A stretch of DNA of 64,000 bases from an uncultured Clostridia bacterium (GCA_944376905.1 CALWEA010000007.1:168-64167); one strand, 5' to 3'; shown: positions 1 to 64,000, numbered from the stretch's first letter. Notes: generated by a model from the letters alone, not told the origin. Made by a program: numbers and translations.

Positions 1-2110
1 TCTTGGAGTGTCTGGATTATAGCCAAGTTTTAAACAAACTTCACAAGCAAGTTCTTGAAGTGGATAAATAGAAAGAATAGGATATAGTTTTGAATTTATA
101 TTAGGCAATATTATATTTATATCATCTTTAAAACTAATATCATCTTTTAAACTTATATTATCTTTAAATCTTATATTATTTTTAAAATCTTTACCATTTT
201 TAAAATTTAATTGCTCTTTAAGTTTTATATCTTCAATTATTTTTTTGTAACTAAATTGATTTGTTATTAAAACAACTTTTGCTCCTCGTGCAAGAACCTC
301 TTTAATTGTATTTATATTTTTATCTAGTAATTTATTTTCTGTTAAAATTGAAAAAACTAATGTTTTATTATCGACGAGAGCAAGTGTTCCGTGTTTTAGT
401 TCACCGCTTGCAATTGCAATACTGTTTAAATATGTTATTTCTTTTAATTTTAGAGACGCCTCCATAGCGGTTATGTAATCACTTTGACGGCCTATAAATA
501 TTATTTTTTCAAAATTTATCAACTTATCTGCTAATGATTTTGCCCAATTATCAATTTTAAAAGTTTTTAATTTATTAGACAATTGAGAAATATAATTTTG
601 TGCTTGCTTAAAATTGTTTTTTAAAGATTCAGTTAGTAAGTAAAAAACTTCTATTTGGCACATATATGCTTTTGTACTTGCAACCGCTCTTTCCCAGCCT
701 GCACCCATAATAATTTTATTATTGCATAAAAAAGACATTGAAGACGTTTTATTGTTTGTTATTGCTAAAATTTTACATTTTAATTTTTTTGCAAGTTTTA
801 TTGCAGATAAAGTATCTGCTGTTTCTCCGCTTTGTGAAACAAAAACACAAAGAGTTTTATTAGTTATGTGTTTTATAGCATTGTTTTTATAATTTAAATT
901 ACCAAGATTATTAGTTATAAATTCACTAGAAATTTCTGTTATAATAGGAATATCTAAACATTGTTCTAAGTATTTTTTACCCAATAAACAAGAATGAAAA
1001 GCAGTTCCACATCCAATTAAATAAACACATTTTATATTTTTCCAAAAATTTTTATCAATAAGTTTAAATTGTTCGTTAAAAATATTTAATGTTTTTAAAA
1101 TTGCTGTTGGAGACTGTTTAATCTCTTGTTTCATTAAACAATCTTGTTTAACAAAAATATTGTTTTTTTCTTCAAAAGGCAAAAACTTTTTTTTTAGTTT
1201 TTTTAAAGAGTTATTATACAAATTTATTTCTTTAGAATTTATTTCTGCAATTTGATTATCTTCCATTATAAGAAATTCATAACAAAAACAACTTAATGTG
1301 TTAACATCGCTTGAAAATATGGAACAATTTTTATTAATTCCAATCATTAGCGGACTTTCTTTTTTCGCTAAATAAATATATTCATAACTTAAAGATGATA
1401 TAACAGCCAAAGCAAATGAACCTTTTAGCAGTGAGCAACATCTACTTATAGAAAGTTTTATTAATTTATTTATTTCTTGGTTGGTTAAATTGCTTGTGTA
1501 TTTTTTTAAATCAAGTTCTTTTAAAACTTCAAAATTAATTATATTACTATCTTTTATAATATCAAAATTTTTTTCATCAATATTTATGTTTTTATAAGAA
1601 GATTTATTTTTGTTTATATTTAATGATTGCCTTAAATTGAAAAATTTTTCAAAATTAAATCTATCTTTAAATAAATTTTGATGTTCAAATAATAAATAAT
1701 ATCTAAAAAATAAATCTATTAAATGCGCTATTATTTCGCTGTCAGTTTCACTATTTAATATTACATTTTTCAAATAACATTCTTTTAATGCATTATAGTT
1801 TTCGATAATTCCATTATGCACAATTGCAAATTTTTTTGAAAAACTTAAATGGGGATGAGCATTTTCTTTTGTTGCATTTCCATGAGTTGCCCAGCGCGTA
1901 TGAGATATACCTAACTTAAATTTAGTGTTTTCATTAATTTTTTCTTTTAAATTATCTATTTTACCACTTTCTTTAATTATTTTTATTTCATCATTTTGAA
2001 GAAAAGCAAGACCAGCAGAATCATATCCGCGGTATTCTAAATTTTGAAGACCATCAATCAACAATTTTGTTTTTGTTGATTTACCTATGTAACCAAATAT
2101 TCCACACATA
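1..2110 (-). CDS. glmS: Glutamine--fructose-6-phosphate aminotransferase (GlmS); the 3' end runs off the window start
   Basis: Absent from the ORF track because there is no in-window stop. My minus-strand translation from ATG 2110..2108 gives MCGIFGYIGKSTKTKLLIDGLQNLEYRGYDSAGLAFL...GISHTRWATHGNATKENAHPH (Ntn amidotransferase, Cys2). A mid-gene stretch reads LLKGSFALAVIS...ESPLMIGI. The window edge reads ..YPLQELACEVCLKLGYNPDTPR, close to the usual GlmS C-terminus. It is about 100 codons longer than typical GlmS because of low-complexity inserts. Confidence 0.9.
121..210 (-). repeat. Five in-frame 18-bp tandem units inside glmS
   Basis: The units are atcatctttaaaactaat / atcatcttttaaacttat / attatctttaaatcttat / attatttttaaaatcttt / accatttttaaaatttaa. 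On the coding strand they give a reiterated K-D/N-D/N-I-S/R-F/L hexapeptide. Confidence 0.8.
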
Positions 2111-2351
2111 TTAATATTTTATGCGTAAAAAAATTTTATGTTTATTATGTTTAATTTTGTTGTTTTTTTGAATAAAAATTTTTATTGACTTAATTATAAA
2201 TTTATGATATTATAATAGTAATAAATATATAAAAATTTTAATATTTTTATCTTAAATAATTTTTGACCAAATTTTTATAAAAATTTAACTATAAAAAATT
2301 AATTATTGTTTTATAGTTAAAAATTAAAATTATAATAAAAAAGAGGTTAAT

Positions 2352-2645
2352 ATGATTGATAGAAAAAATGGAGAAAAAACTTTAAATAAAACAAAAAAAT
2401 TGACCGATTTTTTGATGCAAAAAAAATATGGAAGTTTTTGTTATTCAAAAAAGAAAAATTTAACGAGTGAAGTTAATGATATAAGCGTTGTTGCTGTGAA
2501 AGAATTTAGAAGAAATAGAAGTTTAAAACTTTCAAGTCTTTCTGATGCAAAACGCTTTTTTTTATACAAAAAGTTGATTGATGATTATGGCAAAATAGGA
2601 AACAATTTGGGCTTATCTAAAATCAATTATAAGGAGATTGTATAG
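2352..2645 (+). CDS. Small hypothetical protein (97 aa) with a possible C-terminal HTH; upstream partner of the PIN gene
   Basis: ORF track entry. The RBS agagg lies 6 nt upstream of the ATG. The C-terminus YKKLIDDYGKIGNNLGLSKINYKEI resembles a helix-turn-helix. Its stop TAG (2643..2645) is 1 nt from the next ATG. Confidence 0.5.
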   Translation: MIDRKNGEKTLNKTKKLTDFLMQKKYGSFCYSKKKNLTSEVNDISVVAVKEFRRNRSLKLSSLSDAKRFFLYKKLIDDYGKIGNNLGLSKINYKEIV

Positions 2646-2646
2646 A

Positions 2647-3375
2647 ATGAAATATTTAAAAAAGAACAATTTAAAAATTGTTTTAGATACTAATTTGATA
2701 ATATACTTATCTCAAATTTATTATGAAGAAGGGTTTTGTTATAAAAACAGTAGAAAAAATTTAAAAATTCATTACTTAAATGAAGTATTAGGAATGATTA
2801 TAAAAGGTAAAATAGATATTATTTTAACGCCAACAATACTTTTTGAAATTGAAAAATTGTCTGAAAAGTTTAATGGAGTACCAACCAAATTTTTGAAAGA
2901 GTTTGGTCAAAGATTTTATACAATAAATTTTGAAAGTGAAGAAGAAAAAAATACATACATTAAAAATGTTAAAAAATTGGCGTGTATATATTGCAATATT
3001 AAAACAAACGATAAAGAAGAATGTAATAGCGAAATTTTTAATCGTTATATACGGCATTTTGAAAAGAGCAATTCTTTAAAAGAGATGGAAGAACCGTTCT
3101 TTAAAATTTACAACAAAGAACCAGCTTTTGATGCTTATATAATGGCTGAAGCCTCATTATGTAATTTAAATCTTTTAACACTTGACAAACATTTTTTGAG
3201 AAACAATTTGCCACAAAAAATTCAAAAGTTTAATCAAGAATATTTTAAAATAAAATCAAAACCATGGAGTCTTGAAGATTTCTACATACAAATATTAAAA
3301 AAATCTCCTACTCATAGCAAAATTCAAAATAAAAAAGGAAATTTAGTTTCAATTTTACAAGAAGCGGTAATGTGA
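2647..3375 (+). CDS. PIN-domain protein (VapC-like nuclease fold) with a long internal insert
   Basis: The four acidic PIN positions are readable: IVLDTN, ILFEIEKL, FDAYIMAEAS, LLTLDKHF. ATG 2647 is preceded by the RBS aaggag (2631..2636). The track ORF starts at TTG 2638. It is a paralog of the N-terminal half of 18185..20026. Confidence 0.6.
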   Translation: MKYLKKNNLKIVLDTNLIIYLSQIYYEEGFCYKNSRKNLKIHYLNEVLGMIIKGKIDIILTPTILFEIEKLSEKFNGVPTKFLKEFGQRFYTINFESEEEKNTYIKNVKKLACIYCNIKTNDKEECNSEIFNRYIRHFEKSNSLKEMEEPFFKIYNKEPAFDAYIMAEASLCNLNLLTLDKHFLRNNLPQKIQKFNQEYFKIKSKPWSLEDFYIQILKKSPTHSKIQNKKGNLVSILQEAVM

Positions 3376-3445
3376 AATTTATTTAAAATGCGAAATTTAT
3401 TTAAGTTATTTTATAAATAATATTATAATATTTATTATTAAATAT

Positions 3446-3472
3446 AAACAACTTATTGTAGTTGTTTTTTTA
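3446..3472 (+). terminator. Rho-independent terminator after the PIN gene
   Basis: The stem aacaact/agttgtt (7 bp) has a 6-nt loop and is followed by a T-run. Confidence 0.55.
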
Positions 3473-3570
3473 TATTTTTTTATAGACTATTTATTTGACT
3501 TATTTTAAACAAAATGCTAATATTGATGTAGTTTAATTGTTTATTTTTTTATAAAAAAGGAGTTTATCTT

Positions 3571-3996
3571 ATGCTAAAAGATGATATAAAAAAAGCAAAT
3601 ATTAGTGCGTTAAAAGAAAAAAACCAAACAGCAAGAACAATTTATTCAATTGTTCTTAACAAAATTATGTTATTAGAAATTCAATATAGAGAAAATAACA
3701 AAGAATTAATTGATGAAGATATAATTCTTATTTTGCAAAAAACTATTAAGGAATTAGAAGAGGAAAAAGAAAATAATGTAAAAGCAAATAGAGTTGATGA
3801 GGCAAATGAACTTGAAAAACAAAAAGAAATTCTTGAAGTTTATCTTCCTAAAATGCTATCAAAAGATGAAATAAAGGATATTATATTAAAATTAGATGAT
3901 AAATCAATTGGTAGTGTTATGAAATTTTTTAAAGCAAATTACAATGCTAAATGTGATATGCGTTTAGTTCAAGATGTTTTAAAATCATTAAATTAA
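3571..3996 (+). CDS. yqeY: GatB/YqeY-domain protein
   Basis: The 141-aa sequence MLKDDIKKANISALKEKNQTARTIYSIVLNKI...EILEVYLPKMLSKDEIKDII...MKFFKANY matches the YqeY pattern. The RBS is aaggag. Confidence 0.85.
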   Translation: MLKDDIKKANISALKEKNQTARTIYSIVLNKIMLLEIQYRENNKELIDEDIILILQKTIKELEEEKENNVKANRVDEANELEKQKEILEVYLPKMLSKDEIKDIILKLDDKSIGSVMKFFKANYNAKCDMRLVQDVLKSLN

Positions 3997-4259
3997 TAAT
4001 TTATTATGTTTATTAATTTATTTTTTATTTAAAATTTTTTCAAAATTTTAAGTTTTATAATTTGATTAGTTGTTACAAGTTAGTTTTTATAAAATAAAAA
4101 AATATTAATTAATTTTAAAAAAATATGAAATATAGAAATATTAAATTTAAAATTATTAATTTATTTTAAAAATATGAAATTTGTATTATTTACTTGTTTT
4201 AATAGATATAGTATAATTTTTACGAAAATAAAGTTTTCTTTATTATTTAAAAGGTATAT

Positions 4260-4970
4260 ATGAGAATATTTGCAATAAGCGATCTTCATCTTTCTTTTGG
4301 AAGTAATAAACCAATGCATGTTTTTGGTGGTAATTGGCAAAATTATTTAGAAAAGATAGAAACTAATTGGCAAAAGCAAGTTCAAGAAAACGACATTGTT
4401 TTAATTGCTGGTGATATTAGTTGGGCTATGAAATTAGAGCAAACAGTTGAAGATTTTAAATTTTTAAACAGTTTAAAAGGTAGAAAAATAATAATTAGAG
4501 GAAATCATGACTACTGGTGGAGTTCTATTTCAGCGGTTAGAAATGCTTTGCCAGAAAATATTTTTGCCATTCAAAATGACGCTATTAAATTTAATAATTA
4601 TATTATTTGCGGAACTCGTGGTTGGACTGTTCCAGAAAAAGAATTTGAGAGTGAACAGGATAAAAAAATTTTTCAAAGAGAAGTTATTCGTTTGGATTTA
4701 ACTCTACAAAGTGCTGTCAAATTAAAAAAAGGTAATGAAGAAATAATTTGTATGATTCATTATCCACCTTTTAATTCTCGAAGAGAAGTTAATGATTTTA
4801 CAAAATTATTTGACAAATATAATGTTGACAAAGTTGTTTTTGGACATTTGCATGGAAAAAAAATAAAAAGTTCTTTAATTTTTAATTTTAATAAACGCAA
4901 ATATTTTTTAACTTCTTGTGATTTAGTTAATAATAATTTAGTTTTAATTGCTGATGATGAAAAACTATAA
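4260..4970 (+). CDS. Calcineurin-like metallophosphoesterase
   Basis: Motifs present: ISDLH, GDISWA, GNHDYWW, HYPP, GHLHG. Confidence 0.8.
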   Translation: MRIFAISDLHLSFGSNKPMHVFGGNWQNYLEKIETNWQKQVQENDIVLIAGDISWAMKLEQTVEDFKFLNSLKGRKIIIRGNHDYWWSSISAVRNALPENIFAIQNDAIKFNNYIICGTRGWTVPEKEFESEQDKKIFQREVIRLDLTLQSAVKLKKGNEEIICMIHYPPFNSRREVNDFTKLFDKYNVDKVVFGHLHGKKIKSSLIFNFNKRKYFLTSCDLVNNNLVLIADDEKL

Positions 4971-5385
4971 CTTATAATATGCTTTTCTTATTTACTTTTT
5001 TATTTATAAAACAAATTGTTTTTATTTATTAATTAATTTGATTTTTATTTTAAATTTTATATTTTTAATTTTATATTTTATATTTTGTCTTATTAGATTT
5101 ATTTAAATCTTATTGTTAATAGAATATTGTAAGTTTTTTTTAATATATTAAATAATAAGGAATAATTTTTTAAAGAAAATTAAATTCCTAAAAATATTTG
5201 AAATATTAATAATTGTTAAAGTTGATTCTAACTCAATATTTTATTAGTTATTGATAAATAAAACTTATTATAAGTTAGTTAATTTAGTTATTACTTATCA
5301 TTTTAGTTATCACTTATTATTTTTAATAATTAAGTTTTGAAGTTTTTTTATATATTTTTTATTGCTTAATATGGTTAGGAGTTTT

Positions 5386-8034
5386 ATGGAAAAAGATTTT
5401 TTTGCAATAAGTTCAACTGATAGTTTAAAACGCTTAAAAACTGATAGAAGAGGTCTTTCTGAAAGAGAAGCGGTTAACAGGCTTAAACAAAATGGTTTAA
5501 ACAAACTTGACGAAACTAAAAAGAAAAACAAATTTTTAGTTTTTTTGTCACAGTTTAAAGATATTATGATAATAATTCTTTTAATTGCATCTGCCATTTC
5601 CATAGGTATTGCTATTTATGAACATTCGTATAGTGAATTGTTAGATGGATGCATTATCCTTGGAATTGTCTTTCTTAACGCTATAATAGGTTACATACAA
5701 GAAAGTAAAGCAGAAAAAGCGATGGAGGCTTTAAAAAATTTAACCCAACCGGAAGCAAAAGTTGTTAGAAATGGTGAGATGAAAAAAATTGCTTGTCATG
5801 ATGTTGTTGTTGGGGATATTGTTGTTCTTGAAGCGGGTGATATTGTTCCTGCCGATTGTAGATTGATTGAAAGTGTTATGCTTCAATGTGATGAAGCTTC
5901 TTTAACAGGTGAAAGTGAGCCAGTTGCAAAAGATGCTAAATTAATTTTAAGTCAAAACACAGTTTTAGCAGACAGAAAAAACATGGTTTTTAGCGGAAGT
6001 GTTGTTGCGAACGGAAGAGGTTTGGCGGTTGTTTGTGCGACAGGAAAACAAACTCAAATTGGCAAAATTGCAAATATGCTTCAATCAACAGAAAAAGATG
6101 AAACACCTCTTCAAAAAGGTATAAAACAAGTTGGTAAGGTTATAACATTTTTAGTTTTAATTGTTTGTGCAATAACTTTTTTAATAGAACTATTTGCAAG
6201 TCCTAATCAGCCAATGGAGGCATTTTTAACCGCTGTTGCCATTGCTGTTGCGGCAATTCCCGAAAGTTTACCTGCCGTTATAACTATTATTATGAGTATG
6301 GGAATAGCAAGACTTGCAAAAAGAAAAGCAATTGTTAAAAGACTTCACGCGGTTGAAACATTGGGAAGTTGTGAAATTATATGTTCTGATAAAACGGGCA
6401 CTTTAACTCAAAATATTATGACTGTTCAAGCACTTTTTTACAATATGGATTTGGATATGAAGGCCAAAAAGAATGTAACAACCGATGAATATATCCTTCT
6501 TAATAAAATAATGTGTTTATGTAACGATAGTAAAAAAACTGGTAATTCTTTTATTGGCGACCCAACTGAAACTGCACTATGTGATTATTCTTTAAAATGC
6601 GGTATAGATAAAACAATTTTAGATACACAGTTTGAGCGTATTGGAGAAATACCTTTTGACAGTATTAGAAAACTTATGACAACAGTTCATGCTGATACGT
6701 TAAATAAAAAATGTATTGTATATACAAAAGGTGCTGTTGACGAGGTTATAAAAAAATGTTCCCATGTTTTAATAAATGGTCAAAAACACAAGTTAACTAA
6801 TGAATTTATTTCAAAAATTAATTCTGCCAACAATAAAATGGGAGATAATGCGTTAAGGGTTTTAGGTTATGCCTTTAAAGAAATTCCCTCTATTAGAAAT
6901 GATACTGGCTTTGAAAACGATTTAGTTTTTGTTGGTATGACGGGAATGATTGACCCTCCACGCAAAGAAGCAAAACTTGCTGTTTCTAAATGTAAAACGG
7001 CTGGTATTCGTCCTATCATGATAACAGGAGACCATAAGCATACGGCTATTGCAATTGCTCGTGAGATTGGAATTGCGTTAGATAACGATGAAGTTATAAC
7101 AGGTTCTGAAATTGATAAATTAAATGATGAACAATTTGATGCTGTTTTAGATAAAATTTCTGTTTTTGCGAGAGTTAGTCCTGAAAATAAAGTTAGAATT
7201 GTTGAAGGCTTCAAAAAAAGAGGCAAAATAGTTGCGATGACAGGTGATGGTGTTAATGATGCACCAAGTATTAAAAAAGCCGATATTGGCGTTGGTATGG
7301 GAATAACAGGAACAGATGTAACAAAAGAAGTTGCAGATTTAATTGTAACAGATGATAATTTTGCAACCATTATTGTTGCGGTTGAAGAGGGTAGAAAAAT
7401 TTATGCTAATATCCAAAAAACAGTTCAGTTTCTATTTTCTGCCAATTTGGGTGAATTAACTGCAATTTTTATTGCAACAATCTTTTTCCCTCAAATTATA
7501 TTTTTACTTCCTGTTCAAATTTTATTTGTCAATCTTATTAGTGATACTTTTCCCGCCATAGCATTAGGTTTAGAACCAGCAGAAAAAAATATCATGCAAG
7601 CAAGACCAAGAAATTCAAAAGCAAATTTATTTTCGAACGGTGTTGGTGTTAAAATAGTTGTTATGGGTTTGCTTCAAAGTTCGTTAGTTTTGGCATGCTT
7701 TTTAATAGGCGTTTTTGGATTTAAAAGCGAAGAAGTTGCAATGAGTATGGCTTTCTATTCTCTAAATTTAATACAATTTTTCTATTTTCTTTCTATTCGC
7801 TCTAATAACTTTGTTTTCAAAAATCCGCTTCGTTCTAATAAATGGGCAGTAGGAGCATTTGCATTTGGAGTTGGAATTTGTCTTTTAATTGCTTTAACAC
7901 CAATTCATACATTTTTAAAATTAGTTAGTTTAAGTTTTGCACAGTGGAGTATTATATTAGGATTTTGTCTTTTAATGTTTGCTTTAAGTGAATTGGTTAA
8001 ATATATTGTTCACAGAAAAAGACCAGAACAATAA
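5386..8034 (+). CDS. P-type (P2, Ca2+-type) cation-transporting ATPase
   Basis: Motifs present: CSDKTGTLT phosphorylation site, TGES, IPESLPAV, MITGDH, TGDGVNDAPSIKKADIGVGMG. ATG 5386 follows the RBS taggag. The track ORF starts at TTG 5362. Confidence 0.9.
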   Translation: MEKDFFAISSTDSLKRLKTDRRGLSEREAVNRLKQNGLNKLDETKKKNKFLVFLSQFKDIMIIILLIASAISIGIAIYEHSYSELLDGCIILGIVFLNAIIGYIQESKAEKAMEALKNLTQPEAKVVRNGEMKKIACHDVVVGDIVVLEAGDIVPADCRLIESVMLQCDEASLTGESEPVAKDAKLILSQNTVLADRKNMVFSGSVVANGRGLAVVCATGKQTQIGKIANMLQSTEKDETPLQKGIKQVGKVITFLVLIVCAITFLIELFASPNQPMEAFLTAVAIAVAAIPESLPAVITIIMSMGIARLAKRKAIVKRLHAVETLGSCEIICSDKTGTLTQNIMTVQALFYNMDLDMKAKKNVTTDEYILLNKIMCLCNDSKKTGNSFIGDPTETALCDYSLKCGIDKTILDTQFERIGEIPFDSIRKLMTTVHADTLNKKCIVYTKGAVDEVIKKCSHVLINGQKHKLTNEFISKINSANNKMGDNALRVLGYAFKEIPSIRNDTGFENDLVFVGMTGMIDPPRKEAKLAVSKCKTAGIRPIMITGDHKHTAIAIAREIGIALDNDEVITGSEIDKLNDEQFDAVLDKISVFARVSPENKVRIVEGFKKRGKIVAMTGDGVNDAPSIKKADIGVGMGITGTDVTKEVADLIVTDDNFATIIVAVEEGRKIYANIQKTVQFLFSANLGELTAIFIATIFFPQIIFLLPVQILFVNLISDTFPAIALGLEPAEKNIMQARPRNSKANLFSNGVGVKIVVMGLLQSSLVLACFLIGVFGFKSEEVAMSMAFYSLNLIQFFYFLSIRSNNFVFKNPLRSNKWAVGAFAFGVGICLLIALTPIHTFLKLVSLSFAQWSIILGFCLLMFALSELVKYIVHRKRPEQ

Positions 8035-8118
8035 AAATAAAAAAATTTTTAAGATTTTTTTCAAATTCACAAAGTTAAAATTAATAAGAAATTATCCAAA
8101 GTTTAACAAAAAACAAAA

Positions 8119-8149
8119 AGAAAATGTTGATATAACATTTCTTTTTTTA
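8119..8149 (+). terminator. Terminator after the ATPase gene
   Basis: An imperfect hairpin gaaaatgtt..aacatttc is followed by T7. Confidence 0.5.
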
Positions 8150-8203
8150 TAACATTTAATGTTCTCTTAATGAATTATAAAAAAATTATCAAAGCATTTA
8201 AAA

Positions 8204-8286
8204 TTTTTACAAAAGTTATATTTTTACAAAAGTTATATTTTTACAATAGTGTATTTTAAAGTAGTGTATTTTTGAAGTAGTTATAT
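8204..8286. repeat. Five tandem units of about 17 bp
   Basis: tttttacaaaagttata occurs twice exactly, then the diverged copies tttttacaatagtgtat, tttaaagtagtgtat and ttttgaagtagttatat. Confidence 0.8.
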
Positions 8287-8505
8287 TTAAAAAATTGTTA
8301 AATTTTTTAAATGGTTAAAATTTTATAATAGTTCAAAGAATATAATAAAAATAAAAAAATTAGTATAATATAAAAAGGCTTTTATAATTGTTAAAGAATA
8401 ATTGAAATCATAAATAAAAATATTTTTTCTATTATTGAAAAATGGTTTTGATTAACAGAAAAATATGTTATAGTATATAGTACATATTTATATTTAGAGG
8501 TGGTT

Positions 8506-9294
8506 ATGGAAATTTTTGGTTTAGAGCATATTTTATTTATGTCTATTTTAGTTGTATTGATGGGCTTATCTATATTTCTTATTGTTAAATTTGTTCCTAA
8601 AAATAAATTGTTTATTCCTATTAAAATTACTGCTTTTATTGGGCTTGTTTTAATTATTATATACAGAATTGTTGTTGCAAATTCTCGTTCTGCAACATTT
8701 ATTGACTTTCTTCCAGACACTTTTTGTAGTATGATGGGTTTTATTTTACCAATAGTTGTTTTAATATTTAAACCTAATTCAAAAATTTTTCAATATGCAA
8801 TTTTTGCTGGTATGATTGGAGGTTTGTTAACTTTTGTTTATCCTGACTTCTTTATTTACTTTGATAATATTTTCAATATTCATCCTTTTACTGGCTACTT
8901 ATATCATGCTTTGATGTTGTATATGTTTTTATTGTCAATAATTTCAAAATATTTTGTTCCAACATTTAAAAATTGGTGCTCACTTCCAATAGGGTTAGCT
9001 TTTATGGTTGTTGTTGGAATTTATGGAAATTCAGTTTTAAATCAATCAAATAATATGTTTTTAAATGAACCTTTACTAACTGGAACTATTTTTACATGGT
9101 ATAATGTTGGTATATTGTTTTTGATTCTTTACACTTTAATTATCCAAATATACGAAATGTTAACTTTAAAACCTAATGAATGGTCAGTAGTTAAATTTTG
9201 GAAGATATTAGTTAATAAATTTAATAAAAAGAAACAATCATCTAAAAACCAAGAAAAAGATGAAAATAATCAAGTGTCTAAAACAGAAAACTAA
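8506..9294 (+). CDS. Polytopic integral membrane protein, possibly YwaF/TIGR02206-like
   Basis: There are about 7 hydrophobic segments and a motif LPDTFCSMMGF. ATG 8506 follows the RBS agagg. The track ORF starts at GTG 8500. The family assignment is from memory only. Confidence 0.4.
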   Translation: MEIFGLEHILFMSILVVLMGLSIFLIVKFVPKNKLFIPIKITAFIGLVLIIIYRIVVANSRSATFIDFLPDTFCSMMGFILPIVVLIFKPNSKIFQYAIFAGMIGGLLTFVYPDFFIYFDNIFNIHPFTGYLYHALMLYMFLLSIISKYFVPTFKNWCSLPIGLAFMVVVGIYGNSVLNQSNNMFLNEPLLTGTIFTWYNVGILFLILYTLIIQIYEMLTLKPNEWSVVKFWKILVNKFNKKKQSSKNQEKDENNQVSKTEN

Positions 9295-9354
9295 AAATTT
9301 ATGTTTAACTAAAAATAAAAAAAGAAAAATTTTTTATAACGTTTCTAACAAAAA

Positions 9355-9389
9355 GAGGATTCCATTTTTTTATGGACTTCTTTTTTTTT
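9355..9389 (+). terminator. Imperfect terminator hairpin
   Basis: gaggattccat ttttttt atggacttc is followed by T9. Confidence 0.45.
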
Positions 9390-9601
9390 ATGAAAATTTA
9401 TAAAGTTTCATTTATTATTTTTTTTAAAATTACATGCTAAACATACTAATATGTTGTAAACAAAAATAATTTATATAATTTAAATATTATAAATAATATA
9501 TAATAAAAATACTATAAAAGACTGTGTTAATAGTTATAAAAATAATATAACGAAAGTTTAACAAAAAATTATTAGTGTTAATATTATAAATGTTTGACTG
9601 T

Positions 9602-9749
9602 AAAAAATATTTAATAACGTAGAAAATATTTAATAATTTAAAAGATATTTATTAACGTAAAGATATTTAATAATGTAAAAAAATTTAATAATGTAAAAAA
9701 TAATTAATAACTAAATATACTAATAAATGCAAAAATATTTAATAATAAT
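9602..9749. repeat. About seven degenerate tandem units of 18-20 bp between convergent genes
   Basis: Variants of aRatatttaataaYgtaaa recur: aaaatatttaataacgtag, agatatttattaacgtaa, agatatttaataatgtaaa, aaaatttaataatgtaaaa, and others. Confidence 0.7.
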
Positions 9750-9811
9750 ATAATACAATATTTAATTAAAATACTAAACAGTTAAAATTTAAACATGTAA
9801 AACAAAATTTT

Positions 9812-11329
9812 TTAAACTTTATCTTTAAATTCAATAACTTTACCATTTAAATAATTTGTAAAATATGTTTCAAGATTAGCATGAGTTGTTTTTTCAAAAC
9901 TTCCAATTAAATCTTCTGGTTTTGCAATTTTAAAAGCATAATCTTCAAAATAATTTTTTAAAGATGCAAACATTAATTTATCTCCAATCATTTCGTTTAA
10001 AGTTTGAAACATTAAAAAACCTTGAACATAAACCATGTAAAAGTATTCAGGTTCTGTATTAAATTTTTCCAAACTTCTATTAATTGTAGTATCAATATTT
10101 CCTAAAACGTTTCCATATATTGTTTGAAAAACATTATAACTACTATTTGCTCTTTCAACTAACATATCCATATTTAGACCGTATTCTTGATGGTTTTCAA
10201 AAAAAAGTGCAGTTGAATATTCTGTTAATCCTTCGTCTAGCCAAGCATATTCTGTTTGATTGTTTCCAACAACACCATACCACCATTGATGAGCAAGTTC
10301 GTGGGCAATACAATAAATATATGATTGATAATCAGGTATATCATCAGATATTAATACAATGTTTGGATATTCCATTCCTCCATGAACAAAATTTGCTTCA
10401 ACTATTTTAATTTCCGGATAAGGATATTCACCAAATAAATTATTGTAAGTTGATATTGCATTTAAACAAACCTGCAAACTTTCTTGTTTGTTTTCATCGT
10501 TATAAGAATAATAACTAACAGTTGTTTTACCAACTTTATCACTTAAAATTGAAAAATTTTTACTCATTACAATTGCAAAATCTCTAACAGCATTAGCAGT
10601 TATAACACTTATTTTTTTTCCATCATCTTTTTTTATCAAATCGTTTTCTTGACCAGTTGATGCCAAAATGTAGGAATTTGGATACTCTATCTCAACTTTA
10701 AAGTTGGAGGCTTCGCTATAAAATGGGTCGCCGTTAGAATAATAGAACATATCTTGCCAACAACCATTTTCATAAACACAAAGAATTGGAAAAAAGTTTC
10801 CTAAATTAACTGTGTTTTCGCCATAACCAAAACGATGATTAGCGTTGGGAATTGTAACTTCAAAATTTATAAAAATTTGCGTATTATTTTGAGGAGCAAC
10901 ACTGTTTTTTAATTCAACAATCAATATGTTTTCATCTTCACCTGCAACTTCATAATTTAAATCATTATTTTGTTGGTCGTAAACTTTTTCTATTTTTATA
11001 CTTCCATAACTAATTCCATTATAATAACATTTATCTTTATTTGCCAAACTTATAACTTTTTGATTTGAATTTTCTCTAAAAGCGTTTGGATATAAATTAA
11101 AATGTAGATTATTTAAAATTGTTTCGGTGTTGTTTTTAAAATTAAGTTGCAAATTTCCATTTAAAATAAAATTTGTTTCATCAAAAACTAAATTCATATT
11201 ATATGTTGATAAATTTTTGGCAATGTGATTTGGATTTAGTGAACACCCAAACGATGATATAACAAAAAAAATCAATAAAAAGCACAAAATCAAAACTTTT
11301 GCTAATTTTCTAAACAATAATTTTTTCAT
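9812..11329 (-). CDS. M1-family zinc metallopeptidase, probable lipoprotein
   Basis: GGMEYPN exopeptidase-type motif and HELAHQWW-x18-E zinc site (HELAHQWWYGVVGNNQTEYAWLDEGLTEY). The N-terminal signal ends in a lipobox-like SSFGC. Confidence 0.85.
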   Translation of the reverse strand: MKKLLFRKLAKVLILCFLLIFFVISSFGCSLNPNHIAKNLSTYNMNLVFDETNFILNGNLQLNFKNNTETILNNLHFNLYPNAFRENSNQKVISLANKDKCYYNGISYGSIKIEKVYDQQNNDLNYEVAGEDENILIVELKNSVAPQNNTQIFINFEVTIPNANHRFGYGENTVNLGNFFPILCVYENGCWQDMFYYSNGDPFYSEASNFKVEIEYPNSYILASTGQENDLIKKDDGKKISVITANAVRDFAIVMSKNFSILSDKVGKTTVSYYSYNDENKQESLQVCLNAISTYNNLFGEYPYPEIKIVEANFVHGGMEYPNIVLISDDIPDYQSYIYCIAHELAHQWWYGVVGNNQTEYAWLDEGLTEYSTALFFENHQEYGLNMDMLVERANSSYNVFQTIYGNVLGNIDTTINRSLEKFNTEPEYFYMVYVQGFLMFQTLNEMIGDKLMFASLKNYFEDYAFKIAKPEDLIGSFEKTTHANLETYFTNYLNGKVIEFKDKV

Positions 11330-11550
11330 ATTTAATTTTATGATTATATTTATTAAATTATGAAATATGTTTATAAAAATATTTAATTATTTAAAAAATA
11401 CAATTTTATTAGTGTTTTTAAATTTAAAATATTGTTTATAAAAATTTTTGTTGTTAAAAACTAATTAAAAAGTTCAACATTTCTTAAATCTTAAAATATA
11501 GTTAATAACTATTTTATATTTGCCAAAAGTTAAATAAAATTAAAAAATAG

Positions 11551-11579
11551 TTGACAAATTATGTAACAATTAGTAAGAT
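11551..11579 (+). promoter_or_regulatory. Sigma-A-type promoter candidate for 11683..12408
   Basis: TTGACA (11551..11556), a 17-nt spacer, then TAAGAT (11574..11579). Confidence 0.45.
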
Positions 11580-11602
11580 TAAAAGTAGAAATATAAAAAT
11601 TT

Positions 11603-11609
11603 TGTCGAA
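11603..11609 (+). promoter_or_regulatory. Consensus Spo0A box (TGTCGAA)
   Basis: The context is tttTGTCGAAaaa. It lies about 20 nt downstream of the predicted -10 and 74 nt upstream of the ORF. Confidence 0.35.
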
Positions 11610-11682
11610 AAATTTATAATTTTATTCATAAATATAAAAAAAATAAACAAACTAATTATTGGTTTAATTTGTTTTATAAAAT

Positions 11683-12408
11683 GTGGAGGGGATTGTGGCA
11701 AAAAAGTGGAAAATAGGATTGTCTATTTTGTTAACTTGTCTTATCTTAGTTTTAATTCCTGTTGGAATTTGGGCGGCTCAAAAACTTCAGGTTAATGTTT
11801 CAAATAAGGTTTATTTCTTTGTTGAAGATATTGAAGGTTCGTTTTATGCGACGGTTGAAGGTGATAAAAATGGAGTTGTTAATCCGGGTTTAACAACAGT
11901 TTTTACTGCAGGATATAATCAGGAAACAGATAATTATATTTTGCAAGATGGAAAAGGTCAAGTTTTGGAAAATACGGATATAACCTATGATATGGGAAAA
12001 GTTGATTTTGACAAAGACCATTCCGTTATAACCTATACGTTTGGTTTCATTAATTCAGGTGAAGCAAATATATTGGTTTCTTTTAATTCAGATAGAGAAT
12101 CAGAACAAAAATTTAGAGATAATAATGTAACAACAACAATCAAATATGAAGTTATAAATGGTATTCCTACGGATTCTTTGGAGTCTTTTGGTAGTTTTAC
12201 TCAAAATGCAACAACATTAAATAGTAATACATACGATTTTTCAAATGTATTAATACCTGCCAAAGGTGTTGCTTATCCAAATGCATGTTCCTATATTATG
12301 ATTACATACACTTTAAGCATTAATCCAGAAACAGCAACAAGTTTTTCAAACAATATCTCATTAAATATCAGTTTGCATGCTCAGGCAAATGAAGATATTA
12401 ATGAATAA
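11683..12408 (+). CDS. Secreted TasA/camelysin-like protein, paralog 1 of 4
   Basis: The N-terminal anchor/signal ends in PVGIWAAQKLQV (compare TasA ..GGGTWAAFND). ITYTFGFINSGEANILVSF and NISLNISLHAQ resemble the TasA FQFENNGSL and IKLQFSFEATQ strands as I remember them. The start may instead be GTG 11695, after GGAGG. Confidence 0.45.
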   Translation: MEGIVAKKWKIGLSILLTCLILVLIPVGIWAAQKLQVNVSNKVYFFVEDIEGSFYATVEGDKNGVVNPGLTTVFTAGYNQETDNYILQDGKGQVLENTDITYDMGKVDFDKDHSVITYTFGFINSGEANILVSFNSDRESEQKFRDNNVTTTIKYEVINGIPTDSLESFGSFTQNATTLNSNTYDFSNVLIPAKGVAYPNACSYIMITYTLSINPETATSFSNNISLNISLHAQANEDINE

Positions 12409-12430
12409 AATAAATATAAATAATTAAATA

Positions 12431-12483
12431 AAAACATAGAATATATTGTATTTTAAAAAATTAAACAATTCTATGTTTTTTTT
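12431..12483. terminator. Bidirectional terminator between convergent genes
   Basis: A perfect 12-bp stem aaaacatagaat/attctatgtttt has a 25-nt loop and a T-run. Confidence 0.6.
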
Positions 12484-12633
12484 GTTTGTTGATGTTAAGG
12501 TATAATCAATATTATAAAAATATTTTACAATTATAAAAAGATTTTAAAATTAAAAATATATAAATTTAAAAAAACTTTAAATATTAAATTATTAAATCTT
12601 TTTTTATTTATAAAAACGAAAGTTAATTATTTG

Positions 12634-13077
12634 TTAAGCGATGTCAACTTCTAAAATAAATTGAACTGTAACTTCTGGGTGAAGTTTTATTTCTAGTTTG
12701 TATGTACCTGTGTTTTTTATTGGCTCTTTTAAGATTATCTTTCTTTTATCAATTTCAATATTTTGTTTGGCAAAAGTATCTGCTATTTCTTTAGATGTTA
12801 TTGAACCAAAAATTTTGCCATTTTCACCACATTTAACAAACATTTTTATAGATGTCTTAGAAATTTTATTTGCCAATTCTTTTGCACTTAATAACTCCTG
12901 TTCTTTCTTAAAGTTAAGTGCATCTTTTTGCCCTTTATTTTCATTTAATGCTTCTGCAGTTGCCAATTTTGCCAAGTTGTTTTTTAATAAAAAGTTTTTA
13001 GCATAACCATCTGCAACATTAACAATGTCTCCTTTTTTTCCTTTTCCTTTAACATCTTGAATTAATATAACTTTCAT
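12634..13077 (-). CDS. rplI: 50S ribosomal protein L9
   Basis: [36 protein letters not shown]... is a typical L9 N-terminus. Length is 147 aa. Confidence 0.95.
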
Positions 13078-13168
13078 AAAAACTCCTTTTCGTAAATATT
13101 TTAAATTTTATAAACTTTTAAACTAATTTATAAATAAATTAAATATTAAGATATTTTTGTCCAATCTT

Positions 13169-13197
13169 ATTTTAAAACTAAATATTATTGATGTCAA
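13169..13197 (-). promoter_or_regulatory. Sigma-A promoter for rplI
   Basis: The minus strand reads tcTTGACAtcaa, a 17-nt spacer, then TAAAAT. The same tTTGACATCAA -35 context occurs at the rpmH promoter. Confidence 0.6.
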
Positions 13198-13481
13198 GAA
13201 AATACAAGCAACTTGTTTTTTATTAAATAAGGCAAATTTATTTTATAATCAGTATTTAAAAATAAAACCAATAAAATAAAATTGAATAAAAGAAGTAAAT
13301 AAATTAAAGAAATTTAAAATCCTTACTAATATGAAATTGATTAAAAATAAATCAAAACATAAATTTCTTTAATCCTTTTAAAGACATTATATAAAATCTG
13401 TTATAAATTAAAAATTGTAAAAATAATAAAAACAGAAAAAATAAAAACAAAATACAATAAAAATAAAATATAATAATAAGT

Positions 13482-13578
13482 AAAATAGTTAAAATAAATA
13501 GAATAGTTAAACAAATAAAATAGTTAAAATAAATAAAATAATTAAAACAAGCGAAAATAGTTAAAAAAAGTTAAAATA
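13482..13578. repeat. Five to six units of about 17 bp (aaatagttaaaaYaaat) upstream of spo0A
   Basis: aaatagttaaa recurs at about 13483, 13501, 13517 and 13555, with the variant aaataattaaa at 13535. Confidence 0.7.
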
Positions 13579-13862
13579 ATATAAAAATCTTTTATTTAAA
13601 ATCCTCTTATAAAATTTTCTTATATATCAAACAAAAAGCCACAATTCTAGTTTTTTTATAATATTGTTCATGTTATAAATTTATAAAATTTTAAATTGTT
13701 TTAGAATTTTATAACTTGTTTTAAAAACCTATTAAAATAAACAAGAATAGACATAAAACTACTTTTTATGTATGTTTAAATCTTTTACTTTTTCCAATAA
13801 TTATGATATCATTTTTTTGTTAAAATCTAAAATTTAAAATAAAAAATTAGGAGGTAAAATAA

Positions 13863-14660
13863 ATGGAAGATTTTATAAAATCAAACAAAAAAATAAATAT
13901 ATTCATTGCCGATAATGCCGATGATTGCAGGGCAGAGTTTATAAAATTTTTTGAAAATAAAAACCAATTTAATATTGTTGGACAAACAAAAGATGGAAAT
14001 GAAGCGTTAAAGGCAATTAAAAATAATCCTGTTGACATTTTAATTATGGATGTTGTTCTTGCAGGTTTAGACGGTTTTGAATTATTAGAAAAAGCAAAAG
14101 TTGACCTTGGAAACAAAATGCCAAAAGTTATTATAACATCAAGTTTAAGTCATAATGGATTTATAGATAAAGCGTTAAGTTTGGGGGTTTCTTATTTTAT
14201 GATAAAACCCATTCAACTTCCAAGCCTTGAACGTAGAATTACAGACATTTTGGGATTAAGTGAAAGTGTTCCAATCCCAGAACAAAATTTTAAAAATATG
14301 AGAAGTAAAGTTATTGATGAAAAAATCTCTAATGTTTTTATAACAGTTGGTATCCCTGCCCATATTAAAGGTTATCAGTTTTTACGTGAGGCTATTAAAC
14401 TGGCAATTGATAAACCAGAAATTATAAATTCAATAACAAAAAGATTATATCCGTCAATTGCAGATAAATTTGACACAAGTTCCAGTAAAGTTGAAAGAGC
14501 GATTCGCCATGCAATTGAAGTTGCTTGGAATAGAGGAAAAATTGAAAATATAAATAATTTATTTGGTATAAAAGTTTATAATCAAAATGAAAAACCAACA
14601 AATGGAGAATTTATTGCTCTTGTTGCGGATAAAATGTTAATGGAAGGATATGGAGAATAA
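13863..14660 (+). CDS. spo0A: Sporulation master regulator Spo0A
   Basis: It has a receiver domain (IADNADD...ILIMDVVLAGLDG) and the Spo0A-specific C-terminal domain (ITVGIPAHIKGYQFLREAI, SKVERAIRHAIEVAWNRG). The RBS is aggagg. Confidence 0.95.
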   Translation: MEDFIKSNKKINIFIADNADDCRAEFIKFFENKNQFNIVGQTKDGNEALKAIKNNPVDILIMDVVLAGLDGFELLEKAKVDLGNKMPKVIITSSLSHNGFIDKALSLGVSYFMIKPIQLPSLERRITDILGLSESVPIPEQNFKNMRSKVIDEKISNVFITVGIPAHIKGYQFLREAIKLAIDKPEIINSITKRLYPSIADKFDTSSSKVERAIRHAIEVAWNRGKIENINNLFGIKVYNQNEKPTNGEFIALVADKMLMEGYGE

Positions 14661-14681
14661 AAAAATAAAAGTATATATATT

Positions 14682-14727
14682 AAAAAAACCTTAACAAGTC
14701 TTATTAGAAAAGTTTAAGGTTTTTTTA
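14682..14727 (+). terminator. spo0A terminator
   Basis: The 9-bp stem aaaccttaa/ttaaggttt sits between an A-run and a T-run. Confidence 0.7.
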
Positions 14728-14760
14728 TTTTTTTACTTTTTCATTTTAATAGTTTATTTT

Positions 14761-14858
14761 TTATAATTTTATAATTTTGTATTTTATAATTTTATATTTT
14801 ATAATTTTATAATTTTGTAATTTTATGTTTTAATATTTTAATATTTTATATTTTTTAC
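14761..14858. repeat. About twelve units of an 8-bp period (ATAATTTT-like)
   Basis: tataattt tataattt tgtatttt ataatttt atatttt ataatttt ataatttt gtaatttt atgtttt aatatttt aatatttt. Confidence 0.7.
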
Positions 14859-15111
14859 CAATTTATTTATTTAAAAAAATCAAATAGTAAAATAAATATT
14901 AGAAAAATTTTTATAAAATTTATTATTATAATAAAAGATAAATTTTTAAGTATTTTTATAAAAGCAAAAATCTCATCAAAATTGTTTAAAAAAAAAGTCT
15001 ATAAAAATATAAAAAAATCAAAAAGTTATATAAGAAAATTATTCAATAACTTAAAATTTAATTTAAATTAAAAATAATAAATAGAAAACAAATTATCACA
15101 AAATTGAAATA

Positions 15112-15987
15112 TTATTGCATAACAATTAATTCTTTTTTCAACTTTAAACCTTTTTTATTCAAAACCTCACTTTCTATAAGAGATATAAGATTTAAGATAT
15201 CTGTTGCAGTTGCTCCGCCTGAATTAATAATAAAACCGGCGTGTTTACATGAAATTTCTGCTCCGCCTATTTTTGTTCCTTTTAGACCTAAGTTGTCTAT
15301 TATTTTGGAGGGTGAAATGCCGTTTTCTTTTAGAAAAATACTTCCGGCACTTGGATAATTTAAAGGTTGAAGTTTATTTCTTTTTTCAAGAATAAATTTT
15401 TGTTTTTTTAAAATATCAACTTTATTACCTTTATTAAATTTAAAAGTTGCATTTAAAACCACACAATCTTTTAAAGAACTTTTACGATAATCAAAAAAAA
15501 TTTGATTTTTATAAACGGTTGTAATTTCGCTGTTTTTGAATATTTCAACACTTTCAACAAAATTACCAACACAATCTCCAAAAGCACCACTATTCATTAT
15601 TAAAGCACCACCAACAGTTGCAGGGATACCATAAGAAAATTCAAAGCCAGACAAACTATTATTTGCCAAAAAATCATTTAAATCAAATAATGAAGTTCCA
15701 CACTCGCACTTAACGAGTGAGAAGACATCATTTTCTTCTAAAATTTCAATTTTATTCAATCTAGTTGTTTTTATAACTAAACCATGATAACCCTCATCGG
15801 GACAAAGAGTGTTAGTTCCATTTCCTAAAATAAAAAGTTTTTTATTTTTGTGTAAATTAAGAAGATTAATAAGTTCACACATCTCGTTTGGTTCAACGTA
15901 AAAATCTGCACGCCCCCCGCATTTAAAAGAGGTTACATTTCCCAATGGATAACTTGATAAAATATTCATATTTTTAAATATATGCAA
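15112..15987 (-). CDS. murB: UDP-N-acetylenolpyruvoylglucosamine reductase
   Basis: TSFKCGGRADFYVEP, ILGNGTNTL and GYHGLVI are typical of MurB, together with the C-terminal domain. The start is ambiguous, TTG 15987 or ATG 15969. A TGATAAAAT extended -10 lies immediately upstream of the TTG and favours 15969. Confidence 0.9.
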   Translation of the reverse strand: MHIFKNMNILSSYPLGNVTSFKCGGRADFYVEPNEMCELINLLNLHKNKKLFILGNGTNTLCPDEGYHGLVIKTTRLNKIEILEENDVFSLVKCECGTSLFDLNDFLANNSLSGFEFSYGIPATVGGALIMNSGAFGDCVGNFVESVEIFKNSEITTVYKNQIFFDYRKSSLKDCVVLNATFKFNKGNKVDILKKQKFILEKRNKLQPLNYPSAGSIFLKENGISPSKIIDNLGLKGTKIGGAEISCKHAGFIINSGGATATDILNLISLIESEVLNKKGLKLKKELIVMQ

Positions 15988-16070
15988 AATTTTATCAAAT
16001 GTTCCTAAAATTATAAAATTTTATTTTTATTGAAATAAATTAATTATTTTTAAAATTTTATTGTTAAAGT

Positions 16071-16137
16071 TTAATCAAAAATAGTTGTTATTGTTTAATA
16101 GAAAATAGTTATTCTTGTTAATCAAAAATAGTCAAAC
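16071..16137. repeat. Three tandem units of about 23 bp upstream of murB
   Basis: ttaatcaaaaatagttgttattg / tttaatagaaaatagttattcttg / ttaatcaaaaatagtcaaac. Confidence 0.7.
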
Positions 16138-16332
16138 TTTTTATAATCTAACTTTTAAAAATTTTATTTTTTATTATAAATTTTAATGAAATATAGAATA
16201 AATAAATTTTAACAATTAATTTAGTTTTAGTTTTTTTAAATTAATTTTTTGATTTATAATTTTTTAATTTTTTAATTTTTTATAATTTTTTTATTTTTTT
16301 TATTTTATTTATTAATTTTACTTATTAATTTT

Positions 16333-17073
16333 TTAATAATTTTTTTTATTCTTTTTTCCACGATAAAAGCCATACAAAATCAAAAACAAACTAACACAAA
16401 CTATTATAAGCATAAAAGCAATTAAGGCTCGTTGATTAAGACCATCTGCTTCAACACTATTAGTTGGGATGTAACAAGTTATTATTTTTTCATTTAACTG
16501 ATAACTTATTTGTTGGTAGGGAATATTTGAATTGTATCCATTTAGTAATTTAACTCTTGTATTGTTTTCAAGCGTGGTTGATTTTTCAATATATTGACCA
16601 TTTATAAAATCGTAAGTTTTGCAAGATTTTACTATTGTTGCGTTTGTGTCTATATAAATTATTTGACTTGTTATATTTGTGTTTAAAACAAAAGATTTTA
16701 AAACATATCCTAATTCTTCAACATTATTATTTTCAAAACTTATTTTATAAAAGTCATTTTCTTCATCTATAACTTGTAATTTTGTTCCATAAATAAAAGT
16801 TGCGATAATTTGAGAAGATTCGTCTGCCTTGGAAAAGACATTAATTTTATTGGAAATAACATAAACATTGAAATTTTTTTCAATTAGGTAATTTTGATTA
16901 GAAAGATTCAAAGTATTTTTATAATTAATAATTACTTTATCGTTTGTTAAAAATAAAAAATTAAATAACAACACAATAAAACTAAAAAAAAATATTATGC
17001 TTATAAAAAAAAGTATAGCATTAAAGTTTTTCATAAGATTAACTTGATTTTTAAAAGCATATTGAATTATCAT
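16333..17073 (-). CDS. Membrane protein with bacterial SH3-like domain(s), TM segments at both ends
   Basis: There is an N-terminal TM (ILFFISIIFFFSFIVLLFNFLFL) and a C-terminal TM (ALIAFMLIIVCVSLFLILYGF). VFSKADESSQIIATFIYGTKLQVIDEENDFYKISF..LGYVLKSFV looks like SH3b. Confidence 0.45.
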   Translation of the reverse strand: MIIQYAFKNQVNLMKNFNAILFFISIIFFFSFIVLLFNFLFLTNDKVIINYKNTLNLSNQNYLIEKNFNVYVISNKINVFSKADESSQIIATFIYGTKLQVIDEENDFYKISFENNNVEELGYVLKSFVLNTNITSQIIYIDTNATIVKSCKTYDFINGQYIEKSTTLENNTRVKLLNGYNSNIPYQQISYQLNEKIITCYIPTNSVEADGLNQRALIAFMLIIVCVSLFLILYGFYRGKKNKKNY

Positions 17074-17170
17074 ATTAATATTTTAACAAAAGAGATTTTA
17101 AAAGTCAATAAACATCTAGATACATTTTTTTATTATAAATTTATAATAAGATGTAAATGTTATAAAAAAT

Positions 17171-17208
17171 AAAAATAAAAAATATCTTGTTTTATATCAA
17201 GATATTTT
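17171..17208 (-). terminator. Terminator of 17281..17889
   Basis: A perfect 11-bp stem aaaatatcttg/caagatatttt has an 8-nt loop. A T-rich tract follows on the minus strand. Confidence 0.65.
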
Positions 17209-17280
17209 ATAAGTTTTAAATTTAAAAATTTTAATTATAAACAATAAAGTGTATTATTTTTAAAATTTTAAATATTATTT

Positions 17281-17889
17281 TTAGTTATCAGCAACAAATT
17301 TATCAATATTAACAGTTATAGGATTAGAAACTTCAAAATTGTTTTCAATACTATTACATTCACAGACAACATAAACAATCCCTGTTGAAGTTTGTGAAGA
17401 AGAAGTTCCTAAAACAAGCGGTTCGTTAACAGTGCTTTTAGAGTTGGTTATATTAGTGTTGACATCTTTAGGCAATGTTATATCAACAGTTACCGAATCA
17501 TTAGCGCTACAATTTGTTATTTCGAAAACATAAACAAGAATTCTTTTAGTTGTTGTAAAACGTAAATCTCCGTCTGGAATTTCCCAAACTTCATTTTCTT
17601 TTGGAGAATTATTATTTTTTCCGTCAAAATTTCCTGTATAAGTTTCTGTTATTTCATTTCCTTGTTGAGCGTTAACAAGTTCATAAATATCTTGATAACT
17701 ATCATAGGTTTCCTTAGACATAGAATAAATATTTGCATTAACAGAATAAAAGACATCAGTTGATTTATAAATAATTTTATTAGAAATTGTAAAACTTGAA
17801 GTTATTGCCGCAACAACCCCAATACCTGCAAGAGCAACAAGCAAAACAAGAGCGGTAATACTAAAAATCAAATTAGTTTTTATTTTCAT
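17281..17889 (-). CDS. Secreted TasA/camelysin-like protein, paralog 2 of 4 (most diverged)
   Basis: The signal/anchor ends in GIGVVAAITSSFTI. LVYVFEITNCSANDSVTVDITLP aligns with the F-x-F-x-N-x-G/S strand of the other paralogs. The RBS is ggagg. Confidence 0.4.
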   Translation of the reverse strand: MKIKTNLIFSITALVLLVALAGIGVVAAITSSFTISNKIIYKSTDVFYSVNANIYSMSKETYDSYQDIYELVNAQQGNEITETYTGNFDGKNNNSPKENEVWEIPDGDLRFTTTKRILVYVFEITNCSANDSVTVDITLPKDVNTNITNSKSTVNEPLVLGTSSSQTSTGIVYVVCECNSIENNFEVSNPITVNIDKFVADN

Positions 17890-18184
17890 AAAAAGCCTCC
17901 AACAACAATTTTACTAATCTTATTATAACTATATTTTTATAAAAAATCAAACAAAAATATAAATTTTTAAACTTTTAAAAAAAATATTACTAAATTAATA
18001 GCAATATTTGATATTAGTAAGTTGTTTTAAGTGTCTATAAATTGTAATATAAATAAATTTTAAAACATCAATTTAAACAACAAAAAAATTAAATTTATAC
18101 TAATTTTTATATTTATTTTTTGTATAGCAAATAAAAAATTATTTTTGTATACAAATTATAAATCATTTTTTAAATTTAAATTAT

Positions 18185-20026
18185 TTAAATTTTACTTAAA
18201 AATTGAGCGTCTTTTTTGTCTGTAAGTTTGTTGGTTCGATAAAATTTTAATTTTTCATGATATTTTTTATAAAATATTGATATTGTTTTTAACAAACGTT
18301 CATCAATACGATTAAAATGTTCGTTATTTTTTAATTTTGAAACAACATCATCAACAGAATAAATTTGATTAGGATAACAACTTAAAGTTGTTTCTTTTAA
18401 ATCTGTTGTTGGATTATCATCAGTGTTTGAGTTTGTTTCATAACATTGTTGTTGAGAAGAATTAAAAAATTTTTTATAAGTAATATCTTGAATAAATTGA
18501 ATTCTTTGTTCTGTGGATAAATTAGAAATTATTTCCAACATATTTGTTGAAACAAAATCAATTCCAAAATATTTAGCAATTGCAATTTCAAGAGCAAAAA
18601 ATTCATTTTGTTTACTGCTGAAAGAAAATAAGTATTGTTGGTCTGTATCTTGATTTTGGGCAATAGATTCATCAAAATTGTTCGTTTCAGTTTTTTCTGT
18701 TTGATTTGAATGAATTGGTTCGAGGCGATAAAGAGAGGCCAGTTCATTAATTTTTTCATTATCATTTTCATTAAGTAGTTGGGTTTTTAATATAAAAATT
18801 TTATGTGTTTTAAGAAAAGGTTTAATTGCTTTATCATACATATATGTTTCAAATTGAATGTTTTTATAAAGATTAAGCGTTTGGGTAAATTCTTGTGAGT
18901 TTTCTTCAAACAGAGATTGTAAATTTTCCTGTGTATCTTGTAAGTTGCGAATTATTTTATATAATTTTTTTTTAAAACTTAAATATAAATCCATAGAAAC
19001 ATTAGATGTAACCAAATTTATACTATTGTTTTCTACTGCTTGGTTAATTATTCTATAAGGTTCAAATATTTTTCTATTTAATTTATATACTTTTGGCTCT
19101 CGTAACCTACACAAATATTCTGATGCAAGTAAAAATAGCGTTCTACTATCAACATAAAGATATTCAATGTTTTTTGATGAGTGAGATGAATTGGCATTTA
19201 TATTAGAATTATTTTTTTTGTTGCCATTATTTTGATTTTCAATAATATCAACATAATCTTTATAAGACAATAGTTTATAAGGAAGAACAGGGCTTGCTTG
19301 TTTGTTTTTATAATTTGAATTTATTTTAAATTGTTTTGATTGATTGCCTTGTGAGAATTCTATAAACTCATTGAAATCTAAAGGTTGTACAGAACTTTTT
19401 AAGATGTCATAATTAATACTTGAAATTGCTTCAGGAACATTATAGTGTGGTTGTTTTTTTATAAAGTCTTGGTCAAAAGTTAAAAAATCTAATCCCAAAA
19501 TAGTTGATTCTGCCATAGCGAGCGAGTCATGACTTAAATGTCCGCTTTTTTTCCTAATAAATGGTTTACTATGAATTAAAGATTTTTTTGAGGTATTTTC
19601 ATCTTCGTCTGTGTATTTACAACTATATGCATTAGCCAATTCAGTAGTCAAATTTTTAAATGCTAAAAAATAACTATCTTCAAAATAAGTAAATTTAATA
19701 TTGTCATTTTTTTGGATATATTCTTGAATCTGTTGTTTAATATTGTTTTTTTTATATAATTTAAAAACTTCTTGTTGAGATAAGTGTTGAGATTGGTTAG
19801 ATTTTATTGATTTAGAATCCAATCTTATTTCTTCATTAATTGTTGGAGTAATAATAAGTTCAATTTTTTTTGCTTTAATTAAATTGTTTAGCCATGTTAA
19901 TTTATTAAATTCTTCTTCACTAAGATTGGTTTGAATTAATTGTGCGTATGTTTGACATTTATCAATTATTGTTAAAAATAATAAAACATTAGTGTCAACA
20001 CAAATTTGTAGTGGGGTGGTTGTCAT
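18185..20026 (-). CDS. 613-aa protein with an intact N-terminal PIN domain and a second, degenerate PIN-like half
   Basis: The N-terminal half has ICVDTNVLLFL, TPTINEEIRL, SHDSLAMAES and LTFDQDF, so all four acidic positions are present. The C-terminal half has YLYVDSRTLFLL ... ALEIAIAKYFGIDFVSTNML, with acidic positions partly replaced. An Asn-rich linker joins them. The RBS is aaggag. Confidence 0.5.
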   Translation of the reverse strand: MTTTPLQICVDTNVLLFLTIIDKCQTYAQLIQTNLSEEEFNKLTWLNNLIKAKKIELIITPTINEEIRLDSKSIKSNQSQHLSQQEVFKLYKKNNIKQQIQEYIQKNDNIKFTYFEDSYFLAFKNLTTELANAYSCKYTDEDENTSKKSLIHSKPFIRKKSGHLSHDSLAMAESTILGLDFLTFDQDFIKKQPHYNVPEAISSINYDILKSSVQPLDFNEFIEFSQGNQSKQFKINSNYKNKQASPVLPYKLLSYKDYVDIIENQNNGNKKNNSNINANSSHSSKNIEYLYVDSRTLFLLASEYLCRLREPKVYKLNRKIFEPYRIINQAVENNSINLVTSNVSMDLYLSFKKKLYKIIRNLQDTQENLQSLFEENSQEFTQTLNLYKNIQFETYMYDKAIKPFLKTHKIFILKTQLLNENDNEKINELASLYRLEPIHSNQTEKTETNNFDESIAQNQDTDQQYLFSFSSKQNEFFALEIAIAKYFGIDFVSTNMLEIISNLSTEQRIQFIQDITYKKFFNSSQQQCYETNSNTDDNPTTDLKETTLSCYPNQIYSVDDVVSKLKNNEHFNRIDERLLKTISIFYKKYHEKLKFYRTNKLTDKKDAQFLSKI

Positions 20027-20416
20027 AAAAACTCCTTCTTTTACAAGTATTAAATGTTATTTAATAACTATATTGAATATTTTCAATCGTTTTAAACTAA
20101 AAAATTAATATTGTACCAATAACTTTTATTAAGTATCTTCCAAGATTATATCATAAAATTTTTAATTAGGCAATATATAAAATATTAAAATGTTAAAAAT
20201 CAAACATTTTAAAATCAAACGCTTAAAATCTAAATGAGCAGGAATAAAACAATTAAATATTAAGTTATGGTAAACTTATCACCTTATAGTAAAATATTAA
20301 AATTTTAAAATAATATAAATATATAATAAAAATAAAAAATAAATAAAGAAATAAAAAACAAAAAAGTAAATAATTTTAAAAATTAAAAAGGTAAATAATA
20401 TAAAAAATTTTATTTA

Positions 20417-20448
20417 AATAAAAAAAACAAGATAATTTTTCTTGTTTT
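20417..20448 (-). terminator. Terminator of the yhhQ-like gene
   Basis: The minus strand reads aaaacaag-aaaaattat-cttgttttttttt. Confidence 0.6.
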
Positions 20449-20675
20449 AATTTAAATTTTATTATTTTTTTTATTTTATTATTTTAATTAATTTGTTTAT
20501 TAATTTATTAATTAATTTATTTATTATTTTAATTTATTTTTTTATAATTTTATTAATGTAGCATTTTTTTATTTTTATAAATAATTTATTATTTTTTATA
20601 GTTTAATAAAGTTCTTGTTAAAAATTACATAAACAATTTTAATACAAAAAATTATATAATTTGTTTTTAATTAAA

Positions 20676-21641
20676 TTAAAAACTTTCTTTTTTTCTAATT
20701 AATTTTAATAGATTTTTTGTTATAGGAAAAACTATAATTTCAACTAACACTTTTATTGTCGCGATTGTTAAAACGAATTGAAGCAATCTGTCCCACGAAT
20801 AATATTGTGGAGCGAACAAGCAACAAAAGGTTATAAAAATCAAACTATCAAGTATTTCTGCAACTAATGTTGATAAAATTGCTCTTATAAAAAATTTTTT
20901 TTCGCCGTGTTTTTGTTTAAGTTTTGTCATTATAAAAGCATTAACAAGAGAACCGACAATATAAGCCAATATACTGGCAAAAGTTATACCAATAACCCCG
21001 CCACTAAAAAATCCAAAAACAGTTTGGTATTCAGTATATCCAGTTGGTAAAAGGGTTGTTAAAAACAAAAATACCATAGAAATAAGTGTTATAGTTAAGC
21101 CTATAAAAATTAATTTACGACATTGCTTAAAACCATATATTTCAACAAACAAATCACTAATAACATAAGAAATAGGGAAAAGTAATTCTGCGGCAGATAA
21201 ACTTATGAATCCACCAATATCCATGGTGTTTGATGCTGCTATGTTTGACAAAATAAGAATTACAACAAAAGCAACACTAAGCCAAACATAAGAAGATTTT
21301 ATGTATTGTTTATTATTATTATTTTTCAAATTATCTTCAAATTTCATTATATTGACATTTTTATTAGAATTTATCAATGTTGTTTTTTCTTTGTTGTTAT
21401 AATTGTTATTGTTTTTATTATTGTTGTTGTAATTGTCATTACTTTTATTACTGTTATTACTGTTATTACTGTTATCATTGTTATCATCAATTATAATGTT
21501 TGACTTGTTGTTATTTTTTATTTTTTTTATTTCATTTTTTTTATTATCAAATTCGTCAACAACAATATTTTTATTTTTGTCAAAAGAATTATTGTTGTTT
21601 CTGTTTTTATCTAAATTTTTAAACATTTTTACCTCAAACAT
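20676..21641 (-). CDS. yhhQ: YhhQ/Vut1-family (DUF165) queuosine-precursor transporter with an Asn-rich N-terminal extension of about 120 aa
   Basis: The C-terminal 200 aa read NIAASNTMDIGGFISLSAAELLFPISYVISDLFVEIYGFKQCRKLIFIGL..., typical of the YhhQ family. The N-terminus is NNNSFDKNKN...NNSNNSNNSNKSNDNYNNNNKNNNNYNN. Confidence 0.75.
   Translation of the reverse strand: MFEVKMFKNLDKNRNNNNSFDKNKNIVVDEFDNKKNEIKKIKNNNKSNIIIDDNNDNSNNSNNSNKSNDNYNNNNKNNNNYNNKEKTTLINSNKNVNIMKFEDNLKNNNNKQYIKSSYVWLSVAFVVILILSNIAASNTMDIGGFISLSAAELLFPISYVISDLFVEIYGFKQCRKLIFIGLTITLISMVFLFLTTLLPTGYTEYQTVFGFFSGGVIGITFASILAYIVGSLVNAFIMTKLKQKHGEKKFFIRAILSTLVAEILDSLIFITFCCLFAPQYYSWDRLLQFVLTIATIKVLVEIIVFPITKNLLKLIRKKESF
21447..21491 (-). 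repeat. In-frame 9-bp microsatellite in the yhhQ N-terminal extension
   Basis: attactgtt occurs three times exactly, followed by atcattgtt and atcatcaat. It encodes the (NSN)n stretch. Confidence 0.8.
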
Positions 21642-21852
21642 TTCAAAATTTTATTTTTTTTAAATAGTATATCAACTAATAAATAATAAGAATTAATAAT
21701 TTGAATTAATTATATAATGATAATTAAATTAAACTAATTACTAAATAATTGTTAAATAATTTTTTAATTATTTTTGTTTTGTTAATTGTAATTGCATATT
21801 TTAGATGTTAAATTATAAAAATTTTATTAATAAGAAATTTAATTTTATCAAA

Positions 21853-21920
21853 ACAAAATAAATAAGAAATGTAGTGTAATGTTATAACAAAATAAATAAG
21901 AAATATAGTGTAAGGTTATA
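21853..21920. repeat. 34-bp tandem duplication
   Basis: acaaaataaataagaaatgtagtgtaatgttata / acaaaataaataagaaatatagtgtaaggttata differ at 2 positions. Confidence 0.85.
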
Positions 21921-21926
21921 AATAAA

Positions 21927-21935
21927 TTATCCACA
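21927..21935 (+). promoter_or_regulatory. Perfect DnaA box TTATCCACA
   Basis: An exact 9-mer lies 6 nt after the 34-bp duplication. A single box may occur by chance. Confidence 0.3.
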
Positions 21936-22116
21936 CATCAAAAAACTATTAAAACAAAAATGCTTATAAAAATTTTAAGATATCTCAAAATATTTTATAA
22001 AGCATTATTGAATAAAAGTTGAAATATTCCAAAAAATTATAAACAATAAAAAGAATAATTAAATATATTATCATAAAATAATTAATTAAATTGTCATAAA
22101 ATAATGAAATAAATTA

Positions 22117-23091
22117 TCATATATCTTTCTTTTGAATAACCAAAAATCTTTTTGGTTCCTTACCGTAACTATGACTTTCTAAATCTTTAAATTTATAAAC
22201 AATTTTATGAACAAGTCTTCTTTCGTATGCACTCATAGGTTCAAGTTTAATACTTTTCCCAGTTTCTAAAACTTTTTTTGCCATACGATTTGCTAAACTT
22301 TCAATTGTTTGTTTGCGTTTTTGACGAAAACTATCAACATCTAAACGAATCTTTTTAGAATGGCGAGAAATGTGATTGTTAAAAACGGATAAAATATATT
22401 GAAGAGCATTAATAGTTTCGCCGTGTTCGCCAATCAATTTGTTGCAGTCTTCCCCAATTAAATCTATAAATATTTCATCATCATTTTCACGAGTTGAAAC
22501 ATCTATTTTTAAATTTGCTATATTTATAAAACCTGATAAAAAATTTTGTAATTTTTCAATTTGTTCTTCGTTATTGATTTTACCATTTAATTTTTTATTA
22601 GTTGCAGAATTATTTTCAAAAGAACTTAATTTTTTATTAGTTTTTTCATTGTTTTCTTTATTTTTATAATTATCATTTGAATTGCTGTTATCTAAAAAGT
22701 TGATATCCAAACTTTCTTTCCCTGAATTAGATTTTTTTGTATTATTTTTGATTGGGGCGTTTTGAGGGCAAAGAGATTTAGGTTGATTTTCAAGAGAATA
22801 ATCATCTTTTTGAATAGAGTTTGAATTGTTTTGGTTTGCATTTAAAGGTTGTTCATGATTGTTGTTTATTGATTTATTTTCTTGAATTTTCTTTAATGCA
22901 ACTATTGATTTTATTTTTTCGTTTTTATTTAAGTTTTCGTCTGGAACAGAAAGTAAAACTTTCGCCTTTTTTAAAAATCCGCCAGTTTCTAAGATTTTAA
23001 TATCAACATCATCTTGTTTAAGCCCAAGTTCTTTTAATCCCAAAGCAATTGCTTTTTGTGGATTTTTTGCTGTAAATTCAATTTCAAACAT
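22117..23091 (-). CDS. jag: Jag/KhpB (SpoIIIJ-associated) RNA-binding protein with an Asn-rich linker
   Basis: It has a Jag_N-like N-terminus (MFEIEFTAKNPQKAIALGLKELGLKQDDVDIKILETGG), a KH-like region and an R3H end (LEPMSAYERRLVHKIV...GKEPKRFLVIQKK). It lies directly downstream of yidC. Confidence 0.85.
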   Translation of the reverse strand: MFEIEFTAKNPQKAIALGLKELGLKQDDVDIKILETGGFLKKAKVLLSVPDENLNKNEKIKSIVALKKIQENKSINNNHEQPLNANQNNSNSIQKDDYSLENQPKSLCPQNAPIKNNTKKSNSGKESLDINFLDNSNSNDNYKNKENNEKTNKKLSSFENNSATNKKLNGKINNEEQIEKLQNFLSGFINIANLKIDVSTRENDDEIFIDLIGEDCNKLIGEHGETINALQYILSVFNNHISRHSKKIRLDVDSFRQKRKQTIESLANRMAKKVLETGKSIKLEPMSAYERRLVHKIVYKFKDLESHSYGKEPKRFLVIQKKDI

Positions 23092-23141
23092 AAAAACACA
23101 CCTTTCTTTTCTTTTAAGTTTTTTGTTTTAGTTTTATTTTA

Positions 23142-24224
23142 TTAATTTTTTCGACTATAATCAACGGTATTTTTTTGTGCTAACTTTTTATCTTTTTTAT
23201 CATAATAAATGTCTAATAACTTATCAATAATAGGGAAGGTTGCGAGTGAAACAACTTGTCCTGCAATAATATAAAGACCAAAAACGGCATTATAGAACAA
23301 TGTTATTATACCCATTATTATCGGTAAGATTATTAATAAAATTTTATTCGTTTGAGCGGTTGCAACCGCAGGTGAGCCACTTTCAATAGCCTTTTTCGCA
23401 TTTTTGCGGGCGGTATGTTTTTGCATCAAATATTGTGAAAGAAAAGATGTAGCAATTGCCAGTACGGCAGTTATAAGGTAGCCGTTAACACCTGCTTTTT
23501 CCTCGTTTAAAATTAGCATAACTTTTTCATAATCGTTTTTAAAGTTTTCTTTTTCGTCATCAGACAATTCTTTGTAACTAACACTTTCGCCATCTAAACT
23601 TAATCTAACTTGGTCACCAACTGAACTTAAATAAGAGTTAAAAGGTAGAATTGCGCTTGTCCAAGGATTATCTGCAACCCAAACATTTCGAATCCAAAGG
23701 AAATTGTCTTGAATTTCATCATATTTTAAAAGAACAGCGTTTTGTGCTTGATTAACTTTCTCTTCCTCACTTCCATCTGTTTGGGTGTAAGTTGTGTCAT
23801 AAGTGTCTTTTAGAATTAAATACTGTTGTTCAATTTTGTAACTAGACATAGAGTTTAGCGCACCAAAAAGTGTTAAGAAAATAACCATTGTTAAAATTAG
23901 GTTTAAAAGCATAATGAAACAAGAACCCATAATATTGTAACCGCTACTTTTATAAAGTTCCTGAGTTTTTTGATTTAAAACAGCCCTATCTCCACCATAT
24001 TGTTTTTGTAGTCTTGCTAGTTGTGGTGCGAGTGCGGTTTGCATTCTCATGTTATCACGTGCAACTTTTTTATTAAAAAAGTCCAAAGGAGTTAAAATTA
24101 TTTTAATACATATTGTTAAAACAATAATAGCCCAAGCATAATTAAATATAAAACTTTCGAAAAAAGATATTAACGATTGCCAAAATCCTGTTGGTTCGCT
24201 AACCATAAGAAAAATAAATTCCAA
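23142..24224 (-). CDS. yidC: YidC/SpoIIIJ membrane protein insertase
   Basis: KIILTPLDFFNKK, MQTALAPQLARLQKQYGGDR and several TM segments are present. It lies in the rnpA-yidD-yidC-jag context and carries an internal insert of about 100 aa. Confidence 0.85.
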   Translation of the reverse strand: MEFIFLMVSEPTGFWQSLISFFESFIFNYAWAIIVLTICIKIILTPLDFFNKKVARDNMRMQTALAPQLARLQKQYGGDRAVLNQKTQELYKSSGYNIMGSCFIMLLNLILTMVIFLTLFGALNSMSSYKIEQQYLILKDTYDTTYTQTDGSEEEKVNQAQNAVLLKYDEIQDNFLWIRNVWVADNPWTSAILPFNSYLSSVGDQVRLSLDGESVSYKELSDDEKENFKNDYEKVMLILNEEKAGVNGYLITAVLAIATSFLSQYLMQKHTARKNAKKAIESGSPAVATAQTNKILLIILPIIMGIITLFYNAVFGLYIIAGQVVSLATFPIIDKLLDIYYDKKDKKLAQKNTVDYSRKN

Positions 24225-24458
24225 ATTTTTGCTCCTTTAATTTATATTTTTTATAAAGCATATAGCATTTTTAATATTTTTAACAAAAAATGTATTTATT
24301 AAAAACAAATGCCTTGTTATTTATTTAGATATAAAAAATATAATCAAAATAATAACAATTGTTGAGATAATTTAATGTTGTGAGTAAGTTTGTGTAACAT
24401 AATAAATTATTTTATATTTTAAATTAATCAAAAAAATTAAAACATTTAAAAATTAAAA

Positions 24459-24743
24459 TTATATTAAATTTTTAAATTTGCCCCTAATATTATGAGGAAT
24501 AGGGTCATAGCCACCTTTAAAACGAGGTGAACATTTTAAAAGACGTTTAAGACCGAGTAAAATACCTTTAATAAAATGGAATTCCAAAATTGCTTGAATC
24601 ATAAACGTTGAGCAAGAAGGATAATAGCGACAAGTTTTAGGTTTAAGGGGTGAAATAAAAATTTTATAAAAATAAACCAAGCCAACGCATAAGTAATCAA
24701 AGGGCAATGCAATAAAAGAATAAATATTATAAAAAAAATTCAA
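24459..24743 (-). CDS. yidD: Membrane protein insertion efficiency factor YidD
   Basis: ISPLKPKTCRYYPSCSTFMIQAI...GILLGLKRLLKCSPRFKGGYDPIP is present. I place the start at TTG 24743, which overlaps the rnpA stop as TTGA. The track ORF extends to 24797 inside rnpA. Confidence 0.8.
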   Translation of the reverse strand: MNFFYNIYSFIALPFDYLCVGLVYFYKIFISPLKPKTCRYYPSCSTFMIQAILEFHFIKGILLGLKRLLKCSPRFKGGYDPIPHNIRGKFKNLI

Positions 24744-25078
24744 ACAAGCAAACCTGCCTTTTTTAAAATGTTTTCCATTTCTTGTTTTAAATCCCAAAAA
24801 GAAATTTTATCCAATCCAGGTTTAGCAACAAAGATATAATTAAAGTTAGGATTAACATTGTTTTGAATAAGTTTAAAGCATTCTCTAAGGCGTCTTTTAA
24901 CTAAATTTCTAACAACACTTTTTCCAATTTTTTTATTAACAGAAAAACCAACTTTAAAGGGTTGATAATAAGTTCGAACAAAAACAAGCGTCAAAAATTG
25001 CGTTTGTTTTGATTTACCTTTTTTATAGATAAACTTAAAATGTTTATTTTTAGTTAAACGATTTTCTTTTTTTAACAT
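24740..25078 (-). CDS. rnpA: RNase P protein component
   Basis: MLKKENRLTKNKHFKFIYKKGKSKQTQFLTLVF...KKIGKSVVRNLVKRRLRE is present. It lies directly downstream of rpmH. Confidence 0.9.
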   Translation of the reverse strand: MLKKENRLTKNKHFKFIYKKGKSKQTQFLTLVFVRTYYQPFKVGFSVNKKIGKSVVRNLVKRRLRECFKLIQNNVNPNFNYIFVAKPGLDKISFWDLKQEMENILKKAGLLV

Positions 25079-25239
25079 TTTAACACTCTTTAAAATTAAG
25101 TTTTAGACAATTAAACAATAGAACAATAAATATAATAAAAATAAAACCTTAACGGCTTTTATTAAATTTTAAATCAAGAATTGTCAAAAAAATAAAAACA
25201 ACAAATTAATGATAAATGAAATTAAGAAATCAAACAATA

Positions 25240-25380
25240 TTACGCATTAACTGTTAATTTTTTTCTACCTCTATTTCTGCGACGTTTAAGAACATTTCTT
25301 CCGCCTTGGGTTTTCATTCTTTCTCTAAACCCGTGAACTTTATTTTTATGTCTTTTCTTAGGTTGATAAGTTCTTTTCAT
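25240..25380 (-). CDS. rpmH: 50S ribosomal protein L34
   Basis: Too short for the ORF track. My translation is [46 protein letters not shown]. The RBS is aggagg. Confidence 0.95.
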
Positions 25381-25418
25381 GATAGCCTCCTCTTACTATA
25401 AGATAAAATAACTAAACT

Positions 25419-25447
25419 ATTATACGTTAATAAACATTTGATGTCAA
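25419..25447 (-). promoter_or_regulatory. Sigma-A promoter for rpmH-rnpA
   Basis: The minus strand reads TTGACA (25447..25442), a 17-nt spacer, then TATAAT (25424..25419). Confidence 0.65.
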
Positions 25448-25707
25448 GAATTTTTTGATAACTAAAAAAAGAAAAGAAGATAAAATAAAAATAAAACTTA
25501 ATAATAACAATCTTTATGACAATTTTAATATTAATTTTTATAATAATTATAATAAAAATCTTAATAAAACAAAATTAATAAAAAAGTAAAAAAAAAATAA
25601 AGACCACAAGACCAAAAGAATTTTAAAAATATTGTTAATTGAAAAAAAATATGTTACAATAAAAATATAAAAAAGTAAAAAGGTTTAAACAAAAGGAGAA
25701 ATAAAAA

Positions 25708-26196
25708 ATGAATAAAAGGGAGAATTACATAAATTGGGAAGAATATTTTATGGGAGTTGCAATATTGTCTGCACAACGAAGTAAAGACCCCAATACTCAA
25801 GTTGGTTGTTGTATTGCAACGCCAGACAATATAATAGTTTCTGTTGGGTATAATGGCTTGCCAAGGGGTTGTAGTGATGATGAATATCCTTGGGGAAGAG
25901 AAGGGGATTTGGAAAAAACAAAATATCCTTATGTTGTTCATGCGGAATTGAATGCTATTTTAAACGCTGGGGGAAGAGATTTAAGAGGTTGTAAACTTTT
26001 TGTTGCACTCCACCCTTGTGAAAATTGTGCAAAAGCAATTATTCAAGCGGGTATAAAAGAAGTTTATTATTTGAGTGATAAATATGGTCAAACAACTGAG
26101 TTTCAAATATCAAAAAGAATGTTAAAAGATGCGGGAGTTAAAACAATAAAATTCAAAAGTAGATTTAAAAACTTAACATTAAAATTAGAGGAATAG
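25708..26196 (+). CDS. comEB: dCMP deaminase (ComEB-type cytidine/deoxycytidylate deaminase)
   Basis: Zinc motifs VHAELNAI and HPCENCAKAI are present, with NWEEYFMGVAILSAQRSKDP at the N-terminus. Confidence 0.85.
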   Translation: MNKRENYINWEEYFMGVAILSAQRSKDPNTQVGCCIATPDNIIVSVGYNGLPRGCSDDEYPWGREGDLEKTKYPYVVHAELNAILNAGGRDLRGCKLFVALHPCENCAKAIIQAGIKEVYYLSDKYGQTTEFQISKRMLKDAGVKTIKFKSRFKNLTLKLEE

Positions 26197-26214
26197 AAAA
26201 TTAAAAATTAAAAG

Positions 26215-26367
26215 TTATCCACTTATCCACAATGTTTGGGTGTGAAAATGTGGATAACTTTTTTTAAAATCTAAAAAAATTGTTGTAAATTATTGATAAA
26301 AAGAAAAAAATGTCGAAAAATTTTAAGAAAAAATAAAAATAACGAAATAATTTTAAATTTGTCCACA
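26215..26367. promoter_or_regulatory. Cluster of four DnaA-box 9-mers (oriC-like or DnaA-regulated); the first three also form a hairpin
   Basis: TTATCCACT 26215..26223, TTATCCACA 26223..26231, TGTGGATAA 26249..26257 (reverse orientation), and TTGTCCACA 26359..26367 (1 mismatch). In addition, AGTTATCCAC (26213..) and GTGGATAACT (..26259) form a 10-bp inverted repeat followed by T7. This could simply be the comEB terminator. Confidence 0.4.
26311..26317 (+). promoter_or_regulatory. Consensus Spo0A box (TGTCGAA) within the DnaA-box region
   Basis: The context is aaaTGTCGAAaaa. A one-mismatch copy aGTCGAA lies near 26770. Confidence 0.3.
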
Positions 26368-26619
26368 TTCAATAATTAAAAATCTATTAAAAATAAATTA
26401 CATTTATAATCTCTATTAATATTTATGTTCGTCATTTTTTAATAAAATAAAATTTTATAAAATTATCTGAATTTATAAAAAATAAAATAAAAATAAAAAA
26501 ATGAAGAATTATATTTGTTAAACAATAAAAATTGAAATAAACAAGAAATTTATAGTAAAGAAATTATGTTGTAGAAGTATTTAAAAATAGAATAACTAGT
26601 TAAAATATAATGAAAAAAA

Positions 26620-26816
26620 ACTGCGTATATATTATATAAATACGCAGTTTTTTTCATTGTACATTAAAGATTTTAGCAAAATTTTACATAATTAGTCAAC
26701 TTTTTTTTACTACTTTTTAGTACTTTTTTATTTTTTTTGCTAATTATGTTCTATTTATACATTAAAAATAGTCGAAAAGTTATTAATATTGCGTATTTAT
26801 ATAATATATACGCAGT
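26620..26816. repeat. Nested inverted repeat: two inverted copies of a 27-nt hairpin element about 140 bp apart
   Basis: ACTGCGTATATATTATATAAATACGCA starts at 26620 and its exact reverse complement ends at about 26816. Each copy is itself a hairpin (ctgcgtat/atacgcag). Inner arms acataattag (about 26684) and ctaattatgt (about 26741) share the same symmetry centre near 26717. The left copy is flanked by A8 and T7. Confidence 0.75.
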
Positions 26817-27074
26817 TGTCCGCTTAAAAAAATTATTCAAAACATCTTTGTTTTAAAAGTTTTTTATAAATTTCAAATATGTTTGTAAAAATGTAAAAAA
26901 AGTAAACAAAAAGTTAAATAATATAATAAAGTTTGTATAAGTTATATTGAAATATAAAATTAAAAAATATAATATGGTTTATTTAAAATTTGTAAAAAAC
27001 GAATATAAAACAAAATTAAAAACAAACTAACAAAAAATTTAAGTTTTTTTAAATTTTGTCTTAAAGGAGAAAGA

Positions 27075-29759
27075 ATGAAAAAGAAAAAATTAATTGCAAC
27101 CTTGTGTTCGTTTGTGTTAATAGTCTGTGTTTGCACAATGTGTGTTATGGCTGCGTCAACAGCAACTGCAAATATTGTTGCGAATATATCCTACACAGCA
27201 AAAGGGAATGTTAAGTCAACAATAGATTTAAGTCAAGGCGTTGAAGATGAAACAACATCTGAAGACATAAATCAATATGTTGTCCCAGACAACAGCAGTA
27301 CATACCCAGAAAGCGAGGATAATAGTGAAATTGTATCAACGGGAACGTCAACCGAGCAAACAGAAGAATCTCCATCTATTGCAGGTGCGACATCAAAAAG
27401 AGTGATGGCATGGGTTTGGGTTTACGATCCCAACTCAGGCAAATATGTTGAAGCGTTTCAAGATTTTATGAATTCTTTTACAATAAATGGTAAAGATGAG
27501 TGTGATCAATTTGTTGAAGTTTACACAACATCATCATCTTTAAGATTAAGTGTTCAAACTCATCCTTATTATGAATTTGAAGGTTTTTACAATAGTTTAA
27601 CAGCAAGTAGTCCGTTCACAAAAAGCACAAGTTATACATACAACATATCATCAGATGTAACAATAGTTGCTAAATTTGTTCCAAAATTATATAAAATAAC
27701 AGTAACTCATTCGGCAGGTGTTGCTTCACACAAATTATCTACTACATTTCGAACTCCAGGCAATGTAGCACCTGTTTATACATCTTCTCATACTTACAGT
27801 TTGTATTATAGAGAAGGAGTTCAAATTTCTTTTACTTATCAAAACAATTATACTTGGAAAAGTTTTTATGGACCAAATGAAAATTATGGGCATAATGTAA
27901 CAAGTGAGACTGCAACAAGAATTGAATTTTTTATGGGATATAAGGATACAACAATAGAACCTAGTTTAAAATATACGGGAAGCACATCTACTGGAACAGA
28001 AGGATTTGTTTATGTTTCTTCATTTTATTCTCGTCCATTTCCAATTACTAATGATAATATAGTCCCTAAAAGTTGGGAGGCTGGAATGGGAGATTTTGCT
28101 GATGGACATACACATGATTATGATAATTACCAATTTGGTAGAAAAGTTACATTAAATACTCCAATTGAATTAGTTGCAACGCCTGAACCTGGATTTGTTT
28201 TTAAATGTTGGGCAACTAGTCAATCAATGGGTACTGTATTGTCTTATTCTTCAACATATTTGCATACTTTTAAATCTAACGCAGAAGAAGTTTATGCAAT
28301 TTTTACTCGTGATTATTGCACATTAACTATTAATGTTGGTGAAAATATGATATCTTCTGGTTATGAAGCGGTTTACGGGGGGCAAAGTTATCAACAAGAC
28401 AGATATAAGGCTGGTGGTGATACTTTATCAGTAGATTTGGTTAAAGGTTCAACTGTTACTTTGCGAAGCACTCCTGCAGATTCATATGTTTTTAATTCTT
28501 ATGTAAATAGTGATGGAGAGGTTATTTCATATGACGAAAATTATTCGTTTGTGATAAACGAACACACATCTTTAGCATCAACTTCAAAATATTTATCATT
28601 TAATTATGACTTTTCAACTTCGTATACTGATAATGGTTTAGATTATACCACTAATACTGAAATTGGAGGGCAAGTTAGTGGCGAAGAAGACGGAGATTAT
28701 TCAGGAAGTACAAGTGTTTATGTGGAGAACAATGGTTCATGTTCAATTTATGCAAAAGCGAATACTGGGTATGCTTTCTTAGGTTTTAATTCGGCTAAAG
28801 ATGGAACTGGTGCTAGTTATAATGCAACTGAAAGTAGTGGGGTTTATTCTTACACTTTTTCAAATATAACTTCTAACAATACTATCTATGCAATCTTTGC
28901 TAAAACTTACACTGTTAATATTCAAATTGATGATGGTGTTGGTGGTGTTGTTGGCTCGCTTTCCGGAACTTTCTATGTTGGTCAACAATTAAATCTTAAT
29001 GATATGAGTATATTCGATTTGACTATTGAAGATGGTTATATTTTTGATGGTTGGGAATTGGTTAGCGGAAGTTTACCTTCTGGTTTTGAGGTTGATAGTA
29101 TAGAGCAAAGTAATTCTTTGATTATGCCAAGTGGAGATTTTACTGTTAAAGCAACGACAAAACTTGCAAATCGTATTGTTTTTGACGGAACAGAAATTGT
29201 TGCTAGTGGTAGTTTTGATTTGGGAAATATAAATCTTTCTATTCCTGAGGGCTCTCAAAATAATGTTGTTTATTGGTATTCTTTAACCGTTACAAACAAC
29301 TATACAACTGATGATACTTTTGATAAAACTTATTTAAAAATTACTTTTAATTTGCCAACTGATGCTTTGGGAGAAACTGCCGTTTTGACAGTTAAATACT
29401 TAAATGCAAATGGTGATGACAATACTTCTGCTTGGAGTACTATTAGTGATGGAAAGCAACATTTCGTTTTAGCACCAACTGGAACTGCTGGACAAGATAA
29501 TATTGCAACCATTGTTGTTACATTTGAAATTAATGCAGAAAGTTCTGCGTCAGCAAATTTGGCAAGTTCTATAATTTTAGAAGCGTGTGATGAAAATGGT
29601 TTAACAGCAGAAGAACTTTCCACAAATAACTCTGCAATTGTTAGTGATAATAGTAGCAGTAGTTTAGAAAATAATTTAATAGATTTTCAAGATGTCATTT
29701 TAAACAATAATTCAAATGAAAATTTAAATTTAATTTTCTATCTTAAAGAAATTGTTTAA
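27075..29759 (+). CDS. 894-aa secreted protein: TasA/camelysin-like N- and C-terminal parts split by six Listeria-Bacteroides (InlB-B-type) repeats; paralog 3 of 4
   Basis: The N-terminus MKKKKLIATLCSFVLIVCVCTMCVMAASTATANIVANISYTAKGNV is close to that of 37317..37976. The C-terminal 200 aa (YWYSLTVTNNYT..LKITFNLP..IATIVVTFEINAESSASANLASSIILEACDENG) align with the rest of that paralog. In between are the repeat signatures YEFEGFYN..VTIVAKF, GFVFKCWAT..EVYAIFT, SYVFNSYV, GYAFLGFNS..TIYAIFA and GYIFDGWEL. The RBS is aaggag. Confidence 0.55.
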   Translation: MKKKKLIATLCSFVLIVCVCTMCVMAASTATANIVANISYTAKGNVKSTIDLSQGVEDETTSEDINQYVVPDNSSTYPESEDNSEIVSTGTSTEQTEESPSIAGATSKRVMAWVWVYDPNSGKYVEAFQDFMNSFTINGKDECDQFVEVYTTSSSLRLSVQTHPYYEFEGFYNSLTASSPFTKSTSYTYNISSDVTIVAKFVPKLYKITVTHSAGVASHKLSTTFRTPGNVAPVYTSSHTYSLYYREGVQISFTYQNNYTWKSFYGPNENYGHNVTSETATRIEFFMGYKDTTIEPSLKYTGSTSTGTEGFVYVSSFYSRPFPITNDNIVPKSWEAGMGDFADGHTHDYDNYQFGRKVTLNTPIELVATPEPGFVFKCWATSQSMGTVLSYSSTYLHTFKSNAEEVYAIFTRDYCTLTINVGENMISSGYEAVYGGQSYQQDRYKAGGDTLSVDLVKGSTVTLRSTPADSYVFNSYVNSDGEVISYDENYSFVINEHTSLASTSKYLSFNYDFSTSYTDNGLDYTTNTEIGGQVSGEEDGDYSGSTSVYVENNGSCSIYAKANTGYAFLGFNSAKDGTGASYNATESSGVYSYTFSNITSNNTIYAIFAKTYTVNIQIDDGVGGVVGSLSGTFYVGQQLNLNDMSIFDLTIEDGYIFDGWELVSGSLPSGFEVDSIEQSNSLIMPSGDFTVKATTKLANRIVFDGTEIVASGSFDLGNINLSIPEGSQNNVVYWYSLTVTNNYTTDDTFDKTYLKITFNLPTDALGETAVLTVKYLNANGDDNTSAWSTISDGKQHFVLAPTGTAGQDNIATIVVTFEINAESSASANLASSIILEACDENGLTAEELSTNNSAIVSDNSSSSLENNLIDFQDVILNNNSNENLNLIFYLKEIV

Positions 29760-29814
29760 AATATAAATTGATTTATAAATTAAAAGTAGTTTGATTTGAT
29801 TATAGTATTGAAAT

Positions 29815-29856
29815 AAAAAAACAACAGGTTGACTGTAGGTTGACTGTTGTTTTTTT
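29815..29856. terminator. Bidirectional terminator between 27075..29759 and ssrA
   Basis: An A-run and acaacag pair with ctgttgt and a T-run around a 16-nt loop. Confidence 0.55.
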
Positions 29857-29858
29857 CT

Positions 29859-30256
29859 TGGTGGAGACGGCGAGATTTGAACTCGCGTCCAGTTTGGTTC
29901 TTATTTGCTTTTCTACATATTTAGTTTGCGTTATTTTTTTACTTTATTGGAACATCTCGCAAACAAGTGTTTTCAACAAAGAACTTTTTAAATTTTCTAC
30001 ACTCTCAAAAGTTAAACTAAGCGTAGAGTTTCACGAGTATTATACTCTTTTGTGTGCTTCGTGAGGCCACACAAGAGCAAACTGCATTACGCTGCAGCTA
30101 AGCAAGAAACACCATAGCCAACATTGGTTGAAGCAGTGGTTGTTTCAGTTTTCGCATTGTCTGCATTTATTTTTTTGAAGATTTTTTAGGTTTTACTTCG
30201 TTAACCATATGCTTTACACAAACACTAACTCAAACTGTCGAAAGCCTTACGCCCCC
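29859..30256 (-). ncRNA. ssrA: tmRNA (SsrA)
   Basis: On the minus strand the 5' end is GGGGGCGTAAGGCTTTCGACAG. The 3' end is GGACGCGAGTTCAAATCTCGCCGTCTCCACCA (T-arm, acceptor, CCA). A G3:U pair sits in the acceptor stem. An internal frame GCA GAC AAT ... TTA GCT GCA GCG TAA (30164..30087) encodes ADNAKTETTTASTNVGYGVSCLAAA. smpB lies immediately upstream. Confidence 0.9.
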
Positions 30257-30466
30257 AAAGGAGAGTTTTTGAAGAAAAAACAATTTTGTTTTAATATAAT
30301 TAGCCTTTTTTTAAAACAAAATCAGTATATTATATAATATATTTAAAAAAAAGTCAATATAGAAAATTTTTGTTTTTGTCGACAGAATAATTTTTCTTTT
30401 GCTAATTGTTTTATTTATTATGGTTTATATTTTATAAAAATTATTTTTTTAATTAATTATATACTT

Positions 30467-30620
30467 ATTATTAATAAATTATGTTATATTAATTTTATTA
30501 ATTATATAGTTGTTAATGATGAATTATATAATATTACTTTATTAATTTATAGTTATTAATGATACATTATAGAGTGTTACTTTACTTTCTATTTATTAAT
30601 AATAAATTATGTGATATTAT
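30467..30620. repeat. Composite repeat between smpB and ssrA
   Basis: Two units of about 45 bp (30495..30540 and 30541..30583; ..attaat.tatagtt.ttaatgat..attata....ttacttt) are bracketed by two copies of attaataaattatgtKatatta (about 30470 and about 30595). Confidence 0.65.
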
Positions 30621-30662
30621 TTTTTTAACTTTGCTAATTTTATAATTGATGCTTTATTAATT

Positions 30663-31148
30663 TTAAGTATTTATATGTCTGGCGATATCTCTTTCTATTG
30701 TACGTTTTTTTATTGTTTCTCTTTTATCGTATAATTTTTTTCCTTTCCCTAATCCAATCTCAATTTTTACTAAATTATTTTTGATATAAACTTTTAATGG
30801 AATAATAGTATAACCCATTGCGTCTAATTTGTGTTTTAATTTCAGTATTTCTTGTTTTTTTAAAAGAAGTTTTCTTGTTCTTTTTGAATCAGGTGTGTAG
30901 GCAGAACTATTTTCATAAGGTTTAATATATGCATTTTTTAAAAAAACTTCGTTGTTTCTTATAAAAACAAAACTTTCTATTAAACTAATGTGGCCCGCTC
31001 TTATACTTTTAACTTCGCTTCCTTCCAAAACTATTCCTGCTTCATAAACATCGTTTATCTCGTAATTAAATCGTGCTTTTTTGTTTACGCTTATAATTTT
31101 TATTGAATTATTATTTTGTTTTTTGTTATTAGTTGTATTTTTTGCCAT
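30663..31148 (-). CDS. smpB: SsrA-binding protein SmpB
   Basis: NKKARFNYEINDVYEAGIVLEGSEVKSIRAGHISL...VFLKNAYIKPYE is present, and the gene is adjacent to tmRNA. Confidence 0.92.
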   Translation of the reverse strand: MAKNTTNNKKQNNNSIKIISVNKKARFNYEINDVYEAGIVLEGSEVKSIRAGHISLIESFVFIRNNEVFLKNAYIKPYENSSAYTPDSKRTRKLLLKKQEILKLKHKLDAMGYTIIPLKVYIKNNLVKIEIGLGKGKKLYDKRETIKKRTIERDIARHINT

Positions 31149-31284
31149 AACACAATTCCTTATTTTAATCTAAGAAAAAAAATTATTAAAAATTTTTTAT
31201 TTTTTAATCAATTTTAACAAAACATTAATTTTATATTTTTTTAATTTATGCTTTTATAAGTTTTCAGTTTTTAACTTTTCTAAT

Positions 31285-33381
31285 TTATTTTCTTTTTCTT
31301 TTATTTGTTGTTTTACTTTTTTTATTGAAGTTGTTTGCAAAAGATGTGAAACTGTTTAATTCGCCTCTATTTTTTTTATAATTTTTTTGATTATTTTTAA
31401 AACTTTCTCGTTGGTCTTTTGGTTTGATTTTTTCTTTTTTGGGTCGTGGAATATATGCGGTATCTGCCTCACAAAAATCTATTTGTCTTTTTGGCAAATC
31501 AACTGCAACAACTCTTATTTTTATTGCATCACCAAAACTATATGAATGTTTACGTCCTTTAAGTTGCATTGTTTTTTCTTGATAATCATATTCATCGTCT
31601 GGTAAATTTTCTATTCTAACTAATCCTTCAATAGTGTTATCTAGTTCAACAAAAACTCCAAAACTTGTAACCCCGCAAACATGTCCGTCGTAAACTTCGC
31701 CTATATGTTTTTGCATATACTCAGCCATTTTGAGAGCGTTGACTTGTCGCTCAGTTGTTTCTGCTCGTTTTTCTGTTACGCTCGCCTGTTCACTTGCTTC
31801 AACAACAAATTGTTTAAGTTCATCTATTTGTTCGGTGTTTGAATTTTTGTTAATTTTTTTATTTAAATAATCTTTTATTATTCTATGAATTGTTAAATCG
31901 CTATATCTTCTAATAGGTGAGGTAAAGTGGGTGTAATAAGTACTTGCCAAACCAAAGTGGCCCAAACATTTTTCACAATATCTTGCTTTTGCTAAACTGA
32001 TTAAAACAACTTTATGAAGAACATCTTCATAAGGTTTGCCTTTTGCTGATGTTAAAACATTTTGATAATCTTTTGGGGTTATGTTTTTAGGAAAAACAAT
32101 AGGGTTAAGTCCCAATCCTTCAACAAAACCTGTTAAATTTTGAACTTTTTCAGGTGGCGGAGTTTCGTGAACACGATAAACAAAGGGAACTTTAAGATTA
32201 TAAAAATGTTCTGCAACTGTTTCATTACAAACAATCATAAAACTTTCTATCATTCTGTGTGCAATATTGTGTTCATATTTATGAATATCAACAAGTTCAC
32301 CTTTTTCATTTATTTCAAAATATGTTTCTGGAAGGTCTAGTTCCAAGTAGCCTTTATTAAATTTGTCTTTTTCCAAAATCAAGCACAATTCTTCCATAAG
32401 TTTAAATTTGCTTGCTAGTTTAACATATTTGTCATCTTTTTCATTTCCTAGTAGAGTTTCGTAAACACGAGTGTAGGTTAGTCTTGCAACGGACTTAATA
32501 ACGCTTTCAAAAATTTTGTGATTAACAACTTCTGCATTTGGAGTTATTTCCATTTCACAAGAAAGAGCCAAGCGCTCAACTCCTTCATTTAAAGAACAAA
32601 TACCATTAGAAAGTGAGGTTGGAAGCATTGGAATAACATAACCAGGGAAGTATGCACTCGTTCCTCTTTTGTATGCCTCTAAATCTATTTCACTTCCTCG
32701 CTTAACATAATGACCAACGTCTGCAATGTGAACACCGAGATAAAAGTTTCCATTTTCTAATTTTTTAATAGAGATAGCATCGTCAAGGTCCTTGCTATCA
32801 TCTCCATCAATAGTAAAAATAATTTCATTGGTTAAATCAACACGATTTTTCTTTTCAAAATTTTGGACTTCTTGCGAAATTTTTGATGAGGCGTCAATAA
32901 CGTTTTGAGGAAAGGTTTCTGGGAGTTTATTAGTTCTTATTATTGCTTTTTCTAGGACGCTTCTGTCACTTGCTTGCCCCAAAACTTCAATAATTTCACC
33001 TCTTAAATTTTCGTCGCCAGCAGGTTGAGCGGTTACTTTAACAACAACTTTATCTCCAATATTAGCACCATGTAAATCTTTTGAATTTATTAAAACAACT
33101 TTGTGGATTTTAGGATTGTCGCTTATAACATAATTACCCATAAGCCCATATGCTAAATCACCAACTATTTGTTGATTTGCATATTCTAAGATTTTTCTAA
33201 CTTCTGCAAGGTTGCTGTTTTCTCCTATATTGGTTGCGCAAATAACAACTCTATCTCCATCAAGGGCGCCCCCCATTTTATTTGGAGGAATAAAAAAATC
33301 GTCATCAAATCCCTCAATACTAACGAATCCGAATCCTTTACTGTTGCCAACTAAATTTCCTTCAAAAAATTCTTCTTTCAT
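31285..33381 (-). CDS. rnr: Ribonuclease R
   Basis: It has an N-terminal cold-shock-like region (GNSKGFGFV), an RNB catalytic domain (IFTIDGDDSKDLDDAISI, SPIRRYSDLTIHR), a C-terminal S1 domain (GHVCGVTSFGVFVEL) and a basic tail. The rnr-smpB-ssrA order matches other Firmicutes. Confidence 0.92.
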   Translation of the reverse strand: MKEEFFEGNLVGNSKGFGFVSIEGFDDDFFIPPNKMGGALDGDRVVICATNIGENSNLAEVRKILEYANQQIVGDLAYGLMGNYVISDNPKIHKVVLINSKDLHGANIGDKVVVKVTAQPAGDENLRGEIIEVLGQASDRSVLEKAIIRTNKLPETFPQNVIDASSKISQEVQNFEKKNRVDLTNEIIFTIDGDDSKDLDDAISIKKLENGNFYLGVHIADVGHYVKRGSEIDLEAYKRGTSAYFPGYVIPMLPTSLSNGICSLNEGVERLALSCEMEITPNAEVVNHKIFESVIKSVARLTYTRVYETLLGNEKDDKYVKLASKFKLMEELCLILEKDKFNKGYLELDLPETYFEINEKGELVDIHKYEHNIAHRMIESFMIVCNETVAEHFYNLKVPFVYRVHETPPPEKVQNLTGFVEGLGLNPIVFPKNITPKDYQNVLTSAKGKPYEDVLHKVVLISLAKARYCEKCLGHFGLASTYYTHFTSPIRRYSDLTIHRIIKDYLNKKINKNSNTEQIDELKQFVVEASEQASVTEKRAETTERQVNALKMAEYMQKHIGEVYDGHVCGVTSFGVFVELDNTIEGLVRIENLPDDEYDYQEKTMQLKGRKHSYSFGDAIKIRVVAVDLPKRQIDFCEADTAYIPRPKKEKIKPKDQRESFKNNQKNYKKNRGELNSFTSFANNFNKKSKTTNKRKRK

Positions 33382-33782
33382 TTAAATTAAACTCTCTTTT
33401 ATTCATTTTGATTTTAGATTTTGAATTTATAACTCTATAATTATCTAATAGTTATTTTTTATTAAGTATATAATATAACATAAAAATCTGCAAGCAATTT
33501 AAAAAATCTTTTTTTTTGTAGTAGAAAAATAAAAAATTTTAAAAATAAATTTTCTTATAAGATTTTGTAGAATATGAAATTAAAATATTTTGGAGAGTGT
33601 TTTTTAACAGAATTATAAAAATCAATTAAAATAAATATTAAAAAAACAAAAATTTTTATATAAAAACAATTTATAATAAAAATATTAAAATAATAAAAAA
33701 AACAAAATACAATGTTAAATATGACAAGCAAAAAAACAAAAAGTTAAAAATTTAATATTATTAATAAATTTAATATATTAAG

Positions 33783-33810
33783 TCTGCTAATCTGCATCTG
33801 CTAATCTGCA
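33783..33810. repeat. 14-bp x2 tandem (tctgctaatctgca), with an internal TCTGC(T/A)A 7-mer x4
   Basis: This is the only G/C-containing island in the 1015-bp spacer 33382..34396. Confidence 0.8.
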
Positions 33811-34329
33811 ATTTATTAAAAATTTAATTTATTTTTTAAAAAATTTAAAAATTAGTAGATAAGGTTAAATCTTTTTTTAAACAACAAAAAACAAAATAAA
33901 CTCAACACATTAAAGTAATTGTCTTTTTTGTATTAGTTTTAAAAATAATGTACAAAAAATTATTTGTTTCATTGTAAATCTTTTTTAATAGATTAAAAAA
34001 TTCTTTTTAAGGTAATAATAAAATAACCCAAGATTACAATTATAAACAAATTAAATAAAGAATAAAAAAATAAAGACAAAAAAAACAAAGACCAAAAAAA
34101 TAAAAAATGAACAAAAAAATATATATTAAATTAAAATAAAAAAATAAAAAAAATTTATTTTAATAAAATAAAAAAAATAACATTAATAAATAAAAATTAT
34201 TTTTTAAAACATAATTAAATAAATGATAGTTTTAAATTGTTTTGTTAAATAATATTTCATTTTTTTAATAAATAATATTCTATTAATTTAATAAATAATA
34301 TTCTATATAAAATTAAATTTGTTATTTAT

Positions 34330-34358
34330 TTGACATTTTTAGATAAATAAGTTATATT
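34330..34358 (+). promoter_or_regulatory. Sigma-A promoter for 34397..34831
   Basis: TTGACA (34330..34335), a 17-nt spacer, then TATATT (34353..34358). Confidence 0.55.
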
Positions 34359-34396
34359 TCAAACAAACATTAAAAATAGTAAAGGAGATTTTTAAT

Positions 34397-34831
34397 ATGG
34401 AACAAATAAATTCAAGAGTATTTACAGGACGAACAGAAGCGAGATTAATTAAAATTCGTTATGATGTTTTGCCAATTGCAATGAACACAACAGTTAATAT
34501 AACAAACGAAGATGAAATTCTTATAACAAGAGTTGATGATAAATCTATTTCATTTGAAGTAACTAGAAGTATTGTTGTCAATCCTAAATCTTTGTTTGAA
34601 ATAACTGCAACTTGTTATTTAAGAAGAACCATTGGAGAACAATTCGCTGACATACCGTCTTTAAAAAATTTGGATATAAAAGAATTTGTTAGTAAAAATT
34701 TAGATTTAACTAATATTGCATTTAGTAATTTAGCATATATTTTTGCAAGTATAACAGGAAGTTTTGGTGGAACACCTCTTTTAACGCCACCTGCTCCTGC
34801 TGGTAATGTAAATATTAAAGTTAAAGAATAA
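34397..34831 (+). CDS. Hypothetical 144-aa protein (weak SecB-like impression)
   Basis: The RBS aaggag and ATG are strong, and the gene has its own promoter and terminator. The C-terminal AFSNLAYIFASITGSFGGTPLLTPP loosely recalls the SecB C-terminal helix-loop. There is no firm family assignment. Confidence 0.5.
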   Translation: MEQINSRVFTGRTEARLIKIRYDVLPIAMNTTVNITNEDEILITRVDDKSISFEVTRSIVVNPKSLFEITATCYLRRTIGEQFADIPSLKNLDIKEFVSKNLDLTNIAFSNLAYIFASITGSFGGTPLLTPPAPAGNVNIKVKE

Positions 34832-34948
34832 AAGTAAAAAAAAATAAAAATAACAAATTTAAAATATATAATTTCTTGTTTTATTTTAAGTTGATAATCA
34901 AAATTAAATTTTTATAATTGATTGTGTCATAAAACTCAACAGATGTGT

Positions 34949-34986
34949 AAAAAACTTTATCAATAATTTTCGATAAAGTTTTTTTA
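34949..34986. terminator. Bidirectional terminator between convergent genes
   Basis: A perfect 11-bp stem aaaactttatc/gataaagtttt has a 10-nt loop and flanking A and T runs. Confidence 0.7.
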
Positions 34987-35144
34987 ATTTATATATTAAA
35001 TTTATTCAAAAAATTGCAAAAAAAATTAAAGGAAAATACTAAAAATTTTTCATATAAATTTTTTAAAATAAATTTATTAAATAAAGTTTTTAAATAAATT
35101 ATACAATCATAGTAAAAACTTTGAAAAAGTTAGTTAAATTGTAA

Positions 35145-37073
35145 TTAAAAAATGTTCAATGATTTGCGTAGCATTTTTATTAATTTCTTTTTAATTTCTA
35201 AGGCATAAACTAATGCTGTATTTGCTTCGTCGGTTTCAACCATTATTCTTATTTTGGGTTCTGTTCCGCTGGCTCTTATTATTAAGCGACCATTATCACC
35301 AATTTTATTCTTATAAAAATTAAATAGGTTTATAAATTCTTTTGATTTAATAATTTGTTTTTGGTTTAAAGATTGAAGAGAAACGTCTTTTTGAATTTGT
35401 ATATATTTATTGTCTTTAACAGTTGAAAATATATTTTTATTTTCTAAAAAAATGTGTGATAAAACTCTGGCGGTCAAAACACCATCTCCTGAAGGAATTA
35501 AATCATTAAATATAATATGTCCTGATTGCTCTCCACCAAGTTCGTATCCATTTTTTTGCATTTCTTCAATAATGTATTTGTCGCCAACAGGTGTTCTAAT
35601 AAGTTCAACTCCTAGCGCTTTAATTTTATTTTCAATTCCTAAATTAGTTAAAACCGTACCAACAACTCTGTTAGATTTTAGTAGATTATTTTTTTTGTAG
35701 TACCAAGTTAATATATATAAAATTTCATCACCGTTCAATATTTGTCCTTTATGATTTATTGCTATAATTCTATCTGCATCACCATCAAAAGCAAAGCCAA
35801 GGTCGGCGTGATATTTTTCGGTTAAGAATTTTATATTTTCAGGGAAAAGACATCCACACTTATCATTAATTTCTCCTTTGGTATGCATTGCAATAACATC
35901 AGCGTTAAGTCCTTTAAAAATCAAAGGGGCAATTTTGCTAGAAGCACCGTTTGCACAATCTAACACTATGCGTAAATCTTCCAAACTAGATTTGTTATAG
36001 TTTTTTATAGCAGTGAAGTATTTGTTTTTTTCCGTTGATAAATCTATAATTTTGCCATCTATTTTTTTCAAATTTTTAACTTTAAAAAGTTTTTCTAAAT
36101 GATTTTCTTGTTTTTCGGAAAGTTTTATGCCATTTTTATCTAAAATTTTTATCCCATTATATTCCTTAGGGTTGTGAGAAGCGGTTATCATAACTCCGTA
36201 ATCACAATTAAACAGTGCGGTATGGAATGCAACGCAGGCAGTTGGAATAATACCAAGTTCGTAAACTTCGCCACCATACTTAACAACTTCATTAACAAAT
36301 GCATCTGCTAAAATTTTCCCACTAGGCCGAGTGTCAGTTCCTAACATGATTTTGGGAGGTTTATTAACGCATAAACTTCTGGCAACTTTGCGAACGAGGT
36401 CAGTTGTTAAAAATTCTCCGTAAACACCTCTAATACCGTCTGTTCCAAAATATTGGTTTTCAAAAGTAAAGTTCTTTAAATAAGGGTTAACAAAATTTTT
36501 AATCTCAACACGTGAACGGCCAATTCCAAATTCACCTTTTTTTATATTAGTGTCTATTGTTGTTCCGCATGCTATATATGCTTCGTCATCTATGTACGCA
36601 GGTGCAACAATATTGCAATTGCTTCCAATAAAAACACGATTTCCAACTTTACTACGCTTTTTCTCGAAACCGTCATAATTACAAAAAATAACTCCGCAAC
36701 CAATATTGCAATTTTCACCTATATCAGCATCTCCAATATAAGAAAGATGTGCGACCTTTGTTTCGTTTTTAATAATTGAATTTTTAATTTCAACGAAATT
36801 GCCAATTCTGCAATTTTCGCCAATAATGGCATTATCACGAATATGAGAAAATGGTCCAACTTTACAATTATTGCAAATTCGACAGTTTTTAACAACAGAA
36901 TTGATTATTTCAACGCCATCTTCAATGATAGCGTTTTCTATGTAACTATTATATATCCTACAATTTTCGCCAACTGAATTATTGCCAACAAAAACAGAAG
37001 TTTTAAAAGTTGTCTGTAAGTTGGTGTTGGTGAATGATTTAATATTCTTACTCATCAAATATATTGTATTCAA
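35145..37073 (-). CDS. glmM: Fusion protein: GlmU-type left-handed beta-helix acetyltransferase domain (N-terminal, about 200 aa) plus phosphoglucosamine mutase GlmM
   Basis: The N-terminal part reads VGPFSHIRDNAIIGENCRIGNFVEIKNSIIKNETKVAHLSYIGDADIGENCNIGCGVIFCNYDGFEKKRSKVGNRVFIGSNCNIVAPAYI, the GlmU C-terminal domain pattern. It is followed by YFGTDGIRGVYGEF, TASHNPKEYNGIK (phosphoserine loop), FDGDADR and GGEQSGH, which are GlmM motifs. No nucleotidyltransferase domain is present. The start is TTG 37073 or ATG 37055. Confidence 0.8.
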   Translation of the reverse strand: MNTIYLMSKNIKSFTNTNLQTTFKTSVFVGNNSVGENCRIYNSYIENAIIEDGVEIINSVVKNCRICNNCKVGPFSHIRDNAIIGENCRIGNFVEIKNSIIKNETKVAHLSYIGDADIGENCNIGCGVIFCNYDGFEKKRSKVGNRVFIGSNCNIVAPAYIDDEAYIACGTTIDTNIKKGEFGIGRSRVEIKNFVNPYLKNFTFENQYFGTDGIRGVYGEFLTTDLVRKVARSLCVNKPPKIMLGTDTRPSGKILADAFVNEVVKYGGEVYELGIIPTACVAFHTALFNCDYGVMITASHNPKEYNGIKILDKNGIKLSEKQENHLEKLFKVKNLKKIDGKIIDLSTEKNKYFTAIKNYNKSSLEDLRIVLDCANGASSKIAPLIFKGLNADVIAMHTKGEINDKCGCLFPENIKFLTEKYHADLGFAFDGDADRIIAINHKGQILNGDEILYILTWYYKKNNLLKSNRVVGTVLTNLGIENKIKALGVELIRTPVGDKYIIEEMQKNGYELGGEQSGHIIFNDLIPSGDGVLTARVLSHIFLENKNIFSTVKDNKYIQIQKDVSLQSLNQKQIIKSKEFINLFNFYKNKIGDNGRLIIRASGTEPKIRIMVETDEANTALVYALEIKKKLIKMLRKSLNIF

Positions 37074-37176
37074 TAAAAATAAAATCAGTGAATAATAAAA
37101 AAATTGTTATTTTTAACAAAATTTAAGAAAAAAACGATATCAATTACATAAAACTGAACAAAATTTAAAATTTAAG

Positions 37177-37205
37177 TTGACGATAATATTAATTATAATT
37201 ATAAT
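37177..37205 (+). promoter_or_regulatory. Sigma-A promoter for 37317..37976
   Basis: TTGACG (37177..37182), a 17-nt spacer, then TATAAT (37200..37205). Confidence 0.6.
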
Positions 37206-37316
37206 AAATATTAAGATTATCAATAAATTATCTTTAAATTATTTTTGAATAAGTTTGTTTAAATTTTAACAAAATAAAAATAATTATATAAAGTTTAGTG
37301 AGAGGTGGGTATTGTT

Positions 37317-37976
37317 ATGAAAATTAAAAAATTAATTGCATCTTGCACAATGATGTGTGCATTAATAGTTGCCTTGGTTGTTGGCGTTTTGGCAGCATCA
37401 ACTGCAACTGTTGATGTAACAGGTAGTGTAACGTATACGGCGAAAGGTAATGTTCATGCAAAATTGGAAATGTCGCATACATCAAATAGTGTTATAACAG
37501 CAACTGCAACCGCAACAACTGGTGGGCCAACATGTACAAATGGTGGCGGTGAAGATAACCCAGTTGGGACAATAGTTTTTAACGGTTCAGAAACAAACGG
37601 TAATGGGGCTTTTACGTTGGGAGATAATGGCAATATTCAACTAAAACAACCTTCATATTCTTACACTCTAACTATAACAAACACTTATACAGAACTTGAT
37701 GCGCAAACAAAAGATAAAACAAGTTTAAAATTAATATTTGTAGAACCAGAAAGTAATAGCAATGTATCTATTTCTTATACACAAGGTTATACTTTAACAG
37801 GAACAAGTGATGGCGATAGAGTTCAAAAAACTTTAATTTTAGCGGAAAATTCAAGCATATCAATAACTGTAACTTTTTCTGCCAATGCAATAGTTGCAAC
37901 GCAGGCTAACTTGGGAATTTCATTACAATTAGAGGCAACAAATGAAGATGGGCAATCTTTTAGTGTTAATCCTTAA
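37317..37976 (+). CDS. Secreted TasA/camelysin-like protein, paralog 4 of 4
   Basis: The N-terminus is MKIKKLIASCTMMCALIVALVVGVLAASTATVDVTGSVTYTAKGNV. YSYTLTITNTYT..LKLIFVEP..ISITVTFSANAIVATQANLGISLQLEATNEDG is also present (compare TasA ..IKLQFSFEATQWNG). ATG 37317 follows the RBS agaggtgg. The track ORF starts at GTG 37305. Confidence 0.5.
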   Translation: MKIKKLIASCTMMCALIVALVVGVLAASTATVDVTGSVTYTAKGNVHAKLEMSHTSNSVITATATATTGGPTCTNGGGEDNPVGTIVFNGSETNGNGAFTLGDNGNIQLKQPSYSYTLTITNTYTELDAQTKDKTSLKLIFVEPESNSNVSISYTQGYTLTGTSDGDRVQKTLILAENSSISITVTFSANAIVATQANLGISLQLEATNEDGQSFSVNP

Positions 37977-38054
37977 TAATTTTTTAAATTAATTTATAAA
38001 AATTTTTATAAATTAATTTTTTTTATTTATAAGTTAGCGTTTATCAGTTTTTTT

Positions 38055-38147
38055 ATTAAAGTTATTGGTTGTTAAATTAAAGTCTATTATTAGTTGTTAA
38101 ATTAAAGTTTATTAGTTGTTGTATTAAAGTCTATTAGTTGTTATTAG
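38055..38147. repeat. Four tandem units of 21-25 bp
   Basis: attaaagttattggttgttaa / attaaagtctattattagttgttaa / attaaagtttattagttgttgt / attaaagtctattagttgttattag. Confidence 0.8.
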
Positions 38148-38504
38148 CGAATATTTTTATAAAAATTAAACAATTAAAATTTTTGTTTAAAATAATCTTT
38201 TATTTTTTTATAATTTATCTTATATTAAATTTTTCGGATTTATGCTTTTTATTATTTAATAAAATTGTTATTAAGTTCTAATATGTTTATTTTAATTTAT
38301 TTTTAAATTTTTTTTAAATTTTTTATCTGTTTTTGTAATCTTTTTAATTTATTTTTTTATAATTTTTTTTATTTTTATATTAATTTTTGTAATATTTTCT
38401 AATATATTTTTTATTAATAAATTTTATTGACATATATAATTATATAATTTTTGTTAATATTTTAACTTTTAATTATAAAATTATTTTGTTTTTTTGTTTT
38501 TTTT

Positions 38505-38513
38505 TGTTATAAT
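38505..38513 (+). promoter_or_regulatory. Extended -10 (TGTTATAAT) placed for a leaderless addB transcript
   Basis: The hexamer ends at 38513. Six nt follow, then the A of ATG at 38520, which is the expected +1. There is no Shine-Dalgarno sequence. Confidence 0.4.
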
Positions 38514-38519
38514 AATAAA

Positions 38520-41500
38520 ATGGAAAAAGTTAAAAGAAAGATATATGCAGTTTGTGGAAATAATTTTAAAGATGTTAATTTGCTCGCTTTAACTCAAATT
38601 AATCCTTTTGATTTTACAACACAAAATATTATCATTGTTCCAGACCGTTCGTCTTTGGTTATGGAAAAATTGGTTTTCGATACTCTTGCAATAACATCAA
38701 CAATGAATATAAATGTTATGGGTATTTCTCGATTTGCAAAAAATATCTTTAAAGAATTGCAAAAAAAATATAATATCCTATCCAAGAGAGAAAGCGTTTT
38801 GTTAACTAGATGTGCTTTAAAAAATTTGCAAGGCAAATTGCAATCTTTCAATAATGATTTTAATCTTGGTTTATGTGAAGAAGTTTATGAAAATATTGCA
38901 CAGTTAAAATCTAACGAAATTTCGAGTGAACAATTAAGTAACGCCACCAATTTGTTAATTTCTTCGTCATCTGCAAGAGTAAGTGATTTAAAAATTATAA
39001 TGGAAGAATACAATTCTTTATTAGGCGATAAATTAGATGGTAATAAAATGCTTGAATTGTTGGAGCAATACATTCAAAATTCTAATCTTAACTTTGATAA
39101 AGTTAATATATTTTTTTTAAATTATGATGCTTTAACTCAGCAGGGATATTCGCTTTTAAAAGTTTTGGCAAGAACAAACGCAAAAGTTTATGTTGGGGCA
39201 ATAGTGCCAGACGGTGATAAATTACAAAAAAATAAATTTATTTTTGAACATGATATTTTAGATAAGTTAAAAGATTTGGCGAATCAAGAAAATTTTGAAA
39301 TTAATATACTTCGTGCGGGTTGTACATTAAATCCTCAATCTAAACATATAAATTATAATTTATATTCTTTAACTCCAACTGTTTTTCAGCCAATTCAATC
39401 ACAATTAAAACAAAATTATTTGCGTATTAAAGAGTGTTTTTCTCGTGAAGAGGAAATAGAAGACATTGCTCAAAAAATAAATTTTCTTATTAAAACAAAT
39501 AAGTGTAAGTATAAAAATATAGCAGTTGCCTGTTCAAATTTAGAAGCAGATTCTTTATTAATTGAAAAGGTTTTCAATGATTATGACTTTTCATATTTTG
39601 TTGATTCTAGTGAATATTTAAACAACACTCAAACTATCAAATTTTTATTATGTGTTTTGGAAATGTTTGAAAATAATTTTGCACAACAATCAATTGAGCA
39701 ATTTTTAACAAGTTTAATATTGGGTTTGCAAAATCAACATATTAGTGTTGTTTTAGATGTTATTAATACATTTAATATTTATGGTGCAAATTTTTTTAAT
39801 ATTGTTGATTATTTCAATCAATACTTAAAAATAAAAGAAACCAATAAACTTTTTAATTTAGATATTTTTAATGAAATTTATCAAAAAGAAGAAATAATTA
39901 AAAATTTAACTAATATAACAAATAATATTTCAAAATTATATCATATTTTTCAAAATTGTAATGATGTTAGGGGTTATTGTGATTTTGTTAAAAAAGTAAT
40001 AGATATTTTCAATTTATTTGAGCAGAATCAATTAATTGTAAATAGTTTTGACAATCAACATGAAATAAAACTCCAAAAAATATATGAACAAATTCCTGAT
40101 AAATTATTGGAAATTTTTGAAACTATTAATAATGTTCTTCCTAATGAAACAATTAAATATGAGGAATTTTTAGATTTATTTTCAACTATTGTAGATGAAA
40201 TTAAAATTTCAACTGTTCCAATATCTTCAAATGCTATTTTTGTTGGTGATGCAACTGATAGTTTTTTTGAAAATTGTCAATATTTATTTGTCTGTGGTGC
40301 GAATGAAGGAAGTTTGCCGAGATTTTTAAATGATAATGGTATTTTATCAGATGATATATTAAATGAAATTAAATGTGTTGCATCAATTAGTCCAACAATT
40401 AAGATGATAAATAGAAGAAATAGGTTTAAAACTCTTAATTTACTTCAAAATGCCGAAAAAGGTTTATTTGTTTCTTATTCACTTGCTGATGGCGAAGGAA
40501 AAAAACTTTTGCCAAGTAGTTTTGTTGTTTCGCTTAAAAAAATGTTTAATGTTCAAATTGAGAATAGTCTCGTTGACAATGTTTTGTCCTTTGAAAAAAG
40601 TAAAAACATAAAAAAGGATAAAAATAATTTAGAAAATAATTTAAAACTTTGTTCGAATAATAGTGTAAGCAATATATCAAAAAACATATTAAAAAATAAC
40701 GGAAATAAAGAGATAAGCGAAACAAGTGGTGATTTTGCAAGCAATATTAGCAATAGTTTTTTTGATGATAAAACTATTCAAAAATTTGCTATTTTTCTAG
40801 GAAACAAAAATCGAGCAAAACATGAATTTTTGAAAACAACATTTCAGCAAAATTACCAAGAGGCTGTTTTGTATAATTCTTTGTTTTATGCCATCGACAA
40901 AGATATAAAAAATTTTGATTATTTTAATAATTATAATTTAACTTGCAATAAAGAAAATTTATTTTTTACAAATAAAAAAATAACTGTTTCGCAAATTGAA
41001 ACTTATTTAAGTTGTCCTTTTAGAAATTATGCTAATTATGGTCTTAAAATAAAAGAAATTGAAAATTTTGAATTAGCACCAAAAGACATAGGAATTATCT
41101 TGCACAAAATAACAAAAATATTTTTAACCCCAAAAAATAATTATATAGAAAACATAAATTTATTTTTGAAAAAGAACAATATTAATTTAGATAAAAATCT
41201 AAATACCGAAGAAGAAAAGATTTTAGATATAAAAATAAATGAAATAGTTGATTTTATTTTAAAAAAGATAAGTGAAACAACTGAATTTTATAAATTGAAG
41301 ATTCCTGAAAATAAAAGTGTTGTTATGCTTTTGAAAAATGAAATTGTGAGATTGTTGAAATTTTTATACTACTCTCAATCAATTTCTCTTTTCAAACCAA
41401 CATATTTAGAAGAATATTTTGGTTCAATAAATTTTCCTGCGTATGAATTTGATGTAGACAACAAAACTTTTAAATTAGTTGGAATTTTTGATAGAGTTGA

Positions 41501-42101
41501 TATCTACAAAAATATGTTTATTGTTATTGATTACAAATCTGGGGGCTCGGCTAATGGTGGATATTCTGAAATTTTTTATGGAAACAAAATTCAAATTTTT
41601 ATATATTTAAAAGTATTATCAAAAATTTTAGGGAAAAAGCCTTGTGGTGCATTTTACTTTCCAATTAAAAATCAATATGATGACAAAAGTGTTAAAAATT
41701 ACATGTTAAAAGGTAAAATGATTAAGGACAACTCGTTTATACATGCAATGGACACCTCTTTGAGTTTTGATAATCCAAATAGTAAAATATTCGGCGTTAA
41801 GGTTAGTACTGCTAAAAAGAATATTGAAAAAAATGAAATAGTTTATAATGCTTCGTCAACGGCGGTTGATGATTATGTTTTAAATAATTGTATGAATTAT
41901 TCTTTTAAATTGCTAGAAGAGGTTTTGCTGGAAATTTTACAAGGTAATATTATTCCAAATCCAATCAAAGATGTTTGTGATTATTGTTCCTTTAAAGGTT
42001 TTTGTGGGTTTAATAAAAATATTGTGCCAAGAGAATTTATATATGAAAATAGTGAGATAAAAAAAGAAATTTTTGAAAATGATAAAATTGATTTTGAATA
42101 A
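38520..42101 (+). CDS. addB: ATP-dependent helicase/nuclease AddAB, subunit B
   Basis: The protein is 1193 aa and lies immediately upstream of addA. The C-terminal RecB-type nuclease region has the Fe-S cysteines (LSCPFRNYANYG ... CDYCSFKGFC) and FIVIDYKSG. It carries Asn-rich inserts. Confidence 0.85.
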   Translation: MEKVKRKIYAVCGNNFKDVNLLALTQINPFDFTTQNIIIVPDRSSLVMEKLVFDTLAITSTMNINVMGISRFAKNIFKELQKKYNILSKRESVLLTRCALKNLQGKLQSFNNDFNLGLCEEVYENIAQLKSNEISSEQLSNATNLLISSSSARVSDLKIIMEEYNSLLGDKLDGNKMLELLEQYIQNSNLNFDKVNIFFLNYDALTQQGYSLLKVLARTNAKVYVGAIVPDGDKLQKNKFIFEHDILDKLKDLANQENFEINILRAGCTLNPQSKHINYNLYSLTPTVFQPIQSQLKQNYLRIKECFSREEEIEDIAQKINFLIKTNKCKYKNIAVACSNLEADSLLIEKVFNDYDFSYFVDSSEYLNNTQTIKFLLCVLEMFENNFAQQSIEQFLTSLILGLQNQHISVVLDVINTFNIYGANFFNIVDYFNQYLKIKETNKLFNLDIFNEIYQKEEIIKNLTNITNNISKLYHIFQNCNDVRGYCDFVKKVIDIFNLFEQNQLIVNSFDNQHEIKLQKIYEQIPDKLLEIFETINNVLPNETIKYEEFLDLFSTIVDEIKISTVPISSNAIFVGDATDSFFENCQYLFVCGANEGSLPRFLNDNGILSDDILNEIKCVASISPTIKMINRRNRFKTLNLLQNAEKGLFVSYSLADGEGKKLLPSSFVVSLKKMFNVQIENSLVDNVLSFEKSKNIKKDKNNLENNLKLCSNNSVSNISKNILKNNGNKEISETSGDFASNISNSFFDDKTIQKFAIFLGNKNRAKHEFLKTTFQQNYQEAVLYNSLFYAIDKDIKNFDYFNNYNLTCNKENLFFTNKKITVSQIETYLSCPFRNYANYGLKIKEIENFELAPKDIGIILHKITKIFLTPKNNYIENINLFLKKNNINLDKNLNTEEEKILDIKINEIVDFILKKISETTEFYKLKIPENKSVVMLLKNEIVRLLKFLYYSQSISLFKPTYLEEYFGSINFPAYEFDVDNKTFKLVGIFDRVDIYKNMFIVIDYKSGGSANGGYSEIFYGNKIQIFIYLKVLSKILGKKPCGAFYFPIKNQYDDKSVKNYMLKGKMIKDNSFIHAMDTSLSFDNPNSKIFGVKVSTAKKNIEKNEIVYNASSTAVDDYVLNNCMNYSFKLLEEVLLEILQGNIIPNPIKDVCDYCSFKGFCGFNKNIVPREFIYENSEIKKEIFENDKIDFE

Positions 42102-42167
42102 ATTAATATTTTAAAAACAATTTGTAAAATTATAATATAATTGATTTATTTTATATGGAGAATAAAA

Positions 42168-45100
42168 ATGCAGAAAAAACAATTTCCATTCCAGCCTGAG
42201 CAAATTAAAGTTTTAAATAGTGAAGGTAAAAATGTTATTGTTTCTGCTTCGGCGGGAAGTGGAAAAACAACAGTTTTAATTCAAAAACTTATTAAATTAA
42301 TAACCGAAAAAAATGTTAGCGTTAAAAAATTGTTGGTTTTAACTTATACCAAAGCATCGGCAGAAGAAATGAAACAAAAGTTGATAGACGCACTTTATGA
42401 AAATGCTATTGATAATCCCAAACTTTTGGAGCAAATAGATGATGTCGCTGTTTCTGATATATCAACAATACATAGTTTTTTTCAAAGATTAATTAAACGC
42501 TATTTTATGGTTTTAAAAATAAATCCTGCTTTTAGTGTGATGGAAGAACAAGAGTCGGAAATTTTAAAAAGTCAGGCTATAAAAAATATTTTAAACGATT
42601 TTTCAAAAACAAATCCTTATTATTTGGAAAAACTGTTAGATTATTATGGCAAGACAAGAAGTCATAAAACAATTAAAAAACTTTTAGATAAAATAAATAT
42701 TTTTTTAGGAGCAGTTGATGATGTTGAAGAATTTTATAATCATACATCAACTTTGTTTTGTTGTGAAAATTTAAATAAAAATTTGGCTGTTTTTTTTGTT
42801 AATAAAGAATTGTGTGAGATGATTGATTATTTTAAAACAGAATTTTTGAAATTAAATAAAGAGGCTCAGTTTATAGATAGTAAGGAATATTTTGAATATA
42901 CAAACAAAATTTTGGCAATTCTTTCTCAAATAAAAATGACAACAAAAGAAAAAGTTTATTTTAAAAATTATTTAGAGAATTTAAATGATAATGTAGATAA
43001 TAACGATGAAGTTGACGAAATTCCATCTACAACATTTTTCAAAAATTATCAAATATTAATTTCTTCTAAATTCCCTAACTTGAATCAACCAAAATCTAAC
43101 TCAAAAGTTTGTCAATATCAATCACAAAATAATGTGTTAAAAAATGGATTACAAGACATTTTAAAAGAAAATTTGCCGGATAATTCACAAGATAAAGTAA
43201 AGAATGAATTAAAAGATAGATTGAAAAACGATAATTGCCAAGAGGAATTTGACAAAAACTTAAATTTGTATATAAAATTAAATGAGGTTAAAACTAAATT
43301 TGCAAAAGAAAAAACAAATTATTTAGATTGTGATTATAATGAAGAAAATGTCTTACAATCAATAAAAGATATAAAAGAAACAATAAAAATTCTACTTGAA
43401 TTAAACCAAAGTTATGAAAAAGAATATTTGAAATTGAAACAAAGGAAAAATGTTGTTGATTTTAATGACTTAGAAAAATACGCATTACTTCTTTTAAAAA
43501 ATTCTAGCATATGTAGCGAATTACAAAATCAATATAAATATATTTTTGTTGACGAATATCAAGATGCGAACTATTTACAAGAAAAAATACTTTCTTTAAT
43601 TTCTTCTAATAATAATAGATTTATGGTTGGAGATGTTAAACAGAGTATTTACGGTTTTCGTCAAGCGGAACCTGATATTTTTCTTAATCTTGAAGAAAAG
43701 TTTAAAACCGACCCCAACAGTGAAGCCCTTACATTAAATTCAAATTTTAGAAGTAATAAAAATATACTAAATTTTGTTAATTTAGTTTTTTCGGAAATCA
43801 TGACTCAAAAAACCGCTAAACTTGATTACAAGATTTCTTCTTGTTTAATACCAAAAGCAAAATACAAAGATGTTTTGTCTAACAGTTTTAAAAATGTTGA
43901 ACTTAATATTATTAAAATTCCGGAAAATATTGAAAAACCTAAACCACCAAAACTTTATAGTGTGCAAAACATAAAAAGTGAATATTTGTATAATTTTGAA
44001 CCCGCAGAATTGGAAGCACGCTTGGTTGCAAAGAAAATTAGCGAATTAGTTGGACAAAAAATTTATGATGTTAAATTAAAACAGGAAAGAGAAATTCAAT
44101 TTAAAGATATTTGTATGCTTTTGAACTCAAGAGGAGAATATCTTGATAAATTTTGTAGCGTTTTAAATAAATTTGGTATTCCCATTTATGCAAACACAAA
44201 TTCTTCTCTTTTTGAAGATGAGGAAATTAAAATTTTTCTTAGTTTGTTAAAATTAAGTGTTTCTCAATTAGATGATATTTCTTATGTAACTGTTCTGCAT
44301 AGTATTTTTGGAGAATTAACTTACAATGAAATTGCAATTTTAAAAATAATATTTCCTAAATGTAATAGTGTTTATGAAATTATTAATAAATTCTTAAACG
44401 ACCAAAATATAATTAAATTTTTAAATTGTTTTAGTGATGGTGAGAATTGTAAAGAAACTTTTGAAAAAGATTTAAATAGTTTTGCAACTAATTTAAAGGA
44501 AACATTATCAAATAATAATTTTAGCGTTATTGAATTAAAAAAATTATATCAAAAAGTTAAAAACTTCACAAAATTTTTAGATAATTTTATTAAAAAATTA
44601 AAATTTAATGGGGTATACTTGACTTTAAATAAAATAATTAATGATTTTGATTATTTTTCTTATTTATATCAACGAAGTGATGGAATTGAGAAAGTTGCCA
44701 AAATTAAAAAATTTGTTGAAAATTTTGTTAATAACTCCTATAACTTTGATATTGTTGGATTTTTAAATTTTGTTGAAAATTCACCTAATTTAGTTCGTGC
44801 GCCAAATTATATAAGCGGTGATAATTGTGTTAGTATAACAACAATTCATTCAAGTAAAGGCTTGGAATATCCAATTGTTTTTCTAATAAATTGTGGGGGT
44901 AATTTTTATGGAAAACAGCGTGATGGCGACATAGAATTAAATACTAATTTTGGTATTGCATTAAAACGATTTGATAAAAATAATAGAAGTAAAAATATGT
45001 CTATAATATTTGATGCTATGCAAAAAATAAATAAAAATGATGTATTTGCGGAAAAATTACGTCTTTTGTATGTTGCTTTAACTCGTGCTCAAAACCATTT

Positions 45101-46001
45101 ATTTATAGTAGGTTCAACTAAAAAATTTTTTAAGAAATTGTATTCCAATTTTCAAATAAAAAGTTGTTCATCGTTTTTAGATTTAATAATTGGTTCATTA
45201 AGCGAAAAAGAAATTTTAGAAATTAATAATTTCTTTTTACTACAATCTAATAAATCTTGTATTTTTAATAATTTAAAAAACTATTCTATTAATTGCTATT
45301 TTGCAGAAAATTTTATTGATAATGTTAATAATGTAAAGACAAAAGCAGTAGGGAAATTTGACATTGGCATTGTTGATTATTTAAAAAGTTATTTCAATAA
45401 AGATTTGCCACAAAAAACAAATGTTGCATTAAAAAATTCTGTAACATCTTTATCTAGTGTTGATGATGAATTTTATACGAGTTATAATCCTCAGCCCAAA
45501 TTGTTAAAAATAGAAGAACATAATGTTAAAAAAATAAATGAAATAGGAACAGATTATCATGAAATTTTAGAAATTATTCCTTTTGATGAAATACATACTT
45601 GTCTAGATGTTGAAAATTTTATAATAAAAAATAATTTAAACAAAACCCTTGACGTTAAAAAAATTTTTGAATGTATTAAATTGATAAAATCTTTTCAATA
45701 TAAAAACATGCTTAAAGAACAAAAATTTATGATGTATGTTCCCCATAAAGATATTATTGAAAATGGTTCAAGAGAAAAAATATTAATACAAGGAGTTATT
45801 GACCTTGTATTATTAGGTAAAAAAAATGTTCTTATAGATTATAAATATACTTTAACAAAAAATCGCGAAACTTTAATAAATAGATATAAAATGCAGTTAA
45901 AATTATATAAAAAGGCAGTTGAGGAATCTTTAAATATTAGTATAAATGAGGTTTATCTTCTACTAATATATTCTGCTGAACTTGTTAAAGTTGATTTGTA
46001 A
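42168..46001 (+). CDS. addA: ATP-dependent helicase/nuclease AddAB, subunit A (UvrD/Rep-type helicase plus nuclease)
   Basis: VSASAGSGKTTVL (Walker A), FVDEYQDAN, TIHSSKGLEYPIVF, LLYVALTRA and the C-terminal nuclease GVIDLV..IDYKY are present. ATG 42168 follows tggag. The track ORF starts at TTG 42141. Confidence 0.9.
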   Translation: MQKKQFPFQPEQIKVLNSEGKNVIVSASAGSGKTTVLIQKLIKLITEKNVSVKKLLVLTYTKASAEEMKQKLIDALYENAIDNPKLLEQIDDVAVSDISTIHSFFQRLIKRYFMVLKINPAFSVMEEQESEILKSQAIKNILNDFSKTNPYYLEKLLDYYGKTRSHKTIKKLLDKINIFLGAVDDVEEFYNHTSTLFCCENLNKNLAVFFVNKELCEMIDYFKTEFLKLNKEAQFIDSKEYFEYTNKILAILSQIKMTTKEKVYFKNYLENLNDNVDNNDEVDEIPSTTFFKNYQILISSKFPNLNQPKSNSKVCQYQSQNNVLKNGLQDILKENLPDNSQDKVKNELKDRLKNDNCQEEFDKNLNLYIKLNEVKTKFAKEKTNYLDCDYNEENVLQSIKDIKETIKILLELNQSYEKEYLKLKQRKNVVDFNDLEKYALLLLKNSSICSELQNQYKYIFVDEYQDANYLQEKILSLISSNNNRFMVGDVKQSIYGFRQAEPDIFLNLEEKFKTDPNSEALTLNSNFRSNKNILNFVNLVFSEIMTQKTAKLDYKISSCLIPKAKYKDVLSNSFKNVELNIIKIPENIEKPKPPKLYSVQNIKSEYLYNFEPAELEARLVAKKISELVGQKIYDVKLKQEREIQFKDICMLLNSRGEYLDKFCSVLNKFGIPIYANTNSSLFEDEEIKIFLSLLKLSVSQLDDISYVTVLHSIFGELTYNEIAILKIIFPKCNSVYEIINKFLNDQNIIKFLNCFSDGENCKETFEKDLNSFATNLKETLSNNNFSVIELKKLYQKVKNFTKFLDNFIKKLKFNGVYLTLNKIINDFDYFSYLYQRSDGIEKVAKIKKFVENFVNNSYNFDIVGFLNFVENSPNLVRAPNYISGDNCVSITTIHSSKGLEYPIVFLINCGGNFYGKQRDGDIELNTNFGIALKRFDKNNRSKNMSIIFDAMQKINKNDVFAEKLRLLYVALTRAQNHLFIVGSTKKFFKKLYSNFQIKSCSSFLDLIIGSLSEKEILEINNFFLLQSNKSCIFNNLKNYSINCYFAENFIDNVNNVKTKAVGKFDIGIVDYLKSYFNKDLPQKTNVALKNSVTSLSSVDDEFYTSYNPQPKLLKIEEHNVKKINEIGTDYHEILEIIPFDEIHTCLDVENFIIKNNLNKTLDVKKIFECIKLIKSFQYKNMLKEQKFMMYVPHKDIIENGSREKILIQGVIDLVLLGKKNVLIDYKYTLTKNRETLINRYKMQLKLYKKAVEESLNISINEVYLLLIYSAELVKVDL

Positions 46002-46033
46002 AAACTATGACTTAAATCATAGTTTTTATTTTT
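46001..46033 (+). terminator. addA terminator
   Basis: A perfect 10-bp stem aaaactatga/tcatagtttt has a 6-nt loop and a T-rich tail. Confidence 0.75.
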
Positions 46034-46660
46034 TATAAGTTTTATTAAAAATTTTATTTTATAGTTAAAATGTTTTTTTAAAATAGTATAAAATAAAAAA
46101 AATTATATTAATAGATGATAAGGATTAAATTTATATTAAAAAATTCTTTATTTTTATAAAAATTTTGCTTATTCAATTGTTAGTGATTTTATAAAGAATA
46201 AATAAAAAACAAAAACAATAAATTAAAAAATAAAATATTTAATAAAATAATATTTTTTAAGAAGCAATTGATTATATGCAACTAGTTAAAGATAACTTGT
46301 AAAAACATCAAATTATGTTTTATTATGTTTAAAATAAAATTTAAAAAATAAAAAAATTAAAAAATTTAAAAAAAAATAATTAGCAAATTAAATAAATGTT
46401 TATAAAATTGTAGAGTTTAAAATAATTAAAACAAAAAAATATAATCATTTTATAAAGAATATATAACTAAAAAAATAATAAAAAAACTAAAAAAATAATA
46501 AAAAAAATAATAAAAAAAATAAAATTAAAAAAAATTATAAAAAAATTATAAAAAAATTGTCAAAAAATAAAAAAAATTGTTAAAAATTGTAAAAAACATT
46601 AGTTATTTTAAAAAGTATGTGATATACTAATATTGATTTATTATTAAGGAGAATTGTTTT

Positions 46661-49600
46661 ATGATTGTAACCGAAATTCAAAACTTTTTAAACCAGTTAA
46701 TGTTAAGTATTGATTGGGACGTCTTATTTTTTATAGGGGTTGGATTTGAAATTTTGTTTGCCTTATTCTTTATTGTTAAATCCCATTATGCTTACGAGAT
46801 GCGACTTGTTCGAAAATTGTCAGTTCTTAATACTTGGTTAAGTAGAAACCAGTATATCGACTCCAACAATTTGTTGGCTTTTAATGAATTAATGAAGTCA
46901 ACGCCTAAACAGTTGCGTCATTATTGGCATCAATATATGCTTTATAGAGAAAAAGAACCTAGTTTTTATATGAGTGATTATAATTGTATTGAAAAACCTT
47001 TGAAAACAAGTTCTTTTGCTTCAAACATTAAAAATTTTAGTGCTATTAGTTATTCCTTTGCTTTTTTTATGTTTGTTTTTGGTATAGCGGCGTTAGCGTC
47101 TGACCCTTTTCAGTTTTCTTTGTTTGCAAAAGCGTTAATAACTCCGGTTATAATTATTATTTTAAACACAATTTTTGTTATGATTTTGCGGGCTCGTGAG
47201 AACATGAATCTTGCGACATTATATCAATATTTTCATTATTTTAATAGATTTTTAGATAAAGCTGTTACAACAATGCCTGAATATGTTGATTTTGAAGTTT
47301 TATTTACTCGTCAAGAAATTAGAAAAGGTATACCTGTTCTTAATGAATATTTGGAAAAAAGGGCTCGTCAGGAACAAGAAGAATTAGAAAAAGCACGTCT
47401 TTATGCTGTTGAACACGAACAATACGACTTTAACGATGCAGGAATTGATGGTGCGCTGGTTTTAGATAGAGCAATGAAAGAAACTGAAACATATTTAAAT
47501 ATAAGACAGCGTTTATTATCTGAAATTGAACAATTCGAAAGTGAAATAGATAGTTTGAAACGAAACTATGAAAATACACAAAAAGAATATCAAAAGAAAT
47601 TACAAGCAAGTAAAGAAAATGTTGAAAGATTGCGTCAACAACAAGAAGAAAGTACAAACCGTATTGAAACAAATTACATAAAAAAACAACAGTCTGATGA
47701 AATCAAAAAGCAAGAACAACTTGAAAAAGACCATGATACTGCAACTATTCGTTTCAATCAAGAAATGGAAAGTTTAACCCAAGAAATTGAAACTCGTCGT
47801 GCCGACCTTGCTGAGCGTAAACAATATGTCGAAGATGCTATGCGTGCTGAATATCAAACATTTTCTTCAAAAATGTATAAAAGTGTTGTTGCCGTTGTCG
47901 AAGAAAGAGTTAACGAAGAAAAACAAACTTTGGTTGATATGAAAGATGAAATTGCCAAAGAACTTGAAGAGGCTAATTTAGTTATCTCTGAAAAGAATAA
48001 AGAAATTGCCGGGCTTAGAAACCTTGCCAAAAAACATAAAATAGATACATCAAGTGTTGATGGTTTTTATAGTGAAACTTTGGAAAAAGAGGCAAAAAAA
48101 CTACGCCGAGGACGACATAATTTATCTGTTGATGATGATTTTGAAGAAAATATTACAGAACAATCATTGCAACAAAATGTAGACGAAAACAGTCAAATAG
48201 ATGAAAATAATCAAAGTCAAGTTGAAAGTAAAGACGAAATACTAGAAAATCCTAGTGGTTCAAATGATGCTAATTTAGATGAAAATATTGTCGATATAGA
48301 TAATAGTGTTGTGCAGGAAAATAGTTTAGAAAACTTAAATGAAGAAAATGTATCACAAAACGAAGAAAATAATTTAAATAATAATGAAAATGTTGCAGAA
48401 GTTGTAGACAGTGACAAATTAAACAAGTCATTAGACGCTGACAATCAATTAAAAACGGAAAATTCTTCTGTTCAAAATAATAGTCAAGACAGTCAAGAGT
48501 TTGAAAAAGTTTATGATGAAAACGGTTGTTATTATGATGAAAAAGGCAACTATATATATCCTAATGGTGCTTATTATGACCCAGAAGGTTGTTATCATGA
48601 TGAATTAGGTGGTTGGTTTGAGGCAGATGGAAAAACTTATCATGCTCCTGATGAAAATTCTCAACAAGTAACAAAAAATAATAATGAATCTGGAGAAGAT
48701 GAAACAGGGCAAGTGTTTACACCTGTTTATGATGAAAATGGCTGTTATTATGATGAAAAAGGCAACTATATATACCCTAATGGTGCTTATTATGACCCAG
48801 AAGGTTGTTATCATGATGAATTAGGTGGTTGGTTTGAGGCAGATGGAAAAACTTATCATGCTCCTGATGAGAAGAAAACAAAAATTGAATATGACAATCT
48901 TGATGATAAAACTAAATTTGCACTTGCAGAAAATTTTGGTATTAAATCCGACCCAAATAAAGAAGAAAAAGATAAAATAAAAGAGCAAAAAGAGCATAAA
49001 AAACTTGCTCGTGAAGAACAGAAAAAATTAAGAAAAGAAGAAAAAATTGCCCGCAAAATTGCAAAACTTGAAGAAAAAAATAAATTAAAACAAGAAAGTC
49101 CTAATTCTTTGGAATTACAAGATGCAAATGTGCAAAATAGTGAATTGACTTCAATGACAGAAGAAAAAGAAAGTGCTGAAAATCAAGAATTACAAGAAAG
49201 TAAATTTGATAATAATTTGAATCAAAATACTAATTCTTTAAATGAAAATCAAGAAACTAAATTAAATGATATTGATGAAAAATTAAAAATTGACAATTTA
49301 GATAAAGATGTTGATGACTTGCAAAATTTAAATAATAATGAAATTAATTTTGATGATTTTAATTTTGATTTTGACGATTTAGATTTGCCTAATGAAGAAA
49401 ATTTAAAAACTAATGAAGAAGAACATATTACAACTGATGAAGATTTAAAACAATTAGAACAGCAGGTTGAAGAATTAACTCAACAGCCAAATGTTGAAAA
49501 TAAAGAAAATTTAAATAGTGAAAATAAAGTAGTGCCTGTTGCAAAAAAACGAGGTCGACCAAAAAAAGTTCAAACACCAGAAAATAATCAAGATAATAAA

Positions 49601-50161
49601 GAAAATGATTTATCAAGTGCTGAACAAGTTGAACCAGTCGTAAAGAAAAGACCGGGCCGTCCTAGAAAAGATGAGTCTTTGGGCGCTGAAAAACCTAAAA
49701 AACTGGTTGGTCGCCCTAAAAAAGTATTAACCGAAGAAGAAAAAGAAAATTTAAATAAACCTAAAAGACCGGGACGTCCTAGAAAAGATAAGTCTTTGGA
49801 CGCTGAAAAAACTAAAAAGCCGGTTGGTCGCCCTAAAAAAGTTTTAACCGAAGAAGAAAAAGAAAATTTAAATAAACCTAAAAGACCGGTTGGCCGTCCT
49901 AGAAAAAATTCTTCAACTTCTTCCAATAATTCAACTTCTAAATCTCCTAAAAAAGTTGGAAGACCTCGTAAAAACTCGGAACAAACAACTGAGCCAACTG
50001 TGAAAAGAGGTAGAGGGCGTCCTAAAAAAGTTGATATTGACGAAATTCAAAAACTTAACGAACAAATAGAAAATGAAAACAAGCGTTTAAAACAACGTCA
50101 AAAAGAACTTAAATCTCAATTAGACGAAACTTTGTCGATATTACAAGATGAATTAGATTAA
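46661..50161 (+). CDS. 1166-aa protein: three N-terminal hydrophobic segments, a long coiled coil, an acidic low-complexity region, a duplicated Cys/Tyr/Gly module, and eight C-terminal AT-hook-like GRP motifs
   Basis: Hydrophobic stretches: VLFFIGVGFEILFALFFIV, FSAISYSFAFFMFVFGIAALA, ALITPVIIIILNTIFVMIL. A heptad-like E/K/Q-rich region spans about residues 230-470. The C-terminus carries KKRGRPKKV, KKRPGRPRKD, LVGRPKKV, KRPGRPRKD, PVGRPKKV, RPVGRPRKN, KVGRPRKN and RGRGRPKKV. The RBS is aaggag. Confidence 0.7.
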   Translation: MIVTEIQNFLNQLMLSIDWDVLFFIGVGFEILFALFFIVKSHYAYEMRLVRKLSVLNTWLSRNQYIDSNNLLAFNELMKSTPKQLRHYWHQYMLYREKEPSFYMSDYNCIEKPLKTSSFASNIKNFSAISYSFAFFMFVFGIAALASDPFQFSLFAKALITPVIIIILNTIFVMILRARENMNLATLYQYFHYFNRFLDKAVTTMPEYVDFEVLFTRQEIRKGIPVLNEYLEKRARQEQEELEKARLYAVEHEQYDFNDAGIDGALVLDRAMKETETYLNIRQRLLSEIEQFESEIDSLKRNYENTQKEYQKKLQASKENVERLRQQQEESTNRIETNYIKKQQSDEIKKQEQLEKDHDTATIRFNQEMESLTQEIETRRADLAERKQYVEDAMRAEYQTFSSKMYKSVVAVVEERVNEEKQTLVDMKDEIAKELEEANLVISEKNKEIAGLRNLAKKHKIDTSSVDGFYSETLEKEAKKLRRGRHNLSVDDDFEENITEQSLQQNVDENSQIDENNQSQVESKDEILENPSGSNDANLDENIVDIDNSVVQENSLENLNEENVSQNEENNLNNNENVAEVVDSDKLNKSLDADNQLKTENSSVQNNSQDSQEFEKVYDENGCYYDEKGNYIYPNGAYYDPEGCYHDELGGWFEADGKTYHAPDENSQQVTKNNNESGEDETGQVFTPVYDENGCYYDEKGNYIYPNGAYYDPEGCYHDELGGWFEADGKTYHAPDEKKTKIEYDNLDDKTKFALAENFGIKSDPNKEEKDKIKEQKEHKKLAREEQKKLRKEEKIARKIAKLEEKNKLKQESPNSLELQDANVQNSELTSMTEEKESAENQELQESKFDNNLNQNTNSLNENQETKLNDIDEKLKIDNLDKDVDDLQNLNNNEINFDDFNFDFDDLDLPNEENLKTNEEEHITTDEDLKQLEQQVEELTQQPNVENKENLNSENKVVPVAKKRGRPKKVQTPENNQDNKENDLSSAEQVEPVVKKRPGRPRKDESLGAEKPKKLVGRPKKVLTEEEKENLNKPKRPGRPRKDKSLDAEKTKKPVGRPKKVLTEEEKENLNKPKRPVGRPRKNSSTSSNNSTSKSPKKVGRPRKNSEQTTEPTVKRGRGRPKKVDIDEIQKLNEQIENENKRLKQRQKELKSQLDETLSILQDELD
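48509..48870 (+). repeat. Two near-identical 146-bp copies (48509..48654 and 48725..48870), period 216 bp, inside 46661..50161
   Basis: Both encode VYDENGCYYDEKGNYIYPNGAYYDPEGCYHDELGGWFEADGKTYHAPDE. I see only about 4 nucleotide differences. Confidence 0.9.
49646..49910 (+). repeat. About 2.3 copies of a 117-bp in-frame repeat encoding paired AT-hook motifs
   Basis: Copies start at 49646, 49763 and 49880. The unit encodes KRPGRPRKD(E/K)SL(G/D)AEK(P/T)KK(L/P)VGRPKKVLTEEEKENLNKP. Confidence 0.9.
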
Positions 50162-50224
50162 TATCTTTTCTTTGATTTAGTTTTAACTTTTCATTAATTG
50201 ATAATACTTTTTACCTAATTAAAA

Positions 50225-50263
50225 AAACAGCAATAATTTAAATAATATTATTGTTGTTTTTTT
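50225..50263 (+). terminator. Terminator of 46661..50161
   Basis: A 13-bp stem aaacagcaataat/attattgttgttt (one G:U pair) has a 9-nt loop and a T-run. Confidence 0.7.
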
Positions 50264-50729
50264 ATTTTTATTATTTTTATTATTTTAATAGTTGTTTATA
50301 AAATAAATTTTGACCTTATAATATAAAATTATTTGAAATGTTGTTAAATTATAAAAATATATAAAAAAATAAAGATTTAAAAATTAATGAAAAAATCAAA
50401 AGATAAAAAATAAAATAATAGAAATTTTTAGTTTTTGAATGATATATTTAAAAATTAATGTTTATAATAAAATTTTTAGAATTATAAATAAAAATTATAA
50501 GTTTTAAAGAACTTAGGGTTTATTTGAATTATATATTTTTTAATATAATTATTTTAACTTTTATAAATTATTAATTAAATTATTTTAACGTTGTAAATTA
50601 TCAGTTAAATTATTTTTATTAATTTAATTTATATTTGAAATATTTTTATTATTTTTTATTTATATTTAAATTAATTTTATTTTTATAATAATTTTTATAC
50701 TTGTAGTTATTTGTATTTTAGTCTTTTGG

Positions 50730-50758
50730 TTGATAACTTTTTTTATTTGTGATAAAAT
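50730..50758 (+). promoter_or_regulatory. Sigma-A promoter with an extended -10, placed for a leaderless ABC transcript
   Basis: TTGATA (50730..50735), a 17-nt spacer, then TGA-TAAAAT (hexamer 50753..50758). Six nt follow, then the A of ATG at 50765. There is no Shine-Dalgarno sequence. Confidence 0.5.
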
Positions 50759-50764
50759 ATTTTT

Positions 50765-53700
50765 ATGAAAACAAATCTATTTGCTTGGAGTTATGTTAAG
50801 GGATATAAAATAGACTTTATGTTGGCTCTTGTTTGTGCTGGCTTTGCTGTTATTTTTGGATTAATACTTCCGCAAATTACACAAATGTTTATTGACAGTA
50901 TATTAGATTATTCTCAAACTTCTTTGCAAAAAATAAGTCCATTTTGGTTTTGGTTGTTAGAACTTTTTACCAATATAACTTTTACGAATTTAATTGTTTT
51001 ACTGTGTATTGTTTTTGTTGTTTTTGCATTTTTAAAAAATTTATTTGAATTTCTTAAAAGTCAAAAATTATATAAATGTGGTGCAGGGGCAACTGGATTA
51101 ATGCGTGCAGATTGTTTTAAAAAACTTGCGCATTTAAATAATTACACTCAAAAAAGTGAGACCTATGTTCATTTTACTAATGATATCTCTGATTTTTATG
51201 ATTTAATAGTTAAAACATATCCTAAAATTTTTATATCAATTTTAACTATTGTGTTGGCTTTGATTCTTATTTTTTTTATTAATATTAAAATTGGATTCGT
51301 TTTAATTTTGCTAATTCCAATAATTTTTTTGACGGGTATTATAAATTTAAAAAAGATGAAATCAAATTTTAATGATATTCGTGAAAAAAAGTCAAAAATG
51401 CAAGATGTTGCTGAAAATGCTGTTAATCAAATTCGAGAAATTAAAATTTTTAATAGAGAAAAGTTAATAGAAGATAGATATCTAGAAGTTAATACTGAGC
51501 ATATTAATTCAAGTTTAAAAGCATTTAACCATTATAATAAAACTATCTTTTGGAGTGATTTAATAAAAGCAGTTGGTATGGCAACTACGCTTATCTTATC
51601 TGCTGTTTTGTGTTTTAAAGGTTTAATTAGTGTTGGATATTTTGTGTTGTTATCGACATATTCTTTCACGGTTTTAAATGCATCTTCTCAACTCTTACTT
51701 GCTTTTCTTGATGGAACACAACAATTAACAAGAATAGAAAAAGTTAGAAAATTTTTAAATCTACGCAGTGAATTTAAAGATGGTAAACAAACAATAAGTT
51801 CTCAAACTCCTAATTTGTTTTTAAACAAAATTACAGTTGTTCTTGATGGTAGGACAATTTTTAAAAATTTATCTGCCGAATTTTTGTTTGGGAAACATTA
51901 TGCCGTTTTTTTAAGTCAAGGTGAAGGAAAATCTGCTCTGGCGAAATTGTTATTAAAGTTTTTTGAGCCGAATGAAGGAACAATAACAATTGATAACATT
52001 GATTATCAAAATTGTGATGTTTATAGTTTAAGAAAGCATTTTTCTTATGTGTCACAAGAACCTTATATTTTTGAAACAAGTTTTTTAAACAATATCATAA
52101 TGTTTGAAAATTTAGATGAAAAAAAACTTCAAATTGCAATAGAAATTTGCGGATTAAAAAAAATAATAAACAAATTTGAGGGTGGGTTAGATTATATTTT
52201 TACTGAAAAGGGAGCGGAATTGTCTTCTCAGGACAAACAAAAAATAAACTTGGCTCGTGCTATTTATAAAAATGCACCTATTTTGTTAATAGATTCTTCT
52301 TTTAACAAATTTACCAATAACGATTCTGCTCAATTAATTACAAAAATTTTTGAGTTTTACAAAGATAGAACGGTTATTATTTTAAGTGATAGATGGGTTG
52401 ATTTTGAACAATGTGAAAAAATTTTTATTATCGAAAATGGAAAGTTAATTAAAAGGCATCATTCACGGGATTTTATTGAGAATAAAATAAAAGAAAACGA
52501 AAAATTAAACTTGGACAGTAAATCAAAGATTATAAATTCTCAAATAAAAAGAATGAAAGATAAAATAAAATCATTTATTAATAAACAAACAAATAAAATA
52601 GACAAAGAATGTGTAACTAAAAAATCTACCAAATTTATTGTTTTTCAATGTGAATCGAAAAAAGATGCAAAACAATTAAAAATAAATAATATCCAAGAAA
52701 ATAAATTTTTAAATTCAGTTTATTATTCAAAAGATATATTAAATCAAAATAAAAACCCAAATCAACAATCTAATAATCAAAATAGTTTACAAAATATTTC
52801 GACAAAACAAAATAAAGAGATGGTTTTGAAAGAAAATACAATCCAAATTAATCCAAATGAAGCAACAGGCGAAAATGAAAAAGGCAATGATGTAAATGGC
52901 ATAAAAGCAGAAAAAGCGGATTGCAAGACGAAAATAAAAAAAAATTATTGGTATTTTCAAAAAAATAATAATATAATAAAAGAATTTGATGGATTACCTA
53001 CAAATAAAGAACAATCGCTAAGTAATATATTTAATAAAAATACAAAATTTAATACGCTAAATTTTAATGATGAAAACTCTAATATGAGTAGTGAGTTCTT
53101 TAATCAATTACATCTTAAAAAGTTAAAGTGTAAAAACAATAATTGTTTGAAGAAAAAAAATAATAATAATCTTTCAGTATCTTTAAATTTTATTAAAAAA
53201 AACAATAATAAAAAAAATTTTAAATTTATTAATGTTGGCAATGAAGAAAATTTAATAAATAATTTTGATGCATTAAAAAATTTGAATTTATTAAACGTTG
53301 TTGTTGGAAAAAGGTCTTATAATTTTGCAAGAAAATTACAGTATATGAACGCTATTGATAATGCGATTAACGATGGATTTGTTTGGCCTGATACAAGTAA
53401 TATAAGAAAAAATCAAAAAACATTTTTATTTAAAACTTATAAAAATGCAAAAAATTTTATTATAACTATTAATGGTTTTGAAAAAAGTCGACAAGATAAA
53501 AGAAAAGAAATAAAAAAACAAAAAGATATTGCCAATGATGTTGAAGATGTATCAAATAATGTCGTTATTCCCAATACTACGAATGATAATATAAAAGTAG
53601 ATAAAACGTTTAATATAGATAATTTAAATTTTTGCAAAAAAAAATATAAAAAGAAAAGTAAAGTCAGTAAATTAAAACAAAATTTACTTTTAAAGGCAAT

Positions 53701-54523
53701 AAACAACAAATTTGCAAAAATTAATTGTAATAATTTGGTTAGTGGTAAAGAGAAAATATTAAGCAGGAAAATTATAAAAAACATTCAAGATTACAGAGTG
53801 TTGAAATTTTTTAAACTAACGGATAATGCGCACGAATATAAATGTTTACGTGGGAAAGTTAAAAACGGGTTAAATGACACTATAAAATATTACAGTTATT
53901 TTGATATTCTCTTACAAACTGAAAGGCAAATTTTAAGTAATAAAAAACACAAATATAACTTTATATGCCTAAAAGAAAAGGTGAACGACAGAAAAACAAG
54001 GATTATAAAAAATACTTGCTTAAATAAATCTATTTCTTTTGCACCTTATCAAACTTTAAATAAATATCCTAAATTAAAAAAAATTAATTTACTAATTACT
54101 AACAATATTGACAATTTAATAGGAATGTGTATAGAAAAATTTATTTCTTCTAAAAATTTAAAAAACGATTTGTTAAAAAATAATATAGTTGAAGATTATA
54201 GTGAAAAAAAATTGGATATGAAATCTAAAATAATTAAAAAAGCAGAAAAAAAGAATGATAAAGTAGTGAATTCATTGTTGAATGAAGTAAAAAATAGTGA
54301 TTTAGACAAAATATCATTAGAACAATATCCAGTAATTTTTGATGGTGTAAGTAATGTTTTAATAGATGTTTGGGAACAACGAAAATATTATTATTGTAAG
54401 CAACGTGCGTTAAAATTAAAACAAGAAATGAGAAAATTAAATATGCAAAATAATAGTTGTGATAAAATAATTGAACAAGAAATTAATCAAGATAAACGAG
54501 ATAAAAAAGACAATGGAAAATAA
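50765..54523 (+). CDS. ABC exporter half-transporter (TMD-NBD, about 570 aa) with deviant ATPase motifs, fused to a Lys/Asn-rich C-terminal extension of about 680 aa
   Basis: A six-helix-type TMD is followed by the NBD. Walker A is LSQGEGKSA, the signature is LSSQD (canonical LSGGQ), Walker B is ILLIDS (catalytic Glu replaced by Ser), and the H-loop is LSDR (no His). A long basic low-complexity tail follows with no domain I can recognise. Confidence 0.7.
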   Translation: MKTNLFAWSYVKGYKIDFMLALVCAGFAVIFGLILPQITQMFIDSILDYSQTSLQKISPFWFWLLELFTNITFTNLIVLLCIVFVVFAFLKNLFEFLKSQKLYKCGAGATGLMRADCFKKLAHLNNYTQKSETYVHFTNDISDFYDLIVKTYPKIFISILTIVLALILIFFINIKIGFVLILLIPIIFLTGIINLKKMKSNFNDIREKKSKMQDVAENAVNQIREIKIFNREKLIEDRYLEVNTEHINSSLKAFNHYNKTIFWSDLIKAVGMATTLILSAVLCFKGLISVGYFVLLSTYSFTVLNASSQLLLAFLDGTQQLTRIEKVRKFLNLRSEFKDGKQTISSQTPNLFLNKITVVLDGRTIFKNLSAEFLFGKHYAVFLSQGEGKSALAKLLLKFFEPNEGTITIDNIDYQNCDVYSLRKHFSYVSQEPYIFETSFLNNIIMFENLDEKKLQIAIEICGLKKIINKFEGGLDYIFTEKGAELSSQDKQKINLARAIYKNAPILLIDSSFNKFTNNDSAQLITKIFEFYKDRTVIILSDRWVDFEQCEKIFIIENGKLIKRHHSRDFIENKIKENEKLNLDSKSKIINSQIKRMKDKIKSFINKQTNKIDKECVTKKSTKFIVFQCESKKDAKQLKINNIQENKFLNSVYYSKDILNQNKNPNQQSNNQNSLQNISTKQNKEMVLKENTIQINPNEATGENEKGNDVNGIKAEKADCKTKIKKNYWYFQKNNNIIKEFDGLPTNKEQSLSNIFNKNTKFNTLNFNDENSNMSSEFFNQLHLKKLKCKNNNCLKKKNNNNLSVSLNFIKKNNNKKNFKFINVGNEENLINNFDALKNLNLLNVVVGKRSYNFARKLQYMNAIDNAINDGFVWPDTSNIRKNQKTFLFKTYKNAKNFIITINGFEKSRQDKRKEIKKQKDIANDVEDVSNNVVIPNTTNDNIKVDKTFNIDNLNFCKKKYKKKSKVSKLKQNLLLKAINNKFAKINCNNLVSGKEKILSRKIIKNIQDYRVLKFFKLTDNAHEYKCLRGKVKNGLNDTIKYYSYFDILLQTERQILSNKKHKYNFICLKEKVNDRKTRIIKNTCLNKSISFAPYQTLNKYPKLKKINLLITNNIDNLIGMCIEKFISSKNLKNDLLKNNIVEDYSEKKLDMKSKIIKKAEKKNDKVVNSLLNEVKNSDLDKISLEQYPVIFDGVSNVLIDVWEQRKYYYCKQRALKLKQEMRKLNMQNNSCDKIIEQEINQDKRDKKDNGK

Positions 54524-54572
54524 AATACTGATTTTTCTACATTAAACAATAAGAAAAATTGGAGGATAGGAA

Positions 54573-56231
54573 ATGAATAAAAAATTGCTTTCTTATTTGC
54601 TACAAGACAAACGTTTTGTTTTTGCAACTTTTTTATTAATACTCGCTTCAACTGTTTTTGCACAACTTATTCCTTATATTCAAGGTCTATTAGTTGACAA
54701 TGCATTAATTAATTCTAATTATGACATTCTCATTGAATTATCAATTATTGTTTTATCATTATTAATTCTTGATGTTGTTTGTAAACTATTTTTAAATTTA
54801 GTTATGTTTGATTTTGGAAATATAACCGCCAAAAATATTAATAAAGATGTATTTTCTGCAATTATAAATAAGCCTTATGATTTTTTTGAAACAAAAAGTA
54901 AGGGAGATATTCTATACAGAACAAACACTTATATTTATGATATAGGAACATATATTTCAAAAGATATAAGTTCTTTTGCCATAGGAATAGCGCGAGTTTT
55001 TGTTATTTTTGTTTTTCTTTTTATTCTTCAACCAGTTTTTGCTCTTTGTTTAGTGGGACTTTATATAATAATTTTTTTCACAATAATTTTTATAGGTCCT
55101 AAAATAATGAAAGGGGCAAAGCAAACAAAAAATAAAGAACTTTATAGAAATGCGGTTATACTTCAAAATATAGAAGGAATGGAAACTTTTCTAGCATATA
55201 GCACAGGAAATAAAAACTTAGGATTTTATTCAGTTGCCAATGAAGCCTATGATAAAGAAAGAAAAAGTTTTTATAGAAGATATAATTTCTTCTTTTCCTT
55301 GATAGATTTTTTGGTTTGTATGGGAGCGGTTATTATTTATATTATTGCCTTTTCTCAATCTGTTAGTGTTTTAGAAATTGGTGTTATTGTTGCAGTTTTA
55401 TCCTACACATCTAGTTTTGTAACTCCAATGAAAGATGTTGCAATGGGACTTGCAAACATTTTTGACAATTCTGCGACATTAACAGAAGTTTTCGAATTTT
55501 TAAAGATTAATCAAAAAGAAGAAATCCAAACAAACACATCTTTTAAATTTAGTGAAATTCAAATTAACTGCAAAAATGTTTTTTATAAAAGTTTAAAAAA
55601 CAATATAGAAATAAATAATTTAAATTTAGAAATAAACGCAAAAGATAAAATTTTAATATATGGTGTTTATGGGATTGGTAAAAGCAGTTTCGTTGATTTG
55701 CTCTGTGGCTTAATAAAACCAGACAAAGGAAAAATATTTTTTAACACTTACAATATTAATTCTATTAATCATGAAGATTTGTCGAAAATGATTTCTGTAA
55801 CAAGCGACAATGTTGGAGTTTTTAATGCGAGTGTTTTTGATAATGTTAAATTTGCAAAAGTTAATGCAACCAATGAAGAGGTTATTGAAGCAATAACAAT
55901 CTCTGGACTTTCAAAAGTTCTTTCTTATTCGGGAAGAAATTATAATTGGATTGTAAGTGAGGAAATAATGTCGGAAGGCGATAAACAATTTCTTTCATTG
56001 GCACGCGTTGTTTTAAGAAATCCACCTGTTGTTATTGTTGATGAGGCGATTCGCGATTTGTCGGAAAACAGAAAAAGATTATTTTTGGAATCTTTAAAAA
56101 AGTTTACAGAAAATAAAACATTAATTTTTATAACAGAAGAAATTCCTGAAAATACTAAATTTGAAAAAATCTATAATTTTGAAGAATTAAACAAAAAAAA
56201 TAAACAATTAAACAATATATACTTAAAATAA
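54573..56231 (+). CDS. ABC exporter half-transporter (TMD-NBD), partner of 50765..54523
   Basis: Walker A is GVYGIGKSS, Walker B is VVIVDEA, the signature is MSEGD, and the H-loop position reads ITEE. The RBS is ggagg. It starts 49 nt after the upstream stop. Confidence 0.8.
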   Translation: MNKKLLSYLLQDKRFVFATFLLILASTVFAQLIPYIQGLLVDNALINSNYDILIELSIIVLSLLILDVVCKLFLNLVMFDFGNITAKNINKDVFSAIINKPYDFFETKSKGDILYRTNTYIYDIGTYISKDISSFAIGIARVFVIFVFLFILQPVFALCLVGLYIIIFFTIIFIGPKIMKGAKQTKNKELYRNAVILQNIEGMETFLAYSTGNKNLGFYSVANEAYDKERKSFYRRYNFFFSLIDFLVCMGAVIIYIIAFSQSVSVLEIGVIVAVLSYTSSFVTPMKDVAMGLANIFDNSATLTEVFEFLKINQKEEIQTNTSFKFSEIQINCKNVFYKSLKNNIEINNLNLEINAKDKILIYGVYGIGKSSFVDLLCGLIKPDKGKIFFNTYNINSINHEDLSKMISVTSDNVGVFNASVFDNVKFAKVNATNEEVIEAITISGLSKVLSYSGRNYNWIVSEEIMSEGDKQFLSLARVVLRNPPVVIVDEAIRDLSENRKRLFLESLKKFTENKTLIFITEEIPENTKFEKIYNFEELNKKNKQLNNIYLK

Positions 56232-56275
56232 AAAAATTTTTTATAATTATAGTTTGTTAACTTTTACTTACAAAT

Positions 56276-56327
56276 AAAAAACAAACATCACTAATTAGAT
56301 ATAAATCTAAATATGTTTGTTTTTTTA
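56276..56327 (+). terminator. Terminator of the ABC operon
   Basis: A 12-bp outer stem aaaaacaaacat/atgtttgttttt encloses an inner 6-bp stem ttagat/atctaa, followed by a T-run. Confidence 0.65.
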
Positions 56328-56585
56328 TTTTTATTTAAATAATTGTTATTTTTAATTATTTTTTTTGATTATTTATTTTAATTATTTATTTTAATTATTT
56401 ATTTTGTTTATTTATTTCAATTTTTTATTTATTATTTTATTTATCATTTTATTTATTATTTGAAGTTTTATTTTGTTCTTTATTTTGTTTTTTATTTATA
56501 AAAATTAATTACTAACAAATTTTAAGTTGACATTTTACAATCAAAAAAATTAGAGCAATAAATATTTTTTTTATCTATTTAAAAT

Positions 56586-56933
56586 TTATATTTGTTGTCT
56601 GTCATGATAACCGGTAACAATAATATCTGCGCCTGTATTTAATATATTTTTTTCTATAATATCTCCAATATTATAATTTTTAATTGGTAGTTTTTTTATT
56701 TTGTCTATTATTTCAAATATTTGCTGTTTAGGGATTGGTATACTTGTTTTTGTAAAATAAATAATATCTTTGCCAACAAGTGAACAAGTAACTATTCTAG
56801 TTGGATTTGTAAATTCAGTTTTTCCATAATTTGCTCCTCGAAAACATAAATTTCCGCTAACAACAACTTCGTTGTTTATTTTTTCAATTTTCAATTTGCA
56901 ACCAACTGGGCAGACAATACAAGTTGTTTCCAT
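56586..56933 (-). CDS. DUF1667-domain protein (third gene of the GlpA-like cluster)
   Basis: The N-terminal Cys cluster is METTCIVCPVGCKLKIE...GNLCFRGANYG. The size and context downstream of two FAD oxidoreductases match the clostridial-type three-gene cluster. Confidence 0.7.
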   Translation of the reverse strand: METTCIVCPVGCKLKIEKINNEVVVSGNLCFRGANYGKTEFTNPTRIVTCSLVGKDIIYFTKTSIPIPKQQIFEIIDKIKKLPIKNYNIGDIIEKNILNTGADIIVTGYHDRQQI

Positions 56934-57014
56934 AAAACCTCCTAAAAATAATACAAGTTATAATATTAATAATTTATATAATTTAATTTATACAAAATTT
57001 TTATTTTTTATTTT

Positions 57015-57110
57015 TATCTATTTATTTTTCTTCAAATTTGTATTTATCTATTTATATATCTATTTTTTTCTTAATAATTATATTTATTTATTTATTTTTT
57101 ATATCTATTT
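57015..57110. repeat. Four dispersed copies of TATCTATTT in an intra-cluster spacer
   Basis: Copies lie at 57015, 57045, 57057 and 57102, within the 231-bp gap between 57165..58391 and 56586..56933. Confidence 0.6.
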
Positions 57111-57164
57111 ACATATATATTTATATATTTCTTTTATATCATTTTGTTTTTTTATGTTATTAAT

Positions 57165-58391
57165 TTAAACTATATCAATAAAAAGATTGTTTTGAACACT
57201 TTCTAAATCAACATTAATTTCTTGCATTTCTCCTGGATTAATTGCGACGCAAAATTTTGATGCTATTTGTTTTCCATTGCAAGTTACTATTATATTTTTT
57301 TTAGAATGTTTTGTTCTGCTTCTAAAAAAAATGGTAAAAGTTCCATGGTTGTTTAAATTAACTTTTTGCGGTATGACATAAGAGATGTTTGATGAAAAAA
57401 GAATATCAACTTTCTCATGTTCTTTTAATTGATTTTTTGCAAATAAACCAGCAGAAAGACCTGCGATTTTTCCTTCTTCTGTTGCGTTGTCTGCTAAATC
57501 ATGAATGTGTAAAACATTTCCAGAAACAAAAACCCCATTTAAACTGCATTCTCTGTTTTCGTCAACAACCGCACTTTTATTTTTAGAACTTGTTTGTATT
57601 TGGTTGGCAATTAAGTCAATTTCAGGAATTAGTCCAACTGAAAGTAGGACTGTATCACATTCTAAAAATTCCTCAGTTGATTTAATCGGCTGTAAATTTT
57701 CATCAACCTTTGCTATATAGACACCTTCAACTCTGTTTTCTCCAACAACTTTTGTTATTGTATGTGAAAATAGGAGGGGTATATCAAAATCGTTAAGGCA
57801 TTGAGTTATATTCCGTTGTAAACCGCTAGAATTTGGCATTATTTCTAAAACCTTTAAAACGGTTGCACCTTCAAAAGTTAGTCTTCTAGCCATAATAAGT
57901 CCAATATCTCCGCTTCCAAGTATGACAATTTTTTTTCCTGGAAGAATGTTATAGTATGAGACCATTTTTTGAACCATTCCGGCAGTGTAAATTCCTGCAA
58001 GACGCTTTCCACATAATGAAATTTGTCCGGCCGTTTTTTCTCTCGAACCACATGCTAAAACAATGGATTTTGTTTCAATTTCTAGGCGGTTTCCTTCACA
58101 AATAGTGTAAATTTTTTTGTTTCTTATTTTATAAACAAAAGTGTTTAACATTATATTGACATTATTTTTTTCAACTTCCTGTGCAAGTTTGTAGGCATAT
58201 TCTGGACCTGTTAATTCTTCTTGAAAGTATTTTAAGCCAAAGCCATTATGAATACATTGATTTAATATTCCTCCCAACTTTCCGTCTCTTTCTATTAATA
58301 AAACATCACAGCCAATCTTTTTTGCCTGAATTGATGCTTCCATTCCAGAAGGTCCGCCACCTATAACAACAACATCATACTTTGTTTTCAT
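57165..58391 (-). CDS. NAD(P)/FAD-dependent pyridine nucleotide-disulfide-type oxidoreductase
   Basis: VVVIGGGPSGMEAS (FAD GxGxxG) and IVILGSGDIGLIMARR (second dinucleotide fold) are present. Confidence 0.75.
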   Translation of the reverse strand: MKTKYDVVVIGGGPSGMEASIQAKKIGCDVLLIERDGKLGGILNQCIHNGFGLKYFQEELTGPEYAYKLAQEVEKNNVNIMLNTFVYKIRNKKIYTICEGNRLEIETKSIVLACGSREKTAGQISLCGKRLAGIYTAGMVQKMVSYYNILPGKKIVILGSGDIGLIMARRLTFEGATVLKVLEIMPNSSGLQRNITQCLNDFDIPLLFSHTITKVVGENRVEGVYIAKVDENLQPIKSTEEFLECDTVLLSVGLIPEIDLIANQIQTSSKNKSAVVDENRECSLNGVFVSGNVLHIHDLADNATEEGKIAGLSAGLFAKNQLKEHEKVDILFSSNISYVIPQKVNLNNHGTFTIFFRSRTKHSKKNIIVTCNGKQIASKFCVAINPGEMQEINVDLESVQNNLFIDIV

Positions 58392-58453
58392 ACTTTTTCC
58401 TTTTTTTATATTGTTTATTTGACTTAAAATTTTTTATGAGTTGATAAATGATA

Positions 58454-59896
58454 TTATTGAGTAGTTAAAAAACTTTTTGCGTTTTCTTTTAAAATTTGGT
58501 TTAAAGGAATGTTTAATTCATTAGATATTATGTGTGCCACCTTTAAAGTGCAAAAGCCTCCTTGACAATGTCCGGCAGTTGAGCGTACTCGTCGTTTAAC
58601 ACCGTCTAATGTGTGAGGGCGAAGGGGGCTGTGTATTGCATTGAGAATTTCCTGTAAACTAACCATTTCACAATTACAAATTATCTTGCCATATTTTTTT
58701 TCTTTTTTTATAAGATTGTCTATTTCTTCATTTGTTTTTGTTGCTATTGAATTGTATGAATATCGTTTTTTCATAGTTTTTTCTATTTCTTCAATTTTTT
58801 CCATTTCACAAACTAATTCTGCTATAGCAGGACTTGCTGTTAATCCTGGCGAGTTTATGCCACAAATATTTATAACATTTGGGTTTATTTTACTGTGTTG
58901 AATGATAAAATCTTTGCCACATCCAACTCTTATTCCAGAATATTCTCTAATAGCCTTGTCAAACGGAGGATTTTCAAACAATAAACTAATATTTTCTTTT
59001 ATTTCCTTTAAACCATCACTCGTTACAATAGTTTCAGGTTTTAAACATTCTGTTGATGTTGGACCTAAAAGAATATTTCCATCAGTTGTTGGAGTTGCCA
59101 AAATGCCTTTACCTTTGTTAGTTGGAAGAGGGAAAACTGTTAATTTAACAAAATTATTAACTTCTTTGTCTAAAACGAAATATTCTCCTCGTCTAAAAGT
59201 TAATTCGTATTGCTCTGTTTGTAAAAGTTTTGCAATGTCATTATAGCCTGCACCTGCACAATTTATTATTTTTTTTGCATTAATAATTTCTTTACCATTT
59301 GATATGACAAATATATTATCTTTATAATCTATGTTGGTTGTGTTATATGAAAAACGAAAATCTGCACCATTTATAACTGCTTCTTCGGCAAGTGCTATGG
59401 TAAACATGAAAATATTTATAATACCTGATGTTTTTGCTAGTAATGCATATTTAATGTCTTTTCTTAAATTTGGAACCAAATCCATTATTTCTTTTTGATT
59501 TAAAATTTTTAAATCGCAAGACTTAATACCGTTTGTCAAGCCTCTATTGTATAGAGTTTGTATTTTGTTTAAATCGTTGCCAACAACAACTGCCCCTGTT
59601 TCTTGGAAGGGAACATCTAATTCTTTGCAAAGTTTTCTTATTAATTTGTTTCCTCTAATATTAAGTTTTGCCTTGAGTGTTCCAGATTCTGCGTCAAAGC
59701 CTGCATGAACAATAGCAGAATTTGCTTTGCTTGCACCTGTGCAAACATCTTCTGCTTTTTCAATTAATATAACATTTTTTTTCATTCTAGTTAATTTGTT
59801 CATTATCGCAGTTCCAACAACACCGCCTCCAAAAATAGCATAATCATAAATATGATTTTCTCTATCTATTTTTTTTAAGTTGTTATCTTTATTCAT
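58454..59896 (-). CDS. FAD-dependent glycerol-3-phosphate dehydrogenase/oxidase-like enzyme with a C-terminal BFD-like [2Fe-2S] domain
   Basis: The DAO-type N-terminus is YDYAIFGGGVVGTAIMNKL. The C-terminus is CNCEMVSLQEILNAI...RSTAGHCQGGFC. Confidence 0.7.
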   Translation of the reverse strand: MNKDNNLKKIDRENHIYDYAIFGGGVVGTAIMNKLTRMKKNVILIEKAEDVCTGASKANSAIVHAGFDAESGTLKAKLNIRGNKLIRKLCKELDVPFQETGAVVVGNDLNKIQTLYNRGLTNGIKSCDLKILNQKEIMDLVPNLRKDIKYALLAKTSGIINIFMFTIALAEEAVINGADFRFSYNTTNIDYKDNIFVISNGKEIINAKKIINCAGAGYNDIAKLLQTEQYELTFRRGEYFVLDKEVNNFVKLTVFPLPTNKGKGILATPTTDGNILLGPTSTECLKPETIVTSDGLKEIKENISLLFENPPFDKAIREYSGIRVGCGKDFIIQHSKINPNVINICGINSPGLTASPAIAELVCEMEKIEEIEKTMKKRYSYNSIATKTNEEIDNLIKKEKKYGKIICNCEMVSLQEILNAIHSPLRPHTLDGVKRRVRSTAGHCQGGFCTLKVAHIISNELNIPLNQILKENAKSFLTTQ

Positions 59897-60114
59897 ATTG
59901 CAAAAATATCTCTCCTAATAAATATTTTAAATTGAGTCTATTATATTAAATATTAAAGCATTATTCTAAACTTGACTATTCAAAAGATTATAAATTGTTT
60001 GAAATGCTTTAATGTTTTTGTATTTGTTAATGTTTTATAGTTTTGTAGGATTAATATGCAAGTTATATTTTATTGAGTAGGTTTTATTTGTTTAGTTTTT
60101 ATATTGTAAATTTT

Positions 60115-60240
60115 TTATTGAAAAGTATTACAAAAAGTATTATAAAAAGTATTATTGAAAAGTGTTATTGAAACGTATTATTAAAGAATTATTTAAAAAT
60201 TTTATTGAAAAGTTTTGTTAGAATTTTTGTTGAAAATATA
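60115..60240. repeat. About ten tandem units of 12-13 bp (TTATTGAAAAGTA-like) upstream of the GlpA-like cluster
   Basis: ttattgaaaagta ttacaaaaagta ttataaaaagta ttattgaaaagtg ttattgaaacgta ttattaaagaatt ... ttattgaaaagtt ttgttagaatttt tgttgaaaatata. Confidence 0.75.
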
Positions 60241-60340
60241 TTTTAATATTATTGTTTTTTAATGGTATTGTGTGTTGTTTTTTATAATTGTTATTATATG
60301 AAGATTAATATAATAATTATTAAAATTTTATTATTTAATA

Positions 60341-60380
60341 AATTGTAGGTTGTAAATTGTAGGTTGTAAATTGTGGGCAT
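60341..60380. repeat. 14-bp x2.8 tandem (aattgtaggttgta)
   Basis: aattgtaggttgta aattgtaggttgta aattgtgggcat. Confidence 0.8.
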
Positions 60381-60858
60381 TTTGTTAGTTGATAAATTAT
60401 TAGATTTTTTTAGTCTTTTTTTGTTGTAGGTATTAAGAGTAATTGTTTGGTTTTTGTATATTAATTTTAATATATTAATAAAAAAAGAAAATGTCAAATA
60501 TTTTTTGCTTGTTTAAGAAATTTTTGTTTAATTAACAGTTTTTTTATTTATCGAGAGTAAATTTCAACAATATATTTTACTAAAACTATAAAAAATGATT
60601 CTTTTATATAATTTATTATCAAATAATAAATTGTTTAATAAATTGTTTACTAAATTTTATTTAGAAATTTATCTAAATAAATTATTTTTTTATAAAAAAT
60701 ATTAAAATAAGTTGTTTTTTTACATTTTTTTCAATTTTTAATAAATTAATTTTGTATTAAAATATTGTTAATGTTTTAAAATATTAAAAAACAGATAAGT
60801 TGAGATATAAAAATAAATTTTATTTAAATAAAAACATATTAATAAAAGGAAAAATAAG

Positions 60859-63237
60859 TTGAATAAAGAATTGTCTAATAAAAAAAATATAAGTGAAGAA
60901 TTTATTGAAAAGAAAATTAATAACAAAATGGGCTTAAAAATTATTGACAAAAAAAATTATAAACAGTACATATTTATTATATTAAAATATTTAATGTTTT
61001 TTTGTTCTTTTTTAATTTTGGCAAAAGCAAGTGTTTATCAAACATTTTTTCCTTTTTGTATAGGTTTGTTTTTTGGTTTAATTTGGTGTAATCAAAAACT
61101 GTCAATTTTAGCAATTTTATATGCTAGTTCCATGCTAATAGTAAATCCGTCAATTTCGACTTTAATTTCTGTTAGTTTTACTGTATCTTTTATTTTGTTG
61201 GTGTGTATAATTCATACAAAATTAAAAAAACAAATTAAATATCCTCTTTTTATTTTTTATATGTTTTTTTCTCAAGCGGGATATATTTTTAGTGAAATTT
61301 ATTATAATTCAAATATTTTGTTTTCTATATTAAATGTCCCTTTAACCATAATTTTTGCTTTGGCCTGTATAAAAATTTTTGAAGTTATTTTGATAAGAGG
61401 TTTTGTTTATAAATTAAATGTAATTGAGGTTATAAGTGGCTTGTCGTTTTTGTGTGCTTTTGCTATTGGTTTAACTAATTTTAATTTATGGGGCTTTGAA
61501 ATAATAAAATTATTTGCAACTTTAATTGTTTTACTTTCTGCATATATTTTTAATATAACAACTTGTTTGTTTGTTGCCAGTGTTGTTGGATTAAGTCCAA
61601 TAATTTCTGTTGGTGATGCGTCGTTGTTGGCCCCTTTTGTTATTTGGGCATTGGTTGTTTCTGCTTTCAAATTAAAAAATAGAATTTTTCCTGTTGTTGC
61701 ATTAATATGTGTTGAGTGTTGTTTAGGTTATTTTGTTGGCTTATACTATAATTATTCTGTTTTATCTTTAATACCAGTTGTATTGGGGTGTTTAATTTTT
61801 TTGGCAATACCAACAACTTGGTTAAATAAGTTAATGGATTTTTTCAAAACAACTAATAACAATCTTGCAATGAGAAATGTTGTTAATCGAAGTAGAGAAA
61901 GTTTGTGTAGGCGACTTTACAATTTGAGTGATGTTTTTGATGAAATAGACTTTGTTTTTAGGTCAATGGTGAAAAGTGGGTTAAATCAAGAAGATGTTAA
62001 AAAAATTTTAATTGCTGAAATCAAAGAAAAAATATGTGCTGATTGCGGAGAAAGGAATATTTGTCATCGTGCATGCATCAATCAAACAGAAGATGTTTTT
62101 AATGTTTTGGTTTCTGCTGGGCTTCAACGAGGAAAAACTTCGCTTTTAGATGTCCCACCTTATTTAACGGCAAGATGTAGTAGGGTTAGTAACCTTGTTG
62201 GTTCTGTTAATCAACTTTGTTCTCAATATAAAGAATATGCAGGTATGGTTAGTAATTTAGATACGAGCAGGGTTTTAATCGCGGAGCAATTAACGGGCAT
62301 TAGTCGAATTATGAAAAATTTGGCGGTTGAGGTTAAAAACAATATATCCTTTGATGTTGCTCGTGAAAATTTAATTATCAATGAATTATCTTATAATAAT
62401 ATTGTTTGTCAAGATGTTGTTATTTATGAACAAAATATAGATGTTGTTGATGTAACATTAGTTGTTAGGAAACAAGATACGGGTAAGAAAAAAATTGAGG
62501 AAATTGTTAGTAAGATTTGCAAAAATAAAATGACGGTTCAAAATGTTGTTCCGTCTAAAAGAGCGGGGTGGAATGTTTTGAGTTTACAAACAGCACCTAA
62601 ATATGATGTTATTTTTGGAACAGCAACATGTCCCAAAGATGGTTCTAAAATTAGTGGTGATTGTTATTCTGTTATTCGCATTGACAATGACAAGTTTTTG
62701 TTGGCGTTATGCGATGGAATGGGGAGTGGTGAAAAGGCGGAAAAAACAAGTAGTTTGGCAATAGGGTTAGTTGAAAATTTTTATAAAGCAGGGTTCGACA
62801 ATGAAATTATACTTTCTAGTATAAATAAATTATTGAGTTTAAATAGGGAAGAAATTTTTTCTGCACTTGATATATGTGTTGTTAATATGCGTCATGGAAC
62901 TGCTGATTTTATTAAAATGGGTTCTCCCAATTCTTATATTAAACATAAATCAACCATATCCGAAATAAAAGGAGGGGCTCTTCCATTAGGAATAGTTCAA
63001 AATATGCAACCTGTTATTATAAAAGAAATTATGGTTAATGGTGATATGATTTTTATGTTCACAGATGGAATAACTGATTCTTTTGAAACAGATGAGCAGT
63101 TAGAGGACTTTTTAAATAATTTAGAAGGTTTAAACCCTCAAATGTTGGCGGAAGATGTTTTGGCAAGGGCAATTGAAAACAGCAGAGGTGCTAGGGACGA
63201 TATGACTGTTATAGTTGCAAAAATATTTGAAATTTAA
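60859..63237 (+). CDS. spoIIE: Stage II sporulation protein E (membrane PP2C phosphatase)
   Basis: About 10 N-terminal TM segments and a central regulatory region are followed by the C-terminal PP2C domain (GDCYSVIRIDNDKFLLALCDGMGSGEKAE, MFTDGITDSF, ARDDMTVIVAKI). The start is TTG 60859 after aaagga, or ATG 60928. Confidence 0.9.
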   Translation: MNKELSNKKNISEEFIEKKINNKMGLKIIDKKNYKQYIFIILKYLMFFCSFLILAKASVYQTFFPFCIGLFFGLIWCNQKLSILAILYASSMLIVNPSISTLISVSFTVSFILLVCIIHTKLKKQIKYPLFIFYMFFSQAGYIFSEIYYNSNILFSILNVPLTIIFALACIKIFEVILIRGFVYKLNVIEVISGLSFLCAFAIGLTNFNLWGFEIIKLFATLIVLLSAYIFNITTCLFVASVVGLSPIISVGDASLLAPFVIWALVVSAFKLKNRIFPVVALICVECCLGYFVGLYYNYSVLSLIPVVLGCLIFLAIPTTWLNKLMDFFKTTNNNLAMRNVVNRSRESLCRRLYNLSDVFDEIDFVFRSMVKSGLNQEDVKKILIAEIKEKICADCGERNICHRACINQTEDVFNVLVSAGLQRGKTSLLDVPPYLTARCSRVSNLVGSVNQLCSQYKEYAGMVSNLDTSRVLIAEQLTGISRIMKNLAVEVKNNISFDVARENLIINELSYNNIVCQDVVIYEQNIDVVDVTLVVRKQDTGKKKIEEIVSKICKNKMTVQNVVPSKRAGWNVLSLQTAPKYDVIFGTATCPKDGSKISGDCYSVIRIDNDKFLLALCDGMGSGEKAEKTSSLAIGLVENFYKAGFDNEIILSSINKLLSLNREEIFSALDICVVNMRHGTADFIKMGSPNSYIKHKSTISEIKGGALPLGIVQNMQPVIIKEIMVNGDMIFMFTDGITDSFETDEQLEDFLNNLEGLNPQMLAEDVLARAIENSRGARDDMTVIVAKIFEI

Positions 63238-63505
63238 TAAAAAACTTCATTTTTAATTATTTATTTATTTTATTTGACAAGAAAAATATTATATTTTATA
63301 ATGGCTTAGTCTTAATTTTTATACTTTTATTATTTTTTTAACATTTTAATAAAAGTAAACATAAAATTGGGTATGTAATAAATCAAATTAATGTTGTTGA
63401 AAAAGAGTTGGTTTTTGTTAAAACAATAAATAAACTTCTTTTTTTGAACTTCATATATCATAAAATAAAATTGAAAAAGTAAATAAAAATAAAATTGGAG
63501 TTAAA

Positions 63506-64000
63506 ATGCTAATAATAATATCAGGCTCATCTGGTTCAGGGAAAAACACTATTATCAAAGAATTGATGAAAAGAAACAAGAATTTATCTTTTCTTAAAAG
63601 TTGTACAACTCGAAAAAAAAGAAAGGGTGAGGCGGAAGATAGTTACATCTTTTTAACAAAAGAAAATTTTGATAAAATGTTAAAAAGTGGAGAAATTTGT
63701 GAGCATGAAGAAATTCATCAAAATTTTTATGGTCTTTCTAAATCTTCGCTAGATGAAGTTGTTGCATCAGATAGTGATAACCATCATTTTATTAAAGATG
63801 TTGGTGTTTTGGGTCAAAAAAATCTTGTTAGAGTTTTAAAGGATAAAGTAAATGTTTTGTCAATATTTTTAACTGTTCCAAAAGAAGAATTGATAAAACG
63901 CTTGCAAATAAGAGGGGAACCAGATATAGATTTAAGAATATCTAGAATGGAGTTTGAGGAAAGTTATAAGGGAAATTTTGATGAAATAATAAATAATATA
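63506..64000 (+). CDS. gmk: Guanylate kinase-like protein; the 3' end runs off the window
   Basis: My translation from ATG 63506 is MLIIISGSSGSGKNTIIKELMKRNKNLSFLKSCTTRKKRKGEAEDSYIFLTKENFDKMLKSGEICEHEEIHQNFYG (P-loop plus guanylate-kinase core). The RBS is ttggag. Confidence 0.75.
   Translation, partial: MLIIISGSSGSGKNTIIKELMKRNKNLSFLKSCTTRKKRKGEAEDSYIFLTKENFDKMLKSGEICEHEEIHQNFYGLSKSSLDEVVASDSDNHHFIKDVGVLGQKNLVRVLKDKVNVLSIFLTVPKEELIKRLQIRGEPDIDLRISRMEFEESYKGNFDEIINNI

Follow-up and report, generated by a model that had tools for sequence, protein, structure and literature searches.

The open reading frame at positions 46661-50161 (+ strand) of the window, i.e., the 64,000 nucleotides of DNA from an uncultured Clostridia bacterium analysed here, encodes a protein that is, on balance, probably an oligomeric membrane anchor, tethering AT-rich duplex DNA at the inner face of the membrane and working with AddAB. 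All readings of the protein were obtained by computation. The frame was confirmed as a complete protein-coding gene (1166 aa, ATG start), and a ribosome-binding site (AAGGAG, 46646-46651, + strand) was read from the sequence 9 nt 5′ of the ATG. In the encoded protein, a helical stalk follows three transmembrane (TM) helices; acidic spacers and a Tyr/Gly/Asp module in two copies come next, then eight AT-hooks, with a short coiled coil at the end.

Homologues (787 at an E-value of at most 1e-3, forming 337 clusters at 50% identity) carry no functional name, and those named at source are listed as “hypothetical protein.” Searches against NCBIfam, PADLOC, and PDB sequences returned zero matches, and no Pfam or NCBIfam model, source name, or paper for the family was found in the databases and literature searched. 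Judged by these searches, the protein appears to belong to a previously undescribed, lineage-restricted family of uncultured Christensenellales-type gut Clostridia only, in which the gene was present in 109 GTDB species representatives. Phage, plasmid, and viral-fold searches gave no match; the gene is chromosomal and vertically inherited.

The N-terminal membrane domain (aa 1-262; 46661-47446, + strand) was characterised by AF2 modelling, Foldseek, the positive-inside rule, and regional conservation. The three hydrophobic segments of the preliminary description were recovered by script at aa 21-39 (TM1), 128-146 (TM2), and 158-176 (TM3). An external N-tail precedes TM1; a conserved cytoplasmic loop of 88 aa connects TM1 to the TM2-TM3 hairpin, and membrane-proximal helices follow. 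At the TM flanks, K+R averaged 8.8 on the side of loop 1 and the C-terminus versus 1.7 on the other side, and the excess, found in 122 of 124 family members, places the bulk of the protein in the cytoplasm. The predicted topology is N-out/C-in, with the C-terminal 990 aa cytoplasmic in these 122 members. Together with TM1, the large cytoplasmic loop, and the TM hairpin, this is the topology class of ZorA and other A subunits of 5:2 motors (hydropathy, positive-inside rule).

AF2 predictions were made on single chains for aa 1-262 and aa 1-500. For the model of aa 1-262 (pLDDT 90.4, pTM 0.76), the best 17 Foldseek matches in the PDB were all A subunits of 5:2 motors (ZorA, ExbB, PomA, TolQ). 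The best of them, ZorA of the Zorya type I/II anti-phage systems (PDB 8qyd, 8vvn), which was also the best PDB match for the 500-aa model, matched moderately (E-value 5e-4, probability 1.0, TM-score 0.45-0.50, rmsd 6-14 Å), and ExbB, TolQ, and MotA-PomA filled ranks 5-50 almost without exception (E-value 0.17 or worse, TM-score 0.33-0.46). The modelled anchor appears moderately similar to the ZorA/ExbB/TolQ/PomA-MotA “A” subunits of 5:2 ion-driven motors, a fold that the preliminary description did not mention. The fold match comes without sequence support, because Pfam MotA_ExbB (PF01618) and the PADLOC ZorA models gave zero matches to aa 1-213 and aa 1-280 even at an E-value of up to 10; a PDB profile search with the protein returned low-complexity matches only. 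ExbB and TolQ are likewise N-out with three TM helices and a cytoplasmic C-terminus, whereas the protein differs from ExbB, TolQ, and MotA-PomA in having no MotA_ExbB match and no adjacent ExbD/TolR/MotB gene; nor would Ton and Tol systems be expected in its Gram-positive host lineage.

The helicase-nuclease AddAB destroys unprotected linear DNA. That the protein is a ZorA-type motor or sensor of a Zorya-like surveillance system, in which invading linear DNA is passed to AddAB in place of ZorC and ZorD and the long tail would report envelope or DNA-entry events, was considered improbable. Apart from the rank of ZorA as top structural match, this reading draws on the three TM helices, the large cytoplasmic TM1-TM2 loop, the continuation of TM3 into cytoplasmic helices, and the long α-helical tail that both proteins possess. 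Through its tail, ZorA communicates with a nuclease and a protein that binds DNA (PMC11946911). DNA binding and a nuclease would likewise form the final step here; the protein has a putative DNA-binding tail of its own and adjoins AddAB. Against it, the protein lacks similarity to ZorA in the PADLOC models, and ZorB, ZorC, and ZorD are missing; no Pfam domain of a MotB/ExbD/TolR/ZorB-type B subunit was found in a scan covering the 30 remaining window ORFs with a length of 120 aa or more, nor was a B-subunit gene found among the conserved neighbours in 83 loci, where AddA and AddB alone are conserved. In addition, conservation is lowest in the TM segments (entropy 2.4-2.75 bits versus 1.4-1.9 bits in cytoplasmic parts). 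In the TM hairpin of ZorA, the ion path is lined by the polar residues Thr147 and Ser184 (PMC11946911), whereas the hairpin alignment columns of the family hold no conserved polar TM residue and none equivalent to these two; Ser/Thr occurs at positions 130 and 137 in about 57-60% of the family (the window protein has Met at 137), and the sole near-invariant TM residue is Pro162 (95%). At ~195 aa, the helical tail is shorter than that of ZorA (~500 aa), and it leads into a disordered acidic/basic region that carries AT-hooks. External exposure is limited to ~20 aa and an 11-aa loop, which leaves no sensor domain. Finally, in its fixed site on the chromosome behind addBA the gene resembles a single-copy core gene, with no phage or plasmid copies found, unlike ZorA with its patchy occurrence in defence islands. 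The TM helices appear to be an anchor and not an ion path.

The cytoplasmic stalk (aa 264-458; 47450-48034, + strand) consists of two long helices (aa 264-330 and 334-458) in the AF2 model of aa 1-500, has a hydrophobic periodicity of 3.5-3.65, and includes a region (aa 299-360) that is almost invariant family-wide. The helical, heptad-like nature of the stalk given in the preliminary description was retained, but its length was reduced from ~250 aa to ~195 aa. Between stalk and hooks lies a spacer of ~500 aa, mostly acidic and disordered. It includes the acidic Asn/Glu/Asp-rich region noted before (aa 481-616, net -27; 48101-48508, + strand), which varies in length and sequence among homologues, and after the module region it continues as the expected second basic and acidic stretch (48872-49525, + strand), made up of a Lys/Glu-rich segment (aa 738-810, net +8) and a further acidic spacer (aa 811-955, net -33).

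The module region (aa 617-737, net -23; 48509-48871, + strand) contains the 49-aa duplication reported earlier, which is exact (aa 617-665 and 689-737) and identical at 143 of 147 bases, the true repeat unit being 72 aa or 216 bp. Each copy comprises six heptads of the type Y-Y-D-x-x-G-x. The module is mostly single-copy in homologues (family consensus YxExGGYYDxxGYYxYxNGTYYDxxGxYHDEFGGxYDxDGNY), and one 72-aa unit is missing from an allele at least 99% identical to the protein. Its YYDxxG core recalls choline-binding and clostridial repeats, as would suit an inverted topology in which the C-terminal 990 aa were external and bound extracellular DNA or wall polymers with a module similar to cell-wall-binding repeats. 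This arrangement is very improbable: the match to Choline_bind_1 is at noise level (E-value 1.8), the module had no significant match in Pfam or the PDB, wall-binding families included, and the cysteines are not conserved among homologues. Moreover, no signal peptide is apparent in the N-terminal sequence, the equivalent regions of the ExbB/ZorA-type fold are cytoplasmic, and the flank charges described above favour a cytoplasmic C-terminus.

The eight AT-hook-like GRP motifs of the preliminary description were confirmed as canonical hooks (motif PF02178 of Pfam, SM00384 of SMART) by script and Pfam AT_hook and form an array at aa 956-1125 (net +30; 49526-50035, + strand). The G-R-P cores lie at aa 965, 999, 1017, 1038, 1056, 1078, 1100, and 1119, spaced by 18-34 aa, each with K/R flanks; the preceding residue is R, V, P, or G. 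From composition, 0.056 GRP motifs would be expected in the protein, and none of 20,000 shuffled sequences reached eight (maximum two). The Pfam model scored 38.6 bits (E-value 4.6e-10, five stretches) on aa 948-1166 and 17.3 bits on the whole protein, just below the gathering threshold of 17.4 bits. Hooks 2-6 are not independent, since they lie inside a 117-bp tandem repeat (49646-49906, + strand; TRF, 2.2 copies, 92% matches) whose unit is a 39-aa two-hook block. This repeat is the source of hook-number variation; exactly aa 996-1034 are missing from an allele at least 99% identical, which has six hooks. The GC-rich GRP codons, earlier taken as a sign of selection, are weak evidence, because Gly, Arg, and Pro codons are necessarily GC-rich; CGN arginine codons occur in seven of the eight hooks, a preference that is gene-wide (62% versus 36% in other window ORFs) and not hook-specific. 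The array is followed by the short terminal segment already noted as a coiled coil, an amphipathic helix or coiled coil (aa 1126-1166; 50036-50158, + strand) that recurs family-wide (consensus ELxxLNxQIxxENxxLxxQQxELNxQL); in a hook-less clade, a short shared motif (SEIDALNAEMQKLL) occupies its position.

The R-G-R-P core, flanked by K/R, specifically recognises the minor groove of DNA, and from it we infer that the tail binds DNA. A logo of 432 hooks in related loci gave the consensus K-P-K-(K/R)-K-R-G-R-P-(R/K)-K, in which KRGRP(R/K)K is of the canonical HMGA type and the R-G-R-P core is strictly kept. The motifs are conserved in close relatives (nearly all of the 120 closest homologues have 3-13 C-terminal hooks), but distant members often have other basic low-complexity tails. 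Hooks occur in ~40% of the 50%-identity clusters; among 107 representative clusters, 61 are hook-less, many with AKKP/PAKK (H1-like), KKSTT, or Arg/Ser-rich tails that carry as much as +25 net over 60 aa. In about 18 hook-less members, the tail is only weakly basic (+2 to +5 net over 60 aa, one at -1), so that it may not be essential everywhere. A basic C-terminal tail thus recurs in most of the family, with a chemistry that differs between clades and is weak in a minority. Since positive charge is all that hooks, AKKP, KKSTT, and Arg/Ser-rich tails have in common, and Arg/Ser-rich and Lys-rich disordered regions are frequent RNA binders, the protein could instead be a polyanion scaffold whose tail binds RNA, polyphosphate, or anionic lipid and which is unrelated to DNA. 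This was regarded as quite unlikely, given the strictly kept minor-groove core and a conserved neighbour that is a DNA enzyme. The exchange of hooks for H1-like tails furthermore has a DNA-binding precedent: in orthologues of CarD of Myxococcus xanthus from some species, as documented in reference 5 of PMC4374960, an H1-like basic domain replaces the hooks with equivalent function. CarD itself is a soluble RNA-polymerase-binding transcription factor with four hooks and a Tudor-like CarD_CdnL_TRCF N-domain, for which no Pfam match was found in aa 1-500 of the membrane-embedded, eight-hook protein; the two have the HMGA-like tail alone in common.

The location downstream of addAB given previously was verified by Pfam. 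The gene addB (AddB N-terminal domain and PD-(D/E)XK nuclease; 38520-42101, + strand) starts a conserved unit and is followed by addA (UvrD-type helicase with C-terminal domains; 42141-46001, + strand) directly upstream. In 64 of 67 related loci, the two genes immediately precede it on the same strand, and even at ~30% identity the order is kept, with gaps of 66-95 bp. Across 83 loci, AddA (71) and AddB (64) were the only conserved neighbours; both flanks of the unit are variable, and the window's own flanking genes occurred in 0 and 2 of 85 loci. The preliminary description did not include this conserved order, which could partly mirror slow genome rearrangement in the host lineage. The gap between addA and the gene has a median of 123 bp in related loci and measures 659 bp in the window. 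Its sequence begins with an AT-rich hairpin (46001-46036, + strand; 10-bp stem AAAACTATGA / TCATAGTTTT, 6-nt loop) that overlaps the final base of the addA stop codon and precedes a T-run. It is a possible weak terminator, for which a terminator scan requiring three G-C pairs made no call; given the long spacer with hairpin and T-run, co-transcription with addA is doubtful in the window. Further downstream, an 11-bp A-tract repeat (~10 copies, 46463-46596; TRF, sequence), whose units keep phase with the helical repeat of DNA, may give rise to a bent promoter region or serve as a binding site for the hooks.

The distance of ~20 kb to the rpmH/DnaA-box region was also borne out (rpmH, 25240-25380, - strand; cluster of five DnaA-box matches, 26215-26367, three perfect and two with one mismatch). 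As the RacA-like sporulation anchor of the preliminary description, the protein would attach the origin region to the membrane, or to a pole, when the cell divides asymmetrically, a role we consider unlikely. In its favour, besides this distance, the organism has spo0A and spoIIE, an RsfA/Myb-like gene (sporulation-regulator-like by sequence reading) precedes addB in 37 of 83 loci, and RacA is, to our knowledge, absent from Clostridia. On the other hand, the addA spacer contains no Spo0A-box core, AT-hooks have no origin specificity in a genome of 23% GC, the conserved partner is AddAB rather than a division or polarity gene, and no domain is shared by the protein and RacA. The latter, soluble and sequence-specific, has an N-terminal MerR-type HTH and reaches the membrane through DivIVA, which its C-terminal coiled coil binds, whereas no HTH or other Pfam domain was found outside the hooks of the protein, which has three TM helices. 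The proposed outcome, chromosomal DNA at the membrane, is the same for RacA-DivIVA and Noc of Bacillus and Rv3852 of Mycobacterium. Noc combines a ParB-type domain with an amphipathic helix; Rv3852, described in a passage of PMC8233713 as a nucleoid-associated protein with a TM-helix anchor, has a single C-terminal TM helix versus three N-terminal ones here. None of the three has an ExbB-type anchor, AT-hooks, or addAB linkage.

Of the original proposal of a membrane tether for AT-rich DNA, the cytoplasmic C-terminus and the recurring basic tail were upheld, while the hooks are often replaced in distant members. With affinity for any A/T tract, such a protein would be saturated by chromosomal DNA, and a specific role at DNA ends is hard to picture unless a partner is involved. 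In the tether reading, the anchor would oligomerise by analogy with ExbB and ZorA, possibly as a pentamer with ~40 hooks per particle, and the hooks would enter the minor groove of A/T tracts. Such tracts occur almost everywhere in a genome of 23-35% GC, so that the particle would keep the nucleoid, or else a DNA end, attached to the membrane. The acidic spacers may provide flexible reach or act as intramolecular competitors tuning the binding, as in HMGA and CarD, and the near-invariant stalk face (aa 299-360) may be a partner docking site, with AddAB as the obvious candidate. Because the gene almost always lies behind addB and addA, the probable function of the protein is a repair-linked attachment of DNA to the membrane, and the conservation of this order across the whole family points towards DNA-end processing rather than sporulation.

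The protein encoded at 46661–50161 (+) (1166 aa, here called X) is preceded by an AAGGAG ribosome-binding site and lies in very AT-rich DNA (GC approximately 18–32% per 2 kb of the window). Its architecture as read in the preliminary description was recovered by script, i.e., three N-terminal hydrophobic segments (aa 21–39, 128–146, and 158–176), a charged helical region behind them, an acidic Asn/Glu/Asp-rich region (aa 481–616, net charge −27), a 49-aa Tyr/Gly/Asp/Cys module in two exact copies (aa 617–665 and 689–737), a second basic and acidic stretch (a Lys/Glu-rich segment followed by acidic aa 811–955, net −33), eight G-R-P cores (aa 965–1119, region net +30), and a short amphipathic helix at the C-terminus. 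The two module copies are identical at 143 of 147 bases, and the repeat unit around the module is actually 72 aa long. From the composition of X, 0.056 GRP motifs were expected, and a count of eight was not attained in any of 20,000 shuffles. With the Pfam AT_hook model (cut-off 17.4 bits), the C-terminal 219 residues scored 38.6 bits and the whole protein 17.3 bits. Hooks 2–6 are located within a 117-bp tandem repeat and thus do not represent independent events. The GC-rich GRP codons had been taken as a sign of selection; this argument is weak, as the genetic code largely dictates these codons and the preference for CGN is gene-wide rather than hook-specific (62% of Arg codons across X, 36% in other ORFs). 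An antisense ORF (49588–49926 (−), 112 aa) with “FLGRPT...” repeats was rejected as a gene since it mirrors the hooks; the sole reason that “homologues” of it cluster across 40 related loci is conservation of the array.

No Pfam match was obtained for aa 1–213, 1–500, and 741–947 of X, no NCBIfam match for the whole protein, and no PADLOC defence model matched the whole protein or aa 1–280. A profile search against PDB sequences returned polyQ and low-complexity noise only. For the Tyr/Gly/Asp module, identities as cell-wall/choline-binding, YD, or WG repeats were discarded (noise-level matches only), as was an ADPRTs_Tse2 match, which fell to an E-value of 0.06 with a single copy. An SbcC/SMC-like identity was considered because sbcDC sits after addBA in B. 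subtilis, and was rejected on the absence of ATPase head domains from X.

Among 5.8 billion proteins, 787 relatives of X were retrieved by word-indexed search, none with a functional name (the few source names were “hypothetical protein” from Clostridia MAGs), and cluster look-ups returned no source names; the family was unnamed across all databases searched. When a profile built from residues 1–460 was searched exhaustively with HMMER, 337 clusters at 50% identity were obtained (168 below an E-value of 1e-30), with no tail of hits reaching any known family. Scanning one genome per GTDB species placed the family in 109 species, all of them uncultured Clostridia labelled Christensenellales, “Christensenella sp. 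UBA...”, or Candidatus Caccopulliclostridium (Clostridia incertae sedis at NCBI), and tblastn against phage and plasmid collections gave no match. In the alignment, residues 40–127 and 177–460 are strongly conserved (40–76% identity, dozens of invariant positions). The Tyr/Gly/Asp module recurs as a single copy among closer homologues and the basic C-terminal tail with its short terminal helix family-wide, while the acidic disordered spacers between conserved parts are free to vary.

Nearly all of the 120 closest homologues carry three transmembrane (TM) helices at matching positions and 3–13 C-terminal GRP hooks spaced by about 19–21 residues, and the logo of 432 hooks (K-P-K-(K/R)-K-R-G-R-P-(R/K)-K) is of the canonical HMGA type. 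Conservation of the GRP motifs holds among close relatives and not throughout the family: among 107 representative clusters (each at least 600 aa), 61 are hook-less and 42 carry two or more hooks. Many hook-less members end in another basic low-complexity tail, namely histone-H1-like AKKPAAKKPA, KKSTTKKSTT, or Arg/Ser-rich runs, and in a minority (about 18) the tail is weakly basic. The recurring feature is thus a strongly basic, disordered C-terminus that switched chemistry several times. Hook number is labile as well: one allele at least 99% identical to X lacks exactly one 39-aa two-hook unit, leaving six hooks, and another at least 99% identical lacks one 72-aa module unit, differences that collapse of repeats during short-read assembly could mimic. 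Hook number as a function of genome AT content was discarded (r = 0.00 against locus GC).

A parallel is CarD of Myxococcus, in which an acidic stretch is followed by RGRP hooks, and among whose orthologues an HMGA-type tail is exchanged for an H1-like one, the two being reported as functionally equivalent (PMC4374960 and its reference 5). X shares both features, i.e., the acidic stretch ahead of RGRP-type hooks and HMGA-type/H1-like tail swaps among relatives. We regard this as the best comparative argument at hand for DNA binding by the tail of X; that the tail binds a polyanion other than DNA is considered very unlikely.

Lys and Arg residues in the TM flanks average 8.8 on the side of loop 1 and the C-terminus and 1.7 on the side of the N-tail and the TM2–TM3 loop (124 members), the former being richer in 122/124 sequences. 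The positive-inside rule predicts an external N-terminus, with both the large loop and the C-terminal 990 residues in the cytoplasm, opposite to the topology named beforehand as refuting, with the bulk of the protein outside the cell. The inverted orientation, which would render the tail extracellular, is regarded as highly improbable.

The TM pattern of one helix, an 88-residue cytoplasmic loop, and a tight hairpin led us to consider the ExbB/TolQ/ZorA class. AlphaFold models were all-helical for aa 1–500 (pLDDT 79.6) and reached pLDDT 90.4 and pTM 0.76 for aa 1–262 (124-sequence alignment). In a Foldseek search of the latter against the PDB, the four best matches were ZorA of Zorya (E-values 5e-4 to 1e-3, probability 1.0, TM-score 0.45–0.49), and Shewanella ZorA aligned at TM 0.50 and rmsd 6.2 Å. 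ExbB, PomA, and TolQ came next; ranks 1–17 were occupied solely by A subunits of 5:2 ion-driven motors, with MotA at rank 24. The aa 1–500 model again had ZorA as its top match, and the BFVD viral fold library gave none. The modelled anchor thus bears a coherent yet moderate resemblance to the ZorA/ExbB fold. Neither the MotA_ExbB nor the PADLOC ZorA sequence profile matched X, and no MotB/ExbD/TolR/ZorB-like gene was found among the 30 other window ORFs of at least 120 aa or among conserved neighbours at 83 loci. In real stators, the TM helices form the ion path and contact the B subunit (PMC11946911), whereas in X they vary more than the rest of the membrane domain, with Pro162 as the sole near-invariant residue. 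As these other defining features of the superfamily fail, X is described here as having an ExbB/ZorA-type anchor that is, by analogy, probably oligomeric, and is classed neither as ZorA nor as a motor. A Zorya-like defence device with AddAB as effector would account for the ZorA matches; it is unlikely, since no B subunit was found, the TM residues are not conserved, and X behaves as a core gene.

Helices 264–330 and 334–458 behind the anchor have a hydrophobic periodicity of 3.5–3.65 residues, which would fit a coiled coil or a bundle of helices. Polar residues over aa 299–360 of this putative stalk are nearly invariant, as would rarely be expected of a coiled coil with a purely structural role, and this points to a surface for binding a partner.

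As described previously, the gene follows addAB: AddB (38520–42101 (+)) and AddA (42141–46001 (+)) are encoded immediately upstream on the same strand. This order was found in 64/67 related loci with enough upstream sequence, the three exceptions constituting one small subclade, and the most distant members examined (about 30% identity) retain it with gaps of 95 and 66 bp. Clustering of all ORFs over 83 loci identified X, AddA, and AddB as the only widely conserved ones. The next real cluster (37/83 loci) was an approximately 269-aa Myb/SANT-like protein with a coiled-coil tail directly 5′ of addB on the same strand (e.g., 1741–2550 in L009 and 1313–2131 in L079, two related loci, plus 35 others), which we take to resemble the sporulation regulator RsfA; in the window, a 223-aa secreted Thr/Ser-rich protein (37305–37976) is found instead. 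Genes downstream of X are common to at most 16/83 loci, and of the window's own flanking genes, the upstream ones recur in 0/85 loci and the downstream ABC transporter in 2/85. Retention of addB-addA-X while the flanks vary argues for, without proving, functional coupling of X and AddAB.

The addA-X gap has a median of 123 bp and is unusually long in the window (659 bp), where it opens with an AT-rich hairpin and a T-run and carries, just 5′ of X (46463–46596), about ten copies of an 11-bp A-tract unit (ATAATAAAAAA / AAAAAAATTGT) in phase with the DNA helical repeat. Based on this spacer, X probably has its own promoter in the window; the phased tract may have an intrinsic bend and serve as an ideal substrate for AT-hooks, and autoregulation of X through it is a possibility. 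A perfect sigma-70 consensus (TTGACA, 18 nt, TATAAT; 46563..46534 (−)) in the spacer faces addA, away from X, with no ORF of at least 25 aa starting downstream of it. SOS control was rejected (GAACN4GTTC sites occur at chance frequency, none upstream of addB or X), as was Spo0A control (no TGTCGAA in the spacer). Two exact TGTCGAA motifs (Spo0A-box core) lie within the coding region of X (47827–47833 and 47896–47902, 69 bp apart); the window has nine such sites against 4.0 expected, a number reached by 2/100 shuffles.

Elsewhere in the window, Spo0A (13863–14660) and SpoIIE (60859–63237) are both encoded, and the source organism is thus probably an endospore former. Five clustered DnaA-box matches (26215–26367; three perfect, two with one mismatch) adjoin rpmH-rnpA-yidD-yidC-jag (rpmH 25240–25380 (−); 22117–25078 (−)), with a dCMP deaminase (25708–26196) between rpmH and the boxes and no adjacent dnaA. 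tmRNA, SmpB, and RNase R (29859–33381) are located 13–16 kb upstream of X, and SecG, RNase R, and SmpB 4–7 kb downstream of it in the distant relative L086 (15280–18355), which suggests a wider but rearranged regional synteny. At 35145–37073 (−), an N-terminal hexapeptide-repeat (GlmU-like) acyltransferase segment is fused to all four phosphoglucomutase/phosphomannomutase domains. In the ABC transporter at 50765–54523 (+), ABC_membrane and ABC_tran are confined to aa 1–513, followed by about 700 Asn/Lys-rich residues without Pfam match; a normal-length paralogue comes next (54573–56231).

Topology, fold class, hook motif, family-wide basic tail, and conserved gene order were computed, and the whole case is computational. 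With slightly better than even confidence, we favour X as a membrane-embedded, probably multimeric anchor that grips A/T-rich duplex DNA, tethers it to the membrane, and works with AddAB. It would reach into the cytoplasm via the helical stalk and long acidic spacers, the multivalent array of minor-groove hooks would grip the duplex, the spacers would tune binding, and X would contact AddAB; we infer both its oligomeric state and DNA binding itself. The RacA-like sporulation anchor of the preliminary description would likewise tether DNA to the membrane, and we consider this specific role improbable. A more tentative and rather doubtful reading regards X as a new ExbB/TolQ/MotA/ZorA branch without B subunit and a dedicated partner of the AddAB helicase-nuclease at the membrane. 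It would then be a multimeric hub with dozens of minor-groove hooks on its bundled stalk, keeping there the nucleoid or DNA ends, whether broken or incoming; in a stronger version it would still be a motor, with an unlinked B subunit, acting mechanically on DNA. If true, this would be the first link of the 5:2-motor fold to housekeeping DNA repair or chromosome organisation.

For the favoured membrane anchor, the parts (AT-hook, ExbB/ZorA-type fold, coiled coil) are already known, and X is akin to DNA-membrane tethers or tail-bearing ExbB/ZorA-like proteins. In the literature searched, no description was found of this combination of parts, of its confinement to an uncultured clostridial lineage, or of its constant place after addBA, and the family did not appear in work on AT-hooks and addAB, membrane-anchored AT-hook proteins, or membrane proteins of addAB operons. 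A ZorA/ExbB-type fold without B subunit broadens the known uses of that fold. With AT-hooks repeatedly swapped for H1-like or Arg/Ser-rich tails and hook units gained and lost among strains, the family is a natural experiment on the evolution of disordered DNA-binding regions. The conserved addB-addA-X order suggests a membrane-bound component of double-strand-break processing in these bacteria; we know of none described for AddAB or RecBCD. To our knowledge, low-GC Clostridia lack RacA and many Bacillus nucleoid factors, and the organisation and anchoring of their chromosome are poorly known. The X family, with its strongly conserved first 460 residues and its presence in over 100 uncultured species of the gut and rumen, offers a concrete candidate for a chromosome anchor.
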